Of a stretch of DNA of 63,081 bases, positions 1 through 63,081 are shown in pieces (within the stretch, counting starts at the first letter, position 1; each line of letters starts with the position of its first letter). The notes beneath the pieces were generated by a model. That model was not told the origin of the DNA. It was given only the letters and a program-made list of their open reading frames with translations, and made no database searches. Both the position numbers and the translations under genes were made by a program. Origin of the DNA: a virus; IMG/VR virus record IMGVR_UViG_3300010373_000008, positions 1 to 63,081 of that record; one strand, 5' to 3'.

Positions 1-123
1 AAGTCTTGGTCCCTAAGATCAATGTCAGCGGAACAATGACCACATCCGTCTTTGACCATGTGCATGTATTGCGCTTCTGTTAAGTTCTTACCGCGAGGTC
101 CTCGTGCAAATTTCTCTACTGGT
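1..123. repeat. Terminal direct repeat, copy A; identical to 62959..63081 (circular or terminally redundant genome, unit length 62,958 bp)
   Basis: The first 123 nt were compared base by base with the last 123 nt and are identical. The repeat lies inside a coding frame. Confidence 0.95.
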
Positions 124-1343
124 CCAAACTCATTATCCTGCTCTACATTACTCTCTTCTACTGGGAGAATGAGATCTGTCGGCTGACTGAGCAATACAAA
201 TCGTTTCATGATCGAGCTTGTCTTGTGGGTTTCATCTCGCACTCCCAACGCTCTAGCCCGCACAAGCATAGCCGCCTGTAGATTTTCCATAAGATGCGGG
301 GTACGTACTTCCATGACGGCGTGGATAACCTCACCTTCCTTACCTGCACTAATAACTCCGTACACTTTCCTTGGGAAGGATTTATCTTCAGGGTTCGGCG
401 CATCGGGCGCGAATTCATATTCTCCACTAAGCTCTACCCCAATAGATTTACAAGCTGCATCACTGAATCTTTCCTGCACAGTGTGAGTATCTGTAGATGT
501 AGTAGAGAGTAAGATACCTCCATATGCACTCTCTGTCTTATCTTCCCAAGCTCCCTTCTGTGCATTCCAGTACCGTCCAGAAGAATAGTTCGTGCTATTG
601 TATTTAACTACAGGTTTCTCAGGAACCTTTACTGTCTTGTATTTACGAAGATCACTGACATCGAATTCGTAAATGGTATTGTCATGTGGATGCCAGATAG
701 TTTCTTCAAACTCGATACCGAAACGATTTGCTAACCAATAAAGATGGGCATGTTCGCTGGCTGCTAGCATGATATTCTTATCCTTTACAAAAGCAAAGGA
801 GATGGAGCGCTGTCCATTAGATGCGATGTAATGCTTATCCTTAGTCTGATCGTACCACACTAATGCATATGCCGCTGACGCAGGAAGATTCTGTAATGCT
901 TTTTCAGGTCCGTGCTTAAAGATTTGATAGTAGAGCCAGTCCGAATCTACTTCAAAGTCTAGTCCGTCTTCTTTACGACTAAAGCTTGGCACCCCTCCGT
1001 TATGTACACCGATGATATACTCTTGAGTATCCTCATGACTAAACGGGTGGCAGTTATCTAGGGATACTACACCGTGAGTTGCCGCACGATGATGGATGAT
1101 GGTAGCCGATGTATTGTCAGCTTCTTTAAAAAGATTCTGAGCGCCTCTCATCTGAGCAAAAGTTCCACCATCTACAGGCTGCTTAAAGATCCTGACATCC
1201 CTATTCTTCTTGACCTGATACATACCAGTGCTATCTAGTCCTCGTAGGACTCCGGTGATGCATCCGCCTAGTAGAAATTCTCCAAGCTTGACATTGTGTA
1301 CGCGATTCTTTTCACCATTAAACAGAGCTAGAATTCCACACAT
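1..1343 (-). CDS. Class-II (Ntn) glutamine amidotransferase-like protein, N-terminal part; the gene continues at 62847..63081
   Basis: Own translation from ATG 1343..1341 gives MCGILALFNGEKNRV...IIHHRAATHGVVSLDNCHPF. This shows the Cys2 nucleophile and the R-x-x-T-x-G...N-x-x-P-F pattern. The frame stays open to the window edge, so it is missing from the ORF track. The C-terminal part carries CGHC...CSMC cysteine pairs. Confidence 0.75.
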   Translation of the reverse strand, partial: MCGILALFNGEKNRVHNVKLGEFLLGGCITGVLRGLDSTGMYQVKKNRDVRIFKQPVDGGTFAQMRGAQNLFKEADNTSATIIHHRAATHGVVSLDNCHPFSHEDTQEYIIGVHNGGVPSFSRKEDGLDFEVDSDWLYYQIFKHGPEKALQNLPASAAYALVWYDQTKDKHYIASNGQRSISFAFVKDKNIMLAASEHAHLYWLANRFGIEFEETIWHPHDNTIYEFDVSDLRKYKTVKVPEKPVVKYNSTNYSSGRYWNAQKGAWEDKTESAYGGILLSTTSTDTHTVQERFSDAACKSIGVELSGEYEFAPDAPNPEDKSFPRKVYGVISAGKEGEVIHAVMEVRTPHLMENLQAAMLVRARALGVRDETHKTSSIMKRFVLLSQPTDLILPVEESNVEQDNEFGPVEKFARGPRGKNLTEAQYMHMVKDGCGHCSADIDLRDQD

Positions 1344-1354
1344 AATTTTATTCC

Positions 1355-2668
1355 TTAATCTAGGTAAGTTAACTGAAAGTTGATCATTCCAACCACTCTC
1401 CCGCTGCGCACATCTGTCCATGTTAGATGTCCGGGGCGAGTGTCACGCGGCCGTAGATTTCCCATGTCGCGCGTAGGAAATAGATCTCCCACAGGAGGTC
1501 TGCGTGGAATAGGTTGCTCAGGAATAGCCTGCTGAATTTGCCATGGGTTAGCGCCTATCCTATTCAGTTGTTCGGCTAATCTCCCCCTTCTTTCGGCCGG
1601 ACCATTGCGCAGACCGAGCGGATCGCCATCCAGCATCACACGCGGAATCGCTACTTCCTCGTCCTCAGGCGAGCTCGCTTTCTTGGTCTTGGGCTTAGTA
1701 AGCTTCGCTTTTTTAGCGGCAAGCAACCTACTCGGCCGTCCGGGCCAAGAAGACTCAGGAACTTGGAATAGTTTTACAGTTGAGCGTAGTTGAATTAGCT
1801 CTGCTGTAATCAACGCTTCTTGAAAAGAGCGCTCGTCGTACATAGGAGCTAGGACTCGGGTCCACTTACCGAAGACCTTACTGAAGAATTCCGTACCTCC
1901 AAGTTTCCGGGCGTACTGAATCACATCCCCCTTGAATTCTTTCGCAAACTTCTTACAGCATAGGATGACATTGATCCAATCTATGATTCGATTGTAATCG
2001 AAGGTAGTAGGAAGATGTCGAAACTCTAGAGTTCCAAACTTAGCTAGAGGAAGGAGATTGATAGCTTGATACTTGCTGAGTAGTCCTCGATCCTCGTGAA
2101 AATAATCCCATAAATTACCCGCCTCTCCTCGGCGAAAGATAATGTTAGGATCCATTACGTTGCTACGTAATTTGTCCCATCCAAATAGCACCTCAGACAG
2201 TGCTCCGAAGTCTGCTTGGCTATCTCCATAGGCATCACAGAACCCACACGCCCGACGATTCTCGCCGGCATAGGCGAACATCGCTGGCTCCATGATGATA
2301 CACGTCTGCATCATACGTGCAAGCTCCAGAGGATCTGTCTCATTCATGTCAGTGGCATCCAGGTGAATGTGAATGCCAGCCCTAGGGTATCCTATCGAAT
2401 ACTTATTCTTCAGCGCATAGGAACAGATCCACGCCACGGCATCCGTAAGATCCTTACCGACTAGCCCTCCATTCGTGACGAACTCTCGTCCATTTACCTT
2501 AAGAGAATGATCCTCTTTAGAGGACCACATCGGACTTAGATCATTCCACTTGAGGGCTTTCTCTACCTCAACTTCCACCCCGATCTTAGCTCCTGGAATA
2601 GCTAGATCATTAGTCTCAATTGGAATAGAGTGCCTAGGTTTACCGAATATCTGAGCTACACTGGCCAT
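1355..2668 (-). CDS. Glutamine-synthetase-like amidoligase (Amidoligase_2-type COOH-NH2 ligase) with a Pro/Arg-rich C-terminal tail
   Basis: 437-aa ORF with the motifs IGVEVEVEKA, GIHIHLD and GTLEFRH, typical of GS-fold amidoligases. TAA stop. Confidence 0.65.
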   Translation of the reverse strand: MASVAQIFGKPRHSIPIETNDLAIPGAKIGVEVEVEKALKWNDLSPMWSSKEDHSLKVNGREFVTNGGLVGKDLTDAVAWICSYALKNKYSIGYPRAGIHIHLDATDMNETDPLELARMMQTCIIMEPAMFAYAGENRRACGFCDAYGDSQADFGALSEVLFGWDKLRSNVMDPNIIFRRGEAGNLWDYFHEDRGLLSKYQAINLLPLAKFGTLEFRHLPTTFDYNRIIDWINVILCCKKFAKEFKGDVIQYARKLGGTEFFSKVFGKWTRVLAPMYDERSFQEALITAELIQLRSTVKLFQVPESSWPGRPSRLLAAKKAKLTKPKTKKASSPEDEEVAIPRVMLDGDPLGLRNGPAERRGRLAEQLNRIGANPWQIQQAIPEQPIPRRPPVGDLFPTRDMGNLRPRDTRPGHLTWTDVRSGRVVGMINFQLTYLD

Positions 2669-2671
2669 ATA

Positions 2672-3043
2672 TTATTCCTCTTCTTCCCACTCGATCTTTA
2701 CAGTATCCATTACAGTATCAATACGATTGAGAACGGTAACGGTTGCATCAGCCGCTTCAACAGCCTCTTCTTTGGAAGAGAAGATGCGTCCGATAGCATA
2801 TCTTAATGGGGTAAATCCTTCATTACGGTAAACATTACACCATCCTTCTTTCTTTACCTTATTAGGTAGAAGATTACACTTAGTGACCATCGAGCACGTC
2901 CCGTCCTCTTCGTATCTCCTCATAGTTCCGAGGACATCGGTAGCCAGAAATGGCGCACCTGCTCCGCGATTAACTAATCGTCCTTCGATCAGCCAAGTAT
3001 CTCCAAAACTATCTTTGTAAGACTTACCTACTTCAATCTTCAT
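2672..3043 (-). CDS. Hypothetical protein
   Basis: 123-aa ORF, tightly packed in the same-strand array. Confidence 0.6.
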   Translation of the reverse strand: MKIEVGKSYKDSFGDTWLIEGRLVNRGAGAPFLATDVLGTMRRYEEDGTCSMVTKCNLLPNKVKKEGWCNVYRNEGFTPLRYAIGRIFSSKEEAVEAADATVTVLNRIDTVMDTVKIEWEEEE

Positions 3044-3256
3044 TTATCGCTCCGTTTCACTACGTTGCATGTTTTTATGCACAACGGCATCAGAATGTGA
3101 CCATCCTCCATCACGCGCTCTACTCTGCCACGTAAGAGCCTTCACTGTATGAAGTCTAGCATCATTAAAGTCTCCGTCAGTTCTAGCAAGCCCCGCCATT
3201 TCCCAATGCTGGTCGGAGATACTCAAACACTTCTTAGCAGAATAAAATGTACTCAC
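3044..3256 (-). CDS. Hypothetical protein
   Basis: 70-aa ORF. Its start overlaps the stop of the upstream gene. Confidence 0.5.
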   Translation of the reverse strand: MSTFYSAKKCLSISDQHWEMAGLARTDGDFNDARLHTVKALTWQSRARDGGWSHSDAVVHKNMQRSETER

Positions 3257-3615
3257 GACCAGTCTCCCGATGCGATGATCCTTTTGTCGGAGGTGTAGTC
3301 CTTACTGATCTGATAGATAGATACGTGTTCTTCGGTATCTGTTTCTACAATCTCTCGTGTATAGAAGTTGTTATCAGCAGCGCCTTCTCGATATCCTTCA
3401 AGCCTATCCAGCCGGCGAAGAGTATCATTGTCTACTTCATACAGCTCTACCTGTACTGTTCCCGGTTCGTCTAAGCGCACTCCGGGAAATCCACCTAGAT
3501 GATACATGCGTCCTTTAACAGATGCCTTACCTAGGAATTTAGAGTCGGTCAGCAGGCGATGATTACCATGACCTTGCTTCAGTGTACCGTATACAGCTAC
3601 TTTAGTTAGTGACAT
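3253..3615 (-). CDS. Gamma-glutamylcyclotransferase-like (AIG2/GGACT fold) protein
   Basis: Motifs VAVYGTLKQGHGNHRLL...GRMYHLGGFPGV...VQVELYEV. The likely start is ATG at 3615; the ORF track extends it to TTG at 3621. Confidence 0.65.
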   Translation of the reverse strand: MSLTKVAVYGTLKQGHGNHRLLTDSKFLGKASVKGRMYHLGGFPGVRLDEPGTVQVELYEVDNDTLRRLDRLEGYREGAADNNFYTREIVETDTEEHVSIYQISKDYTSDKRIIASGDWS

Positions 3616-3722
3616 TTGCAATTTCCTCCATTTGGTAGGTCTGTTATAATATCTACTAATAGCCCAAATGTAGCTATGCCGAGGGCAATCAAGAGAATAA
3701 TACCAAGTTCATACCATTCCAT
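3606..3722 (-). CDS. Small membrane protein (38 aa)
   Basis: Own translation: MEWYELGIILLIALGIATFGLLVDIITDLPNGGNCKCH. It has a stop/start overlap with both neighbours. Below the ORF-track size cutoff. Confidence 0.4.
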   Translation of the reverse strand: MEWYELGIILLIALGIATFGLLVDIITDLPNGGNCKCH

Positions 3723-4345
3723 CATCGCACCGAACTCATTTCAAATAGCCGTTGGGCGGCATCGTCCAAGAAGTTCCAGTGAACTCCGTCCGGAGATACG
3801 GCTACATGGATACCTCTAAGATGAAGTTGGTACTCCGCTCCTTCAAGCATTCCGATAGTGACCGCCCAGCTAGCGCTGAGTGCAAATCCAGTTGCCTTAG
3901 GATCCTCTTGCAGCCTGCGCACGGCATCACCTAACGTAATGTACGTAGGATTATACACCGAATCTGCAATGGCGTCAGTGATAGTCTTTACAGTGAGAGT
4001 AGTTCCATCAAGTTCGTACCAGTATTCCTTACATGCTGCGGGGATTGTGAACGATACAGCAGTACTGTTAAATCCCTTTGAGGTATGTCGAATAGCTCGA
4101 CGCTGTGCATGCCATACATAATGTCCACTAGGATCTGTACGGTATCCGAGTTCGGGACACTTGACATGCTCCCACTCTAAGGAGTTGATATCAATCGATA
4201 CGCCCTTACCTTTGGATTGCAGATACAAATGATTCGGCTGCTCTGTACACTGTCCCATACATTTATGAGGAATGCCTGTAGTAGGATGCACGATCCAAGA
4301 GTTAAGATAGTATCTGTGTAAGTCAGCGATGTTGTATAGATTCAT
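3722..4345 (-). CDS. Hypothetical protein within the ligase cluster
   Basis: 207-aa ORF, overlap-coupled to both neighbours. Confidence 0.6.
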   Translation of the reverse strand: MNLYNIADLHRYYLNSWIVHPTTGIPHKCMGQCTEQPNHLYLQSKGKGVSIDINSLEWEHVKCPELGYRTDPSGHYVWHAQRRAIRHTSKGFNSTAVSFTIPAACKEYWYELDGTTLTVKTITDAIADSVYNPTYITLGDAVRRLQEDPKATGFALSASWAVTIGMLEGAEYQLHLRGIHVAVSPDGVHWNFLDDAAQRLFEMSSVR

Positions 4346-5196
4346 TATACTTCTCTCTCCGCAGGAACCGCCTCAAAGTCATTCCAAAGTTTGTTGTATA
4401 GTTTACTCAATTCAGAAGGCCAAACTTCTCTAGACACAGCCTCTTGAATAGCAGCACTGTGTGCCTCGATAGATTTGAATAGAACCCTAGCTTTCTCTGG
4501 ACGAGTCAACACCAGATCTAGTGCCCTATACATTGTATCTACTCCCATATGTACAGGATCCGCGAGCCAGTAATTACTAGGAGTTCTGTATTCAATACCG
4601 TAATCCTTTACTCGATACAATCCAGCTAGTCCATAGAACTTCCTTCGTTCACCTTGCTTATCGAATCCATTAGCCAATACATACCCTCCATAACCCATCA
4701 CTTCGATGAACTGAATGAGTGCCCACGGAGGGATCCCTGCATTCTTAACATCGTACCCAAAATGGATATGACCTCCCGCGAATCGATTCAATCCTACTTC
4801 CTTCACGCTAGGAGGACGTCGCATGTTACCCCTTTCCCAAGCGTTAAAGTCCGGATCGCATCCGAATGTCATAGCCTGCTCAGATCGCAAATCTTCCTCC
4901 GAGAATTTATGAGAGGGACTTATGTGCAAGTTAGCATTGGGGATGTAATCTCGTACGATCTTCTTTAGATCTGTAACAGATTGCCGAACCGCCGATGCAA
5001 AAGTTTGCACAGTATTGTAGGCGTTGATGTTGAATTCTAACGTTACTCCGTCCTCTTGAATCTTCAGTCCATGACGATGCCCTGCGATAGGATGGGGTTC
5101 TTCCTTAGTCCCTGGAATCAATCCGACACAGGGGATAACTTTCTTATTACCTCCAATTACAAATACCTCAGGATCCGTACCGATCATAATTGACAT
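4345..5196 (-). CDS. phiEco32-like COOH-NH2 ligase type 2 (GS-like amidoligase)
   Basis: Motifs MIGTDPEVFV, LEFNINA, GGHIHFG and GIEYRTPSNYW match the phage COOH-NH2 ligase family pattern. Confidence 0.65.
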   Translation of the reverse strand: MSIMIGTDPEVFVIGGNKKVIPCVGLIPGTKEEPHPIAGHRHGLKIQEDGVTLEFNINAYNTVQTFASAVRQSVTDLKKIVRDYIPNANLHISPSHKFSEEDLRSEQAMTFGCDPDFNAWERGNMRRPPSVKEVGLNRFAGGHIHFGYDVKNAGIPPWALIQFIEVMGYGGYVLANGFDKQGERRKFYGLAGLYRVKDYGIEYRTPSNYWLADPVHMGVDTMYRALDLVLTRPEKARVLFKSIEAHSAAIQEAVSREVWPSELSKLYNKLWNDFEAVPAEREV

Positions 5197-5204
5197 AATA
5201 GTTC

Positions 5205-5579
5205 TCAGTCTTTTAGAGGCGCGCGCGCCAGTTTGTAGGATGTTGGTACATATACAGGTTTAACAGGAGCTACGATCACTGGTGGATTTTTAATCTTGAT
5301 CCTCGGTTTCATTTTAGAATCTGATTTTAGGTTAGGTATTGGATCGTATTCTGGAATGGACGCACCTACTTCTGATCTAGGATACTCACGTTCGTAGGTA
5401 TAGTCATGCTGTTTCCAGTTATTGGATACCCAAATATTGAGAAGTACCTGTCCCTCCCTTAGCTTCTTTACAACAGCATCCATGATCTTGGAACTAGATC
5501 TCTTCTTGATCCAAACAAACCCGAAAGAATGCTTTAGATTCTTGTCACGAACTTTGTACACTGCAATTGTATTCTCCAT
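5205..5579 (-). CDS. Hypothetical protein
   Basis: ORF 5205..5618. The internal ATG at 5579 avoids overlapping the ATP-grasp gene. Confidence 0.55.
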   Translation of the reverse strand: MENTIAVYKVRDKNLKHSFGFVWIKKRSSSKIMDAVVKKLREGQVLLNIWVSNNWKQHDYTYEREYPRSEVGASIPEYDPIPNLKSDSKMKPRIKIKNPPVIVAPVKPVYVPTSYKLARAPLKD

Positions 5580-5586
5580 TATTTCC

Positions 5587-6399
5587 TCATAACATCCTAG
5601 CCCTGAAGGCTTCGACATAGGCGTTAAGACTTGACTCTGCTTCCAAAGCAGGAGCAGAATTAATCTCTACCACAACTTTATTCATGCTGTCGTGGTTAAC
5701 TAAGATGTCAACAGCACAGTGATTAGCACCAACTGCCCTCGCTGCATCTAACGCCAGAACCCCAAGCTCAGCGCGGTAATTACGAGTATCGCAGCTAAGA
5801 TCTTGCACGGTAAACACCCAGCCGTTAGCTCTGGTTCGTACCAACGTATCAACATCGGCTCCATTTTCCTTCCTCTTCTGTTGAATTAGAATGACATTGC
5901 CGTAACAAACGTGCACTCGATATTCAGCGTGCTTCCTGAAGTATCGTGTGTACAAAGGAGCTACGGGAATAGGCTGCCCTCGACGGACGATCTCTAGGCC
6001 AGCACCGCTGTGTCCTGTGACAGTATGACGCACGACAATCTTACCATCTTCCCTCATCCAACGGTTAAGAGCTTCATCGTCATTTGGATTTCCATCCACC
6101 GCCGTGGCAAGTTCAATAGCTTCCTGTGTAACCCAGCTCACACAAGGTACATGTGCCCGCGATAAGCTCCTGAAAGTACCAATCTTATCAGAGCAAAAGA
6201 TAACCGACTGAGCTGTATTACTGTAGGTCAGATTGCGTTGTACCAACTGATTCTGAGGCTGCCCTACTCCCCAGTTGATTACAAATCTGTCACCGCGAGT
6301 ACGTCGGGTAGATCCTGAAGTAATTAAGCCTACGCCTAGAGCTTCTGCTAGTCTGCGAGCAGACCTAGATCCTCGATTGCGAAGTACATTTACAATCAT
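5587..6399 (-). CDS. ATP-grasp (RimK-like) ligase
   Basis: 270 aa with HTVTGHSGAGLEIV, EYRVHVCYGNVILIQQKRK and CAVDILVNHD..VVVEINSAPAL. Confidence 0.65.
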   Translation of the reverse strand: MIVNVLRNRGSRSARRLAEALGVGLITSGSTRRTRGDRFVINWGVGQPQNQLVQRNLTYSNTAQSVIFCSDKIGTFRSLSRAHVPCVSWVTQEAIELATAVDGNPNDDEALNRWMREDGKIVVRHTVTGHSGAGLEIVRRGQPIPVAPLYTRYFRKHAEYRVHVCYGNVILIQQKRKENGADVDTLVRTRANGWVFTVQDLSCDTRNYRAELGVLALDAARAVGANHCAVDILVNHDSMNKVVVEINSAPALEAESSLNAYVEAFRARML

Positions 6400-6818
6400 T
6401 TCTCTACTGCCTGTTTGATGATGACATACATATGCCTTACCATATTATCACTGTTAGGGTTCATGTAGTACGGAGAGACGTGAGCTTTGCATGTATAAAT
6501 ATATCTCTCCATCGGCTTCCCTGATCCGATAATTTTAAATGATCTTTTAGGAACGTGGTCGAATAATAATTCATCAGCAATTCCTCCCTCTTTATCATGA
6601 AGAAATAAGGATCCTATCCCAGGAATACATGACTTAATTATATCCTCAAGCAGTGCATCCTCACTACTATTAATTAGCATATCCCAATTTTTTTTACCAT
6701 CGTTGATAGGAGCAGGAGTCCGTCGGAAACTATGAAGTACATGACCTGCACAAAATCCTGGCACGTCATCACCCTTCATTGACAAATAGTTTCTGGGTCC
6801 TATTTTAAAGGTGGTCAT
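6396..6818 (-). CDS. Hypothetical protein, paralog of 6815..7399
   Basis: Carries PGFCAGHVLHS, compared with PGCCGLRIIHS in the neighbour. ATG at 6818 overlaps the upstream stop (ATGA). Confidence 0.55.
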   Translation of the reverse strand: MTTFKIGPRNYLSMKGDDVPGFCAGHVLHSFRRTPAPINDGKKNWDMLINSSEDALLEDIIKSCIPGIGSLFLHDKEGGIADELLFDHVPKRSFKIIGSGKPMERYIYTCKAHVSPYYMNPNSDNMVRHMYVIIKQAVEK

Positions 6819-7399
6819 GATTCGTACGCTCCCGCAACAGGAAGTCCTAGAGGATCGTTGCCTACCAATGTCTTGGGAACCATAGCCCAAGTGATTACGT
6901 TTCTACCACTATTGTTTGTGGTACAACTTAAGCGTTGAAAGGAATATTTATCGTTCAGGATTAAATTCAGCCACTTAGCAGTGTGGTAAAGAGTTCCTCC
7001 TTTGACATCTGCAAAGATGATTGTCTTGTTGGCATCTACATATAAATTATCAGCTAGTTTCATGTAATAGATAAAATCCTCTATACTAGAATGAAACTCT
7101 AGTGCGTAAGGCGGCACTGGAAGTCTGGGCTTGTCTACTACATAACCCGCACCGTAAGACGAATGTATGATCCTTAATCCGCAACATCCGGGATAAGGTG
7201 AGAACGAGACTTCCACTAATAGATGAGGATCTGTTATTGCTTTAGTGAAATCATCCCCTTTCAGTTTGCGTCGAAATGCTTCTTCAGAGCAAGGAGCGCA
7301 ACCTTTCAGTAGCTCCTTACCGGGTATAGCATTGTATGCATCCCAATCACGAAGTTTGATATAGTGTTTCTGATAAGAGAACATGGAATCACACCCCAT
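6815..7399 (-). CDS. Hypothetical protein, paralog of 6396..6818
   Basis: 194-aa ORF sharing the PG-x-C-[AG]...HS motif. Confidence 0.55.
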   Translation of the reverse strand: MGCDSMFSYQKHYIKLRDWDAYNAIPGKELLKGCAPCSEEAFRRKLKGDDFTKAITDPHLLVEVSFSPYPGCCGLRIIHSSYGAGYVVDKPRLPVPPYALEFHSSIEDFIYYMKLADNLYVDANKTIIFADVKGGTLYHTAKWLNLILNDKYSFQRLSCTTNNSGRNVITWAMVPKTLVGNDPLGLPVAGAYES

Positions 7400-7634
7400 T
7401 CAGTGAATTGTAGAGAGGGATATCAGAGAGTTTAAATCCAATTGGATTCTCTCGAATAATTCGTACCGGCATCTTTACATCAAACACACATTCATTCTTG
7501 AAGTTGTTAACGTCTACGGCAGTGCTGGCTCCTACCTTGACGTAGATCTTATCGTTCTTAACCGTAGTACCATCAGAACGACGATCGTCACGAAGAGCAC
7601 GGAACATGTTACCAATCTTTAGGTCATTAAACAT
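7389..7634 (-). CDS. Hypothetical protein
   Basis: 81-aa ORF in the same-strand array. Confidence 0.5.
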   Translation of the reverse strand: MFNDLKIGNMFRALRDDRRSDGTTVKNDKIYVKVGASTAVDVNNFKNECVFDVKMPVRIIRENPIGFKLSDIPLYNSLNGV

Positions 7635-7645
7635 TTGTAATCTCC

Positions 7646-7954
7646 TTAAAGAACTTCGACGAATTTACGGGTAATCACGACGCCCGTTGTCGAGAAAACC
7701 TGCGCTTCGGTTTCGGACTTATGGTTCTGCCCCGATAGTCTGCCAGCTTCGTATTCATTTACATAAATTACCCTAGGTTCGGGCTTAATTCGATAATTCC
7801 AGGCAGGCCTGTTAAAACTTACAGTACCGTCGTCCTCAACATCTATCCAACGGGACAGAGCGCCAGGAGGAGTTGCCGCCAGGATCTGAATTGTAGCACC
7901 TTCTCCAAAGGCTTGGATGATAGGCAGTAATGCCAAAGCATCTTGACGTTTCAT
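7646..7954 (-). CDS. Hypothetical protein, member of a 3-copy paralog family
   Basis: Shares NYRIKPEPR with 9654..9977. Confidence 0.55.
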   Translation of the reverse strand: MKRQDALALLPIIQAFGEGATIQILAATPPGALSRWIDVEDDGTVSFNRPAWNYRIKPEPRVIYVNEYEAGRLSGQNHKSETEAQVFSTTGVVITRKFVEVL

Positions 7955-8018
7955 TATTGATTCCTGAGGTTGATAGTATAGAAAGGTTCGTATCGAACGA
8001 ATACAGCTAATGGAAGGG

Positions 8019-8318
8019 TCATTCAGGTACCTCTACCATTTTAATGACGCGCCCATCGGAGGGGGCGTAACTCAACGCGCTTTCTTTCATATCGAAGAAA
8101 ACAACGTCTTCATGTTCTCCTTCGGTAACTACTGCCCATTTAACCAAGGGTCCCTGGTTTACTCGATAATCAAAACGCGCCCAATCCCATGAAGGTTCTG
8201 GACCTGCGTCCCGATTCCAGAGAGCGTAGTCAGTATTGCCGTAGCCGCCCCACCATTCAATCTGCTTACCGTCCACAAATGCCTGCATCACTGCGATCTT
8301 TTCTGCTGTAGTTTTCAT
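8019..8318 (-). CDS. Hypothetical protein, member of a 3-copy paralog family
   Basis: Shares AFVDGK-IE with 9654..9977. Confidence 0.55.
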   Translation of the reverse strand: MKTTAEKIAVMQAFVDGKQIEWWGGYGNTDYALWNRDAGPEPSWDWARFDYRVNQGPLVKWAVVTEGEHEDVVFFDMKESALSYAPSDGRVIKMVEVPE

Positions 8319-8636
8319 TTAGATATCCTTGTAGACGGCAAAAGCGTCGTCATACGTAGGTACGTTATCCACTCCTCCCTCAAGTCCCCACAATAGATAC
8401 TTACCGGAAAACATAGCGCGTTTAGCTAACGTACGTCCTGACTTACGATTGAATTGATCTCCTTTAGAGCATCGTACGATTGACAATTTCCATGTCATAT
8501 CACCTGCAATCGCCGCATGTCGACGAGCAAACACCGTAGCATTGGTGTATTCCTTACCTTTCTTGCTGATGTGTGATTCGCGAATCTGGAAGTAAAGTTC
8601 CGGGGTAGTTGTGGATTTGCGGATTGCTTGAGTCAT
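8319..8636 (-). CDS. Hypothetical protein
   Basis: 105-aa ORF. Confidence 0.55.
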   Translation of the reverse strand: MTQAIRKSTTTPELYFQIRESHISKKGKEYTNATVFARRHAAIAGDMTWKLSIVRCSKGDQFNRKSGRTLAKRAMFSGKYLLWGLEGGVDNVPTYDDAFAVYKDI

Positions 8637-8752
8637 GAGTGTTCTCCTTTTATTTTGAGCAATTAGTATGTGACAAAGTTACTACGCACTTACAACAACT
8701 GCATAGCCACGTATCGCGGCTATTTACAGTAGGGATATAATGTAACATGTGA

Positions 8753-9124
8753 TTAACTTCCTTTAAGTAGTGATGCTGCGTATTCAAGGAGATACAGCTT
8801 CGGAGCAAGGAAGATCTTTAAAGCAACTGACGCTTTAGAAGTAGCGAGAACTGACATAACTGCAATAAGGGATACAAGAATAGTTCCTAGTAGCGCCTTA
8901 GGATCTACGTCAAGTTCCCTGAAGCATTCACTTTTGATTTTGTAAATGCCATAGCCTGCACCAATTGCATAAACAACAGTTAAGAAACAAGACTCTATTC
9001 CCTTAACCAAAAGTAGTTGTTGAATAACGTCTGGGGTCTGTTCTTGTAACCAAACCCCTGTCTGAGTAGCTACTTCCATACCTCTGGTAAGAATAGCAGC
9101 TATGGCTTCGTCTTTAGTGCTCAT
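8753..9124 (-). CDS. Membrane protein
   Basis: 123 aa with hydrophobic segments FLTVVYAIGAGYGIY and LLGTILVSLIAVMSVLA. Confidence 0.55.
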   Translation of the reverse strand: MSTKDEAIAAILTRGMEVATQTGVWLQEQTPDVIQQLLLVKGIESCFLTVVYAIGAGYGIYKIKSECFRELDVDPKALLGTILVSLIAVMSVLATSKASVALKIFLAPKLYLLEYAASLLKGS

Positions 9125-9126
9125 GT

Positions 9127-9348
9127 CTATCCCTCAATTTTGATATTTACAGGATCCCAATAGTATCTATCGTCGCAATCGAAAAACTTAGAATGGTATC
9201 TGCCGTACTTAGTCATGCCTAGCTTGTCTGATTTTATGATTATTCCTGCGTTAGGGCTAATGAACAATACTACATACCCATGATTCGTGGATTTGCGAGC
9301 TACAGGGAATACTGTACCTGCTTTCTCTTTCTCGACTTCAGTTAACAT
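9127..9348 (-). CDS. Hypothetical protein
   Basis: 73-aa ORF. Confidence 0.5.
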   Translation of the reverse strand: MLTEVEKEKAGTVFPVARKSTNHGYVVLFISPNAGIIIKSDKLGMTKYGRYHSKFFDCDDRYYWDPVNIKIEG

Positions 9349-9664
9349 CTCTGCTCCATGTTACTTTCTTTACGTTGTATGCTTTAATGACTTTTTCACA
9401 AATATCGCAAGGTTTTGCTAGTCCATGTTTACCATTAGCTCTGATTCTGATTACATGTAGGCTGTGTACTTTACCTCTCTTAGAGCCTTTAATCAACGCG
9501 GATAGTTCCGCATGGATAAAAGGACGGTTTGGATCGGAGGATCTAGCAGCATACATCTTCTGTAGAGGGTGAGTCTTGCTGTAGCTATTATAGCCTGTAG
9601 CTAAGATTCTACCTCTCTTGTCGAATGCTACCGCTATGATATTCTGACGAATGTTAGACATCAT
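9338..9664 (-). CDS. Cytidine/deoxycytidylate-deaminase-fold zinc deaminase
   Basis: HAELSAL and PCDICEKV (the H-A-E ... P-C-x-x-C zinc motif). Confidence 0.6.
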   Translation of the reverse strand: MMSNIRQNIIAVAFDKRGRILATGYNSYSKTHPLQKMYAARSSDPNRPFIHAELSALIKGSKRGKVHSLHVIRIRANGKHGLAKPCDICEKVIKAYNVKKVTWSRDVN

Positions 9665-9977
9665 CCACTGCTACGTAACGTACAGAACGTCCTGGCACAT
9701 TCGCCAGAATTTTATACTTATCGGCCTCGATCTTGGACGTAAAAGCAAGCGGCGGCATTCGATATTGATGTGTAACTACCCAGACCTCCCGTGGTTCAGG
9801 TTTGATGCGATAGTTGGTAGTAGGTTCTGCAAAATCGTGGCGAGTTCGACGCCCTGGATCGTACCATGTCCCGCTAACAGGATCGAACATTTCGATATCC
9901 TTACCATCAACAAAAGCTCTGATAACGGAAAGATTATCTAGAGCTTTCTTCCAATATTCTCTATTGCCATGTGACAT
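9654..9977 (-). CDS. Hypothetical protein, member of a 3-copy paralog family
   Basis: Carries AFVDGKDIE and NYRIKPEPR. Confidence 0.55.
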   Translation of the reverse strand: MSHGNREYWKKALDNLSVIRAFVDGKDIEMFDPVSGTWYDPGRRTRHDFAEPTTNYRIKPEPREVWVVTHQYRMPPLAFTSKIEADKYKILANVPGRSVRYVAVDDV

Positions 9978-10007
9978 TATATTCTCCTGTCTGGAAATTA
10001 GTAGGCG

Positions 10008-10658
10008 TCACGCGAAATGATCGTCATCTACGCTATCACGCTGCGCCCTAGCTGGATCGTTACGTAGCGTAGCTCTATCAAACATAGTCCAGTTGTAGTC
10101 GAGGATGTAATTATGCGAGTTGCCCTCCAGATTGTACTTATTAGGAGACACACTGATCTTTATGAAGGTACGCATCACCTGCGCAGTAGCTTCTCCTACA
10201 GCATGAACTACAGAGCTATCAAGCTTCAGTAGATGACGATCGGGGAAGGTCACTATATTACTAGGATCCGCCTGTTCTTCAAACTGTACGAGGGAACTTA
10301 CATGATCCTCCTCTACTACGAACAATCCTTTGTTGAATAGGGTAGGGATGCAATCGTACCACACATAGTTGATATCTGAGGATAAGAATCCATCAGCGTG
10401 CCATCCCGGGCGATTTGGAGTTACACCCCCTCCCACGAACATGCGCTTGGCTGTAACATACACGTAGTTGTCTACAAAGGCGCCTGGGTCATTCTCTCTA
10501 ACCTTCTCTAGCAGGGGGTGTAGAAAGCTAAGCCTCATATCTGTAACCCAGTTATCATCTCCCTTCATACTGACTGGTAGGTATAGATAGTACAAGACTT
10601 CTGAGGGCTTTAGTACAATCTCCCCCAAATCTTCAGGAAGCTTCTGCATAGATATCAT
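10008..10658 (-). CDS. Putative Fe(II)/2-oxoglutarate dioxygenase-like protein
   Basis: PGWHADG (HxD), VVHAVGE (distal His) and an R-x-x-x-x-x-S about 10 aa later. Motif spacing only. Confidence 0.4.
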   Translation of the reverse strand: MISMQKLPEDLGEIVLKPSEVLYYLYLPVSMKGDDNWVTDMRLSFLHPLLEKVRENDPGAFVDNYVYVTAKRMFVGGGVTPNRPGWHADGFLSSDINYVWYDCIPTLFNKGLFVVEEDHVSSLVQFEEQADPSNIVTFPDRHLLKLDSSVVHAVGEATAQVMRTFIKISVSPNKYNLEGNSHNYILDYNWTMFDRATLRNDPARAQRDSVDDDHFA

Positions 10659-10692
10659 AATTTATATCCCATCTCTTCAGCTTTCGACCAAG

Positions 10693-10720
10693 TGGCACCC
10701 CTAGACGGACTCGAACCGCC
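10693..10720 (-). tRNA. tRNA 3' fragment (T-arm, 3' acceptor strand and CCA); no intact upstream body
   Basis: The minus strand reads GGCGG-TTCGAGT-CCGTC-TAGGGGT-G-CCA. I could not fold the preceding 50 nt into D and anticodon arms. Confidence 0.5.
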
Positions 10721-10770
10721 AACCAATGGAGTAGAGGGAACTTTTCTATCCAATATACGGTCTAACTAAA

Positions 10771-10847
10771 TGGAACCCCCGCCGAGAATCGAACTCGGAG
10801 TCTCAAGCTTAGAAGGCAAGCGTTTTATCCAATTAAACTACGAGGGC
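10771..10847 (-). tRNA. tRNA-Arg (anticodon UCU), CCA encoded
   Basis: 77-nt cloverleaf: GCCCTCG/CGGGGGT acceptor stem, GTTT/AAAC D stem, anticodon loop CTTCTAA, CCGAG-TTCGATT-CTCGG T arm. The anticodon stem has two U-U mismatches. Confidence 0.65.
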
Positions 10848-10851
10848 ATTT

Positions 10852-11196
10852 ATGAAAACATGTTCAACATGTCGCATAGAAAAGCAAGATACAGAATTTT
10901 ACAACAAAGGCAAAGAAAATAGAACAAACAGTTCGTGCAAGTCGTGTTTTAATGCCTACTGCATAGAACGATGGAAACAACGGAAAATTAAAGTTATTAA
11001 GCAGTTTGGGAACAAATGTGCAGATTGCTCTGTTTCCCACCATCCTAACGTCTACGAATTTCATCACTTAAATCCAGAAACAAAAGACTTTTCATGGGAT
11101 AAAATCCGTCTATTCTCAGAAGAACGCATGCAAAAAGAACTAGCAAAGTGTATTCTGTTATGTGCAAATTGTCATCGTTTACGTCATGTTAAATAG
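10852..11196 (+). CDS. HNH homing-type endonuclease (opposite strand to its neighbours)
   Basis: Cys-rich CxxC pairs, and YEFHHLNP...LLCANCHRLRH (the H-N-H motif). Confidence 0.75.
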   Translation: MKTCSTCRIEKQDTEFYNKGKENRTNSSCKSCFNAYCIERWKQRKIKVIKQFGNKCADCSVSHHPNVYEFHHLNPETKDFSWDKIRLFSEERMQKELAKCILLCANCHRLRHVK

Positions 11197-11221
11197 CTCT
11201 ATCCAATTGAGCTATAGGGGC
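11196..11221 (-). tRNA. tRNA 5' fragment (5' acceptor strand and D arm) abutting the HNH stop codon
   Basis: The minus strand reads GCCCCTA-TA-GCTC-AATTGGATA-GAGC. GCCCCTA pairs 7/7 (one G-U) with TAGGGGT at 10697..10703. Confidence 0.5.
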
Positions 11222-11240
11222 GTATGTAACTAACTTGATA

Positions 11241-11258
11241 CCCTCTCTTTCGAGAGGG
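11241..11258 (-). terminator. Hairpin downstream of gene 11275..11586 (terminator or processing site)
   Basis: CCCTCTC-tttc-GAGAGGG, a 7-bp stem. The T-run after it is weak. Confidence 0.35.
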
Positions 11259-11274
11259 CATAGGGCTAATTACT

Positions 11275-11586
11275 TCAACATTCAAAAAGTAACTCAGCAG
11301 GGCCGCAGTTTTCATACCTACAGTTAGGATTCAAGCAATAATTTAGTGTCTCACCTGTATCTATGCCTGACTCCTTATCTACCATCCGTTCTTCCACCCT
11401 AGAATGATGTGCACTGGAAGTGACAGTCCCCGGCATTAACGACTTCAAGACCATAGATGTTGTTCTAATAGAATCTAGAGATTCGCCGTCCCTAAGTAAG
11501 AGCAGCGCTTCTCTCCATTTGCCCCATCCATGCAATAAATCTCCCGTAGATCCTTTAGGAAGATAGTGTACTTTATATATCTTCAT
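11275..11586 (-). CDS. Hypothetical protein
   Basis: 103-aa ORF. Confidence 0.5.
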   Translation of the reverse strand: MKIYKVHYLPKGSTGDLLHGWGKWREALLLLRDGESLDSIRTTSMVLKSLMPGTVTSSAHHSRVEERMVDKESGIDTGETLNYCLNPNCRYENCGPAELLFEC

Positions 11587-11597
11587 AACAACCTCAA

Positions 11598-12026
11598 TCA
11601 GCTTAGATCAATGCCAGCGGCTTTTAATTGTTCTACGAATTCAGGCAACAGCCGACTAATCTCAAATTTGTAACTCTCTACGAAGCCTTCGACGCCCATG
11701 AGAAGTCGCGCGACTGCCTGCGCACTGGAGTCGTGTGCATTTTGCAATATACAGATTAACCTAGAATGCTTTTCGGGAGCTAATCCGGCAACCACCAGAC
11801 CTCTCCACGCGGTGCTGACCGTAATTCCTTCTCCCACTTCGTCGTAGGGCATTTCTCTATGCTCAATCTTGATAAATGGAGCGGCCCCACATCCTATGCC
11901 TGAATACTTACAAAGGCCAGTATCTTCATCGATAGATGGCCGCCCGTTAGCAAGTACATGCTTGACGGACGTAAACACCACTTCAAACTCAGACATCTGT
12001 TCCAGATTATCGATCGTAATCATCAC
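11598..12026 (-). CDS. Hypothetical protein, weakly similar to 13875..14252
   Basis: 142 aa. GLCKYSGIGCGAAPF resembles GHCKYRGLNGLKCAAGCV. Confidence 0.55.
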   Translation of the reverse strand: MMITIDNLEQMSEFEVVFTSVKHVLANGRPSIDEDTGLCKYSGIGCGAAPFIKIEHREMPYDEVGEGITVSTAWRGLVVAGLAPEKHSRLICILQNAHDSSAQAVARLLMGVEGFVESYKFEISRLLPEFVEQLKAAGIDLS

Positions 12027-12034
12027 TTAACTCC

Positions 12035-12238
12035 TTATGTAAGGAACCAAAATAGATAAGCACAAGACGCTGCAAACAAAACAGGATCTATAACCGAAAT
12101 GGATTTGTGGGACTTATAATATCCTACGCACATGAAGAACAATATGAAGGATACTACAAAAGAACATGCTACTGCAATCAACGTGAGCATCATTAGTAAT
12201 CCTCCCACGGTAGAAATGTACCTTCTACGTCGTCCCAA
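12035..12238 (-). CDS. Small membrane protein
   Basis: 67 aa with two hydrophobic segments. Confidence 0.45.
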   Translation of the reverse strand: MGRRRRYISTVGGLLMMLTLIAVACSFVVSFILFFMCVGYYKSHKSISVIDPVLFAASCAYLFWFLT

Positions 12239-12717
12239 TCTATATATGGATCGAAATACTCGTCGTCGGAGCAGTCGATCTGGTCATAGTAGAAGTCATC
12301 ATAGTACCTATCATCATCTAGGAGATAAGCAGAATAAGCGTCATCCTCTTCTGTCCAACTAGGACAATTCAATTCTTCCAACAAAGTGATTCTGACGCGT
12401 CTTTCTTGAAGGGTCACAGCAAGAACACTATTGCCGCCGCGCCATTTAGCATGTCGCGTTTTGGAACAGCATTGCCTACTGCACATTGCCCTGTTGTTCA
12501 TCCTCTTTTTAGTAGCTTTATAATCACTCCGTTCAAAAATGCCGTTGTGACGCCACCAATAGAATTCCCCGCCCTGAGGCCGGTGTTTCAGCGTCTTGAT
12601 GAAAACCCTATCAGTATGATGACGTCGAATAGCCCTAATCTTAGTAGGAACAGGGATAAGATCCGGCTCAGCGTCCAGCTCGTCCATGTACCGCTCGAAT
12701 GCATCATCTAAGTTCAT
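12193..12717 (-). CDS. Hypothetical protein with a basic core and an extremely acidic Asp/Tyr-rich C-terminus
   Basis: The C-terminus reads LLDDDRYYDDFYYDQIDCSDDEYFDPYIDWDDVEGTFLPWEDY. Confidence 0.55.
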   Translation of the reverse strand: MNLDDAFERYMDELDAEPDLIPVPTKIRAIRRHHTDRVFIKTLKHRPQGGEFYWWRHNGIFERSDYKATKKRMNNRAMCSRQCCSKTRHAKWRGGNSVLAVTLQERRVRITLLEELNCPSWTEEDDAYSAYLLDDDRYYDDFYYDQIDCSDDEYFDPYIDWDDVEGTFLPWEDY

Positions 12718-13028
12718 CAGGCATACTCCTTAGGATTCCACAGGCAATCTTCCCACGCTACTACCTTATGACCTTCAGGTACGATCGGCTCCAAAGCAGA
12801 CGCTCGACAGAAATATTCCCCCTTAGAAAGTTCTGCACCCTGTAATGAAGCATCTGAGATAAAAGTACAATCGTTGTCATCGCCCAAAATCGATTTATGT
12901 CCGGGGATAGGTAGGCAAGGAGTGCCCTTCGGATAGTTACCATATCCTCCGAAGAATCCCTCCGCGTTTAAGTTAGACTTGTATCTAGCGCGCGCCAGCC
13001 TAACCCTTTGACCTTTGTAGAATTTCAT
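12717..13028 (-). CDS. Hypothetical protein; first gene after the island terminator
   Basis: 103-aa ORF. Repeat R1 lies 12 nt upstream of its ATG. Confidence 0.55.
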   Translation of the reverse strand: MKFYKGQRVRLARARYKSNLNAEGFFGGYGNYPKGTPCLPIPGHKSILGDDNDCTFISDASLQGAELSKGEYFCRASALEPIVPEGHKVVAWEDCLWNPKEYA

Positions 13029-13039
13029 TGGATTATCCC

Positions 13040-13066
13040 ATATCGGGGATGAGAACGATTCTCATT
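13040..13066 (-). promoter_or_regulatory. Repeat R1, copy a: 27-nt element with a 7-bp stem / 3-nt loop hairpin
   Basis: atatcggggATGAGAAcgaTTCTCATt, identical to 15744..15770. It sits just upstream of the leftward gene start at 13028. Confidence 0.45.
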
Positions 13067-13067
13067 A

Positions 13068-13114
13068 GTATCGGCCTACGGCCTGCAATGATGCAGGATC
13101 GGAGATCCGATAAG
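13068..13114 (+). repeat. Repeat R2, copy a: 47-nt multi-hairpin element, perfect inverted partner of 15278..15324
   Basis: Reverse complement checked base by base, 47/47. It contains the hairpins GGCCtacGGCC, CCTGCAatgaTGCAGG and ATCGGAgaTCCGAT. Confidence 0.9.
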
Positions 13115-13119
13115 ACGGC

Positions 13120-13146
13120 AAAAAGCCTCCCCCGTTAAGGGGAGGC
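13120..13146 (-). terminator. Intrinsic terminator ending the GC-rich leftward cassette
   Basis: GCCTCCCC / GGGGAGGC 8-bp stem, followed on the minus strand by TTTTT. Confidence 0.65.
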
Positions 13147-13169
13147 GATATATTAGCCTTAGGCTTGTA

Positions 13170-13298
13170 TTAGCGCTTGATGCTACGGCGCGCTTTGTAG
13201 TGGACCTGAGTGTCGCCTATCCATTCAAACCCGGAGCAACGGAGTTTCAGGCCGGGAAGGATGGCAACCATAGCGGGCTTTACGTAATTGATTCGCAT
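13170..13298 (-). CDS. Small protein (42 aa), translationally coupled
   Basis: Own translation: MRINYVKPAMVAILPGLKLRCSGFEWIGDTQVHYKARRSIKR. Its ATG shares a base with the upstream TGA. Confidence 0.4.
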   Translation of the reverse strand: MRINYVKPAMVAILPGLKLRCSGFEWIGDTQVHYKARRSIKR

Positions 13299-13567
13299 CA
13301 CACACGCTCCATTAGGTTAAAGGTTTTACGCTGGTCAGTTCCTTGTTCCTTTTGTCGATCCACGCTCCTGCGTATAAAATTTCTGAAATAGTCGCGATTA
13401 AGAGCCGTGTCGTTGAAAACGTACGCGCGTGAGTATGGCCCTATGCCGTCCACGTAAACGTAATCAAAACCAGACACGTCCGACTTAACAATTTTACCCA
13501 AAAAGCCCTCGCGGACTATAAAATCATCAGGTCCCATACCGCTTATTACGAACACTTTGGTTGACAT
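13298..13567 (-). CDS. Hypothetical protein (GC-rich cassette)
   Basis: 89-aa ORF. Confidence 0.55.
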   Translation of the reverse strand: MSTKVFVISGMGPDDFIVREGFLGKIVKSDVSGFDYVYVDGIGPYSRAYVFNDTALNRDYFRNFIRRSVDRQKEQGTDQRKTFNLMERV

Positions 13568-13578
13568 ATGAGTATCCC

Positions 13579-13878
13579 TTAAACCTTACAGACTCGCACC
13601 TTGTGCTGTCCGCCGATTGTTTTACCGTTGAATTGGTAGAATTTAGTGCGCCCAGAAGTCGCTACTTCAAAGGGTGACCGGGATTTCACGGCATTACTCG
13701 GGCTGACTGTTCCCCTGAGGGATCTACCCCCCGGCTTTATCAGGCGCTCTTGATTCCGTGCCAGTTCCAGCGCTCGCGCTGACATGTCGGATGCTCGCGA
13801 GATATCCCCGCGAGTATGCTTGCAGCGCGCTACATTCAAACTATGCTCCAGCATAGCAATGGGATCTGGGATTTTCAC
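13579..13878 (-). CDS. Hypothetical protein (GC-rich cassette)
   Basis: 99-aa ORF. Confidence 0.55.
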   Translation of the reverse strand: MKIPDPIAMLEHSLNVARCKHTRGDISRASDMSARALELARNQERLIKPGGRSLRGTVSPSNAVKSRSPFEVATSGRTKFYQFNGKTIGGQHKVRVCKV

Positions 13879-14252
13879 GAATCTAATATCGCGCTGTCGA
13901 GATTGAAACAGACGGCAACGGCCTGCAACATCTCCCTCCAGTAACTTACTACGTAACCGTCATGCACAAGCTGCAAGCGACCAATTAATTCAATGTGGAC
14001 GAGCGGTCGGCTGCTTGACCGTGTTGCGATAATGGACATCAAATGATCCCAGCTTTTACCCTCAAAAAAAGGATCGTATTCGTCATCTGATATAACGCAT
14101 CCAGCCGCGCATTTCAGTCCATTCAGGCCGCGATACTTACAATGACCATTAAAGTCCGTTGACCTAGCCTTCTGAGTCATAAGGTGCCGGGCTACTTGAT
14201 CGAAAACTTGCTGTGGTGTCGCAAGGTGTAAATTAGCAAGCGTGATATGCAT
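13875..14252 (-). CDS. Hypothetical Cys-rich protein (GC-rich cassette)
   Basis: ORF 13875..14342. The ATG at 14252 is preceded by GGGAG, giving MHITLANL... Confidence 0.55.
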   Translation of the reverse strand: MHITLANLHLATPQQVFDQVARHLMTQKARSTDFNGHCKYRGLNGLKCAAGCVISDDEYDPFFEGKSWDHLMSIIATRSSSRPLVHIELIGRLQLVHDGYVVSYWREMLQAVAVCFNLDSAILDS

Positions 14253-14345
14253 ATAAACTCCCGATTTAATCGGATGGTACCCAATTGATACCGCAGTTCC
14301 CCCTCCCAGAGTAATATCTGGGAGGGGAAAGTACGCTAGCAACTA

Positions 14346-15212
14346 TTAGCCGTTAGCAGCAACACGCTCGACCACTCCATCATCCGCAAGGGATTCTTCC
14401 AGAGCCTTGATGGCCTTGTCGGTTGCATCGGGTTCGTCCGCAATCTCAGTCGGATTAGCAGCCAGAGCCGCTTCGCGGAACTTCTCGCACCACGGATCCA
14501 GAGCCTCAAGAAACGCATTGGTCAGAACAGGGTCCGCATGTTTCCACGAATCCATGATAGCGCTCACCATACCCAGAGCGGATTGCTGTTCGTGGGTACC
14601 GGCCTTATAAGCCGCTGCGAACTGTGTACTGACTTCGCGTGCGGTGTCATTGCGTTCCTTAGCGTCGTTGTGGCTCTTGAGTTCGTCCGGTGACATGGCC
14701 TGAATCTTCGCCGATGCAGTAGCTTCCACGACATTCCGGACGGTCATGTTCGGTGCGAGAACAGCGCCCGCCTCGTACGCTGAAATGACATTAGCCCGAT
14801 ACTGATCGATAGTTGTTTGGGCCTTTTTCACCACGCGGTCGAGTTTGAACTTGTCGCCGTAACGCGTTTTGATGACCGTTGCCGCCTTAGTCGGGATCAA
14901 TTCCCGTCCAGCTTCGTCGGTCGTGATCTGATCGAAAGCACCATAACCCGCCTCGGAGAGTGCCCTTGCGATTACTGCCGAGCCGATAGCAGCCTTGATG
15001 CCCGCAAAGACTTCATTAGCCGCTGCTACAGCATCGTCACCTTCATGCTCGCCAACTGCATCGCACACAAGGCCGATTGTTTCCTTCCATGTATTCGAGC
15101 GTCCGTGCACCGCCGTTGCGGTCAACAGGGCATTGCTCAATAGGCCGTAGGCCACGCGGTTGACACCTTCGATCCCCTTCGGGACAAAACTAACCAATTT
15201 CACGTTGCTCAT
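14346..15212 (-). CDS. Hypothetical Ala/Glu-rich protein (GC-rich cassette)
   Basis: ORF 14346..15248. The ATG at 15212 is preceded by GAGGGG, giving MSNVKLVSF... Confidence 0.6.
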   Translation of the reverse strand: MSNVKLVSFVPKGIEGVNRVAYGLLSNALLTATAVHGRSNTWKETIGLVCDAVGEHEGDDAVAAANEVFAGIKAAIGSAVIARALSEAGYGAFDQITTDEAGRELIPTKAATVIKTRYGDKFKLDRVVKKAQTTIDQYRANVISAYEAGAVLAPNMTVRNVVEATASAKIQAMSPDELKSHNDAKERNDTAREVSTQFAAAYKAGTHEQQSALGMVSAIMDSWKHADPVLTNAFLEALDPWCEKFREAALAANPTEIADEPDATDKAIKALEESLADDGVVERVAANG

Positions 15213-15277
15213 TGTATACCCCTCACAATAATCTAGATGGTAGATCAATCTGACGTTCAGACTCTACCGCTATACTC

Positions 15278-15324
15278 CTTATCGGATCTCCGATCCTGCA
15301 TCATTGCAGGCCGTAGGCCGATAC
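15278..15324 (-). repeat. Repeat R2, copy b (inverted partner of 13068..13114)
   Basis: 47/47 reverse-complement identity. Confidence 0.9.
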
Positions 15325-15342
15325 GAAGCATAACGCTAATGT

Positions 15343-15531
15343 CTAGAGCGGAGTTACAGGTAATACTTCCAAGGGTCCATACCATCCCCCGTCCTCTGGC
15401 AAGCGCATCTGCCTGTACATGTGTATAGCTTCTCGCTGCGCCTTGCTGACGATTCGGGACGTTTCTTCGACGTCGCGCGTTACTATCGCGAATCTGTGTC
15501 CAGTTTCTAGCTGGAAGATAGTAGCTTTCAC
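15343..15531 (-). CDS. Small early protein (62 aa from GTG 15531)
   Basis: Same frame as ORF 15343..15579. GAGGAA lies 6 nt before the GTG, which overlaps the upstream TGA (GTGA). Confidence 0.45.
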   Translation of the reverse strand: MKATIFQLETGHRFAIVTRDVEETSRIVSKAQREAIHMYRQMRLPEDGGWYGPLEVLPVTPL

Positions 15532-15683
15532 CGAAATTTCCTCGCAAGGTAGAATGCCCATTCCACGGCAATGATGCACCTTGACGCTGCGATTTTCCCT
15601 TCTATCGCTTCGCGTGTCCGCATCTTGATTACCGCGTCCGCGAGTCGCCGGACTTGTTTGATCGCTTGTCTACGTGTCATCAT
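15528..15683 (-). CDS. Small early protein (51 aa); first ORF of the leftward arm
   Basis: Own translation: MMTRRQAIKQVRRLADAVIKMRTREAIEGKIAASRCIIAVEWAFYLARKFR. AAGGGA lies 7 nt upstream. Confidence 0.4.
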   Translation of the reverse strand: MMTRRQAIKQVRRLADAVIKMRTREAIEGKIAASRCIIAVEWAFYLARKFR

Positions 15684-15689
15684 ATCAAT

Positions 15690-15716
15690 TTCCCTTATCG
15701 CCGCTACGCGTCTGCA
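15690..15716 (-). repeat. Repeat R3, left arm of a 27-bp inverted repeat (26/27 with 16317..16343)
   Basis: ttcccttatcgccgctacgcgtctgca. A shorter third copy lies at 15774..15795. Confidence 0.85.
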
Positions 15717-15743
15717 AAGTTTGGTCGGGTTCTATATCCCCGT

Positions 15744-15770
15744 ATATCGGGGATGAGAACGATTCTCATT
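15744..15770 (-). promoter_or_regulatory. Repeat R1, copy b (27/27 identical to 13040..13066)
   Basis: Same hairpin, ATGAGAA-cga-TTCTCAT. It lies 60 nt upstream of the leftward ATG at 15683. Confidence 0.45.
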
Positions 15771-15805
15771 CGCATATCACCGCTACGCGGCTGCACAGTA
15801 AAGCG

Positions 15806-15825
15806 TTGCAGGCCGTAGGCCGATA
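15806..15825 (-). repeat. Partial third copy of R2 (20 nt)
   Basis: ttgcaggccgtaggccgata equals 15305..15324. Confidence 0.8.
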
Positions 15826-16315
15826 AACGCATCTAGATAGCGCACCCAATAGCCGGCATGCGCTAGCGAAAGCGTCTCTACTCACCACTAGATTGACAAG
15901 GAGCACCCGATAGGACCAGTGACCGCAAGCGCCTTGTGGCTCGCGAGATAGTCCGCCCACGGTTGGGCAAGGGACAGTGCAAAGGCGTCTCGCCTAAGCA
16001 TGAGCCACTATACCTACCCCTAACTGAACGTAAGCTGAACGTGCTACCCCGGTTAGCGCCCCTGGAACACCCTCTCCGACCCCCTGCCGATGTAAAGGAA
16101 ACTTGACACAGGCTGTCATCGAGAATGAGAAGCAGTTGCAATTGGACTGTCGATGATGTAGATAGGACTCATTCGCAATTCCCCTGAGCGCAGACCCCCG
16201 GAGTAGCAGCTTGGAAAAAGGGGACCCACTGCGTGGGGTCGGTGGCCCCTATCCTCCAGGGAGCATAAATAAATACAAAACAATAGGGAATTAATTAATA
16301 AGAAGTGCAGGAAAT
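15826..16315 (+). ncRNA. Candidate structured noncoding RNA or control region (ORF-free, GC-rich, many hairpins)
   Basis: Only short antisense-looking ORFs occur here. Hairpins include ATCTAG..(TAGCGCA/TGCGCTA)..CTAGAT at 15831..15893, GTCC-GCCCA-cggt-TGGGC-aa-GGGAC at 15951..15975, and GTGCTA-ccccggt-TAGCGC. Several stems need T-G pairs on the plus strand, so plus is the tentative strand. Confidence 0.3.
16215..16250 (-). terminator. Terminator-like hairpin readable on the minus strand
   Basis: The minus strand reads AGGGGCCACC-GACCCCAC-gca-GTGGGTC-CCC-TTTTT. Confidence 0.3.
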
Positions 16316-16885
16316 ATGCAGCCGCGTAGCGGCGATAAGGGAACTAATGCCCAGGAAATAGATCTAATAAGTATGAATCTAGAAGAAGTAATTAAAAGTT
16401 TGAAGATAAGTACCCCTACTATAACTGAGCCAGAGCCTCTAAGAGCGCCAGCTACAGTAAAGCGTAGGAGAAGTACTCGTAGGGATACGGATGCGCTTAG
16501 AATCGCTAAGACGAGGGCATATGACGTACGTAGATACAGTACAGTAAAGGGGCTGTGGAGACAGCAGAAGAAGTGGCTGAAGCAAAGAGCAGCTAGATAC
16601 AGGGCTAAGGGTAATGAGCTAAAGGCTAAGGGATGTGAGTTAGTCATAACTCTGGAGGAGTGGACTAAGTTGTGGGAATCAGCGGGGCAGGTGTGGTTCC
16701 ACGGAAAGTGGGTACAGGCCCATGAGGCTAGAGGACCTAGGAAAGATAGGGATGTACAGTTAATACGAATAGACGATAACGGTCCTTGGGAGCTTAGTAA
16801 CCTGAAGATCATCTACAACAAGGGTACTATAGCAGATGGAAGAAGAGTTACCGCAGTGCAGGAGCGTAGCGACGATATTGAATAA
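16316..16885 (+). CDS. Arginine/lysine-rich hypothetical protein (possible nucleic-acid binding); first rightward ORF
   Basis: 189 aa. N-terminal half: KRRRSTRRDTDALRIAKTRAYDVRRYSTVKGLWRQQKKWLKQRAARYRAKG. C-terminal part: ITLEEWTKLW...LIRIDDNGPWELSNLKIIY. The start codon is uncertain. Confidence 0.5.
   Translation: MQPRSGDKGTNAQEIDLISMNLEEVIKSLKISTPTITEPEPLRAPATVKRRRSTRRDTDALRIAKTRAYDVRRYSTVKGLWRQQKKWLKQRAARYRAKGNELKAKGCELVITLEEWTKLWESAGQVWFHGKWVQAHEARGPRKDRDVQLIRIDDNGPWELSNLKIIYNKGTIADGRRVTAVQERSDDIE
16317..16343 (+). repeat. Repeat R3, right arm of the 27-bp inverted repeat
   Basis: tgcagccgcgtagcggcgataagggaa. It overlaps the ATG at 16316. Confidence 0.85.
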
Positions 16886-17039
16886 AGATCAGGTGTACTA
16901 CCTTAAGAAAAAGATGCAGGGCTTGGAGCAGGGCGACAAGACCGATAAGATTAAGGAGATTGCCCTTGAGCGTAGGCTTAAGCAGTGGAGAGTCTGGGGG
17001 CTTAAGGAATACCGAGATAAAAATAATTGAAAATAGTTG

Positions 17040-17500
17040 GGGAACTTTTACGACTATTTGGCTATCTAATGTTGTCTAAGTGTTATCAAGACTTAACAGT
17101 CTTTGCATCTAACCATGCAGTCACGGTAAGTGACGATACGTACTCCGTACGTTAATAGGAACGCTGATCTGTCGTTGCTCGGAAGAAAAGCAGATCAACC
17201 TTAGTCTAAGGATAGACATAAAGGAGCTAGTGCAGAGACACTAGCAATATACAATCGGTCCTAGTCCTCTCCGGCCAGAGGGGCTAGGGCCTGGACGTAT
17301 AACCCACTAACCACCCCTTAAGACCGGGGGCGGAGACGATAAACCAATTAAGCGGACATCTTATCAGAGCATTGCTCTTGCATCTAACCATGCAGGAACG
17401 CAGTTCCGATAAGACGATAAGGAGACCTGACTCGGTATCAAGGAGTAGCTTAGATCTGGTGTATTTGGAATTGTTCATATCGAAACGATATCTGATGCAA
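17040..17500 (+). promoter_or_regulatory. Hairpin-dense ORF-poor leader with a duplicated 18-nt hairpin
   Basis: ttgcatctaaccatgcag occurs at 17103..17120 and 17378..17395. A 14-bp hairpin at 17257..17291 needs T-G pairs on the plus strand. Several 5-7-bp hairpins follow, including ACGTACtccGTACGT, GGAACgcaGTTCC and ATATCGaaaCGATAT. Confidence 0.35.
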
Positions 17501-17765
17501 TGGAACGAAGTGAAGTGATAAGAGTTCTGGATAATTGGGTTAGTGGTACTTAACTTGGATAGTGTATCTCATTATCAAAGCATAGCTGTTGTACTGATTA
17601 GATTTAGGTGTATTGCTGTTTAGTGTAGGTGTAAGCTGCTGTCTAATCTCGACAGCTCTGTTTACAGCTAAACGAACAGGATGTCCCTAAGGTCTATGAT
17701 CTTGTTTTATCTGAAGTTACACAGTTCCATGAGTCAAACACATGCAAGCCCGGAGGGCTGATAAG

Positions 17766-18092
17766 ATGGCATTTAATTTCAATCCAATTCAAAAGCGTAA
17801 CGAGTGGTCTGTTCAGATGAAGGCTGCTCTGTACAAAGTTCTAAAGTCAATGCCTGGAGCTTCTGGTACTCCTCAGGTTACACCTACCTCACTAACCAAC
17901 AGCACAGCAGGTACTGCTAATGATACTGTACAAGCTACTCCTCAGACGGTAGCAGCAGGTACGGATACTTCAGCAGCACAGCTAGTAGCTACTAACGCAT
18001 CTCTTACTATCATCAACAACAACTTTGCAGATCTGGTTGTAAAGGTTAATCAGATCCTAACAGCTCTGAAGAATGCCGGTCTAATGTCTTAA
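17766..18092 (+). CDS. Hypothetical (virion-associated?) protein
   Basis: ORF 17742..18092. The ATG at 17766 is preceded by GGAGGG. Confidence 0.55.
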   Translation: MAFNFNPIQKRNEWSVQMKAALYKVLKSMPGASGTPQVTPTSLTNSTAGTANDTVQATPQTVAAGTDTSAAQLVATNASLTIINNNFADLVVKVNQILTALKNAGLMS

Positions 18093-18116
18093 TGAAGAAC
18101 TACCTATGGGGTTTTT

Positions 18117-18488
18117 ATGTCTCGTTCAAAACCCGCTGGGAACAGTTCAAACAATGGACAAGTTCAATCGGCTCAGAAGATTAGTCCCGCAGAAGGGACA
18201 CGGACGGTAGTCGATACTACCCACACCCCTCCCCCGAAAGGTACGGAGGGGAAGATGCTAACCTCTAGGAAGTTCCTACTGTGCTTCTTCGTTTTACTCT
18301 TTAGCTTCCTATTGGTAGCCTATGACAAAGATGTCAGGGCTTTGGAGATCATAGTTCCGGCAGTACTGGCAGTGTACTTCGGAGCTAATGTATCTCAAGA
18401 TTATGTATTCAGGCGTACTCACAAGTCTTCGTACAAAGAAGATGCAGATGTACCATCCAGAGATTTAAGTGACTTAAGGCAAAGATAA
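18117..18488 (+). CDS. Membrane protein, holin candidate
   Basis: Two hydrophobic segments, FLLCFFVLLFSFLLVAY and IIVPAVLAVYFGANV. It lies two genes upstream of the endolysin. Confidence 0.4.
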   Translation: MSRSKPAGNSSNNGQVQSAQKISPAEGTRTVVDTTHTPPPKGTEGKMLTSRKFLLCFFVLLFSFLLVAYDKDVRALEIIVPAVLAVYFGANVSQDYVFRRTHKSSYKEDADVPSRDLSDLRQR

Positions 18489-18802
18489 TGGCAAACGAAG
18501 TACTGTTGGCACCTACCAACGATAGAGAGACATCGACTACAGTTACATGCGACGGTATTGCTCGCATTCAGATAGGTTTGTTTGTAAGTGCTAATATGCC
18601 GATTAGAGAAAGGGTAGGAGCTAGGGTTCTGGTAGAGAATCCCGAGGGAACTATTCCTTACAGGTACCCAGATAAGCGTATGAATGTAGTAGTATTAACG
18701 GCTAACGAGCCTGTCATCTACATCACAGAAGCTGGTACTTATTCTGTAGATAAGCCTCTTACTGATCAGCGAGTTGGTGTATTCGCAGATACGGGCGCAT
18801 AA
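18488..18802 (+). CDS. Hypothetical protein
   Basis: 104-aa ORF. Confidence 0.55.
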   Translation: MANEVLLAPTNDRETSTTVTCDGIARIQIGLFVSANMPIRERVGARVLVENPEGTIPYRYPDKRMNVVVLTANEPVIYITEAGTYSVDKPLTDQRVGVFADTGA

Positions 18803-19246
18803 ATGAACGAATGGTTTTCTAGAGAAGTAGAAGAACTTAAAGACGACGAGGGATTTAGATCTAAGCCCTACAAAGATACACTCGGTTACTGGACTATCGG
18901 ACATGGACACCATGATGGTGTTACGGCCAACACAGCTCCCATAAATGAAGAGGATGCTGAGTCTTTGTTAATCGAGCGTATGGAGAAGGCTTGGGATGAT
19001 GCTCGGTACGTATGTCCTAGCTTCGATCAGCTTGATGGCCCGCGTAAGGGCATCATGTTAAATCTAGCATACCAACTAGGGCGTAAGGGCTTGTCGGGCT
19101 TTCACGGCACTCTCAGGGCCATAGATGAGCAAGATTGGGATACAGCAGCAACTAGACTTATGAATTCCCTGTTCGCTAGACAGACTCCTAGCAGAGCTAA
19201 GCGAGCAGCCTATAGACTAAAGTACGGTGAATATGCATCCCGCTAA
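18803..19246 (+). CDS. Endolysin, T4-lysozyme-like (GH24) muramidase
   Basis: ELKDDEGFRSKPYKDTLGYWTIGHGH motif. Confidence 0.75.
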   Translation: MNEWFSREVEELKDDEGFRSKPYKDTLGYWTIGHGHHDGVTANTAPINEEDAESLLIERMEKAWDDARYVCPSFDQLDGPRKGIMLNLAYQLGRKGLSGFHGTLRAIDEQDWDTAATRLMNSLFARQTPSRAKRAAYRLKYGEYASR

Positions 19247-19451
19247 AGACATAGCTATCTGTAGGTATGATCTTAAGTATAAAGCTTTTGGATCAGACGA
19301 TAAGCAATACCTAAAAGGTATGAGTGATTACCGTAAAGGTGAGCCATTCAATCCCATTGAATCAGATAGATGGCGTCTAGGATACAAACTAGAAGCAGCA
19401 AAGAATATGACATTTGAAAATTATATTGGAGAATATTTACCTCGTGGCTAA
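19227..19451 (+). CDS. Hypothetical protein
   Basis: 74-aa ORF. Confidence 0.5.
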   Translation: MNMHPAKDIAICRYDLKYKAFGSDDKQYLKGMSDYRKGEPFNPIESDRWRLGYKLEAAKNMTFENYIGEYLPRG

Positions 19452-19920
19452 GCGTACTAAACCAAAAGATATCCCGATTGTGATCCTGACTAATGACCGC
19501 AATCCTGCTAAAGCTAATCTGATGTTCAGTTTATATAATGCAGTGAAGGCTGGTAAGTTAGGGTATATGGACGGTATGGATCCGGATACTGGTTCTATTG
19601 TTCCTATGCTAGTAGGTATTGAACCTAGCCCTGACGGTAAGTTTGAAGCTAACAATATTTATCCCTTGGCTATTCTGGTACGTTCCGAAGAGGAATCTTT
19701 CAAGTACTGGATGCCTGATGGTGGTGGTAATTACTACAAACGAAACGGAGATCCCGTCTCTATGACGGAGACTGATAATAATGCAGAAGCAATCGTTGAA
19801 CAGTTCGCAGAGTCAGCAGGACTTGGAGGCACCATCTTCGATCACGGAGACGCCGGGACCGAAATTATCAAAGTACGGAAAGCCCCTAGGAAGAAAGCCA
19901 AAGGAACAGCCGAAGGCTGA
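19414..19920 (+). CDS. Hypothetical protein
   Basis: 168-aa ORF. Its last ~140 nt overlap the terminase small-subunit frame. Confidence 0.5.
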   Translation: MKIILENIYLVAKRTKPKDIPIVILTNDRNPAKANLMFSLYNAVKAGKLGYMDGMDPDTGSIVPMLVGIEPSPDGKFEANNIYPLAILVRSEEESFKYWMPDGGGNYYKRNGDPVSMTETDNNAEAIVEQFAESAGLGGTIFDHGDAGTEIIKVRKAPRKKAKGTAEG

Positions 19921-20302
19921 GCACTGGGCTGAACGCGTTAAGAGGATGTACGAAGAAGGATGTTCTGACGATGAGATCTGTAGAGAGATCCAGATCAGTA
20001 GGAAGGAATTCCTTCGTCGTTCTAAAGATGATCCCATGTTCGGTAAGCTTGTTGAGTACGGACACGTAGCTCGCAAAGCTTGGTACATGAGGATGGGTCG
20101 TAAAGCTATTACAGAAGGAGCTAAGTCTCAGTCGTTTAACTTCTGGCAATCCATCATGAAGAATGATTTCGGATGGGGTGCAGAGAGTACGTCTGACGGC
20201 AAACCTGCTGAAACATTATCTCCCTTAGAATTAGTGGAACGAGTTACAGAACTGCGAAAGAGATTAAAAGAAGCCCCGGAGTTTAGCGATCTTGCACACT
20301 GA
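19781..20302 (+). CDS. terS: Terminase small subunit (HTH type); start uncertain
   Basis: GKPLGRKPKEQPKAEHWAERVKRMYEEGCSDDEICREIQISRKEF. It lies directly upstream of the large subunit. Confidence 0.55.
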   Translation: MQKQSLNSSQSQQDLEAPSSITETPGPKLSKYGKPLGRKPKEQPKAEHWAERVKRMYEEGCSDDEICREIQISRKEFLRRSKDDPMFGKLVEYGHVARKAWYMRMGRKAITEGAKSQSFNFWQSIMKNDFGWGAESTSDGKPAETLSPLELVERVTELRKRLKEAPEFSDLAH

Positions 20303-21185
20303 TGATGACGATTGGGATTTAGTTCCCTCTGTAGATTTAGATATTCCTATCGATGAGGAATTACTTAATCGCGCAGCTAAGATTAAAGTCCGTGCACAGA
20401 ATAAACACATCAGCCCTCACGATGTACTCGAACTACAATCCCTCCTTAAAGAGATGGAAAGGCGTACCGAGATCTCAGGAGTTGATAAGTGGTATGTACC
20501 CGGCACTCCATTCGGCATCGACAAACTTCCTAAACATAAAGCAATCTTCGATTCTACAAAAGACTATAGAGAAGTTTTGATCCTAGGAGGAAACCGTACT
20601 TCCAAGACCACGACAGGATGTTACCTCAGCACAGTAACCGCGACAGGATTATATCCTGATTGGTGGGACGGTGTTGTATATCCTGGACCTGTGAATAACT
20701 ATTCAGTAGGTAAGTCAGCACAGACCGTACTTCAAACTCTACAGGAATGTCTGATGGGTCCGTCTGGTCAATGGGGTACAGGATTAATTCCTAAGCATCT
20801 CATTGAGAAGACTGTCCATAAGTCAGGAGTACCCGGAGCAATCCGTGAAGTACATGTACGTCATGTTCCTTCAGGAGGTATCTCTACAATTACGTTCATG
20901 TCCGCAGACCAGAAGGCTCACGCTTTCTTTGGTCTAAAGGGACATATCATGCATGTAGATGAACCTACCGATGAAGATGTGTACAACGAGATCCTAGTCC
21001 GTACCATGACTACCAACGGTCGTGTAATTCATACCATTACTCCCAAGAAAGGTTTGACTAGAATGCTAGCCAACTTCTTAAGTGACTGTCATCTACTAGC
21101 AGGCACCAAGAAGATTAAAGGTCTCGAACAGGCTAAGGCTTTGATGGACATAGAAGCAGAAGCTAAGAGGCAAGACAGTGAGTGA
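20292..21185 (+). CDS. terL: Terminase large subunit, ATPase half (separate ORF)
   Basis: Walker A LGGNRTSKTT, Walker B GHIMHVDE, and coupling motif HTITP. It ends in TGA TAA. Confidence 0.75.
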   Translation: MHTDDDDWDLVPSVDLDIPIDEELLNRAAKIKVRAQNKHISPHDVLELQSLLKEMERRTEISGVDKWYVPGTPFGIDKLPKHKAIFDSTKDYREVLILGGNRTSKTTTGCYLSTVTATGLYPDWWDGVVYPGPVNNYSVGKSAQTVLQTLQECLMGPSGQWGTGLIPKHLIEKTVHKSGVPGAIREVHVRHVPSGGISTITFMSADQKAHAFFGLKGHIMHVDEPTDEDVYNEILVRTMTTNGRVIHTITPKKGLTRMLANFLSDCHLLAGTKKIKGLEQAKALMDIEAEAKRQDSE

Positions 21186-21966
21186 TAAGGTCGAAGAAGT
21201 AGTAGGCAACGCTGCTAAATACAGTAGAGCTGCTATCTCCATTAGCTGGGCGGATGCTCCTTGGTTGACCGAGGAAGCTAAGCAGCAAGTACGTGAATCC
21301 ACTCCTCCTCATCTACGAGAGACTGTTGAGAATGGTACCTTCGCTATTGGCGATGGTGCTATTTATCCAATTCCTGTAGAAGAGATTACAATTCCTATGA
21401 AGGATACGTTTGATATCCCCAAACATTGGAGATTCATCTACGGAATGGATGTAGGCTGGAATAGAACTGCCGTAGCTTTCTTGGCGCAGAATCCTGAGAC
21501 TGGCGTATGGTACATGTACGATGAACATTACCAAGGTAACCAGCCTCCAGAAGTCCATGCAGCTCGTATCAAAGCCGTAGCAGGTGATTGGATGTCGGGA
21601 GCTATTGATCCTGCGTCTAAGAATCGTTCACAAAGCGACGGTCAGCAGTTATTGGTATCCTATCGTAAGCTGGGACTTAGATTACGAGAAGCCAATAATG
21701 CGGTTGAGTCTGGTATTCAAACTGTTTGGTCCCTGTTAGCAGCAGGCAAACTAAAGATCTTTGCTAACTGCTACAATTTCTTGAATGAATACATTTTGTA
21801 CAGACGAGAAAAGGGTAATGTAGTCAAGGAAAATGACCATCTGATGGACGCACTTCGTTATGGAATTGTTGAACATAGGTATGCTTCGCTTAAACCTAGG
21901 CAAGGGCAGTCTATACCGGGCATTAACGGCCCTCTAATTCAGGTAAAGCGTAGATATGACTATTGA
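21178..21966 (+). CDS. terL: Terminase large subunit, nuclease half (separate ORF in the +1 frame)
   Basis: ISISWADAPWLTEE, GMDVGWNRTAVAF and NDHLMDALRYG. The GTG start is preceded by AAGAGG 7 nt upstream. Confidence 0.75.
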   Translation: MSDKVEEVVGNAAKYSRAAISISWADAPWLTEEAKQQVRESTPPHLRETVENGTFAIGDGAIYPIPVEEITIPMKDTFDIPKHWRFIYGMDVGWNRTAVAFLAQNPETGVWYMYDEHYQGNQPPEVHAARIKAVAGDWMSGAIDPASKNRSQSDGQQLLVSYRKLGLRLREANNAVESGIQTVWSLLAAGKLKIFANCYNFLNEYILYRREKGNVVKENDHLMDALRYGIVEHRYASLKPRQGQSIPGINGPLIQVKRRYDY

Positions 21967-24238
21967 ACAAGATCTTACTATCCTAACTGATGGAGAAGAC
22001 AGTGATCTTCTTCGTCAGGTTATTGAGATTCAGGTACAAGCAGAAGAGCAACTGCGAGCAGATCGTGAAAATCTATACGATAAGCTAGCTCGTACCGTAG
22101 AATCTAAGTTACAAACTCGTATCGGTCGCAGGGGAGTCAAGCAGGTTCAGATGCTAGAGAGTCTAAGGCTCGTACTAGGATCTTTATCTGCTAATGACTG
22201 GACCAATATCAATGATCCTTTCCAGAGAGAGCGAGTAAACCGCCCAGCCCAAGTCAACATCACCCGATCTAAGTGTGAAATCGCTATAAGTCAGATGTCT
22301 AGTTTCCAGTTCGCTGCTGGTGATAAGAATTGGCAGCTAGCTCCTCCTCAGGTCATGGATGTAGATCAAGAAGATATCCAAACTATCTCTAACATCGAAG
22401 GAGTTCAGCTAAGTCCTGAACAAGTTGTAGATGTTAAGATGGGTTTGATGGAAAGGGAGATGGAACATCAGCTAGTTCTCACCGACTACGCACGAGAATG
22501 CCGTAAGGGTATGGATAATGAGGTCGTTATGGGTACAGCAGTACTCAAGGGACCTATGAATGTAGGACGTTTACGTAAGATTTACCGAAAAGAAGTTACA
22601 TCTGAAGGTAAAGTAATTCGTGTTCCGACATTTGAAACGGAATATCTCCCTCACATTTATTCAGTCAATCCATTGCTATGGTATCCAGATGATACGGTTA
22701 ACTGTGTAGAGGATTGTGAAGACTCAATCGAAGTTCACCCTAAATCCAAGACACAGCTCAAAGCATTGATGCAGCACAAGGGCTTTATCGCAGAGGAAAT
22801 CGAGAAGGCTTGTAAAGAAGACCCACGAAGCTATACTACTGCTCCATTTGTAGATCAGGGATCTGTTACTTCTGGTAACGGGGATCTATTCAAGGATAAG
22901 TATCTAGTACTTGAGTTCCACGGTCCTATCTGCCGAGCAGATCTAGAATTGATGGGCAAGCCTCCTACTTATGATAGTCCAGATGATTACTACTACGCAG
23001 AAGTGTGGGTAGTAAATGGACGTGTAATCAGAGTAGAGATGTCTAACCTAGAAGGTTGTCATCGTATTCCCTACTTCGTAAGTGTATGGGAGAAGGATCC
23101 GGGTTCTATCTTCGGATTTGGTGTACCGATGTTGATTCGAGATCAGCAGCGTATCATCAATGAAACTCATCGCATGATCTTGGACAACGCTGGTATCAGT
23201 GCTGGTCCTCAGGTTATTGTGGATACTACTCTCATCAAGCCTGCCGAAGGTGGTCTAGAATGTACTCCTTGGAAGGTGTGGTATGTAAATGAGTTCGGTG
23301 CAGATGTTAGCAAAGCTATGTCTTTCTACATGCCCCCGAATGCATTTGAAGGTTTGTCTGCTCTATTCATGATGACTAAGCAGATCGCAGATGAAGAGTC
23401 TAGTATTTCTCTAATGGCTCCCGGTCTGGATCTACCCACAGGTGCAGCAGATAATGCTACGTCTATGGCTATCATGAATCAGAATGCAACCAGTCCGTTA
23501 TTCTTTAAAGCAGAAGAATGGGATGACAACATCACCAAGCCATTGCTTGAGAGTGTGTATGACTGGAATATGCAGTACAATCCCAAGGATGAGATTAAGG
23601 GAAGTTTCTCAGTAGATGTACGTACTCCTACGCAGTTACTACGAGGTACTCAAGAACAGCAGAAGCTAGAACGTTTGTCTATGGAGATCTCACAAGGATC
23701 TCCTCTAGGTGAATGGATCAAGCTTGATGGCCTAGCTAATGCTCGCATTAGACTCATGAGGTTACCCGCAGCAGGAATTGTAAAGACTCCTGAAGAAGTA
23801 GCAGAAGAGAGGGCTAATGCACCAGAGCCACCTCCCGATCCTGCTATGATTGAAGCACAGGCTAAGATGGCACAGATTGAAGTGCAGAACAAGCGATTAG
23901 ATCTAGATGCTCAGAAGCTTCAGATGGAAATGCATCAGAAGAATGAAGAGTTAAAGATGCAGTTAGCTGTTCAGATGGAAACCAATCGTGTGCGTGAAAT
24001 CGAAGCTATGGCATCTATCCAGAAGGCTCAGTACGATTTTGAATCTTCTATGGCCCAGCTAGCTTCTCGTAGCGAGGCAGATAGAGCTAAGATTCTAAGC
24101 AGTATTAATGCAGAGGAGATGAGAGCACAGACTGCTAAGTTCCTAGCTGGTACTAATGTAGGATTGAAAGTACGTCAGCAAGATATGGATGCACAGGAAC
24201 TCGCATTTAAGAGAGAAACGGGTAAACCCGGAATCTAA
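21956..24238 (+). CDS. Portal protein
   Basis: 760 aa. Called from its position between terminase and scaffold/capsid and its coiled-coil C-terminus. Confidence 0.65.
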   Translation: MTIEQDLTILTDGEDSDLLRQVIEIQVQAEEQLRADRENLYDKLARTVESKLQTRIGRRGVKQVQMLESLRLVLGSLSANDWTNINDPFQRERVNRPAQVNITRSKCEIAISQMSSFQFAAGDKNWQLAPPQVMDVDQEDIQTISNIEGVQLSPEQVVDVKMGLMEREMEHQLVLTDYARECRKGMDNEVVMGTAVLKGPMNVGRLRKIYRKEVTSEGKVIRVPTFETEYLPHIYSVNPLLWYPDDTVNCVEDCEDSIEVHPKSKTQLKALMQHKGFIAEEIEKACKEDPRSYTTAPFVDQGSVTSGNGDLFKDKYLVLEFHGPICRADLELMGKPPTYDSPDDYYYAEVWVVNGRVIRVEMSNLEGCHRIPYFVSVWEKDPGSIFGFGVPMLIRDQQRIINETHRMILDNAGISAGPQVIVDTTLIKPAEGGLECTPWKVWYVNEFGADVSKAMSFYMPPNAFEGLSALFMMTKQIADEESSISLMAPGLDLPTGAADNATSMAIMNQNATSPLFFKAEEWDDNITKPLLESVYDWNMQYNPKDEIKGSFSVDVRTPTQLLRGTQEQQKLERLSMEISQGSPLGEWIKLDGLANARIRLMRLPAAGIVKTPEEVAEERANAPEPPPDPAMIEAQAKMAQIEVQNKRLDLDAQKLQMEMHQKNEELKMQLAVQMETNRVREIEAMASIQKAQYDFESSMAQLASRSEADRAKILSSINAEEMRAQTAKFLAGTNVGLKVRQQDMDAQELAFKRETGKPGI

Positions 24239-24441
24239 TGAGCGTATTCAAAGATGATACTTGGTCTTATCTAGAGGTATATCTCAAGCAGCAGCTTGAT
24301 AATTCCCTTACTAAGATGACGCAAACTGATACATCGTACAAAGAGATTATGCGTTTGCAAGGACAAGTGCAGGCGTACAAGACACTACTAAATCTTCCGC
24401 AGTCACATGAGACTGTCGCAAGAACTAACAGGATTACATAA
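24238..24441 (+). CDS. Hypothetical protein
   Basis: 67-aa ORF. Confidence 0.45.
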   Translation: MSVFKDDTWSYLEVYLKQQLDNSLTKMTQTDTSYKEIMRLQGQVQAYKTLLNLPQSHETVARTNRIT

Positions 24442-25390
24442 CTTGACAACTGATACTCTCTCCGAACAAGACGCAGAGAAATTGTTTAACGATGCATATA
24501 ACAGCGTTTCTGGTAAAGCACCATCAGAAGAAGTTGTAGTACCACCAGCAGTAGTAGAACCTACTCCTGAACCAGAGGTTGAGCCGAAACAAGAGGAGCC
24601 GCCTGCTCCTATTGAAGAGCAGCCCCAAACCCCAGATCCTGTAGACGCATGGCTTAAGGATGCACCTGAAGAGGTCCGTCAACGCTACGTCAAGGAACTA
24701 ACAGACTTTAACGCCAATCGCCAGAGGCAGGCCGGATTACAGCGGCATCTAATGGAAGCTCGTCAAGAGCTTGAGCGTGTAAGGGGGCAAGTTAAAACTG
24801 CTCCTCCAGTTACTCCGGTCGCGGAGAAACCGTTGGAGAAGTGGAAGGCATTGACTGAGACGGATTCGGAACTTGCACTTAGTGTAGAGGAACGCATCCA
24901 ACGAGCAGTCGAACAGGTAAAACTAGAGGTAGAACAAAAGCTGACACATATTACTGCTCCTCTAGTGACGAGTCAGTATGATCAGTATATCGAACGCGAG
25001 GTTAATCTGCTTAAGCAGGTAGTACCCAACTATGAAGAAGTCGTAAATCACCCTCAGTTTATTGACTGGATCTCCCATCAATCCGCTGATGTTCAGAACA
25101 AGTATTCTACTTCCGTCAATCACCAAGACGCAATTCAGATTATGAAGCTGTATGATTATGACCTACGTATTAATGGCTATGTACCGCCCCAACAGAGCAC
25201 TCCGGCAGAGTCACCCAACCCGCAGGCAGATGCTATTGCCGCTCAGCGGGCAGCTAGAGTTTCCTCTTCAGCTCCTACTACAAGGGCCGCAGTTAAGGTA
25301 CCAACACGGGATCCTAATGCACCTATGACAGAAGCTGAAGAAAAGGAAATCTTTGAAAAGGCTTACAACGCGGCAAGTCGCCGCACATAA
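24407..25390 (+). CDS. Scaffolding protein candidate
   Basis: Pro/Glu-rich N-terminus and helical, charged remainder, immediately upstream of the capsid gene. The start may be TTG at 24443. Confidence 0.5.
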   Translation: MRLSQELTGLHNLTTDTLSEQDAEKLFNDAYNSVSGKAPSEEVVVPPAVVEPTPEPEVEPKQEEPPAPIEEQPQTPDPVDAWLKDAPEEVRQRYVKELTDFNANRQRQAGLQRHLMEARQELERVRGQVKTAPPVTPVAEKPLEKWKALTETDSELALSVEERIQRAVEQVKLEVEQKLTHITAPLVTSQYDQYIEREVNLLKQVVPNYEEVVNHPQFIDWISHQSADVQNKYSTSVNHQDAIQIMKLYDYDLRINGYVPPQQSTPAESPNPQADAIAAQRAARVSSSAPTTRAAVKVPTRDPNAPMTEAEEKEIFEKAYNAASRRT

Positions 25391-25408
25391 CTACTAAGGA
25401 AATGAATC

Positions 25409-26419
25409 ATGGCTTCTAATGCCTATATGACTTATAATGATCCGGGTATTGCCCCCCAGATCGGCATCGTAAAGATTGCCGAACTACTTGCCCGTATCGA
25501 ACCGATCACTATCACAGATAAGTACAGCTCATTTACACCGCTCCCGAAGAATCGTGGTGAGGTTATTAAGTGGCGTCGTATTCGTCCGATGGCTGTTAGC
25601 ACGGGCGTTCTTACTGAGGGCGTTACTCCGGCACCGAGCCAGTTCGGATATGACAGTGTTACTACTGTTATTCAGGAATTCGGCGTGTGGGTACAGTTCA
25701 CTGATAAGATCGCAGATCTACACGAAGATCGTGTGTTCAACGATGCGATGACTGCTATTGGTGATAACATTGCCTCCACCAAGGAAGCTATTATCTGGGG
25801 TCAGTTGCGCGGCGGTACGCAGGTATTCTACGCGAACGGCACTACAGTAGGTGGTATCAATACTCCGATCACTGCTAATCTCGTAGCTGCTGGTGTCAAT
25901 CTACTTAAGCGTAACTATGGTAAGAAGATCACCGATCGCCTCGCGGCGGGTCCGGGCTTCAATACCAGTCCGGTTAATGGCAGCTATGTAGCTTACGGAC
26001 ACGTTGATGCTGAGAATGATTACCGTAACATCGACGGCTTTGTCCCTATTGAAGCCTATGGTAGCTTCAAGCCTATTGATGAGCATGAGATTGGCAAGGT
26101 TAACGAAGTACGTATTCTCATTAGCCCGCAGCTTACTGGTGATGTCGGCGCTGGCGCTACTGTTGCTGGCACTGGCATGCGCTCTGAGGGTGGTACTAAT
26201 GTTGACGTTTACTATACTGTAATCGTTGCTAAGGATGCCTACGGTACTGTAGCTCTCAAGGGCATGAAAGCTGTTGAGATGCACGTTGAACAGCCTCGTA
26301 TGCAGAATGGCGATCCGCTCGGTCAGCGCGGCTTCGTAGCAGCTAAGTACTGGTTCCAAGCACTGCGTCTAAATGAGCTTTGGATGGTCCGCCTTGTTCA
26401 CGGTGTCACAGCTCTCTAA
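25409..26419 (+). CDS. Major capsid protein (HK97 fold, N4-gp56-like family)
   Basis: 336 aa with LTEGVTPAPSQFGYDSVTTVIQEFGVWVQFTDKIADLHEDRV, plus gene order. Confidence 0.7.
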   Translation: MASNAYMTYNDPGIAPQIGIVKIAELLARIEPITITDKYSSFTPLPKNRGEVIKWRRIRPMAVSTGVLTEGVTPAPSQFGYDSVTTVIQEFGVWVQFTDKIADLHEDRVFNDAMTAIGDNIASTKEAIIWGQLRGGTQVFYANGTTVGGINTPITANLVAAGVNLLKRNYGKKITDRLAAGPGFNTSPVNGSYVAYGHVDAENDYRNIDGFVPIEAYGSFKPIDEHEIGKVNEVRILISPQLTGDVGAGATVAGTGMRSEGGTNVDVYYTVIVAKDAYGTVALKGMKAVEMHVEQPRMQNGDPLGQRGFVAAKYWFQALRLNELWMVRLVHGVTAL

Positions 26420-26435
26420 TTTAAAGGAAATATAA

Positions 26436-27011
26436 ATGGCTACTATTCTTGCTCCCTCTTATCGTAAGGGTACTGTACTTCGTCCGGCTGATCAGACTCA
26501 GCCGAATGAGGCAGACTTTACGTTGTACTTCCCTAACGGGACTGCCGCGTATAGCGGCGGTGATATTGTTAAGATGATTCGTATTGGTGAGGGCGTCACA
26601 GTCCTAGCCGTTGAACTAGATGTTAACGGTTCTCTTGCTACGTCAGGTCTCACACTTGATGTAGGTACGGATCTAGTTGCTGACTGCTTTATTGATGGCG
26701 CAACCATCGGTAATGCGGCAGGTGGTATTGTAACTGTCATCGGAGGCTTGCCTACAACGTCCGGCTTTGCTGATGGTTACATTGCTCCGAGTAATGCCGT
26801 TCGTGATATTACAGTTAGTTTCCTAGGCACCCTAACAGGTCCAGTAACTAACACTGTACGTTCACTGACTATGCGTATCAAGTACGGCTATCAGCTACCT
26901 GAAACTATCGTCACTGGTGTTACTGATCAGACTTATCCGTTTGCCGGTTCCAAGATTGTATCTCCGGCTAGTACTTTCAATTACAACGGTCAGGCTTATC
27001 CGTTTGCGTAA
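26436..27011 (+). CDS. Virion protein (head decoration candidate)
   Basis: 191-aa Gly/Thr-rich ORF directly after the capsid gene. Confidence 0.45.
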   Translation: MATILAPSYRKGTVLRPADQTQPNEADFTLYFPNGTAAYSGGDIVKMIRIGEGVTVLAVELDVNGSLATSGLTLDVGTDLVADCFIDGATIGNAAGGIVTVIGGLPTTSGFADGYIAPSNAVRDITVSFLGTLTGPVTNTVRSLTMRIKYGYQLPETIVTGVTDQTYPFAGSKIVSPASTFNYNGQAYPFA

Positions 27012-27053
27012 TAGCTATACCCTCAGTACCTGAGGTTCGTCACAACGAGAGAA

Positions 27054-27080
27054 GGCTCCTCCCCACCTGGGGAGGTAGCC
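27054..27080 (+). terminator. Strong hairpin after the capsid/decoration genes
   Basis: GGCT-CCTCCCC-acct-GGGGAGG-(t)-AGCC, preceded by CCTCAG-tac-CTGAGG at 27021..27035. The T-run is weak. Confidence 0.35.
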
Positions 27081-27102
27081 CTTGGTATCTAAAGAGAACA
27101 TA

Positions 27103-27702
27103 ATGGTCGATACAACAAAGCTACGAGAAGATCTAGAAAACATGACTATGGGCGAAGTTCGCAAGCAAGCAAGCACCGTCCACGGAATTAAAGCATTACC
27201 CCAGCATACTAAGCTAGAGATCATCGATATGATCTGTGCTCATGCTACACGTACTGACACTGTACGTTTGTCCAATGGTGCTCTACAGCCGGGCTATGCT
27301 CGGGTTCGTCTGCATCAGACTGAAGGCCGCAGTGATGCGGATGTACTTTGGAATGTTAACGGACAGAACTTCTTCGTTCCTATGAATAAAGAAGTAGATG
27401 TACCTATTAAGTTGTATGAAGCAATCAAAGCTGCACAGGAAGATACTTTCTCGCAGGATAAGAGCAAGCGTACTGATAACCTAGAATCTAATAATGATAT
27501 TCAAGGCACGCGTCGCGATAGCTATCCTTATTCTGTAATTGGAATTGTACCCGGTCCAGATCCTCGTCCTACTCCTTGGGAGAAAAGCCGCGACCGCGCG
27601 CTAGCTGAATACGAGGAGTTCCGGAAAGAGAATGAATACTGGCCAAGCAAAGAAGCTCTACGAGCTTGGAAATTAAATAAGTCTAATGAGAAGCGTAATT
27701 AA
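27103..27702 (+). CDS. Hypothetical protein with an N-terminal Rho_N/SAP-like helix motif
   Basis: MTMGEVRKQASTVHGIKALPQHTKLEIIDMI. Confidence 0.45.
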   Translation: MVDTTKLREDLENMTMGEVRKQASTVHGIKALPQHTKLEIIDMICAHATRTDTVRLSNGALQPGYARVRLHQTEGRSDADVLWNVNGQNFFVPMNKEVDVPIKLYEAIKAAQEDTFSQDKSKRTDNLESNNDIQGTRRDSYPYSVIGIVPGPDPRPTPWEKSRDRALAEYEEFRKENEYWPSKEALRAWKLNKSNEKRN

Positions 27703-27717
27703 TAAAGGCAATTAAGA

Positions 27718-29103
27718 ATGGCAAAGAAGACGTACGTACAACTTGTAAATGATGCCATTCTAGAATCAGGGGCCGACTTGGCCCTTTATTCAAATGATGG
27801 TACTGATTTCGTAACTAACACTACTTCCCTGATGGTGAAGTTTAAAGGATGGACAGCAAGGGCGTGGAAGACTATCCAGCAGGAAGCTGATGACTGGCAT
27901 TTTCTAACAAGCCGTGGCGTGGTAAACACCGGCCCCGGTATTATGTTCTACACAGAAGGTGTTATTCCGGGAACTGTACCTCCTACGGTAGATATCTACG
28001 ATGCCGATGATGTCATCAAGGTTAATGCATTATCCATTCGTAATATGACAGATCTTACTGGCGGCTACAGCTCAGAAGATCCATCTAAAAACTACGGATA
28101 CGTAAAGATCGCGGAAGCATCTCAGCCTGTGAATTTTACACTTAAGCCGGGCAATGACTACTTCTATTTGAATGGACGATTGATACAGTACACAGCGGGA
28201 ATGAACACCAATCTATTTTACGATAGAGGTACTACTCCCGGCTCAATTGTATCAGTAGTATTCCGTAATGCAGTTACCATGTTGAATCCAAGAGCATTCA
28301 ATAATGCAGCTACTATCACTGACATGGAACCGTTTACTCAAGATTATACCCGAGGTACTGATGGGTTCGCTTTCACCTCTAATAATAAAGAACTCAACAG
28401 ACTAATACAAGATGCAATCAATAGGTCGATTGATTATGAAATTGCGCTATTTCAGTACCCCTTAGATAGCTACACTCCATACGAATATATAAATGGTGCA
28501 GACCTCGATAATCCTATTCTGTTCACTACATTAGCCGCTGGAGATCCACTATCTATAGATCTTATCGATTCCAAAGCATACGTGCATAGTTGGCGCAGTT
28601 ATGATTGGAATGAGGAATTAGGACCTGATGATTTCACAGATCATGTTAAGGAAGTCAATCAAGCTACCTACAAGATCATCAGCAAATCTAGTCCAGAAAC
28701 CGGCAACAGCATTCCTCTTCTGTGTATTCCTTGGCAGGGATTCCTAGAGCAGGTATCTACTAGCCAGAATATGACATCTGAGCCTAGGTTTATTTCAGAA
28801 GATTCACAGGGACGCTGGGCCTTATGGCCTCATCCTAAAGAGGCGGTGACGATCACATTTGATTACACTCGTACTCCTCAAGTACTAGCTAACTTCGACG
28901 ATGTTCCTCAGCACTTACCTAGTGAGTATGAAGATCTAATCATGTGGCGAGCCTTGATGTTCTACGCAGAGTACGATGAACAGCCGTCAGTTCTACTAAG
29001 GGCAAAGAAGAACTTCACAGATATCTTGTATAGATTTGAGAAACAAAAGCGGCCTAAGTTTACATTTCGACCAGCTCGGTTTATTGTAAACGACTACTAC
29101 TAG
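27718..29103 (+). CDS. Virion structural protein
   Basis: 461 aa, in the structural module. Confidence 0.5.
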   Translation: MAKKTYVQLVNDAILESGADLALYSNDGTDFVTNTTSLMVKFKGWTARAWKTIQQEADDWHFLTSRGVVNTGPGIMFYTEGVIPGTVPPTVDIYDADDVIKVNALSIRNMTDLTGGYSSEDPSKNYGYVKIAEASQPVNFTLKPGNDYFYLNGRLIQYTAGMNTNLFYDRGTTPGSIVSVVFRNAVTMLNPRAFNNAATITDMEPFTQDYTRGTDGFAFTSNNKELNRLIQDAINRSIDYEIALFQYPLDSYTPYEYINGADLDNPILFTTLAAGDPLSIDLIDSKAYVHSWRSYDWNEELGPDDFTDHVKEVNQATYKIISKSSPETGNSIPLLCIPWQGFLEQVSTSQNMTSEPRFISEDSQGRWALWPHPKEAVTITFDYTRTPQVLANFDDVPQHLPSEYEDLIMWRALMFYAEYDEQPSVLLRAKKNFTDILYRFEKQKRPKFTFRPARFIVNDYY

Positions 29104-29114
29104 GAGATTCATGA

Positions 29115-32100
29115 GTGGCAACTACTAACCAGTACACTCCGCAAATCGTGGGGCTGGAAGGGGGTCTAGATTTCACGACTCCTAAACTAGCTGCTACTCC
29201 AGGATCACTATCCGATTGCTATAACTTTGAAGTAACTGACCGTCTAGGCTACGCTCGTATCATGGGATACGAGCGCTTTGACGGAAGCTTTGCTCCTAGT
29301 TTAGCATACACTAATTCTATTACTCTGATCCACGATCCTGTAGTTTATTCTATTACACCTTACCCTGTACGGTCTCCAGTATTTCTAGCTACTGATCCTA
29401 TCAATACTTTCGGTACTGTGGTACAGGCAGGAGCTACACAGACAGTTGTGGCAGTATCTAACTTCCAGAAGTTTGAGGCTCTACTGTATTTCCTACAGGG
29501 ATTATCCTCAGAGACATCTGTAGAGATGACAAGTCCTATCGGAAGCCAATCTTGGATTGTAACTGGATATCTTCTTAATGCTGGAGCAGATGCTAGAGCT
29601 ACAACTATCTTACGTAATACTCAATTCAATAATCTATCTTCTTATGTAGACACTCCTGATTCAGAAGATTTTCAATCTCCGGTGATAGGTTTGAGATTGT
29701 ACAAAGATCGTCTGTATGCGATTCGTAATCTAAATCGTGTATACTTTCAGGAAGGCAACAACGAGCCTTTCCCCGGACAAATCCTAAAGCACATAGAACT
29801 AGGAATGCCTATTGAGATTCCTGTACTAGATATCACAGTAACAGCAGGAGATTGGGAAACAGGAGATGCTGAAGGGTATATCTTAACGTATGCTCCGGAT
29901 GGTCAATTATCCTATACACTAGACAACGCCACTACTAGCATCTCAAATGTCCTTACTATAAAGGGTATCCAACCTAGCGCCGCTGATTTAATTCAGGATG
30001 TAACGCAGGCTGGTATATGGGTATCTGGAGATACTACTAATCCTACATGGACTCCCGTAGATATGGGATACGAGTTCTCTTTCAGGAATGGTACATCTAA
30101 CGGTCCTCCTATGACTTACTTCAGAGGATCCTTGGTTGGCTCAGGACCTGAGACTCAGACCAAAGCTTCAGTGGCTACTAATGTATCACTAGGAGCTACA
30201 TGGAGTGCTGTAGGAGGAACTCCTGTACAGGCTTTAGCTAACAAGGATGACTTGGTATATCTAACACGTACCTCCAGTTCTATAAATCCCGGAACACAGG
30301 GATACGTGAGTACCTACAATTTCGATTCAGCTATTAATGTTCCTGCTGATGCTACTATACAAGGTATCAAAATTACCATAAGAGGAGCTGCTACAGGCAC
30401 AAGTGCTACTAAGAGATTCGATGTACAGCTATGGAGTCCTGCTGCTTTCCTAGGAACTGCCAAGTCAATAAGCTTCTCCAATACACTAGAAGATTATGTA
30501 CTAGGAGGAGAGGGAGATACATGGGACGTAGCTGACATAAGAGCTGCTCTGTCTCTACCCGATTTCGGCTTTACTATCAATGCATATCAGAGTGCTGCGA
30601 ATCCAGCTACTTGGGTTTATGACTACGCTGAGATGGCAGTTACGTACACTAGGACTATTGAGAACTACTACTTCTGGAATGGTACTGATGATGTACGTGC
30701 TGAGATTACAAACTACTTTGTAGACGAAGGCGATTGGACACTTAACAATGCTCACGGTTTTATGCAGGTAGCTAGCATGAGCAAAGTAGGAGCTGGTACG
30801 CGTACCTACATTACCGCTGGAGATGAAATCCGTACTCTTCCGGGGGGCGCTGGAGTAGTAATCGCCACAGTAGAAAGCAATGCTAAGTACGCTACATTGC
30901 CGGGTCTTAAATTACTAGAGCAGAATGATAGTCGTTATCAGATGATCGTAGCGAACTTCTACGGCAACGAGGATTGGGAAGCTATATATGGAGTTAGTGG
31001 TGCAGGCCGCGGCTTTAGTTACGATGGCTATTATTTCCGTAGGTTATTTACTGGACTATCTGAAGAGATTGATAAACCACGCCACGTCATCTTCTTCCAG
31101 CACCATCTAGGTCTTGGGTATCGAGCAGGCAACCTTACACTGTCTGTGATTGGAGAACCTGAGAACTTCGATGGAGCAGCAGGAGCTAGCTCATGGGATC
31201 TTGGTGATGCTGTGACTGGATTGATTCGTATGAATGGATCTACTCTGGGCATAGCTTGTAAAGATTCTATCAACAGCTTGACTGGATCTAGTATCGATGA
31301 CTTCTCCGTGCGTTGTATTAATCCGTACGAAGGTGCTATTGAATACACAGTTGCGGACATCGGTAAACCAGTGTACTGCTCCTACAAAGGTGTTTCCTTA
31401 TTTGAACAGACAGCAGCTTACGGCGATTATCTAGGAGTTAGATTGAGTGCAGGTATTACTAGCTGGTTGACACCTAGGTTACAGGGAAGAGTTCCTCCTA
31501 TTGATATCTTCACAACGGAGGTAGCTAAATCCGGAGGCTCTCCAGTTGCCGGCACGTACATCCGACAGACTACTTCTATAGGACCTCTTGTAGCTATTCC
31601 AGTTAGATCTAAGAACCAGTACAGACTCCTATTCAAGGATGGTACTGTTATGACCATGACTTTGATGGGAGTAGAACAGAAGCCTGTATTTACTTTCCAA
31701 GCTGCCATTGTTCATAACAATGATTCGGAAGCATTCAATGCCCCCTATTCTAACTTCATACCCAGAGCTGAATGTTCTTCGGTAGATAGTCTAGGCAGAG
31801 AGCGTATCCACATGTCTCATTACAACGGTCCTAGAGATAGACCTACAGGTTCTAATCCTTGGTACGTCTATGAGTTTGAGAGGTCTTGGACTTTCGATGG
31901 TAGAGGTATCCCAGCTTATTTCATTACTAACTCTAACTTCAAAGATCAGCCATTTACATTTGGTAAGATCGAGAAGATACGTGCTAATGGATTAAGTTAT
32001 GGATATGCTCCATGTAGAGTATTGGCTAGCGAAGGTTATCTGAATGCTGATCCATCTAGAGTAGGACAACAGGAGATCCAGGAAATAAATCTTCCTAGAG

Positions 32101-32309
32101 CACCTGCTAAGTTCCTAGCTTCGGATTTTGTTCCGTTCACCAATATAGCTAACGTTCCCAAAGAAGGTACAAGTTTCAATCTCACATTCCTATCCTACGA
32201 TACTCTGGGAATTATGAATCCGTTTGACTTTAAGTTAGCAGATCCTTGTCCGCCATTCGCCGTACAGACCCTGCTATTACAAACCCTAAGCGCTAAAGGA
32301 GATGTTTAA
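29115..32309 (+). CDS. Large virion/tail structural protein
   Basis: 1064-aa ORF with a GTG start. Confidence 0.55.
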   Translation: MATTNQYTPQIVGLEGGLDFTTPKLAATPGSLSDCYNFEVTDRLGYARIMGYERFDGSFAPSLAYTNSITLIHDPVVYSITPYPVRSPVFLATDPINTFGTVVQAGATQTVVAVSNFQKFEALLYFLQGLSSETSVEMTSPIGSQSWIVTGYLLNAGADARATTILRNTQFNNLSSYVDTPDSEDFQSPVIGLRLYKDRLYAIRNLNRVYFQEGNNEPFPGQILKHIELGMPIEIPVLDITVTAGDWETGDAEGYILTYAPDGQLSYTLDNATTSISNVLTIKGIQPSAADLIQDVTQAGIWVSGDTTNPTWTPVDMGYEFSFRNGTSNGPPMTYFRGSLVGSGPETQTKASVATNVSLGATWSAVGGTPVQALANKDDLVYLTRTSSSINPGTQGYVSTYNFDSAINVPADATIQGIKITIRGAATGTSATKRFDVQLWSPAAFLGTAKSISFSNTLEDYVLGGEGDTWDVADIRAALSLPDFGFTINAYQSAANPATWVYDYAEMAVTYTRTIENYYFWNGTDDVRAEITNYFVDEGDWTLNNAHGFMQVASMSKVGAGTRTYITAGDEIRTLPGGAGVVIATVESNAKYATLPGLKLLEQNDSRYQMIVANFYGNEDWEAIYGVSGAGRGFSYDGYYFRRLFTGLSEEIDKPRHVIFFQHHLGLGYRAGNLTLSVIGEPENFDGAAGASSWDLGDAVTGLIRMNGSTLGIACKDSINSLTGSSIDDFSVRCINPYEGAIEYTVADIGKPVYCSYKGVSLFEQTAAYGDYLGVRLSAGITSWLTPRLQGRVPPIDIFTTEVAKSGGSPVAGTYIRQTTSIGPLVAIPVRSKNQYRLLFKDGTVMTMTLMGVEQKPVFTFQAAIVHNNDSEAFNAPYSNFIPRAECSSVDSLGRERIHMSHYNGPRDRPTGSNPWYVYEFERSWTFDGRGIPAYFITNSNFKDQPFTFGKIEKIRANGLSYGYAPCRVLASEGYLNADPSRVGQQEIQEINLPRAPAKFLASDFVPFTNIANVPKEGTSFNLTFLSYDTLGIMNPFDFKLADPCPPFAVQTLLLQTLSAKGDV

Positions 32310-32311
32310 TA

Positions 32312-33100
32312 ATGCCTAGCTATCAGGATCGATATGGCAGGTATCAGAGTCAGGGAACGGCAGGGACCTCAGGTCCCCTGCCTCCCGGCTTTACTGGTAA
32401 CCCCGGCCAAGCATACACTAGACAAGTACAACCTAATGAACTTGTATCTAACAATCTAACAGGATTACTAGCCCGCAACAATCCTTACATTACACAAGCG
32501 GAGCAGGCCGGTACCCGGCAAGCCGCTGCTAGGGGAGGGCTAAACAGTTCTATTGCAGCAGGAGCAGCTAGAGGAGCGGCTATTCAGGCAGGTCTTCCGA
32601 TTGCTCAGGGAGATGCTCAAGCGTACGGAAACGCTGCTGGTCAGAACCAAGACGCACTAAACACCGTCCTGACTACTGGCATGAATAATGCTACTAGCAT
32701 GTACGGTGCTGATCAGTCTCTTGCGGGTACTATGTACAATGCAAACATGAATCTCACTGGACAGCGTGAGAATCTAGCCTATCAAGGCGAGCAGCGTGGA
32801 TTGGATCGTACCTTTGAGGATTACATGTCTCAGCAGGGATTCAGTCAGCAGCAGATTAGAGACGCCCAGCAGCAGGGTTATGGTATGCAGAACTTAGCGG
32901 CGCAAGCTGGCTTTGGACTGCTAAACAATAATCAGAACTTCAGATATAACGCAGCATTGCAGGGAATGAATAATCCATATATCATGAACAACCAAGAAGC
33001 TTTTGGTGGATTTATGAATTGGGCTGGCGGTGACGCCAACGCATATATGAATCAGCTATTCCAGTTTGCATTCGGCGGATTTGGCGGAGGTAGGCCGTAA
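32312..33100 (+). CDS. Gln/Asn/Gly/Ala-rich low-complexity virion protein
   Basis: 262 aa. Confidence 0.5.
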   Translation: MPSYQDRYGRYQSQGTAGTSGPLPPGFTGNPGQAYTRQVQPNELVSNNLTGLLARNNPYITQAEQAGTRQAAARGGLNSSIAAGAARGAAIQAGLPIAQGDAQAYGNAAGQNQDALNTVLTTGMNNATSMYGADQSLAGTMYNANMNLTGQRENLAYQGEQRGLDRTFEDYMSQQGFSQQQIRDAQQQGYGMQNLAAQAGFGLLNNNQNFRYNAALQGMNNPYIMNNQEAFGGFMNWAGGDANAYMNQLFQFAFGGFGGGRP

Positions 33101-33435
33101 TGTCTTGGACTTCATGGTTCAGTAGTGATGATGACGGATCAGATAATTCATGGTGGGGCTACGCAATGGCCGCTGCTTCTGAGTACGCTGATTCCGAAGG
33201 TAAGAAGAAAGACAAGAAGAAAGATTTCGAGAATCAACTGAAGCTACTTCGAGAAAGATACGCACTTGAAGATCAGTACAAACAAATTGAAGGCCAGAGA
33301 TTAGCGGATTCCTATAAAGGATATGCTCAGTACAATCAACCTACTGATGCTACGTCAGGTAACCCTACTAATCCTATGCAGGCTTTTAGTAACCAACCTC
33401 AAGGACTATTGAACTATGGCCGATACGGTCGATAA
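33100..33435 (+). CDS. Hypothetical protein
   Basis: 111 aa. Confidence 0.5.
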   Translation: MSWTSWFSSDDDGSDNSWWGYAMAAASEYADSEGKKKDKKKDFENQLKLLRERYALEDQYKQIEGQRLADSYKGYAQYNQPTDATSGNPTNPMQAFSNQPQGLLNYGRYGR

Positions 33436-33862
33436 TGACATCGCCTATGCGGCAGTAATGAATACTGTCTTTCAGGGCGGAGGTCTACAGCAGATTCAGC
33501 AGACTCTTCAGGGAGTACCTGATCCAGTACCAGCATTGGCTAACATGATCTTCAGCCTATTGTCCACCGCCCGCGAAGCTAGCCAGTCTATGAATCTAAA
33601 TCCTAAGATCTGGACTAGCGCCGGAGGCGTATTGGATAGAGTTACCAAAGATATCTGTCAGCTAGCAGCTAGCATGGGAGTACAAGGAGCAGATACTCCT
33701 GACTTCGGTGTAGCTGTTAAAGCAGAGATTGTTAATCTCATGAAGGCACAGGATCAGGCGGGAGATACGGAGGTGCAACCTAGTCCGGGACTATTAGCTC
33801 AAGCTGTAGGTCCCCCTCAAGGACAAGCACCTCCTCAAGGTGGAGGTATGATGAATGGCTAG
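33416..33862 (+). CDS. Hypothetical protein
   Basis: 148 aa. Confidence 0.5.
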   Translation: MADTVDNDIAYAAVMNTVFQGGGLQQIQQTLQGVPDPVPALANMIFSLLSTAREASQSMNLNPKIWTSAGGVLDRVTKDICQLAASMGVQGADTPDFGVAVKAEIVNLMKAQDQAGDTEVQPSPGLLAQAVGPPQGQAPPQGGGMMNG

Positions 33863-34553
33863 TTCAGGACTACTTGCCGCTTTAGGCGGAGCTGCTAAGT
33901 ATGGCTTAGCTCAAGAATCTCGTAAGCAAGATGAGGCTTCTGAAGAGCGTAAGTTACGTCTAAAGCAGCAACTAGAACAGCAGTTGTGGGAAGCTAAGAC
34001 TAACTACGCTAAACAGAATCCTACCTATCAGAAATTCATTACAGATGAATCCACAGGTGATACTATTGGATTCGATGAGTTCGGTGGATCTAAGTTGCTA
34101 AGAGAAGCTAGCCCAGAAGAGAGGGCTAGACGAGCGGAAGCGCGTGATCTAAATAAACGTAGCATTGAATCTGATATGAGTTACAAAGATGCTCAGATCG
34201 GACGTATGAAAGTAGAGGCAGAAACTCTACCAGCGTATCGAGAAGCTTTATCCAAACGAGCATTACGTCCTCCTCAGCCTAGAACCCCTCCTGTAAAACA
34301 ACAGCCTCTAGACGAAGAGCTAACAGCTAATGCTATCAAGCTAGTCAAGCAACTCAACCCTGATTATGATGGAGCTAATACACCTTTACCTGAGGATCCA
34401 GAATACGCGGACTATTGGGCAGAAGTACAGCGTATCAAATCCGCTCTGGCAGCTAAGAAGGGATTACTACCTCAAGCTACACAGACTAACGATTTTGATT
34501 CTCTAGTACCGTCAGGCGATGCTATGATCAAGAGTGACCTATTCAGCAATTAA
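33855..34553 (+). CDS. Hypothetical coiled-coil protein
   Basis: 232 aa, rich in charged residues. Confidence 0.5.
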   Translation: MASSGLLAALGGAAKYGLAQESRKQDEASEERKLRLKQQLEQQLWEAKTNYAKQNPTYQKFITDESTGDTIGFDEFGGSKLLREASPEERARRAEARDLNKRSIESDMSYKDAQIGRMKVEAETLPAYREALSKRALRPPQPRTPPVKQQPLDEELTANAIKLVKQLNPDYDGANTPLPEDPEYADYWAEVQRIKSALAAKKGLLPQATQTNDFDSLVPSGDAMIKSDLFSN

Positions 34554-34565
34554 CGGAGCTAATCA

Positions 34566-37500
34566 ATGGCGCAGGAAGATATTTGGATTCAACAGGCTAA
34601 TGACGCTATTCGTCGTGGAGCCGATCCAGCAAAAGTAGAAGCTCTTCTTATGGAGAAGATGCGCTCTGCTGGTATGGACCCTAAAGCTCCTGCTACAGCT
34701 CCTGAGAAGAAGGCTGAAGATGGGAGATATGCTAAGTTCGATAACTCTAATCTAGATAAACTAAATGCAGTTCCGGCTCGATACGGTTCCGGTTCTGTAG
34801 ACATTGGAATGCTAGATACAGGTAGATACGATACTGAAGGTAATATGTACGACGAGGATGGTCGTATTATCTTTCAATCTCCTGAGAGTAAAGAACGTAA
34901 TAATGCAGAGCGCCGTGGCGCGCAGATGGATGCCTTGGATGCTGCCAAGTACGGAGCACAGGGAGTAGCTTCTCGTACGCTACGCGGCCTAGGATTAGAT
35001 GCGAAAGTACCAGAGGCTATCTTCTCTGAAGATCAAACAGCTCAGAAAGCAGGACAAGCAGCAGGCTCGCTAGCTGCTGCTCTTCCTGTTATCCTGAATC
35101 CGTACACAGCTACTGGTTTCGGTCTAACACAAGGATCCGCAGGCTATCAAGAAGCTAGAGATGCTGGAGCTACCAAGAGTGGAGCTGCATTAGCAGGAGC
35201 TACTGAAGCAGCTCTGTTTCCTTTACAGAGATTGGTACCCGGAGCTTTGGGAGGTAATCTTGCGACTAGAATACTTACCGGAGCCGGGCTAAACGTTGGA
35301 GCTGGTATAGGTACGGATGCTGTTATGAATGCGGTTACTCCGGATGCATTGAAGAGAGATCTACTAGATCCTTATAGTAGAATTCCCGATGCTATCTTAG
35401 GCGTAGCTGCTGGCGCAGCATCTAGAGGTGCTCGTTCCCGCCCAGCAGTTCGTACTGGAGATCCTGCCATAGATGCAGGAATCAATCTAGTAGATGAGAT
35501 TTCAACTCGCACTCCTGTGCAGGGAGATCTTTTTGCGGATCAGCCAATAACTTCCAGGGATCTGTTTTCTGGTGATGAAGTCCCAGCCTCTCTTATGGAG
35601 CAGCGCCGTATTCGTCAGGAGCAAGCTCTACGAGGAGAAGAGGCACAGAGAACTGAGGCCGAGAATACTCAGCTAGAGAGGGATTATATCCTAGATCAGC
35701 AGGATCGTCTCAATGCCCAAGCGCAAGAAGGTATCGTATCAAGACAGGGAGATATTCCAGAACCCTTCATGGGACTGGCGGATACTATTCCCGCAGATGT
35801 TAATGCTCCTAATCCTCGCCAGATCTTTACTAGAGAAGGGGAGACTGTAGGAGTCAGGGATCAGCAGCCTAATTCAGCTATGGCAGATGCCATGCTGCAA
35901 GGATGGATTGATAGAGGTCAGTTGCGCAATGAGTCTACTCCAGTACCAGAGAGATCTCCTGAAGTATTTGAACCTAGCAGAACTCCAACAGTAGATCAAA
36001 CACCTGTACAACCGTCACTGGATCTAGTAGCGCAGCCTGATTTGTTTGGCAACGAGCAGATTGGCAAACCTCTAGAAACAGTTATACGTAATCCAGAAGT
36101 AGCTTACAAAGCTACTAAAGATCTAGACGTGGCTAAATCTCGTGAAGATCTCATCAGTGCAATCAAATCTGGAGGACAGCCTTTGTTCGCAGAGGCATTG
36201 CCCGATGGTAAGATTGTATCTAAAGGAGCACCTGCACACCTTCTAGATGCTTTGCGTAATGATACCCTAACAGTACGTCAGGTATTTGACGAAGCCTCCA
36301 AGAGCCTTCCTACTGATCCGGAAGCTAAGCAACATTCTGCTAATCTTATTAAGTATGCAGGTGCTTTGGCTGACAGGATGGGAGGTAAGGATACAGGGTT
36401 CACTGTATTAGATTCCAACAAACCCGCACATGCTCAAGTTCTATCTAGATCCGGATTACGAGAAGATCAGTTTGATGCCTTCTTTGATCCAGTTACTAAT
36501 AAGATCTATATCAAACCCTCAACTTCTGGATTCAATACTCTAGTCCACGAAGCTGTCCATGCTGTTACATCTAAGATGCTATACATGGGAGATCAGGGGG
36601 ATCTTAAAGGACCTGCACAAACGGCTTATGTAAATCTACGTAGCACTTTTGAAGATCTACTGAAACCTGAACTAACAGCTCGTGCTTCTGAATTACCTAA
36701 GGGAATGCAGCGTAGACTTAGTGAGTATGGATTAACCAATCTTGATGAATTCTATTCAGAGTTCTTTAGCAATGGTGTATTCCGTAATTCATTGAAAGCC
36801 ATGAAAGTTACTCCTGAATGGACTTCTAAATTAAGTCCTATTCTAAGAGCGGCTGTAGGTAAAGCTAAGAATCTATATGATGTAGTCGTTAGTAACTTCT
36901 CTAAGATGATGGCTAAGGCAGGACTACGTAGTCAATCTGATCTTGGGCTAGCTAAGAATGCGGAATCTGCATACGAGCTAATGTTTGCAAGGATGGATAA
37001 GCTACATAATTCTATCGAAGATTCAGATGCTCAGTCCAGTAGAGAAATTAATGCTCGCAATACAACTCCTGAGATCGATACCAGTTTCCTAGGAGAGCAG
37101 GTACCTGGCCGTGATGTACTACCTTCAGATAAGTCTGAAGAACCACAGGCTCCTCGTTCTAGGTTACGTGCGGGTCTTAGGCAGGCATTTGCCACTAAAG
37201 GAATTGAACCTAAAGTCTACGACGCTCGACAGCTAGCTTCTGGAGAACAAGCTGCTGGTGCCTACAGGGCTAGTACAATCTCCAATGCGCTATCTTCTGG
37301 TCTAGATAAATCTCCAGAGTTACGTGATACTGTTCTAAATGTAATGCAAGGAAAGGAAGATCCTAGAACATTCCTGTCTTCTATAAAAGAAACTAATCCA
37401 CAGCTTCACGGGGCGGTAAGGGATTTCTTGAATGATAGACATGCCAATGCTCTAGAGTATGCTAGAACTATCGCATCTAATCCTAATGCATCTGCTGAGC

Positions 37501-40214
37501 AATTGGCATTTGCGGCCAAGGCATTGAAAAATAGTAACACCTATATCCATCGTGCCTATGAAGCTAACACTGATCCTCCTAAGAAGGGAGTAATCAAGTG
37601 GATGCAGGGCGGGTACATGGATCGTAAGTTACAGATGGCGAATTCGGCAGAGGCCAAACTAGGAAAGAACGAGAGAACTAATCTACCATTAACTGAGGAT
37701 CAGAAATCTAGATTAAAACCCGAAGAGGTTAAGAACCTAGAACAGCTACGCGCTATGAGGGGTTGGGTTAGTAATTGGCTTAAGCCTACTCCTGAAGCTC
37801 TTAATAAGATGTCTGTAGAAGATGCCGGTGAATTGTATAGGATGCATACTGGACTAGATCCAGCAGAGATCACTAGAGATATACCTAGTAATGCTGCTAA
37901 GAAAGATGCACTGATCACAGGCTATCAAGATGCGCTGTCTAAGAACTCCGACTTTAATCAGTTTGTAGATAATACCATCAAGCAGTTATCAGGACTATCT
38001 CCAGATAAGGTAGGAGCTGTAATCAAGTATACCCAGAACATGAGACTTGGTTCTGATGTATTCTCCCAGAGATCCAATGTTCCTCCTGCGCTTAGAGCTT
38101 GGTGGGGAGAGATTAAAGATCCAGTTGCGCAAGCTGTACAGACTCTATCCACGCAGACAGCTCAGATCTCTCAACTAAAAGGTCTAACTAAACTACGTGA
38201 TGATGGATTAGGAACTATCTTTACAGAGGATGCAGGAAGTAAGACTCATACGGAGATTCTATCTGGAGATAAGATGGGACCTCTTAAAGGACTACGTACT
38301 ACTCCAGACGTTAAGAAGAGTTTGGATTCCATCTTGAAGATAGATCAGAGTGCTGGCGATATTCTTGATGCTCTAGTAGCAGAGGGAAAGGATTATGAAT
38401 TAGCTAGGTACGTAGGAAGTGCTCCTCTGATATTAGCGTCTAAGCTAAGCTCAGCTAAGAAGATGTCAACGATCGTGTTTAATCAAGGTCGATGGGCTAT
38501 GAACTTCTTGGGATCCTTTGGACAGACTGTATCTAATGGTAATCTAAATCTGCCTTCATGGAAGAGAGGGGCAGAGGCTACTCTGGCAGCAATTAATTCT
38601 TCTGGAAGAAAGGTACTTAATCCTGATGTAGAGACTCTGTTTCGTAACAACATCTGGGAACCTACTCAGATTTCAGAGATCTACTCCGGAGCAGGTACCG
38701 AGCACGTTCGTAACATGCTAAAGAAAGCTGCTGGTTCTACATCTATCAAAGACATGGTTAAGTCTGGTATAGATAAAGGAATGGCAATCGCTAAGGAAGG
38801 GTACAGTTCTACTGATCTATGGACTAAGGCAGCTAACTTCTTTCATGATGTAGATGTATGGACTGAGCATTTCAAGACTCGTGATCCTAGTATGACTAAA
38901 GAGCAGATCGAAAGATTTGTTGCTGAACGTACCAACAATACCAACATCACTCCATCCAGAGCACCTACTGTTCTTAAGTCAGTAGAGAGACTAGGAGGTA
39001 CTCAGTATCTTCCTTATCAATACGAAACTTTCAGGACTACCATCAACAATCTAACTACTGGACTTAGCGACGCTAAGGAAGGAGCTAAGACTGGAGATAT
39101 GAGGCTCATGAGGAATGGTATTCAGAGGTTAATGGGGGCAGGTCCTGCTATGCTTTATTCGCAGACTGCTTTCCACGCAGGCTTGGCAGCAAGTTTGTCA
39201 GCTCTAGGTTATGCTGTATCTACACTAGATCCTGACGACGAAAGGCGCAAGCACTTAGATCTGGATCCTAGTCATTTAGGCTCTGAGGTAGTAGTTCTTA
39301 CAGACGATAAAGGAAAGGAATGGACCATTGATGTAGGACAGTTACCTCCTATGGATCCAGCCATGAGACCTACTAGTTCTGTTATAGATGCTGTTATGAA
39401 GTTAGGGCAGGGAGATACCAAGGGTGCAGAGAAGTCTATCACTGATGCTGGAAAGCAGATGTGGGGATTAGTATCCTCTAACTCTATGTATCGTAATCTA
39501 CTCAAAACTGTTACCGGTAAGGATCCTAGTACTGCTCGTAGCAATCCTGACATGTATGACGCAGCTCAGAAAGCAGGACAAGAACTTGGTATTGATAAGG
39601 AAAATATCAATAGGATCATGAATCTAACTGAGATCTTTGTACCTAAAGGAGCTGCTGAAACAGCTAGAGCCATTAACTCCAAGACTGATCAGTCAATCAA
39701 GAATCTTATTGGGGGCGGTCTAGGTGTCAGAGAGTTAAGTCCTTTGAAAGACCTTAATGCTTACTTCGGATATGAGCGTAAAGAGAAACTGCAAGAAGCT
39801 AAGCAAGCATATGCAGATATGCTCAAGCAGAACTTCCCAGTTGCTCCTGAAGCTGTGGAGAAGAAGTTTGTTAGTGGACTGAAGGATGCCGCTAAACCTT
39901 ATGCCGAGTTACAGCAGGCAGTAAGAGCAGCTAAAGAGCAAGGAGTTCAGCGTAAAGATCTGACTTCTGTTCTTAAGGGGATGGGTTTAAGTGAGGATAT
40001 GCAGACTGCTATCCTGCGAGGACGTAAGTTCCCGGTATCTTTTATGATCACGGAGTTAGAGAAAGATCTAGAACAGCGTATGCTCAAGAACATTGACGAT
40101 CCCGCCAAGAAGACTGAACTACGTAAGCTATACCGCGATAACACACGTCTGATTAATAGACTGTACAAGAAGTACCGCAATGTAGACATAGAGGAATTAG
40201 TTAATGGCAAGTAA
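34566..40214 (+). CDS. Giant internal-virion/ejection protein candidate with a zincin HExxH motif
   Basis: 1882 aa. Single motif: IYIKPSTSGFNTLVHEAVHAVTSK. Confidence 0.5.
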   Translation: MAQEDIWIQQANDAIRRGADPAKVEALLMEKMRSAGMDPKAPATAPEKKAEDGRYAKFDNSNLDKLNAVPARYGSGSVDIGMLDTGRYDTEGNMYDEDGRIIFQSPESKERNNAERRGAQMDALDAAKYGAQGVASRTLRGLGLDAKVPEAIFSEDQTAQKAGQAAGSLAAALPVILNPYTATGFGLTQGSAGYQEARDAGATKSGAALAGATEAALFPLQRLVPGALGGNLATRILTGAGLNVGAGIGTDAVMNAVTPDALKRDLLDPYSRIPDAILGVAAGAASRGARSRPAVRTGDPAIDAGINLVDEISTRTPVQGDLFADQPITSRDLFSGDEVPASLMEQRRIRQEQALRGEEAQRTEAENTQLERDYILDQQDRLNAQAQEGIVSRQGDIPEPFMGLADTIPADVNAPNPRQIFTREGETVGVRDQQPNSAMADAMLQGWIDRGQLRNESTPVPERSPEVFEPSRTPTVDQTPVQPSLDLVAQPDLFGNEQIGKPLETVIRNPEVAYKATKDLDVAKSREDLISAIKSGGQPLFAEALPDGKIVSKGAPAHLLDALRNDTLTVRQVFDEASKSLPTDPEAKQHSANLIKYAGALADRMGGKDTGFTVLDSNKPAHAQVLSRSGLREDQFDAFFDPVTNKIYIKPSTSGFNTLVHEAVHAVTSKMLYMGDQGDLKGPAQTAYVNLRSTFEDLLKPELTARASELPKGMQRRLSEYGLTNLDEFYSEFFSNGVFRNSLKAMKVTPEWTSKLSPILRAAVGKAKNLYDVVVSNFSKMMAKAGLRSQSDLGLAKNAESAYELMFARMDKLHNSIEDSDAQSSREINARNTTPEIDTSFLGEQVPGRDVLPSDKSEEPQAPRSRLRAGLRQAFATKGIEPKVYDARQLASGEQAAGAYRASTISNALSSGLDKSPELRDTVLNVMQGKEDPRTFLSSIKETNPQLHGAVRDFLNDRHANALEYARTIASNPNASAEQLAFAAKALKNSNTYIHRAYEANTDPPKKGVIKWMQGGYMDRKLQMANSAEAKLGKNERTNLPLTEDQKSRLKPEEVKNLEQLRAMRGWVSNWLKPTPEALNKMSVEDAGELYRMHTGLDPAEITRDIPSNAAKKDALITGYQDALSKNSDFNQFVDNTIKQLSGLSPDKVGAVIKYTQNMRLGSDVFSQRSNVPPALRAWWGEIKDPVAQAVQTLSTQTAQISQLKGLTKLRDDGLGTIFTEDAGSKTHTEILSGDKMGPLKGLRTTPDVKKSLDSILKIDQSAGDILDALVAEGKDYELARYVGSAPLILASKLSSAKKMSTIVFNQGRWAMNFLGSFGQTVSNGNLNLPSWKRGAEATLAAINSSGRKVLNPDVETLFRNNIWEPTQISEIYSGAGTEHVRNMLKKAAGSTSIKDMVKSGIDKGMAIAKEGYSSTDLWTKAANFFHDVDVWTEHFKTRDPSMTKEQIERFVAERTNNTNITPSRAPTVLKSVERLGGTQYLPYQYETFRTTINNLTTGLSDAKEGAKTGDMRLMRNGIQRLMGAGPAMLYSQTAFHAGLAASLSALGYAVSTLDPDDERRKHLDLDPSHLGSEVVVLTDDKGKEWTIDVGQLPPMDPAMRPTSSVIDAVMKLGQGDTKGAEKSITDAGKQMWGLVSSNSMYRNLLKTVTGKDPSTARSNPDMYDAAQKAGQELGIDKENINRIMNLTEIFVPKGAAETARAINSKTDQSIKNLIGGGLGVRELSPLKDLNAYFGYERKEKLQEAKQAYADMLKQNFPVAPEAVEKKFVSGLKDAAKPYAELQQAVRAAKEQGVQRKDLTSVLKGMGLSEDMQTAILRGRKFPVSFMITELEKDLEQRMLKNIDDPAKKTELRKLYRDNTRLINRLYKKYRNVDIEELVNGK

Positions 40215-40725
40215 CTCAGTAGGTACACCGCAATCCTCTTTGTATCATCTACGTCAAGGAGCGCGTCCCGATAACCGGGACCGCTCTGCGGAACAGAACT
40301 CCACGAATTCAGGTAACCCTATGATGCCCATGTTCAATACTGCACCAAATGCACAGTACTCACAATTCTATGGAGGCCAGGATCCTAATCTAGGCAGGTA
40401 CACTCCTCCTACGATTAACAATCCTAGCAACATGAGTGGTGCTCCTCAGTGGAATAACAACCCTGGAGGCTATGCTTATAATCTTCCGAATGCTTACGGA
40501 GGTTATCAGGGGTTAGGTAACTCATGGCTTCAGAATTACCTAGGTCAAGGAGGTCCTCAGATGATGCCAGCTCCTCAGCCTGAGAATCTTATCAGGAACA
40601 ATCAGCAACAGCCTCCTCAGCAGCCAGCTCCAGAGATGTCTAATCCTGTAGGTGCCGTTGCTCCTCAATTCAATCCTAACATAAGGGCTGGGGGTTATAT
40701 CTTCGATCCCCGTACTAGGGGTTAA
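40204..40725 (+). CDS. Pro/Gln/Asn-rich low-complexity protein
   Basis: 173 aa. Confidence 0.5.
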   Translation: MASNSVGTPQSSLYHLRQGARPDNRDRSAEQNSTNSGNPMMPMFNTAPNAQYSQFYGGQDPNLGRYTPPTINNPSNMSGAPQWNNNPGGYAYNLPNAYGGYQGLGNSWLQNYLGQGGPQMMPAPQPENLIRNNQQQPPQQPAPEMSNPVGAVAPQFNPNIRAGGYIFDPRTRG

Positions 40726-40727
40726 CT

Positions 40728-41495
40728 ATGGCAGATCAGAGATGGACTGAAACAGGCCCTCGTCCTTTGTGGCAACGAGGAGTTGATCTAGCTATCCCCG
40801 GATCTACTAGAGACTATCGTTCTCTGTTCGGGGGTAATAGGACTGCTGCGGAAAGAGCTATTGCTGCCGCTAGGATAGCCTCTAGTGCAACAGGAGTAGG
40901 AGGTATGCTAGCCAAGCTAGGTATTAAACTAGCTGACAAATACGTACAATCCATGCCCTCCACTATCTGGAGGCAGTTGACAGAAAGCGATAAAGCTATC
41001 CTGAAAGATTATGGGGTAACTGACGCGGATTCACTTACTGAATATTTGAATTCATATAATCCAGACGCATTAGGAACAGTTACAAATAATTCATCTGGTC
41101 TAGGGCTTAACATGCCGGGACAAAATTTCGGCTTGAATAGTCCTATCATGCCTCAGATGGATAGAGGTCCGGCTATGAATCCTACTGTTTCTGTGGGGGA
41201 TATTCAGCAGTACAGTCCTGCTCCAGTAGTCGCTCCTCAAGTGCAACAGCCAACAGCATCTAATCCATATAGTTACTACGGAGATGAAGTTAACTCAGGA
41301 CCTCCAGTTCCTAATATCTCAGGACCTAGAGGTTCCGGCGGTACATTCTCTACGGGATCAGGAGTGGGAGGATTTGGAACCGGCAGTGCGGCTACTATAA
41401 CTAATGCAGGACAATGGAGAGGTTATGGTGGTAATGGCGGAGTACCTCAAGGATTGAATAATCTAGAAGTTCCTATGGGATACTGGGCACGATGA
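40728..41495 (+). CDS. Hypothetical Gly/Ser/Pro-rich protein
   Basis: 255 aa. Confidence 0.5.
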   Translation: MADQRWTETGPRPLWQRGVDLAIPGSTRDYRSLFGGNRTAAERAIAAARIASSATGVGGMLAKLGIKLADKYVQSMPSTIWRQLTESDKAILKDYGVTDADSLTEYLNSYNPDALGTVTNNSSGLGLNMPGQNFGLNSPIMPQMDRGPAMNPTVSVGDIQQYSPAPVVAPQVQQPTASNPYSYYGDEVNSGPPVPNISGPRGSGGTFSTGSGVGGFGTGSAATITNAGQWRGYGGNGGVPQGLNNLEVPMGYWAR

Positions 41496-41758
41496 CGCCC
41501 GAGTATCTCGAACGTCTAGTGAGAGTAGAATCTAGACTGACTCTACAGGACCTACATAATGATCGCATAGAGAAAGTACAGAGAGATACAGCTTCTCGTG
41601 TAGAAGATGTTAACTCTAAGCTCGATGATATCTTACTAGGACTGGAACGTAACAAAGGATTCATCGGAGGTGTTCTATTCGTCACCTCTGCTATATGGTT
41701 ATTCCTAAAAGCGGGATTACCTTATATCATGAAACTACTAGGTAAGGAGTATAACTAA
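41492..41758 (+). CDS. Small protein with a C-terminal transmembrane helix
   Basis: GFIGGVLFVTSAIWLFLKAGLPYI. Confidence 0.5.
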   Translation: MTPEYLERLVRVESRLTLQDLHNDRIEKVQRDTASRVEDVNSKLDDILLGLERNKGFIGGVLFVTSAIWLFLKAGLPYIMKLLGKEYN

Positions 41759-42711
41759 TGGCTGGTGGTCTTGATCAATGCCCCCCTGTTATCAACTTGG
41801 TCAAGAGCCAGCCTGATGTAGAGAGGCAGTACATCAATAATGCTTTACGTGCATTGGCTAGATGTATCGGAGCTGGACTTAACATCCCAGATCCTACCGG
41901 ACATGCTGGAGAATATCTCAGTACTGATGGCACTACTATCTTCTGGGCTACTATATCCGGATCAGGAACTGTAACATCTGTCAACGCTAGTGGAGGATCT
42001 ACAGGACTTACCTTCTCCGGGGGTCCTGTAACTACTTCAGGAACTCTCACGCTTGCTGGTACTCTGGCAGTAACTAATGGAGGCACAGGGGCTACTACAG
42101 CTAATGCTGCTCTCAACAACTTACTGCCTAGTCAAGTGGGTAACTCTACTAAAGTACTAACTACTGATGGAAGTAATGCTAGCTGGCAGGCATCTTCTGG
42201 AGGTATAACTTCTGTAGTAGAAGGTACTGGTATTCAGATCGATGCCGCAGATCCTAGTAATCCTATTATCAACAACAGTGGCTTACTATCAATCTTCGGT
42301 GTTAATGTAGATAATACTAATCCTCAAGATCCTGAGATCCTCCCTGCTGATGGATCTGTAAATTTTAGCATAGGTAATCCTCCGTTAACAGTGGGAGCTA
42401 TCATAGCTACTGGAACATACTTCTTCCAGCTACCAGCTAATTATGTATTTACAGATTGGCAACTATATGTTTATCCAGCAGCTACTACTTCTGTAGATGT
42501 TAGGTATCAAGTATTCCCTACATTACCAACCGCTGGCAACAGCATTACATCAGGGATTCCCCCCAGCACGGTAGCTGCGACTTCTAATACTGGATCAACT
42601 TCAGGTTGGTCTACAGTTAATGTGTCTAGGGGAAACTGGATTGCCTTCTCGGTTACAGCTAACAACGTAGCAACATTCATAAGTCTTTCAGTTAAAGGAG
42701 GAAAGCACTAG
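41758..42711 (+). CDS. Tail fibre protein
   Basis: GTVTSVNASGGSTGLTFSGGPVTTSGTLTLAGTLAVTNGGTGATTANAALNNLLPSQ, a common tail-fibre N-terminal repeat. Confidence 0.6.
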   Translation: MAGGLDQCPPVINLVKSQPDVERQYINNALRALARCIGAGLNIPDPTGHAGEYLSTDGTTIFWATISGSGTVTSVNASGGSTGLTFSGGPVTTSGTLTLAGTLAVTNGGTGATTANAALNNLLPSQVGNSTKVLTTDGSNASWQASSGGITSVVEGTGIQIDAADPSNPIINNSGLLSIFGVNVDNTNPQDPEILPADGSVNFSIGNPPLTVGAIIATGTYFFQLPANYVFTDWQLYVYPAATTSVDVRYQVFPTLPTAGNSITSGIPPSTVAATSNTGSTSGWSTVNVSRGNWIAFSVTANNVATFISLSVKGGKH

Positions 42712-43697
42712 TGGCAACTTATTACATTACCAGCGCAGATGTTGGTGCGCCTGCTCTAACAGGACAAAATGGATCCGGAGTAGCTGTGGTCACCTACATA
42801 GCTGGTATTGCCGGACTGTCCGTGGCATACACCGGAACCAATCGTTGCATTATCATAATGCCTAATGGAGATCCCATTAGGTTCCACCATGACAGTGCTG
42901 CGTCAGGTGATGCTAGGCTGATGATTGTTAGGGCCGCAGAGTCAGCAACAGGAATAGATACTTTAGTGGATCCTTTTCCATTAGTGTCTCAAGTACCAGA
43001 TTCTCAGTGTAATTGGTTAATGTCATCCACAGCCTCTGCTGTGGCTAGGTCTTGGTGGGCACTTGTAGACACTACACACGGTTTCTTTTGGTTTGTTGTA
43101 GATATCATCAATACTGCCGGAACTGTAGCTGGCTTTGTGGGTGGAGGAGGTATGTATTTCGGGGGACAGTCTTTATTAGCAGCAGATTCTTATTGCTCTT
43201 TTATAACTACAAAACTAGATGCTACTAATAACGCCTCAGGAGCTGCTTTCAATTGGGCCGGTCTCCCAAATCAGAGCGCGAAGTTGTTCTGGAAAAGAAC
43301 AAGAGATGGAACTATAAAAAGTCCACGAGGATTTGTAGGTCCTTATGGAAATGCAACAACACTAAGTGTTACTTCAGGTCCTTTCTATCCAGATCCCGAC
43401 GATGGTAAATACAGGAGAGAGAGGATGTTCGTGGGTGACACCTATAGTCAGGGCACATTTGCTGGAATTAGTCCTGAAGTAAAAAGAGCTTGGGTTCCCC
43501 ACATGTGGTTCCCTCAACATGCCATTAATGGATATTCAGGCATCAATGTAGGAGACACATTTACTGATGGAGCATATGATATGCAGATAGGAGCTTCAGC
43601 AACATTCTGTCATTTTCCGTTGAACAGTGCTGCTGGGGCAGTCGGAGCTATGTGTGTTGAAGTTACTGACACATGGTCAGCTCCGAGTTTAATCTAA
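42711..43697 (+). CDS. Tail-associated hypothetical protein
   Basis: 328 aa, GTG start. Confidence 0.5.
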   Translation: MATYYITSADVGAPALTGQNGSGVAVVTYIAGIAGLSVAYTGTNRCIIIMPNGDPIRFHHDSAASGDARLMIVRAAESATGIDTLVDPFPLVSQVPDSQCNWLMSSTASAVARSWWALVDTTHGFFWFVVDIINTAGTVAGFVGGGGMYFGGQSLLAADSYCSFITTKLDATNNASGAAFNWAGLPNQSAKLFWKRTRDGTIKSPRGFVGPYGNATTLSVTSGPFYPDPDDGKYRRERMFVGDTYSQGTFAGISPEVKRAWVPHMWFPQHAINGYSGINVGDTFTDGAYDMQIGASATFCHFPLNSAAGAVGAMCVEVTDTWSAPSLI

Positions 43698-44041
43698 TGC
43701 CTATAGCACGCGGTAATATCGGAAGATCCTTTCCTGTATCTAATGGTTCTAAATCTTTCGGACAGTTCACTCATAATAAACAGCCGACATATGTGCACGT
43801 CGATTTGTCAGGAGTAACTCCTTTCAATGTGGTTAATCTATTCACAATCAAAGGCACATTCGTAGATAGGACCAATGCTACTTCAGGAGGCATGGCTTAC
43901 TTCTATGACTTAGATGATGGTGGTTATAATGCTTATGAGGTAGGTACAGGAAACGCTTGGTCAATTACTGTGGCTGGTGCAGTAGTGACTGTTGTACGAA
44001 TCTCCAGCACAGGTGTATCAGTTACAATGTATGCAGCCTAA
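43697..44041 (+). CDS. Hypothetical protein
   Basis: ORF 43673..44041, with an ATG at 43697. Confidence 0.5.
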   Translation: MPIARGNIGRSFPVSNGSKSFGQFTHNKQPTYVHVDLSGVTPFNVVNLFTIKGTFVDRTNATSGGMAYFYDLDDGGYNAYEVGTGNAWSITVAGAVVTVVRISSTGVSVTMYAA

Positions 44042-44051
44042 AGGAATCTGA

Positions 44052-44933
44052 ATGAAATTAAAACTACTACTCTCTTCACTACTACTAGCATTACCACTAA
44101 CCGCAACAGCACAGCCTTTTCGATACTATTGGGTACAGCGAAATGCTACTGATACCGGCTTTGTTAATCGTAACTGTGGCACTGTTCCATCTGTAGATGC
44201 ACTTACCTATCGCAGGAATTTCGATGATACGTGCCAGTGGATGGTACTTGGTACGGGTCTAGTCAATAACAATGGCGTGCTCAGTGTAACTCTCAGTGCT
44301 GGCCCTACAGGGGCTACGGGAGCAACTGGCCCTATGGGACCCACAGGTCCTCAAGGTATTCAAGGCAACGCTGGTGGTGCAGGGGATGTAGGTCCCGCTG
44401 GGGCAGATGGTGCTACCGGCCCTCAGGGTGAGATAGGTCCTACAGGACCGACAGGCGCTGCTGGTAGCGACGGAGCTACAGGTCCCACTGGACCTGCTGG
44501 TCTTGATGGAGCACAAGGTGCTGTTGGAGCAAAGGGTGATGTAGGACCGCAAGGTCCCGCCGGTCCTGCTGCTTTTGGATATCCTACAACTCGCTCCGTT
44601 TCTCTAGCAACAGCTTATCAGTGCACTAATCCAGCTAAGCCCTGCTTCTTTACATTTACTGTAACTTCGACAGCCAGCTTAAGCTTGACTGCTGGTACTA
44701 CCAATGCTGCGGATATCCTTGTAGGATCCACGAGCGGAGTAGCTGGAGGTACAGGTACTGTCATTGCTAAGTATAGCAATAGCATTACTGGTACATTGAT
44801 TGTAGGATTAGGAATCAACACTAATGCAAATTCTAGCTATACAATAGCGGTACCTGTGGGTGGGTACGTTGCAGTACGTCAGACAACAGGAACGGTATCA
44901 ATCGTATCAGCATATGATCAAAGCTCTGGTTAA
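44052..44933 (+). CDS. Collagen-like repeat protein with an N-terminal signal-peptide-like segment
   Basis: N-terminus [22 protein letters not shown], then 30 uninterrupted G-X-Y triplets encoded at 44301..44570. Confidence 0.65.
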
Positions 44934-45285
44934 TCAGTACAAGATCTATATCTATATAGCTCTGGCTGCATTGCTTATTACTGGTTGGTTATTTGATAGA
45001 CATCATCAGTACAATAAAGGTGTAGCTCAGTGCCAGCTAAAGCAAGCTGAAGCACAGGCAGACTACTGGCAGGAACGCTCTAAGCGTTTAGCAGTTGAAG
45101 GGAAGGAAGCTCTTAAACAAGAGCAGTCGGTATCTAAAGTTATCAATGAAAGGACAGCTTCTAAAGCTGCTAAGGTGGAACGAAGTGTTGAACTGGAAAA
45201 GGTATCTAAGCGTACTGATTGCGGCTGGGATGATGACGAGCTGCGGCATCTTAACGAAACCATTCGTGAAGCCAACGGAACGTGA
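44914..45285 (+). CDS. i-spanin (Rz-like) candidate
   Basis: N-terminal TM helix [16 protein letters not shown] followed by a charged coiled coil. Confidence 0.5.
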
Positions 45286-45454
45286 TCCTCTTTGGTGCCC
45301 TCCGTCAGCTATGTCTTACTGTTCAGATCTTGAGATAATTACAAACGAAAAAACCCCCAAGGCTTTTGCCGAGGGGGTTGTAGTTGACTACGGTATCTGT
45401 AAATTTAAACAGAAGATCTTAGCTGATTGTATTTCTAGATACGAGATACATTAG
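45230..45454 (+). CDS. o-spanin (Rz1-like) candidate overlapping the i-spanin 3' end
   Basis: MMTSCGIL with Cys at position 5. It lies in the +1 frame of ORF 45095..45454 and is Pro-containing with several Cys. The lipobox is weak. Confidence 0.35.
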   Translation: MMTSCGILTKPFVKPTERDPLWCPPSAMSYCSDLEIITNEKTPKAFAEGVVVDYGICKFKQKILADCISRYEIH

Positions 45455-45624
45455 AAACGGAACTCAGTCTGTTTGGTATCAGGGGGAGAATACTCTCCCT
45501 CTGCTATCCTTTCTATAGAAGCTAGTTCATCATAGATAATCTGTGGAATCTTTACATCATCGTATTGCTCCATAGCAACTAGACGTGCTGTGATGTTATC
45601 AATTGTTATTCTTAAGTTGCTCAT
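45451..45624 (-). CDS. Small protein (57 aa); last gene of the leftward arm
   Basis: Own translation: MSNLRITIDNITARLVAMEQYDDVKIPQIIYDELASIERIAEGEYSPPDTKQTEFRF. Confidence 0.4.
   Translation of the reverse strand: MSNLRITIDNITARLVAMEQYDDVKIPQIIYDELASIERIAEGEYSPPDTKQTEFRF
45484..45499 (+). terminator. Hairpin just past the end of the rightward arm
   Basis: GGGAGA-atac-TCTCCC followed by a T-rich tract. It lies inside the convergent minus-strand ORF. Confidence 0.3.
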
Positions 45625-45766
45625 TAATCAGCTTGATCTGTGTAGTGCTAAACATACCGGCAGCCCATTTGGAAGCTGTAGCAATTCCGTACTTATCTTT
45701 CATCTCTCTTAGACGATTAGTCCAACGAGCTACCATCTTAGGGTGGTCAATAATTACTTGACCCAT
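45599..45766 (-). CDS. Small protein (55 aa)
   Basis: Own translation: MGQVIIDHPKMVARWTNRLREMKDKYGIATASKWAAGMFSTTQIKLINEQLKNNN. Its ATG overlaps the upstream TGA. Confidence 0.4.
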   Translation of the reverse strand: MGQVIIDHPKMVARWTNRLREMKDKYGIATASKWAAGMFSTTQIKLINEQLKNNN

Positions 45767-46530
45767 CAAAGAGCTACACTCATAAGTACATTCTTCCTCT
45801 CGTCCTTAGTCGTAAGACTATATCTACCCCTACTCCAAGACTTACAACTGGTACAGAAGTACCTAGGAAAGATCCCTGTATTAGTCTTGGTAGTACCACG
45901 CTTCTGAACATTATGTGAACCGCAATGGTAACACATCTCGCCCTTGGCTAGTTGTTCAGGCGTAGCGTAGAGAGCAGCATTCGGTGCTCCTACCACCCAT
46001 CCCTTAAGCTTGTCGTGCAACTTCTCCAGGATAACTACGTCTTGTCGGTTATACTTGAGCATCGTTGCCTTAGCTTTCTCATCCCCCTTCATACACTTAA
46101 TCCACAACTCAAATCCTTCGTGCTTCATCTTAGCACCAACTTCAAAGTCCTTAACTACGAACTCCAGTTTGTTAGATGGAAGTTTGAATTGCTTCTTGAC
46201 TGTCTCTAGTAGATCTACCTGCTTGTAAGGAGCTGGAGGTCCCATGCCTGCCTTAATAAATTCCCTATTGATCATAGGAATATCAAAGCGCTTACCATTG
46301 TAACTTACAACTACATCAGCTTCTTCCAACACCTCGTGTAGCTTACTTAGGAAATCTTCGTCAGTCCATCAACGAGTGATCATGGGTGCTTTGGGACCTT
46401 TGAACTTAGCAGACCAAGCAATGGTTTGTCCTGTGCTGAGCAACTGATTGATGGCTGTATGATTGGACCATAGACTCCAGATGCCTGCTAACAGAAAGCT
46501 GGATTCAATGTCTAGATATAATACTTTCAA
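45766..46530 (-). CDS. PolB-exonuclease-like 3'-5' exonuclease with a C-terminal zinc ribbon; interrupted by an in-frame TGA at 46369..46371
   Basis: Own translation from TTG 46530: MKVLYLDIESS (Exo I DxE)...PMITR*WTDEDFLSKLHEVLEEADVVVSYNGKRFDIP...YNRQDV...CYHCGS..CTSCKS. The same frame is kept across the stop. Confidence 0.6.
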
Positions 46531-46539
46531 TAGGGTACC

Positions 46540-46707
46540 TTACTTGAGTAGACGATTCAAGATAACAAGAGCGTCATCCAGTTCAGCTAGTACTTCTTCT
46601 TTTACATCACCGTCACCTACAGCAGCTTCGATCTCTGGATAAGCTGAATCAACAGCATTAAAGATTAGGCGTAGATCTCGACGGCTCAGTTCAATTGTGT
46701 CACTCAT
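46540..46707 (-). CDS. Small acidic protein (55 aa)
   Basis: Own translation: MSDTIELSRRDLRLIFNAVDSAYPEIEAAVGDGDVKEEVLAELDDALVILNRLLK. Confidence 0.4.
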   Translation of the reverse strand: MSDTIELSRRDLRLIFNAVDSAYPEIEAAVGDGDVKEEVLAELDDALVILNRLLK

Positions 46708-46838
46708 GACATGTCCTCGTAATACAGGCTGTGTCTCTTACCGCACTTACTACACTCGTATGATTCTTTCTCGTAGTCACTGTATGTCATTACGAAATCG
46801 TGATCACACGCACTGATTCTAGCAACTGTATCAGTCAT
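46704..46838 (-). CDS. Small zinc-ribbon-like protein (44 aa)
   Basis: Own translation: MTDTVARISACDHDFVMTYSDYEKESYECSKCGKRHSLYYEDMS. Confidence 0.4.
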   Translation of the reverse strand: MTDTVARISACDHDFVMTYSDYEKESYECSKCGKRHSLYYEDMS

Positions 46839-47202
46839 TTAAGAAATCTTCCTGTAATTTGGAACTAGCACCTTTGGCAGGCCTATCATCTACTAACATA
46901 TCTATAGTCATGGCATCCAGGATAAGGGCACAGCATGCCATAGCATGGGCTATATGATGCACCTTACTATCCTTCGCAACGTTTTCCCCATCCCAGAAAG
47001 CATCTATATGTCTTTCCATTGCTGCCTTATATGTGGAGATTGAGATTGCCGAATCTCTCCAGTTATAAGGTCCATATTTCTTAGCTCCATCTGCTAGTGC
47101 TAATGCTAGATAATACTTAGCGCTTGGAGGAACTAAATGTAATGGAACTTTATTACGCCCTAGTAATGACTTGGGGTTGTTATCGGGATAGAACTCACTC
47201 AT
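46831..47202 (-). CDS. dATP/dGTP diphosphohydrolase-like (DUF5664-type) protein
   Basis: NKVPLHLVPPSA...ALADGAKKYGPYNWRD...AAMERHIDAFWDGE pattern. Confidence 0.5.
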   Translation of the reverse strand: MSEFYPDNNPKSLLGRNKVPLHLVPPSAKYYLALALADGAKKYGPYNWRDSAISISTYKAAMERHIDAFWDGENVAKDSKVHHIAHAMACCALILDAMTIDMLVDDRPAKGASSKLQEDFLND

Positions 47203-47578
47203 TAATCCATTCCTCTGGAATAGGTGCTACGCACCATTTAACTCCCCTACTGTTACACCAATCTCCGTAGGTATTCTTGGCTCCTTTCTGTAGAGGCTGG
47301 TTACGCATAAACACCATACGAATATCTAGCTTGTCTTTGTACTGTTCCATGACTAAGGCCATCTTCTTTCGAGATTGATTATCGAATTTTCCTTTCAGCT
47401 CAAGGATGATTCCGTTGGGCAGGATGATATCTGGCTTGTAGATATGCTTTGATTCTGGTTGAATGAATGGTAGCTTAAGTGTTTCGTATTCAAACGTTAC
47501 CTTACGTTTCCGTAGATCCGCAGCAATCGTTTCTTCAAATCGTGATCTGTACTTATTTACTTTTCGAGCTTTCTTCAC
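47195..47578 (-). CDS. T7 endonuclease-I-type Holliday junction resolvase
   Basis: RSRFEETIAADL..VTFEYE...YKPDIILPNGIILELKGKF. Confidence 0.7.
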   Translation of the reverse strand: MKKARKVNKYRSRFEETIAADLRKRKVTFEYETLKLPFIQPESKHIYKPDIILPNGIILELKGKFDNQSRKKMALVMEQYKDKLDIRMVFMRNQPLQKGAKNTYGDWCNSRGVKWCVAPIPEEWINE

Positions 47579-47655
47579 AGTTCCTCATTCTTTAAATAAT
47601 CTAGATACCGCTGGTACTAAGTATAGTTTACCAGTAACAGCGGCTATAGTCAAGC

Positions 47656-48510
47656 CTATGATCCACAAGGAGACCACAAGGATACGGTTCTTGTGCGCTG
47701 CATCCACAGTAAAGTTCCAATCTCCTGTAAGGCTTCGTCTACTTTACCTAGAGTCCAGAGCTTATTGTAAGAGTCTTTAACTACTCTCCACATTTCTTCT
47801 TCTGATCTACACTTAGATAGTAACTTAGCTGCTGTCTTAGGTCCTACATCCGGAAGGCCCGGGATATTATCGGAACTATCTCCCATCAGCATCTGAATGT
47901 AGAAGTATCTCTTAGCTTCTAGTGGTTCAATAAACTCTAGTTCTTTCTTGACCCAATCGTAGTACCATCCTCCAACCTGCTTGAGGTCTTTGTCGATAGT
48001 AACCAGTACTGGAGTCTTACCCATAGCCAGCAATTCTTCAGAGCGAATAGCCAGTTCATCGTCAGCTTCCATGTCATTAATTACAACAGCTCTGTGTTTC
48101 TTTATAGCCCTATCTCTACAAGCCTCGTAGTGTTGTGGCTTAGCTGTTAGCTTTCTATTGCCTTTGTATTCCTGCAAGGTAGCGATCTTATTACGAAAGT
48201 TATTCGATCCAGTAAGATATACTTCCCAAGCGCATGGCATAGAAGTTGTAACAGATTCAAAGATAGAATCCAGATTAGCCAAAGCATTCTGTACAGGTTC
48301 TACAAAGAGCTTGTGTTCAATCTCTACATCTAGAAAATCTACGCTCTTGGCTAGTTCATTAGCTAGAGTCATAGTCCTCACCACACCTAGTAACTTATCT
48401 CCTTGGTATACGTAGTATTGCTTCTTCTCGCAAGGGCATGCGGCTCGGTAAATAGCCGAGTCATAATCAAATAGACACACGGTATTCTTTAGATCTAAAT
48501 CTGGTAGCAT
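47656..48510 (-). CDS. 5'-3' exonuclease / flap endonuclease (FEN, T4 RNase H-like)
   Basis: YKGNRK, INDMEADDELA, TIDKDL and GDSSDNIPGLPDVGPKTAAKLL. Confidence 0.75.
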   Translation of the reverse strand: MLPDLDLKNTVCLFDYDSAIYRAACPCEKKQYYVYQGDKLLGVVRTMTLANELAKSVDFLDVEIEHKLFVEPVQNALANLDSIFESVTTSMPCAWEVYLTGSNNFRNKIATLQEYKGNRKLTAKPQHYEACRDRAIKKHRAVVINDMEADDELAIRSEELLAMGKTPVLVTIDKDLKQVGGWYYDWVKKELEFIEPLEAKRYFYIQMLMGDSSDNIPGLPDVGPKTAAKLLSKCRSEEEMWRVVKDSYNKLWTLGKVDEALQEIGTLLWMQRTRTVSLWSPCGS

Positions 48511-48662
48511 TAGAATCTCGATACGACCACTGAGAGTTTACTGTAACGATAAGCTAGTTCCTTAACTAATTCTTCTAGCTCTACTCTCTCCATCTTAGCA
48601 GATGTTACAGAGCTAGCCAGTTCAATGAGTTCTCTTTCTTTGAAGTTACTGAAGCTAGTCAT
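48510..48662 (-). CDS. Small protein (50 aa)
   Basis: Own translation: MTSFSNFKERELIELASSVTSAKMERVELEELVKELAYRYSKLSVVVSRF. Confidence 0.35.
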   Translation of the reverse strand: MTSFSNFKERELIELASSVTSAKMERVELEELVKELAYRYSKLSVVVSRF

Positions 48663-48826
48663 GATTCCTCGCATTCAAGATCTGCTAAATTCTTCCGTAG
48701 ATAAGTCTGCTCTGCTTCTAGTTCAGTTAAATAGTTACGTTCTTCTAGCAAGTAGTTTGTTAGAGAAGGGATTCTATCACTTAGAACTGCGAGCCTGTCC
48801 TTAATCAATTTGGTTAAATAACTCAC
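48659..48826 (-). CDS. Small coiled-coil protein (55 aa, GTG start)
   Basis: Own translation. The GTG overlaps the upstream TGA. Confidence 0.35.
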   Translation of the reverse strand: MSYLTKLIKDRLAVLSDRIPSLTNYLLEERNYLTELEAEQTYLRKNLADLECEES

Positions 48827-49527
48827 GGCGTCGGCTCCTGATTACAAACATCATCTCCTGTACGACAGTCGCCGGAGTTGTCAATAGGACCTAGGCTATC
48901 TTGCCTACCGCTATTGTTATTACGATTGCCAATCACATTACCGTCTCCACTTACCAGATTGTTTCCAGCAGTGTTAGTAGTAGTGGTAGTATTGCCGTAA
49001 TTACCACCAACAACAATGTTAGGAGAACTGGCGACTGTAGACCATGCTTGATTGGATTGTCCGACGATCTCTGACCACATCTGATTTTGAGAGATGCGTT
49101 CTGCACTGGTGTTATCACTCAAATGCCTCTGCGTCTTGTTGGTTTCTACGATACCAGCCCAGCTTGTGCTTCCCGGAACTAGAAGTCCGGCCCACTGGAT
49201 AGCTCGATCTCCGAATGTAACTTCTCTCTGAGGTGCTGCAATCCTATTACTATTGTTAGAACCCTGACCAGCAAGGCTGGCTACCGTGTCTGCAATCGCC
49301 TTGTAAGAGGCTACAGAGGCCACGCAGTTATCAGAGGTACATGCCTTAAGCATGTCATTGTAGTCAGTCCTCTGAGCTACTACGCTAGCTTCTTTAGCCA
49401 CTGCTTGATTGATCTCTACCTGCTTAACTGTCTCTAGATAAGCTTGATAGTTATTCTTATTGGAAGGTGTAGTGGAGCAGCCTGCTAATACTACTGCAAT
49501 CATTACACCGAGTGCTGCTTTAATCAT
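48823..49527 (-). CDS. Lipoprotein
   Basis: MIKAALGVMIAVVLAGCSTT (lipobox LAGC), with an Asn/Gly/Thr-rich C-terminal half. Confidence 0.6.
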   Translation of the reverse strand: MIKAALGVMIAVVLAGCSTTPSNKNNYQAYLETVKQVEINQAVAKEASVVAQRTDYNDMLKACTSDNCVASVASYKAIADTVASLAGQGSNNSNRIAAPQREVTFGDRAIQWAGLLVPGSTSWAGIVETNKTQRHLSDNTSAERISQNQMWSEIVGQSNQAWSTVASSPNIVVGGNYGNTTTTTNTAGNNLVSGDGNVIGNRNNNSGRQDSLGPIDNSGDCRTGDDVCNQEPTP

Positions 49528-49551
49528 TAAGATTCTCCAGTCTTTAGTATG

Positions 49552-49740
49552 TTAGTTAACTTGACCATTGTAGTACCTATTCCATAATGCGATTCTTTCG
49601 TCTTTAGATAATCCTGCTTTATGCATAAATTCACTTTCCATGATTGCCATGAATTCATCTTCCGAGATTTTATCTGGAGCATTATCTTTATCAATACGTC
49701 CTCTAGCCCATCTCATGATTCTGATAATAAGCTTATCCAT
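49552..49740 (-). CDS. Hypothetical protein
   Basis: 62 aa. Confidence 0.45.
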   Translation of the reverse strand: MDKLIIRIMRWARGRIDKDNAPDKISEDEFMAIMESEFMHKAGLSKDERIALWNRYYNGQVN

Positions 49741-50227
49741 AAAACTTGTGATCTCCTATTGTTGTAAATCCCCTTCGAGGAGGGTGGCTGTTAAAGTACA
49801 GGAAGCTTCTGATCTCTGTTGATAGTGCTCCGTAGTTACTAGTAACATACTCAGATATCTCATTAGCTTTTACGAGTGCTGCTCTATCTATACTATTCTT
49901 GGGATTAGGCTTTACTCTGTAAGAGTACTGCCCCCGCTGTTTTGCCAAGTCACAAACGTCTGTCCGTGAGAATTTCGAGGAGAGGGATCGGTTGAGGAGA
50001 GTCGCTGCGACAGCAATTTGACCAGCTCTAGATTGATTTCTCGACTCGTTGTAAACCACTCTAGCAATACATTGTCGCTCGGATTGTGTCCATCCATTGC
50101 TTTGAGCAGGCATGCTTTCAATATCGATCTTTGTAACTGTTCTACCTTCGGGTATATAGTTATGAAAGTAGCAGATTGCATTAGTTAATAGTGTTCCCAT
50201 GATTATAAGCCATCCAAACATCTTCAT
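49733..50227 (-). CDS. SleB-like cell-wall hydrolase with an N-terminal signal anchor
   Basis: CIARVVYNESRNQSRAGQIAVAATLLNR, after the TM segment FGWLIIMGTLLTNAICYF. Confidence 0.65.
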   Translation of the reverse strand: MKMFGWLIIMGTLLTNAICYFHNYIPEGRTVTKIDIESMPAQSNGWTQSERQCIARVVYNESRNQSRAGQIAVAATLLNRSLSSKFSRTDVCDLAKQRGQYSYRVKPNPKNSIDRAALVKANEISEYVTSNYGALSTEIRSFLYFNSHPPRRGFTTIGDHKFYG

Positions 50228-50231
50228 ATGC

Positions 50232-50429
50232 TTATTCCTTAGATTCCAATCTCTTCAAGGCATTGGCAACTACGAAATCAGGCCAGCCTTTTTCAGTAGC
50301 ATGTTTCAGAGAAAGATGGTTAATGAATCTACGCCTGTGTAACTCCACCATCCCTTTCAGTAGATCAGCCACTTCCTTGTGGCTAACATATCTTACTTGT
50401 TTATTTACTAGCATCTCTATACTGTTCAA
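50232..50429 (-). CDS. Hypothetical protein
   Basis: 65 aa. Confidence 0.45.
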   Translation of the reverse strand: MNSIEMLVNKQVRYVSHKEVADLLKGMVELHRRRFINHLSLKHATEKGWPDFVVANALKRLESKE

Positions 50430-50778
50430 GTATGATCAGCTTAAGATCCTCATTATTCCATTCATAGTTGTCGGGAATGTTTAGCACAACATTCTTTCTT
50501 TTCTTTAGAAGATCGCTGAAATCTTTCCATGCCTTATCGTAGATCTTTTGTTCTACGAACACAATCTCATCAGCCCATCCAATAAGTACAGGATCCAAAA
50601 CAATAAGAGCATATTCTTCAGATGCCCCTACCGCTCGTGTATTGTATCCGTACTCACTGTGAAGTACATTAGCTACAGTAGGACTGCGAAGTAATCCGGC
50701 ACTACAAACTGCTAGTACTTTCTTAGTACCTGTCTGATAAGGGTTGCTAGCATTTCCCATTCGATTTAGAAAGCTCAC
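50401..50778 (-). CDS. Low-molecular-weight phosphotyrosine phosphatase / ArsC-like protein
   Basis: KVLAVCSAGLLRSPT, the C-X5-R-S P-loop. Confidence 0.6.
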   Translation of the reverse strand: MSFLNRMGNASNPYQTGTKKVLAVCSAGLLRSPTVANVLHSEYGYNTRAVGASEEYALIVLDPVLIGWADEIVFVEQKIYDKAWKDFSDLLKKRKNVVLNIPDNYEWNNEDLKLIILEQYRDASK

Positions 50779-51539
50779 ACATTCTCCATTAGAGCCTTGT
50801 AACTTACAGGATATAACTCGGCTACAATCTTATCTACCATCTGCGCGAAGTCACGAGTTTCTTTCTGAGTATGACTATCGAGTCTCTGCTTAAGCATCTG
50901 AACCCAAGCCAGTAGAGATCCTGTCCACATCCATGTAGTGTACATGTTCTGAGGTAACACCATACGAGCTTGCTCCGGAGCTACTCCCCCAGCTAGCAAC
51001 TCATTATAACATAGTACTGACCATTGTACTGCTCCCTCAGCTAGATTCCTAGGAGCTACTTGTGAGGTTACTTTATTACCTTCTGGTAAGGTGGTGTATT
51101 CGTAGTGAGTAACTAATGCCACTTCCTCATCACTACTGCCTTGCTTAACATTATCAGCAGCCTTACGCCACTTATCTGGCCAGTAGAATTCAGGCGATGT
51201 CTTTACATAACGTCGTGATTCCTCACTCCAACTAAAGCCTACTTGATGCTTCATCAATTGACGAGCTACAAATAGCGGAGCCTTGCACTGTAATGTAAGA
51301 TGCGGATGGCGGAATGGAAGTACGTGTTTATGTTTAGCTAGATAGTTAATGAGTCTTACGTCTTTGTCATTAAGATCATTGCTATGTTTACCAAAGGAAG
51401 CTCGTGCTGCATTAACAACAAGTAGGTCACTGCCTGAATGATCTACATATTCAACCTTCACGTAATACCCTCCCTTTCTTAATATAGTTGCCGTACTTCT
51501 GATAGTACCATCTCCGTGGCATGAAGGTAAATATTCCAT
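50775..51539 (-). CDS. thyX: ThyX-like flavin-dependent thymidylate synthase with a non-canonical signature motif
   Basis: VNAARASFGK, LPFRHPHLTLQCKAPLFVARQLMKHQVGFSWSEESRRY and ARMVLPQNMYT. The start may be the GTG at 51461, which follows AGGGAGGG. Confidence 0.6.
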   Translation of the reverse strand: MEYLPSCHGDGTIRSTATILRKGGYYVKVEYVDHSGSDLLVVNAARASFGKHSNDLNDKDVRLINYLAKHKHVLPFRHPHLTLQCKAPLFVARQLMKHQVGFSWSEESRRYVKTSPEFYWPDKWRKAADNVKQGSSDEEVALVTHYEYTTLPEGNKVTSQVAPRNLAEGAVQWSVLCYNELLAGGVAPEQARMVLPQNMYTTWMWTGSLLAWVQMLKQRLDSHTQKETRDFAQMVDKIVAELYPVSYKALMENV

Positions 51540-51645
51540 TTCTAATGGAATGCTCTTTTATGCAATCAGCTTTCCATTCATGAAAGGTTTTCACTACAGA
51601 ACCTCCGGTTGCGTGCTTATCTTCTAATGGACTTTTGTTATCCAT
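51451..51645 (-). CDS. Small protein (64 aa)
   Basis: The portion of ORF 51451..51723 from ATG 51645, which overlaps the MazG stop (ATGA). Confidence 0.35.
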   Translation of the reverse strand: MDNKSPLEDKHATGGSVVKTFHEWKADCIKEHSIRNGIFTFMPRRWYYQKYGNYIKKGRVLREG

Positions 51646-51938
51646 CAGATCTCCTTGATAAAGACACCATCTACAGTCTTGCCTTTGCGATCCTTGATCT
51701 GATTGTAAGCTTCTACTACACAATCCTCGAAATCAAATCCTAGTTGGGCTGCTACAATAACCAGTGTTACAACTACGTCTCCGATGCCGTCGATCTGTCC
51801 TACTCGATCCCCTTCATTAATAGCATCAGCTAGCTCTCCTAGCTCTGACATTGTTTTTAGTAGCTGAGTCTTAGGATCAGATCCGTCAATCAGATTACGT
51901 TCTGTTGCCCAATCTAGAATCTTATCGTACACAAACAT
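51645..51938 (-). CDS. MazG-like nucleoside triphosphate pyrophosphohydrolase
   Basis: MSELGELADAINEGDRVGQIDGIGDVVVTLVIVAAQLG. Confidence 0.65.
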   Translation of the reverse strand: MFVYDKILDWATERNLIDGSDPKTQLLKTMSELGELADAINEGDRVGQIDGIGDVVVTLVIVAAQLGFDFEDCVVEAYNQIKDRKGKTVDGVFIKEI

Positions 51939-51942
51939 ATTA

Positions 51943-52074
51943 TCAATCAATTATATTGTTCCTAAATTCGTAGAGGAGAATCTCATAGATCTCCTCTCTA
52001 TTGTTGTACTGTTTCTTCTTAAGAACTTCGTACTCTTCTTTTGTGATAGGCTCTATATCTATCAAGATGCACAT
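51943..52074 (-). CDS. Small protein (43 aa)
   Basis: Own translation: MCILIDIEPITKEEYEVLKKKQYNNREEIYEILLYEFRNNIID. Confidence 0.3.
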   Translation of the reverse strand: MCILIDIEPITKEEYEVLKKKQYNNREEIYEILLYEFRNNIID

Positions 52075-53699
52075 GCCTCACAGTCATCTTTAGATGCAGC
52101 AATGTTACTACTAGAGTAAACATAATACAGACCTAAGATATTCGGATCCTCGAACGCTTTGCGATGTACCTCCGCTACTCGTTTAGGATCTGTGCCTGCT
52201 CCGAAGAACAGATTAAGAGATTGCCACTGATCGATATAAGGAGCACGAGCACTAGCTACTCGTAAGATATCTTCTTGATTGATTTCAAAGGCTGTCTTGA
52301 ACACTGCCTTCTCTTGATCCGTGAGCCAGTCTACATGCTGTACTGATCCAAACTTGTCAATCAAACTCTGAACTGTTTGCTTATTGAAGATTCCTTTAGC
52401 CTTCATCAACTTCAACAGTGCAGGATTGATACGATCCATCTCTCCTCCAGCAGTTGATTGTGTGAATGTCATAGCAGGATCTGGGTTGATACCTTCAGAA
52501 ATTCCTCCCATGATTAATGCTGTACTCTTTGTGGGAGCTACGGCAATTAGGCTAGCATTACGTCCTTTACTTTCATCCTCTGCTTCCGCTCTGATGTGCT
52601 TGAACACTTCGATGTTCCACATATGAGCTTCAAGTGATCCAAATGGAATCATGTTATCTTGCAGATAGGTATGATACCCCATGACACCTAGACCAATTGC
52701 CCTATACTTCTCCGTGAATCTTACAGCATTTTCCATTCCCGGCATGACTTTGGCTTTATCTAGGAATTCAGAGCATACACAATCTAAGAACTTAGTAGCC
52801 ACTCGTACTAGATTAGTATCTTTCCATTCATTCCACTTAGCTAGATTGAGGCTAGCTAGCACACAGGTGTATGTTAGATCAGTATATGAAGGGAGCAATA
52901 TCTCTGAGCATAGGTTACTCGCGTAATGTTGTAGTCCGTCGTCTTTGTATCTTTTAGGTAAGGCTCGTCTAGCTTTATCAATGAACCAAAAGTAACCCTT
53001 ACCTGTCAGCATCTTAGCCTTCAGAGTACGGGCGAATCTTGTACGAGCTTCTGCATTACCCTTCTCTAGGGCATCAATGAAATCATCACTAACGTTCCAT
53101 CCGATGTTTAGATCGTCCGGTTCTTTCTCTAAGTGACTTACGATCTCGTAGAAGTCGGGGTGGTCGATAGGAATGTACCCAGCGAAGCTGCCTCGTCGGA
53201 CACCTCCTTGGCTAACTTCTCTACTGTCCTGCACAAATCCTTTAAGAACTGGTAAGATACCCGAGGCCTTTCCATTACTAGTGATAGCTGCGCCTCTACC
53301 TCTAATCTTCCCAAGGTACGCCGAAGTTCCAAACCCGTACTTCGTAAGTAGTGCAGCTTCTCGTCTAGCTGTGTAGAATCCATCGATACTATCCTCTACA
53401 TATTGTCCGGCACAGCTTACAATCAATCCTCTATCAGTACCGCAGTTAGCTAGGATGGGAGTACTAGGACTCAACCATCCCATCCACATGGCCTCGAAGA
53501 ATGCGTCCCTCCAATACGGAGGATCTTCTGTATGCCTAGCTAATGTGTGAGCTATTGCTTGCAATTGATCGCAATAACTTTCTGCCCATTGATACTTCTC
53601 TTTGAACAGTTGGTATCCCGCCGTGGTCATCCACCCAGGAACTGATTCAACTTTCTGTTGCTGCTTACGTTCCTCGCTAAGCTTCTGATAATTACTCAA
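52062..53699 (-). CDS. nrdA: Ribonucleotide reductase large subunit (short, no ATP-cone)
   Basis: YASNLCSEILLP (N-x-C-x-E) and C-terminal CEACAS. Confidence 0.75.
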   Translation of the reverse strand: MSNYQKLSEERKQQQKVESVPGWMTTAGYQLFKEKYQWAESYCDQLQAIAHTLARHTEDPPYWRDAFFEAMWMGWLSPSTPILANCGTDRGLIVSCAGQYVEDSIDGFYTARREAALLTKYGFGTSAYLGKIRGRGAAITSNGKASGILPVLKGFVQDSREVSQGGVRRGSFAGYIPIDHPDFYEIVSHLEKEPDDLNIGWNVSDDFIDALEKGNAEARTRFARTLKAKMLTGKGYFWFIDKARRALPKRYKDDGLQHYASNLCSEILLPSYTDLTYTCVLASLNLAKWNEWKDTNLVRVATKFLDCVCSEFLDKAKVMPGMENAVRFTEKYRAIGLGVMGYHTYLQDNMIPFGSLEAHMWNIEVFKHIRAEAEDESKGRNASLIAVAPTKSTALIMGGISEGINPDPAMTFTQSTAGGEMDRINPALLKLMKAKGIFNKQTVQSLIDKFGSVQHVDWLTDQEKAVFKTAFEINQEDILRVASARAPYIDQWQSLNLFFGAGTDPKRVAEVHRKAFEDPNILGLYYVYSSSNIAASKDDCEACAS

Positions 53700-53840
53700 T
53701 AGATTTCTTTCCTCTGTCTTTAGCTTGGGCTTCTATATAACTAATCAATAGACTTAGATCATGTATTCCTATCTTAAAGGGACCACGATGTCTTATTTCT
53801 TTAGCCGCTTGCAGGAGCTGTCTGCCAGTTACTGGCACAT

Positions 53841-54749
53841 CTAATCCCATACGAATTCACTCTCGTCCCATTCTCTACTGTATTCCCTACCTTGCCCAGT
53901 AAAGAAATCATTGGATACATAGTTGTTGATCCCATTATAGAACCATCCAGCAATTGGATTGTACGTTACTTCAAACAGATTCTCGTACCCTAAGTTCCTT
54001 AGTACTAGATTGATACGACTTTCAATGAAGTGCTTCATCTGTACATCTGTAATGCCTTCGATCTTTCCCTTGGAAAAGATCTTGTCTACGATAGCACACT
54101 CGTGCTCATATACGGTACGAGCCATGTTGTAGATATCATCTTCTAAAGTTACAGTTGAATCGTAACCTTCTTTCTTCAAGGTTCTGAATAACCAAGCACT
54201 AGCTTCGGAATGAATAGCCTCATCTCTAGCTGAGAAGTTAATACCACGTACTACATTAAGTAGTTTGTTCTTTCCTTGAGACTGGAAGTGCTTTAAGAAA
54301 GCGAAGTTACTGTAAAGGATAACTCCCTCAGCAAAAGCTAGGGCAGCTAGAGCTGTGGTTAAATCTTTGGACATAGCCCAATTGTGTAGAGAGTTAGCTC
54401 TCGCAGTTAATTCAGGATCTCTTAGGTATTCAGTGTAGAACTTATCATCAGCAAGTCCTAAAGCTTCATTGATCTTGGAGTAGAATGGACTGTGAACACA
54501 CAGCTCAATAAAGGAGAAGCACTTAGCCATGCGTTGAATATCAGCAGGTCGTTGGAAATTATCAAATACTAAACGTTGCCAATACTCCGTACCGATAATC
54601 ACTTCATACATGGTGAATAGCTTCAGAGTTGTAGTAACTCCGTGGCGTTCTGATTCAGTCATGTTAACTAGAATATCTTGTACGTCCTTCTCTACTTTAA
54701 TCTCTTCTGCTGTCCAGAATACAGACAATTGATCTTCGGTAAACTTCAA
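53841..54749 (-). CDS. nrdB: Ribonucleotide reductase small subunit
   Basis: FWTAEEIKVEKD, FAEGVILYSNFAFLKHF and SARDEAIHSEA. The N-terminus may be mis-set, because the only start available is a TTG. Confidence 0.75.
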   Translation of the reverse strand: MKFTEDQLSVFWTAEEIKVEKDVQDILVNMTESERHGVTTTLKLFTMYEVIIGTEYWQRLVFDNFQRPADIQRMAKCFSFIELCVHSPFYSKINEALGLADDKFYTEYLRDPELTARANSLHNWAMSKDLTTALAALAFAEGVILYSNFAFLKHFQSQGKNKLLNVVRGINFSARDEAIHSEASAWLFRTLKKEGYDSTVTLEDDIYNMARTVYEHECAIVDKIFSKGKIEGITDVQMKHFIESRINLVLRNLGYENLFEVTYNPIAGWFYNGINNYVSNDFFTGQGREYSREWDESEFVWD

Positions 54750-54802
54750 AGCCTCTGGATATTCTACGATATACGTTTGTTTAGGCTGTAGTATATGGGA
54801 CG

Positions 54803-54997
54803 TTATTGTCGTGCTCCATTATCTGCTAGTGTAAACTTGGAACGTACTTTATTCTCCACTAAATCAGCGATTATAATTGCCTCCTCGGGGCTACTGTTGG
54901 TCTGGCGTTCTTGCATGTAAGAGGCAAACCAAAGTTCAATACAGCATTTATCAATTGTATATTGCATATAATTATTTCCTAATATGTTATTAGACAT
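54803..54997 (-). CDS. Hypothetical protein
   Basis: 64 aa. Confidence 0.45.
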   Translation of the reverse strand: MSNNILGNNYMQYTIDKCCIELWFASYMQERQTNSSPEEAIIIADLVENKVRSKFTLADNGARQ

Positions 54998-55006
54998 GGT
55001 TATCCT

Positions 55007-55210
55007 TTAGATAGCTAAACGAAGTACTGGGACTTCTTCTCCTGCTCCATCAGCTACTAGTACTGAGCTGATATTAATCAGTGTAGTCTCCGCGCCTGTA
55101 CGTTGCATAGTGGCAATAGCTCTTTCAATTATCAGCTCTAGATCAGTCTCGAACACCAGTTGTACTGGCTGTCCGGACTTAAGTGTTACGATTTGAGGTA
55201 CGCTAGTCAT
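55007..55210 (-). CDS. Hypothetical protein
   Basis: 67 aa. Confidence 0.45.
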   Translation of the reverse strand: MTSVPQIVTLKSGQPVQLVFETDLELIIERAIATMQRTGAETTLINISSVLVADGAGEEVPVLRLAI

Positions 55211-55211
55211 G

Positions 55212-55463
55212 TTAGTGAGTGGGTCCTTCTGGCCACAGAATCTCCATCTGCTCTGGCTCCTTAGCTAACACTGCCTTTAAGCTAGCATCAAGTGATCTAG
55301 CCCAACGAATGGCCTCGAACAGAACAGTAGAGCTTACTTCCTGAACTTTCGTTTTACTATTGTAAACGCCATATCCCCTTGTTAGTCCCTGCTCTTTCTC
55401 GTAATGATTATCAGTGATTAGTACAGTGTAGTCCCCTGTTTCAAACAGGATGTTATTGTTCAT
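55212..55463 (-). CDS. Hypothetical protein
   Basis: 83 aa. Confidence 0.5.
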   Translation of the reverse strand: MNNNILFETGDYTVLITDNHYEKEQGLTRGYGVYNSKTKVQEVSSTVLFEAIRWARSLDASLKAVLAKEPEQMEILWPEGPTH

Positions 55464-55537
55464 TTATTATTCTCGTAATAGAAAGCCCCTCCAAGATAGA
55501 AGGGCTAGCATATCTATTTAGATATCCCCATTATTCA

Positions 55538-56068
55538 TCAGAAAGGAATATCATCGTCGGGGAATAGTTCAGCAGGCTTGGGAGTCTGTGCTTTGGCTTC
55601 CTCTACAGGATGCTCCGGAGGAGCTAGCCTCTTAGTATCATCGAAGTAACGCACAGTGAACTTATCAATATACATCTCGACTAGTTCAACTTTCTGAGCT
55701 ACTGTCTTGGCTTTGCCAAAGTCTAGAGCATTGGATTCAATCAGTAGCTTTACAGTCTCGATAGAATCCTTACGGCTCGACTGGTAGATAATAGAATCCT
55801 GTCGATCAGTATCAGGGACCCATGTCCTCTTAGGTGCAACTTCTACATTAGAAGGAACAGTAGGCTTAGCTAGTTGCTTAATTGTACGAGGATCAGCGTT
55901 CCAATACTGGCCCTTCTGCTCAGCCTCGAATTCGATGTAGTCACCCTCCTTAACAGGAGCAGCTACCTTACCTGTGCCGTACTGTACATTGTCTGCTACA
56001 AATCGATGCATCATCCCGTACTGACCGGGGGTAGACGTTACTCGTTCAACAGTTGCTGTAATCTTCAA
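55538..56068 (-). CDS. ssb: Single-stranded DNA-binding protein with an E. coli SSB-type acidic tip
   Basis: The C-terminus ends ...ELFPDDDIPF. It sits next to the polymerase. Confidence 0.65.
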   Translation of the reverse strand: MKITATVERVTSTPGQYGMMHRFVADNVQYGTGKVAAPVKEGDYIEFEAEQKGQYWNADPRTIKQLAKPTVPSNVEVAPKRTWVPDTDRQDSIIYQSSRKDSIETVKLLIESNALDFGKAKTVAQKVELVEMYIDKFTVRYFDDTKRLAPPEHPVEEAKAQTPKPAELFPDDDIPF

Positions 56069-56071
56069 GAA

Positions 56072-56293
56072 TCAAATCTCCGATTTAGATTTAGACCAGA
56101 TCATAATCGTATCATCTGGGTTGTTCAGTGTGTATCGTAGTACATAACAGAAGATGTTATCAGATGGAAATTCTTTTAACATCAGAGACGCTACATCTAT
56201 TGCCTGCTTTCTAGCAGAATAAACTCCCAGATCTGAATCTCTTACAGCAGCAAATATATCAGCATGTGCTGAGTATACATACTTAGTAGCCAT
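56072..56293 (-). CDS. Hypothetical protein
   Basis: 73 aa. Confidence 0.45.
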   Translation of the reverse strand: MATKYVYSAHADIFAAVRDSDLGVYSARKQAIDVASLMLKEFPSDNIFCYVLRYTLNNPDDTIMIWSKSKSEI

Positions 56294-56478
56294 TACCGAA
56301 TCTTCACTAGCTTGTAGATTGCTTCTTTCTTACGGCCCAACTTGACGGCGACTGGCTCTATACCTCGTTTCATATATTCTCTAGCCCTTTCTCTAGAGGA
56401 AAAGAATCCGCTAGATGTTGGATATGCCAAGAACTCGCCGGCATTATCTCTGTACGATACCACATACTTGTTCTTCAT
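56293..56478 (-). CDS. Hypothetical protein
   Basis: 61 aa. Confidence 0.45.
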   Translation of the reverse strand: MKNKYVVSYRDNAGEFLAYPTSSGFFSSRERAREYMKRGIEPVAVKLGRKKEAIYKLVKIR

Positions 56479-56517
56479 AAGAGTATTATACCTTAATAAT
56501 TAACTGTTGTCAACTTA

Positions 56518-58371
56518 TCAGATCTCCATCTGATACTTAAACTTATCACCCTCTCCCCAATGGGTACCTATGCCAATCTCACACCCTAAAGGCACTGTCA
56601 TCTTAAAGCTATAGAGATTCTCCAGTGTAAAGAATACGTCACTTGTGAAAGCTTTTACGATCTGCGCTTTGATCCACTCTAGATCTTCATCAGGACTCAC
56701 TTCCAAGACTACTGAATCATGGATGGTCAATACAAACCTTACCTTCCTACCACGTAGCCTGTGCCATAACCACACTAGACTGATAGGGACAATCTCTCCT
56801 GTACTGATTCCTTGGATTGGAAAGTTAAAGATAGCTGTCATGTTATCTACTTTCCCGTAGGCATTCATGCCAGTGCCGGGCCAGAAGAATTCCATTCCAT
56901 AAGGAGTACGTAGCTTACCTGTCTTTAGAACTTCGTATGTCCATGCGGTCTGCGCGGTGTACATGACATGATACTTATCCGCGAAGAATTTAGAGTACGC
57001 CTTATCGGCTTTAGTTATTCCTGTGCCGCCGAAGGTGGGACGGAATGTCTTAGGCTTGGCAGCTTGCCTAGCTTCTGCTACAGTCTTACCTTTAAATTCA
57101 GGATCTGATCCTTCTTTGATATAGAACTCAGCAGTAACGCTGTGAATATCAGCAGACTCAATGATCTCCTGTAGAGCTACAGGATCTCCTGTCAAAGAAG
57201 CAGCTCCTCGGAACTCTAGTTGAGATTGATCTGCCTCTACAATTAACCAATCCTCATGACGTGCTGTCACTAGCTTCTTATATTCACGAGGCATATTCTG
57301 CAACTGAATACCAAGCTCTGTTCCATTACGGAATGATAACTTCCTGCCGGAACTAGATAATCTGTGTGTAGAAGTTACTCCTTGGTTGTACAGTCCTTTG
57401 AAATTGCAATCATGTTCCTCACATACTCCCTTAAAGAACTCTAAGGTCTTGGATAGCTTGGCCTGTAGATTGGCCTGTCTCTTGAAAAGATCTAGGAACT
57501 CACGTTGTAGTTTGTTCGTAGCTTTCAGACTAGCAATAACTTCCTTAGTCGTTCCTCTCTGACCCGATGCTGTTCGTAGAGGCTGGCCCCTCCTGTCTCG
57601 TACTTCATCGAAGCCCAGCGTGTCATACAGAAGCTCTCCCACCTGCTGTCGAGATCTCCAATTAAGATCCCCGTATTGTCGTAATTGTTCTTCAACGTCT
57701 CGATATTCATGCAGCACCTTATCGTATTCAGACTTAACTCTTTCTGGATCTAAGGTAACGCCATTCTTTTCCATGTCTACCAGAACCGGAGTCAGTAGAC
57801 AACGAGCATATACTAGATGAAGTTGATCTCTATCTTTTAGTTCTTCCAACTGTTTAAGAAATACTTCAAGAGTAGTACGTACGTCCTCGTGGCAATACTC
57901 TTGTAGCCAAGGCTTGGGTATAGATCTAGGATCGACTCCTAGTTTAATCATCCAAGATACTGAATCGATCTTTCCCTGTAATCCCCTACGTTTAGCTAGA
58001 GATCCTAGGTCTTTAGGATCCTTCCTATTACCTAGGAGAACCCACTCAGCTAGGAAGGTATCGTATACAACTACTTCATGCAGATCTAAGCCGCATCTAT
58101 CTAACCAACCTAGCTCGAACTTAGCATTCTGTGCTACTAAATAATCTACCTCTGAAATCGCACGTAGAAGCTCCTGCTGCTCGTGCTCGCTTCCCCATGT
58201 GTGATGGGTAGTCTTAGTTCTGGAATCGTACCAGCAAGCTAACAGGAGTTCATTCTGTAGATTGAGTGATGATCCATATTCAATGGCAGATGTTTCAAAG
58301 TCTAGTACAATGTAACTTCCAGTCAAGTACAGATCAGGATCTGGACTGGTAAGTCTTTTAGGTAACTTCAA
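56518..58371 (-). CDS. Family A DNA polymerase with a 3'-5' exonuclease domain
   Basis: Exonuclease motifs: IVLDFETS, AQNAKFELGWL, YCHEDV. Polymerase motifs: A EADQSQLEFR, B RQAAKPKTFRPTFGG, C LTIHDSVVLE. Confidence 0.85.
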   Translation of the reverse strand: MKLPKRLTSPDPDLYLTGSYIVLDFETSAIEYGSSLNLQNELLLACWYDSRTKTTHHTWGSEHEQQELLRAISEVDYLVAQNAKFELGWLDRCGLDLHEVVVYDTFLAEWVLLGNRKDPKDLGSLAKRRGLQGKIDSVSWMIKLGVDPRSIPKPWLQEYCHEDVRTTLEVFLKQLEELKDRDQLHLVYARCLLTPVLVDMEKNGVTLDPERVKSEYDKVLHEYRDVEEQLRQYGDLNWRSRQQVGELLYDTLGFDEVRDRRGQPLRTASGQRGTTKEVIASLKATNKLQREFLDLFKRQANLQAKLSKTLEFFKGVCEEHDCNFKGLYNQGVTSTHRLSSSGRKLSFRNGTELGIQLQNMPREYKKLVTARHEDWLIVEADQSQLEFRGAASLTGDPVALQEIIESADIHSVTAEFYIKEGSDPEFKGKTVAEARQAAKPKTFRPTFGGTGITKADKAYSKFFADKYHVMYTAQTAWTYEVLKTGKLRTPYGMEFFWPGTGMNAYGKVDNMTAIFNFPIQGISTGEIVPISLVWLWHRLRGRKVRFVLTIHDSVVLEVSPDEDLEWIKAQIVKAFTSDVFFTLENLYSFKMTVPLGCEIGIGTHWGEGDKFKYQMEI

Positions 58372-58596
58372 TAATTAATTCCTCTAGAGTAGTAGCCTGT
58401 AGCGAGTGGACATTAGAATGTCTAGGAGCGTAAGGCTATGTAGATATAACTGAATATCAAAATCCAACTAGCTATGTTTAAGAAATCTACTGCAGTTCTT
58501 ATTATGGTTTTTATATATAGCTCTTAGCTTTTAAGTAGGTGTATGCTATAGTAGGGTCCTGCTATACACATATGATAGCATATAAATCTTCACCTG
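58372..58596. promoter_or_regulatory. AT-rich 225-bp intergenic region upstream of the polymerase operon
   Basis: No ORF. Contains the inverted repeat TATGCTAT...ATAGCATA. Its function was not determined. Confidence 0.3.
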
Positions 58597-58779
58597 TCAA
58601 GACATATCAAGTGGTAAAATAACCTTGGACTTGTCTACAAACTTGTCATCGTAATAAAGTCCTACATTTAGATAGTTGTTAATAACATATCCTTGTTCCG
58701 AAAGCCTAGACTCCCATACTGCTTCCGTCCACAAACTGATGGACAATTTACTGGGATCAAATTCAGTTGTCATACACAC
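58597..58779 (-). CDS. Hypothetical protein
   Basis: 60 aa. Confidence 0.45.
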   Translation of the reverse strand: MCMTTEFDPSKLSISLWTEAVWESRLSEQGYVINNYLNVGLYYDDKFVDKSKVILPLDMS

Positions 58780-58916
58780 GCCTCCAGATTCTCTACGTCT
58801 TTCTCATCAAATAGAAGTTCTAAATCCTCATTAGTTCCTACAGGATCAGCATCCGGCTTCACACGATATCCCATCAGTAGCCAGTCTAAGTACGTGTTAT
58901 TCATTTTCTTGCTCAT
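58770..58916 (-). CDS. Small protein (48 aa)
   Basis: ATG at 58916 within ORF 58770..59054. It overlaps the upstream TGA (ATGA). Confidence 0.35.
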   Translation of the reverse strand: MSKKMNNTYLDWLLMGYRVKPDADPVGTNEDLELLFDEKDVENLEACV

Positions 58917-59185
58917 GTTGATTCTTCGGCGGGCGGCTTGGGAAGTGGTTGCCAGTGGGTTGGTGCAGACCAGTGAGCAGTGCTGCCCAAGCCGAATCGA
59001 TCCTTTGTCCAGTTTCCTTTCGCGCCGTACTGCACTTTGCCGCGGGGCCACCAATGTCCCGTCAGAACCTCGTCATTCCAAAATAGGAGCACATGCGTCC
59101 CGTCCTTCGGCGCGCTCTCAATCGGCCGCCACTTCTCTTCTAGTTTAATCTTCTCGCTCTTAGCTCTATCAAATACACTCATCAC
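58913..59185 (-). CDS. DUF551-like phage protein
   Basis: KWRPIESAPKDGTHVLLFW pattern. The local DNA is GC-richer. Confidence 0.5.
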   Translation of the reverse strand: MMSVFDRAKSEKIKLEEKWRPIESAPKDGTHVLLFWNDEVLTGHWWPRGKVQYGAKGNWTKDRFGLGSTAHWSAPTHWQPLPKPPAEEST

Positions 59186-59496
59186 TTGGTCCTAGCTGCG
59201 CTGGGGGAGGGTGCGACTGGAAGGTGACCACATACATCTACCAGCATCATAGACATGTTGGCGACATCCGCAGCGTACTCACGGATGCGATCTGCGTCGT
59301 TGTCTCGCGCCGCCTTTGCAAGCTTCGCGACGTGGTAGTAGATTTCTAGTGTAGCTGTTTCACGAGACATTGACAGCCACCCAGGACGATCACCCTTGCC
59401 GGAATTAGCATGCAGCTCCGAGATCATCATGGAAACGAACGGTTGCAGTACGTCGTCATATTTACCAGTCATAGGAGCAAGATCCTCTAGCAGCAT
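59182..59496 (-). CDS. MazG-fold NTP pyrophosphohydrolase-like protein
   Basis: ELHANSGKGDRPGWL...LEIYYHVAKLAKA...DVANMSMML. Confidence 0.4.
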   Translation of the reverse strand: MLLEDLAPMTGKYDDVLQPFVSMMISELHANSGKGDRPGWLSMSRETATLEIYYHVAKLAKAARDNDADRIREYAADVANMSMMLVDVCGHLPVAPSPSAARTK

Positions 59497-59809
59497 CGAT
59501 TGCGGAATCCCAGCTCTTCTTTTCCCATCTATCCAGATCTCGACTATCTATGTAGTCATTTACGTATCTAGTAAATTTACTATCAGAGCGCAGATTCTCC
59601 CTCTTCATCATAATTTTATATCGCTCCGCATCTTCCCTGCACTCAGCAAGCGCGGCTTCGGCTTTCTCTGCCCTCAATGAGTCGCTACGGCTCAATTCCA
59701 GCGCCATTCTAGTTGCGTATTGTGCCTGATCAATCTTTGAATTTAGCACAAAGACCTCTGCACGAAGATCGAGGATCGTACCCTCCATCACTGCTTTGGA
59801 TATGCTCAT
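59462..59809 (-). CDS. Coiled-coil hypothetical protein
   Basis: 115 aa. Confidence 0.45.
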   Translation of the reverse strand: MSISKAVMEGTILDLRAEVFVLNSKIDQAQYATRMALELSRSDSLRAEKAEAALAECREDAERYKIMMKRENLRSDSKFTRYVNDYIDSRDLDRWEKKSWDSAIDAARGSCSYDW

Positions 59810-59890
59810 ACATACTGTTCCTCGAACATGTCTAGATCAGGATCATCGTTTTCAAATAGAGAACCTAGATCTCCCCACACACCGTTGATT

Positions 59891-60118
59891 TTAATTAGCA
59901 TATACTTGCTCCCATTCAATACTAACTCCGTTATTGCATACGACTCTAACGCTTCCTTGAGGTACTCTAGTCGTTAGGTACTTTAGTCCTCCGTAAGGAA
60001 TGCAGATAGATTGCGCTGTGTTAATTGTTTCAGTACTAACATCGTCGCCGATACCTACCGCTATGAATACGGATAGCATTGTTCCGAATATAATTCCCAC
60101 CAGAAACTGGTCCATCAC
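59891..60118 (-). CDS. Small membrane protein
   Basis: FLVGIIFGTMLSVFIAVGIG. Confidence 0.45.
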   Translation of the reverse strand: MMDQFLVGIIFGTMLSVFIAVGIGDDVSTETINTAQSICIPYGGLKYLTTRVPQGSVRVVCNNGVSIEWEQVYAN

Positions 60119-61329
60119 AGATCCTCAATTCTACTTAGAGTAGGGTTAATTCTCACAGCCCAATGACTGTGCTTAGCTGAAATCTTATTCTTGGGCAGGT
60201 TAAACATACGCTGGTTCAACTGATCGAACTCTGGATTAACTCCCGCCATCAACATTAGATCTGCTGTTGCTGGGATACCTGTGTTACTGAAGTCTACATC
60301 TCCCATACCTAGTACTAACTTGTTGTCGGCACTATCTCCTGCTTGTGTAATAGATACTGCTAGAGCATTATGTTTCTTACCAGCATTGCGCATAAATGTA
60401 GCAGCCATTTCTAGCTGATTAACTCTAGTCTCTCCTCCTACATTCATGTTCCGGATCTGGTCAACAGCAAATCCATCAGGATGATATCTATCTAGATACC
60501 TATTTATCTCTCGGGGAGTTCCTGGATTAAGAGGAATGAAGATGATATTGTTCCAGTTAAATTTCTCCAAGCGCTCGTTAGCTACCTTCTTATTCTCTCG
60601 TATCTGGTCAGCAGTCATGCCTGTCAAGCAGCTAGCCATACGAACACGAGTATCAATAACTGGCTCTTCATTACCGAAGATAATGAAACGCAGTCCTTGC
60701 ATAGCGAAGGCACGAGCTATAGATAGAGTAATCGCTGTCTTACCTGTCTCAGGTCTAGCTGCAATTACAATATGGTGACCACGTTTTGTCTTACCTTCTA
60801 GTACAGTGTTGAGTGATTTGGGATACAACTCAATCCTGTTAGCGGGGTCGAATGCTTCATCAATCAAATCATCTAAGGATCCTCCTTCATAAATCTCTTC
60901 CTCCTCTACATGCTTAACTGCACTTAAGTTCGAGTATTGTTCTATAAGTTCGTCGATCTTCGTTGACTTCTCCTTGTTAAGGAGAGCCGCTCCTAGCCTG
61001 TTGCCTACGTCAGAGCGCTTAGTTTCTAGGATAAGATCAACTAAGTTGACAGATGATACATCAATAGCCGAGCACTGTTTGATGTACTCATCGTACAGTT
61101 CTCTGTGCTGAGCTGACTTCTCAAATCGATGTTCCAACGTAGCTAAGATAATCTCTCTATCAATCTTCTTAGCAGATTCATCCTTCTCGTAGAATTCAGA
61201 TGCTAATGCTAATGCTAGACGTCCATACGGACTCAGTGAGTCTGGACTTAAGTGTTGAGATATTCTAGACCATGCAGTTCTGTCCTTGAAAATAGCTGCT
61301 ATAGTTTTCTTTTCAAAGTTATCTGTCAA
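60115..61329 (-). CDS. DnaB-like replicative helicase
   Basis: Walker A AARPETGKTAITLS, Walker B-like FAVDQIRNM, and ITQAGDSA. Confidence 0.75.
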   Translation of the reverse strand: MTDNFEKKTIAAIFKDRTAWSRISQHLSPDSLSPYGRLALALASEFYEKDESAKKIDREIILATLEHRFEKSAQHRELYDEYIKQCSAIDVSSVNLVDLILETKRSDVGNRLGAALLNKEKSTKIDELIEQYSNLSAVKHVEEEEIYEGGSLDDLIDEAFDPANRIELYPKSLNTVLEGKTKRGHHIVIAARPETGKTAITLSIARAFAMQGLRFIIFGNEEPVIDTRVRMASCLTGMTADQIRENKKVANERLEKFNWNNIIFIPLNPGTPREINRYLDRYHPDGFAVDQIRNMNVGGETRVNQLEMAATFMRNAGKKHNALAVSITQAGDSADNKLVLGMGDVDFSNTGIPATADLMLMAGVNPEFDQLNQRMFNLPKNKISAKHSHWAVRINPTLSRIEDL

Positions 61330-61439
61330 TTAGTCTGATCCCCAATTAGAATAAGTACGAGTATTGTAGCTGACTTTCTCAGCTTGTTTCTTTTCCCACT
61401 CAACCATAGATAGAGCTGTGGGATTTTCTTCATAAGCCA

Positions 61440-62285
61440 TTATAGTAAATCCTTAAAAAGTATTTCCAACTCCTTATCCGAACAGTCCTTGATGTCTTTA
61501 GTCAGCACTAGGATAGTTAGCTTTGGAAATAAATCCTTATACATCAACAACATATCTACTGCCTTTCCTGTAGCATCCTTATCCAAGGCGATTACTATGT
61601 GACTATATCCTGACTTCAGTAGTTCATTCACCTTCAAGGCGCTAAGATTAGTACCTAACAGAGCAACGCTGTTCATGTACAAGCATGCCTTGATTGCGCT
61701 GAACTGATCCTCTACTACAATCAAAGGTAATTTCAAGTTACTCTTTACAAAGTTGAAAGGATACCATGACATGGGTACATTGTCAACTCCTTGAATCATT
61801 CTGATAAGACTCTTAGGTCCCTCTCCTTCTCCTAGTCTACGAAAGTTTTGCCCTACGATCTGCAATGTCCTAGATCTAACTGGAATAGCTACGCGAGGCG
61901 AGCCTGCGTACCAATCCACGTAAGTCATCTGTGCACAATTGATATCTTGGTCAGTGAAGCCGTACTTATCCTTGAGACTATTACGAATCTCATCTGGAAG
62001 CTTGTGCAACTTCCCTCTGTAAGTTAGATCGAGATCTTTTTTCTTACTGGCGCTTTCTTTTTTCGTACCACTACCACTTCTACTGAGGGATCCACATCTA
62101 CTACAGGATGCTCTGTGACAGTTGTAGTTGATTTGGGTTTGCGTGACTTTAAGACTGAGCGTACGTTCTTTGCTGGTACCTCCGTTACAGAAGGGACAGA
62201 GCTGGCCGGCGAGTTGGACTTCATCGGATACACCTCCTGCAATTTCGAGAATAAGGAACTCTTCAAGGGAGATTTTACTAGGCAC
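61440..62285 (-). CDS. DNA primase (zinc finger + TOPRIM)
   Basis: CPFCNGG...NYNCHRASCSRCG, then VVEDQFSAIK and IALDKDATGKA. The GTG start is preceded by AAGAAGGAA. Confidence 0.75.
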   Translation of the reverse strand: MPSKISLEEFLILEIAGGVSDEVQLAGQLCPFCNGGTSKERTLSLKVTQTQINYNCHRASCSRCGSLSRSGSGTKKESASKKKDLDLTYRGKLHKLPDEIRNSLKDKYGFTDQDINCAQMTYVDWYAGSPRVAIPVRSRTLQIVGQNFRRLGEGEGPKSLIRMIQGVDNVPMSWYPFNFVKSNLKLPLIVVEDQFSAIKACLYMNSVALLGTNLSALKVNELLKSGYSHIVIALDKDATGKAVDMLLMYKDLFPKLTILVLTKDIKDCSDKELEILFKDLL

Positions 62286-62845
62286 GGGAATTCCTTCTTA
62301 ATAAGCGGTACTGCCTTGGCACAGTTGTCTCGATATACAGAGGATCTGCCAATTCCAATATTGGAATCAATGACTTCTCCAATGCGAGTTACACATTCAT
62401 CGGTAAGCATGTATCCCCTATTAGACTCTGGGGAATAGATACCGCATAGAATGATACTATCACCACCAGGGTGGGCTTTATTAATGAATGGGGGTAGTGT
62501 TACAAACATACCTTTCTTAGCGTTAGAGAGTGCTTTGAAAACATTGTAACTATGCTGCCCCGGATTTGTAGAAGCTCCGTTTGGCCCTATACTACAAACT
62601 CTAGCACTAATTACAACACAAGAAACATTTGGAAACTTGGCTTTAAATTGGTTATCAAATTCAGGAGTGTCTACAAAATCCTTAATCTCATCATAAGTAG
62701 CATATGTATTTGTAATACCACTCCACTTATCCTTTTTAATAGGACCGTGTACTACGGCCATGTAAGAGAAAGCACCAAGACCGCAGTTACCAGTTACGTT
62801 ATGCATGACTGTATGATCATACTGGGACATTAAAGTTAGAGTCAT
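62024..62845 (-). CDS. Hypothetical protein whose frame stays open 262 nt into the primase gene
   Basis: 273-aa ORF. The last ~87 aa are a Ser/Pro/Val/Lys-rich tail translated from the primase -1 frame. Confidence 0.5.
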   Translation of the reverse strand: MTLTLMSQYDHTVMHNVTGNCGLGAFSYMAVVHGPIKKDKWSGITNTYATYDEIKDFVDTPEFDNQFKAKFPNVSCVVISARVCSIGPNGASTNPGQHSYNVFKALSNAKKGMFVTLPPFINKAHPGGDSIILCGIYSPESNRGYMLTDECVTRIGEVIDSNIGIGRSSVYRDNCAKAVPLIKKEFPCLVKSPLKSSLFSKLQEVYPMKSNSPASSVPSVTEVPAKNVRSVLKSRKPKSTTTVTEHPVVDVDPSVEVVVVRKKKAPVRKKISI

Positions 62846-62846
62846 A

Positions 62847-63081
62847 TTACTTCACCAGAGTAAGAGTAGGGCGTACTGGAATATCAACACCACCAGATAC
62901 TGCATCATCTAAACACATGGAACAGATAGGAGTCGTACCCCCAGCGCCCCATCCAATAAAGTCTTGGTCCCTAAGATCAATGTCAGCGGAACAATGACCA
63001 CATCCGTCTTTGACCATGTGCATGTATTGCGCTTCTGTTAAGTTCTTACCGCGAGGTCCTCGTGCAAATTTCTCTACTGGT
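62847..63081 (-). CDS. C-terminal end of the glutamine amidotransferase-like gene (joins 1..1343 across the overlap)
   Basis: Own translation: ...DFIGWGAGGTTPICSMCLDDAVSGGVDIPVRPTLTLVK, ending at TAA 62849..62847. Confidence 0.7.
   Translation of the reverse strand, partial: PVEKFARGPRGKNLTEAQYMHMVKDGCGHCSADIDLRDQDFIGWGAGGTTPICSMCLDDAVSGGVDIPVRPTLTLVK
62959..63081. repeat. Terminal direct repeat, copy B
   Basis: Identical to 1..123. Confidence 0.95.

Follow-up and report, generated by a model that had tools for sequence, protein, structure and literature searches.

What occupies the junction between the two divergent gene arms of this virus, and what does it do? In the window, i.e., the whole 63,081-nt stretch of DNA that was analyzed, genes for replication and nucleotide metabolism are found in the left arm, on the minus strand, and those for lysis, packaging, and the virion in the right arm, on the plus strand. 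The junction was first described as a GC-rich, hairpin-dense, ORF-free segment enclosed by a 27-bp inverted repeat, with three possible explanations: a large regulatory or noncoding RNA, a MITE-like insertion, or an operator/origin complex controlling both arms. Our analysis leans toward a modular central control region between the two arms, composed of short DNA or 5′-UTR signals and not of a folded RNA. The third explanation therefore came closest to the evidence, which includes a promoter-like box, an operator-like palindrome, and cassettes that face both arms. No DNA similarity was detected to any of 50,697 deposited phages, and an IMG/VR search with the two flanking proteins returned no close relatives; the relatives compared below were recovered by portal-based and motif-based searches only.

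The inverted repeat (15690–15716 and 16317–16343) was confirmed at 26/27 positions and extends to 32 nt at 91% identity. Its 20-nt core occurs 3–4 times, compared to 0.00 expected. The third copy noted in the preliminary description was also present, at 15769–15795 (84–89% identity). The interior is indeed devoid of genes: the gene caller of the source assembly placed zero genes between 15213 and 16315 of the window, and the ORFs within this range are short and of low complexity only. The interior is GC-rich, as described (0.53 for 15717–16316 and 0.57 for 15826–16260, compared to 0.44–0.45 in the arms), but the GC-rich block is wider than the segment, spanning 13030–16343 with coding DNA included.

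Each repeat copy had been described as adjoining the first ORF of one arm, the left copy supplying a ribosome-binding site. On the left, 6 nt separate AAGGGAA from the ATG at position 15683, and this ATG lies 6 nt from the repeat arm. However, the corresponding 51-aa ORF (15528–15683) lacks homologues and is not among the called genes. On the right, ATG 16373 and not 16316 is the most likely start of the ORF, because its homologues begin with M-x-(x)-E-E-(L/V/I)-I, and the right repeat arm would therefore lie upstream of the gene and not within it. From this probable start, the first right-arm gene (16373–16885, plus strand) encodes 170 amino acids. It is kept in all relatives, and its protein gave only a weak HNH-like PHROG match.

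The two repeat arms are members of a larger family, comprising at least 13 copies of a 19–23 nt hairpin repeat. Each cassette consists of TGCA, a variable 4–6 bp stem, a mostly C-GNA-G triloop, the complementary stem, and GATAAG. The left arm carries copy TGCAGACGCGTAGCGGCGATAAGGGAA on the minus strand, with one stem mismatch; the third copy (TGCAGCCGCGTAGCGGTGATA, minus strand) also points leftward. The right arm carries copy TGCAGCCGCGTAGCGGCGATAAGGGAA on the plus strand, and its final bases begin a −35 box (see below). A further rightward copy, TGCAGGCCGTAGGCCGATA (15807–15825, plus strand), is identical to those at 15305–15323 (plus strand) and 13087–13069 (minus strand). All copies in the window are located at 13–18 kb, with at least 13 clustered within ~3 kb of the divergence point. 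Seven exact matches to the family pattern were found (0.01 expected), and 12 copies form perfect hairpins, compared to 0.4 in shuffles. As an unbiased control, the pattern TGCA-N11-15-GATA was searched genome-wide, giving 28 matches. Stems of ≥4 bp were present in 11 of the 15 matches at 13–18 kb and in none of the 13 elsewhere. The stems differ between copies yet still pair: 98.5% of cells were paired, which none of 500 shuffles equaled, and all five stem pairs show double changes, in a set of copies partly pre-chosen for pairing.

The 27-bp inverted repeat thus exists because one copy of a repeated hairpin cassette faces each arm. More generally, when a striking inverted repeat surrounds an ORF-free block, it can amount to no more than two copies of a dispersed cassette, each facing one operon. 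This bears directly on the MITE-like explanation, in which the whole 654-bp unit would be a single element with terminal inverted repeats. The 26/27 match of these repeats and a composition unlike that of the arms would suit such an element. However, the arms are drawn from a 13-copy family of small, independent cassettes, the genome has a single copy of the interior, and motif A, the CTGAA repeat, and the palindrome (all described below) occupy the same place in relatives that have no repeat arms. Target-site duplication is absent, as was already noted at first inspection (flanks ...tatcaa and ctaatg...). Insertion of the 0.65-kb unit as a whole is therefore unsupported, and we regard it as extremely improbable. 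It is the small hairpin repeats forming the arms that behave as indel-prone cassettes, with presence/absence indels between the window phage and its closest relative, L069, within otherwise alignable DNA.

Mobile palindromic repeats offer a partial parallel. Like REP/REPIN repeats and MITEs, the cassettes are short palindromic repeats, are often arranged as inverted back-to-back pairs, and vary in presence between relatives. In contrast to them, stem sequences differ between copies and still pair, the copies are restricted to a 5-kb phage zone, and target duplications are absent. Among the proteins screened, none was recognized as a RAYT/IS200-type transposase. The back-to-back arrangement is well illustrated by junction J2 (15278–15327), which consists of two divergent hairpin repeats (folding z −2.4 and −4.8) and repeats junction J1 (13065–13114) in inverted form over 50 nt at 98% identity. 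J1 and J2 bracket a 2.2-kb GC-rich gene cassette (13115–15277).

The orientation of the cassettes was examined relative to the genes. L069 has 14 copies, eight on the minus strand in the minus arm and six on the plus strand in the plus arm, so that cassette orientation tracks gene direction and flips exactly at the divergence point. Several cassettes end 0–15 nt ahead of start codons, and several overlap ribosome sites. Two points count against a control function: eight hairpin copies lack any called gene in the 100 nt that follow them, and the back-to-back pairs face in both directions. The cassettes may function either within the transcript or at a promoter edge, for example as a 5′-end hairpin, by insulation or attenuation, or by masking the ribosome site.

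The same features could be read as those of a bidirectional replication origin, with the hairpins, on the lagging-strand template of each arm, serving as priming or loading signals. The exact flip of orientation in L069 would fit this, as would the minimum of cumulative GC skew at about 16 kb, the AT-rich stretch beside GC-rich repeats, and the C-GNA-G triloops, which form unusually stable DNA mini-hairpins. However, the direction of transcription explains both the skew and the orientation equally well, there are no iterons or DnaA boxes, and the back-to-back pairs in the window put both orientations in one arm. Because several hairpins abut start codons or overlap ribosome sites, they point to gene expression instead, and we consider an origin improbable.

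The hairpins also resemble the early promoters of phage N4, which are read by a virion RNA polymerase (vRNAP); in this reading, the 1882-aa protein would be the polymerase. Most copies have C-GTA-G, C-GGA-G, or C-GCA-G, in agreement with what N4 hairpins require. As in N4 (PMC4496689), the stems are short (5–6 bp here, 5–7 bp there), the 3-nt loops have a 5′ G and a 3′ A and are closed by a C:G pair, and the sequences form stable DNA mini-hairpins. Moreover, the hairpins cluster at the presumed early end, and the authors who described Stenotrophomonas phage StenR_269 speculated that its 2270-aa protein is a vRNAP (PMC10747016). In N4, however, it is the template strand that carries the GNA hairpin, with +1 located 5′ of it (PMC4496689), whereas the adjacent genes here have GNA on their coding strand, both in the window and in L069. 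N4-type initiation would therefore give antisense, converging transcripts, and we rejected it on this strand orientation. The pattern of conservation is also the reverse of that in N4, as here the loop varies and the flanks, not the loop and stem, are conserved, and the hairpins abut start codons. The 1882-aa and 1064-aa proteins had no sequence match in PHROGs, Pfam, or the PDB, and no vRNAP homologue was detected at the sequence level. All this leaves the N4-type explanation very improbable.

Another counterpart of the cassettes is found in the "promoter-early stem-loops" (PeSLs) of T4-like phages (PMC2839356, PMC4122927). These are also short, repeated intergenic stem-loops, concentrated in a plastic region alongside small ORFs of unknown function; they are sometimes fused to promoters, differ in presence from one close relative to the next, and can flank gene cassettes, as J1 and J2 do around 13115–15277. 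In contrast to the cassettes, PeSLs come with a consensus promoter for sigma-70 and with terminator stems of the G4/C4 type. Here, it is the TGCA and GATAAG flanks that are conserved, with freely varying stems and mostly GNA loops. No sigma-70 early promoter signal above chance accompanied the individual cassettes, and GATAAG cannot be a −10 box in the copies where it abuts the ATG. Only two copies (16317 in the window and 6723 in L069) are fused to a promoter-like box, which is of sigma-E type. The hairpin cassettes would be a second example, after the PeSLs of T4-like phages, of small, repeated control modules that reshuffle phage early regions. With their conserved flanks and variable stems, they could also be probed for a specific binding protein or nuclease.

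The box fused to the right repeat arm is a candidate promoter for the right gene arm. It resembles promoters of the sigma-E/ECF type and reads GGAACTA-N16-TCTAA (equivalent to GGAAC-N18-TCTAA; 16340–16367, plus strand), with the 3′ end of the repeat arm forming its −35. The pattern GGAAY-N18-TCWAA has this single match in the 63 kb. Three sites match GGAACT-N17/18-TCTAA (16340–16367, 10737–10765, and 17041–17069), compared to 0.07 expected, and none of 1000 shuffles reached three; all are on the plus strand, upstream of plus-strand units. The same box precedes the homologous gene at a short distance in L002, L066, L069, L070–L077, and Xanthomonas phage DES1, and a one-base variant (TGAAC-N18-TCTAA) was found in StenR_269. 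Its position upstream of the orthologous gene is therefore kept across the related lineages found. In addition, the composite of hairpin and promoter recurs in L069 (6723–6775).

The sigma-E promoter consensus is GGAACTT-16 nt-TCAAA (PMC1312014). The box fits it in the −35, the −10, and the 16-nt spacer. Like promoters of sigma-E (RpoE/AlgU, ECF group), it has −35 GGAAC(T), −10 TC(T/A)AA, often after G, and an exact preferred spacing, with A/T-rich DNA upstream in most relatives. Unlike them, it precedes the late/structural arm of a phage in which no sigma gene was recognized, and its discriminator length would yield a leaderless first mRNA. Only 5 nt separate the end of the −10 box from the ATG in the window, compared to leaders of 20–90 nt in the relatives. 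A leaderless mRNA is therefore required, which counts against the promoter assignment. The AT-rich stretch at 16261–16316, which contains GGGAATTAATT (GC 0.37 over 16261–16372), appears to be a decayed counterpart of the promoter position used by relatives.

We propose that the right arm would be transcribed from GGAAC(16340)-N18-TCTAA(16367), with the −35 supplied by the right repeat arm. Transcription is predicted to start at about 16372–16374, i.e., at the ATG, so that the mRNA of the first right-arm gene would be nearly leaderless. The box could be read by the envelope-stress sigma factor of the host or by an unrecognized phage sigma factor. About 50 phage proteins were screened against PHROGs or Pfam, and none was found to be a sigma factor or an RNA polymerase; a divergent phage sigma of the kind of phiEco32 gp36 (PMC12276001) would be an alternative reader of the box. 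Sigma-70 promoter and terminator scans of three intergenic regions gave nothing above chance, and no promoter of the sigma-70 type was found for the left arm, which counts against the control-region reading. Two other candidates were rejected. A terminator-like hairpin on the minus strand over motif A was not kept in relatives, and a perfect sigma-54 site (TGGCAC-N5-TTGCA) was present in L066 only and absent from the window.

We put forward only tentatively the combined claim that the hairpins are undescribed, indel-prone phage cassettes able to carry a promoter and that the lysis/structural arm of the little-studied podophage family related to StenR_269 and DES1 is driven from envelope-stress (sigma-E/ECF-type) promoters. 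If this claim is true, the family either hijacks a host stress sigma factor or uses an unrecognized one of its own. If the promoter assignment holds, it would mean an ECF/sigma-E-type switch for the late genes of this uncultured phage and its cultured Xanthomonas and Stenotrophomonas relatives, and would give a testable handle on the transcription program of a proposed new phage family.

On the left side of the segment, a conserved module (15743–15780) combines a CCCCG-TATAT-CGGGG hairpin with a 17-bp palindrome; its folding z is about −2.2 on both strands. The palindrome, ATGAGAA-CGA-TTCTCAT, is perfect (15753–15769) and has a second copy at 13049–13065. The arrangement of palindrome and cassette likewise recurs (13049–13087). 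Similar palindrome sites were found in six lineages (L002, L070, L071, L066, L075, and L084); the 17-bp palindrome is absent from the closest relative, L069, and from both cultured phages, DES1 and StenR_269. Judged by its sequence, the palindrome looks like an operator. Flanked by leftward cassettes, ATGAGAACGATTCTCAT could serve as the operator through which a dimeric regulator controls leftward transcription.

The GC-rich middle of the segment is largely spacer. The stretch at 15826–16193 (GC 0.57) is mostly lineage-specific and shows no coding or folding signal. Within it are an island shared with L070 (TTGACAAGGAGCA, 15893–15905), a CTGAA-N6-CTGAA island shared with L066, L069, and L070 (16024–16039), and the half-sites of a split palindrome (16118–16129 and 16168–16179). 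The spacer is followed by motif A (16194–16249, plus strand), in which ACCCCCGG-AG-TAGCAGCTT-N8-GGGGACCC precedes CCC/GGG hairpins. Its core (16194–16227) is CCCCCGG-N2-GTAGCAGCTT-N8-GGGGACCC. The 10-mer GTAGCAGCTT is invariant across nine aligned lineages, whereas the two flanking genes are homologous at only 19–37% amino-acid identity. GGGWCCC is present in most of the nine, with the A and T variants about equally frequent. A search of 185,579 reference genomes yielded no true match to motif A, as all eight matches found there lacked GGGWCCC and were located in unrelated coding DNA; a host-derived element or attachment site was thus rejected. The GC-rich middle may be a spacer with conserved protein-binding islands such as motif A, and it may include a packaging start.

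Such a start would make the region a pac site or the genome ends (a short terminal repeat), with motif A and the G-rich hairpins as the terminase recognition site. Conserved, non-transcribed islands would suit a site that acts at the DNA level. PhageTerm placed the termini of StenR_269 near 65916–66050, interpreted as headful pac or, by Li's method, as a 135-bp direct repeat (PMC10747016). Its linear record begins and ends in the equivalent divergent intergenic region, between a late gene at 65461–66009 (minus strand) and the first early gene, which starts at 273. This region has a motif A-like GTAGC...GGGG-TAT-CCCC and a GGGGGTGGGGCCCC hairpin. However, these termini are ambiguous (pac or direct terminal repeat) and their coordinate frame is uncertain, the assembly break at about 58660 of the window lies outside the region, and the terminase genes are 4 kb distant. 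We therefore consider a packaging site rather unlikely, although it can coexist with a control region.

Finally, the segment or part of it, e.g., motif A and the hairpins that follow, could encode a structured noncoding RNA of plus sense or act as a long regulatory leader. In favor of this are an ORF-free, GC-rich region inside an AT-richer genome, conservation of motif A that far exceeds that of the flanking proteins, variable-loop CCC/GGG hairpins after motif A in most lineages, and the rightward cassette at 15807. Folding, however, argued against it. The 600-nt interior, initially described as hairpin-dense, had z values of only −1.01 (plus strand) and −1.59 (minus strand) relative to shuffled sequence, and sliding 120-nt windows over 15800–16320 gave −1.1 to +1.7. 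For motif A, z was 0.07 and 0.91. The proposed three-way junction at 15831–15893 folded no better (z −1.2 on the plus and −0.5 on the minus strand), and its ATCTAG/CTAGAT closure was absent from the minimum-energy fold. The hairpin at 15951–15975 reached a z of about −2, alike on both strands. The suspected plus-strand bias was reversed over the interior, with the minus strand lower in energy (−215 compared to −193 kcal/mol).

Rfam and alignment pointed in the same direction. The sole match in the window at gathering score was one tRNA, and within 15300–16700 only chance-level matches (E 2–9) were obtained with a limit of E ≤ 10. RNAalifold on motif A from nine lineages gave a consensus of −0.14 kcal/mol with four pairs, one of them covarying. 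About 70% of the interior is unconserved even relative to the closest relative, and the rest beyond motif A is not alignable. GGGWCCC, with A or T at its center about equally often, is a DNA palindrome, and the sole promoter-like box sits downstream of the segment. A single RNA across all islands is unlikely because L069 has a 131-aa ORF, flanked by hairpin repeats, between two conserved islands, the CTGAA island and motif A. A pseudogene origin of the segment was not supported: tblastn with the 131-aa ORF and tblastx of 15200–16380 against all relatives found nothing. With no Rfam match, no excess folding energy, and no consensus structure, a large structured or regulatory RNA is unsupported, and we regard it as quite improbable. 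Just outside the segment, the stretch at 17031–17765 is ORF-free and conserved, and it folds better.

The window represents an entire phage genome of ~63 kb, assembled as a circle (ENA ERZ27256675, contig k141_5289216), and an identical copy of the region was found in a Logan contig from SRR6185512. No DNA similarity to deposited phages was found for the window; the nearest cultured phages by portal protein were Xanthomonas phage DES1 and Stenotrophomonas phage StenR_269 (35% each). The minus-strand arm (1-15683 and 45766-63081) encodes a T7-like primase, DnaB-type helicase, family A DNA polymerase, exonuclease, endonuclease, ribonucleotide reductase, thymidylate synthase, dCMP deaminase, and an amidoligase/ATP-grasp cluster. 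The plus-strand arm (16373-45454) encodes lysozyme, terminase, an SU10-like portal, and capsid and tail proteins. The arms diverge exactly at the segment enclosed by the inverted repeat 15690-15716/16317-16343, which is also where cumulative GC skew reaches its lowest point. Because orientation and skew fit replication and transcription alike, an origin of replication in the segment was retained as an unlikely reading. The segment fits a modular control region, and both phage intergenic control regions and repeated regulatory cassettes are known kinds of element.

A search for the core common to the two repeat arms identified a family of hairpin cassettes, consisting of TGCA, a 4-6 bp stem with a purine first, a short loop (mostly G-N-A, closed by a C:G pair), the complementary stem, and GATA(AG). 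The arms belong to this family, and the 27-bp inverted repeat is therefore one leftward and one rightward cassette. The strict pattern matched 7 times (0.01 expected), and a hairpin-aware scan detected 12 perfect cassettes compared to 0.4 in shuffles. Together with the one-mismatch copy 15716..15696, which is the left repeat arm, this gives 13 cassettes, all confined to 13-18 kb; the stem of an additional pattern match, at 16857-16877, is weak. TGCA-N11-15-GATA occurs 28 times genome-wide, and stems of at least 4 bp were nested in 11 of the 15 matches at 13-18 kb but in none of the 13 elsewhere. Stem sequences vary by copy (GGCC, GGATC, GCCGC, AGAGC, GGAAC, AGCCC, GTCAC, and others). In an alignment of 13 cassettes from the window and L069, the closest relative (58% identity), 98.5% of cells were paired, with double changes in five of five stem pairs. 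This level was reached by none of 500 shuffles, and slid controls gave 28-57%.

Cassettes are arranged as back-to-back divergent pairs, spanning both strands, at four sites: 13065-13114, 15278-15327, 17084-17138, and 17362-17411. The first two form a 50-nt, 98% inverted repeat around a GC-rich (0.51) 2.2-kb gene block, which could be inverted or exchanged by recombination between these arms. The block holds three or four minus-strand genes, including the conserved 300-aa left-flank gene and, separately, one for a PHROG 17693 protein. A strong intrinsic-terminator-like hairpin (GCCTCCCC-TTAAC-GGGGAGGC followed by TTTTT) lies beside the first pair at 13120-13150 (minus strand).

L069 carries 14 cassettes, 8 on the minus strand in its minus arm and 6 on the plus strand in its plus arm, and between the two genomes cassettes appear as clean presence/absence indels within otherwise alignable DNA. 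Several end 0-15 nt ahead of start codons, as in GATAAG-ATG (window, 17763/17766) and GATACG-ATG (L069, 3366/3363). Where GATAAG directly abuts ATG it cannot be a -10 element, so the hairpin is either in the transcript or acts at the DNA level. The hairpin geometry agrees with that of N4-type hairpin promoters, but the strand does not agree with this reading: N4 carries the GNA hairpin on the template strand and has its start site 5' of the hairpin (PMC4496689), whereas in the cassettes GNA is on the coding strand.

The preliminary description had considered the interior between the repeat arms to be ORF-free, GC-rich, and hairpin-dense, and possibly a plus-sense structured RNA. The inverted repeat and its third copy are real, plausible ORFs are absent (the source assembly has no gene calls at 15213-16315), and the GC content is elevated (0.53 overall and 0.57 at 15826-16260, compared to 0.44-0.45 in the arms). 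In contrast, hairpin density was not unusual, with z = -1.0 (plus) and -1.6 (minus) for the 600-nt interior against dinucleotide shuffles, and -1.1 to +1.7 in 120-nt windows across 15800-16320. The minus strand was the more stable one, and the two folds singled out as examples (15831-15893 and 15951-15975) were unremarkable, with no strand bias. Outlying fold windows were only those with repeated elements, namely 15240-15359 (z -2.4/-4.8) and 15680-15839 (about -2). Rfam gave no match, and the RNA interpretation was not supported. An operator complex controlling both arms came closest among the proposed explanations. About 70% of the interior was unalignable even with L069, and this portion had no translated similarity to anything in relatives.

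Homologues of the first right-arm gene (alignment A3) and of the left-flank gene (A2), with only 19-37% identity, delimited divergent intergenic regions that are syntenic and 0.75-1.2 kb long. They were found in L002 and L066 (IMG/VR), L069 and L070 (Logan), the short contigs L071-L077, L081, L084, and L087, and the cultured DES1, where the region is short (190 bp), and StenR_269. The control region may also have a packaging role. The termini of StenR_269 were experimentally inferred, and these and linear-record ends fall in the equivalent region (PMC10747016), but this evidence is indirect and ambiguous.

A perfect palindrome, ATGAGAACGATTCTCAT, lies between two leftward cassettes at 15753-15769 and again, in the same setting, at 13049-13065. 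Close variants (1-3 each) occur in L002, L070, L071, L066, L075/76, and L084; none was found in L069, DES1, or StenR_269. It looks like a candidate operator of a dimeric regulator. Motif A (16194-16227, plus strand) contains the 10-mer GTAGCAGCTT, invariant in 9 aligned lineages, and GGGWCCC, with central A and T about equally frequent. Neither a consensus RNA fold nor a match in reference bacterial genomes was found for this motif. Smaller conserved islands in the interior are TTGACAAGGAGCA and CTGAA-N6-CTGAA.

In all lineages, GGAA(C/T)-N18-TC(A/T)AA occurs in AT-rich DNA ahead of the first right-arm gene, with the variant TGAAC-N18-TCTAA in StenR_269. The box at 16340-16367 is the sole match in the 63-kb window, and relatives carry it at the equivalent position. 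Its form, GGAACnn-16 nt-TCWAA, fits the published sigma-E consensus GGAACTT-16-TCAAA and the preferred spacing (PMC1312014). The stricter GGAACT-N17/18-TCTAA occurs at three sites (10737, 16340, and 17041; 0.07 expected, three reached by 0/1000 shuffles), all on the plus strand and each before a plus-strand unit. The -35 element at 16340 is formed by the final bases of the right repeat arm (GATAAGGGAAC), and a hairpin-plus-box composite is also present in L069 (6723-6775). The window's sequence around GGGAATTAATT (16286) seems to be a decayed version of the ancestral promoter position. With 5 nt between the -10 box and ATG 16373, the first right-arm mRNA is predicted to be leaderless. The mechanical ORF start at 16316 falls within the right repeat arm and is likely an error, as homologues begin at the point matching ATG 16373. 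Neither a sigma nor a polymerase gene was recognised among the screened phage proteins; phiEco32 gp36, a divergent phage sigma, is a precedent for an overlooked one (PMC12276001). ECF-type late promoters in this little-known phage family are a testable prediction.

Of the sigma-E-like boxes, the genome's best (GGAACTTTT...GGTCTAA, 10737-10765, plus strand) aims across tRNA-Arg(TCT) (10771-10847, minus strand) in antisense toward gene 10852-11196, the left arm's only plus-strand gene. The -35 and -10 boxes of the 16340 site enclose a 4-codon mini-ORF (ATG CCC AGG AAA TAG, 16347-16361). L066 has a perfect sigma-54-type TGGCAC-N5-TTGCA in the equivalent intergenic region (~6770-6790, locus minus strand), which is absent from the window.

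The box GGAACTT-N17-TCTAA at 17041-17069 stands at the head of a second ORF-free stretch (17031-17765). The stretch contains five cassettes, and comparison with L069 shows some of these to be indels. A gene-free gap of 0.6-0.9 kb is present at this position in all relatives. Blocks of 72-96% identity are shared with L069, compared to ~58% for neighbouring proteins. Folding was far stronger than in shuffles on both strands (plus, z -5.5, -224 kcal/mol; minus, z -5.2, -196 kcal/mol), the plus strand being 28 kcal/mol the more stable. Between the two sequences alone, 33 predicted pairs were kept and 37 broken by substitutions; Rfam gave no match. This stretch could be a long leader or noncoding RNA and, should the genome have a structured RNA or long leader, would be a better candidate than the interior.

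A 1882-aa virion-module protein (34566-40214, plus strand) gave no sequence match in Pfam, PHROG, or PDB. Its 2270-aa StenR_269 counterpart was speculated by its authors to be a virion RNA polymerase (PMC10747016); our results speak neither for nor against this. Genes for amidoligase, gamma-glutamyl cyclotransferase, COOH-NH2 ligase, and RimK-like ATP-grasp proteins cluster at 1355-6399 (minus strand), with dCMP deaminase and thymidylate synthase elsewhere in the same arm. The 'glutamine synthesis' genes of StenR_269 are the same set, and a role in a metabolite or some modification is possible. The large terminase seemingly occupies two plus-strand ORFs overlapping by 8 nt, an N-terminal ATPase part (20292-21185, 297 aa) and a C-terminal nuclease part (21178-21966, 262 aa). 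Possible explanations are a true gene split and a programmed frameshift; L069 has the same arrangement, and L002 has one 543-aa ORF.
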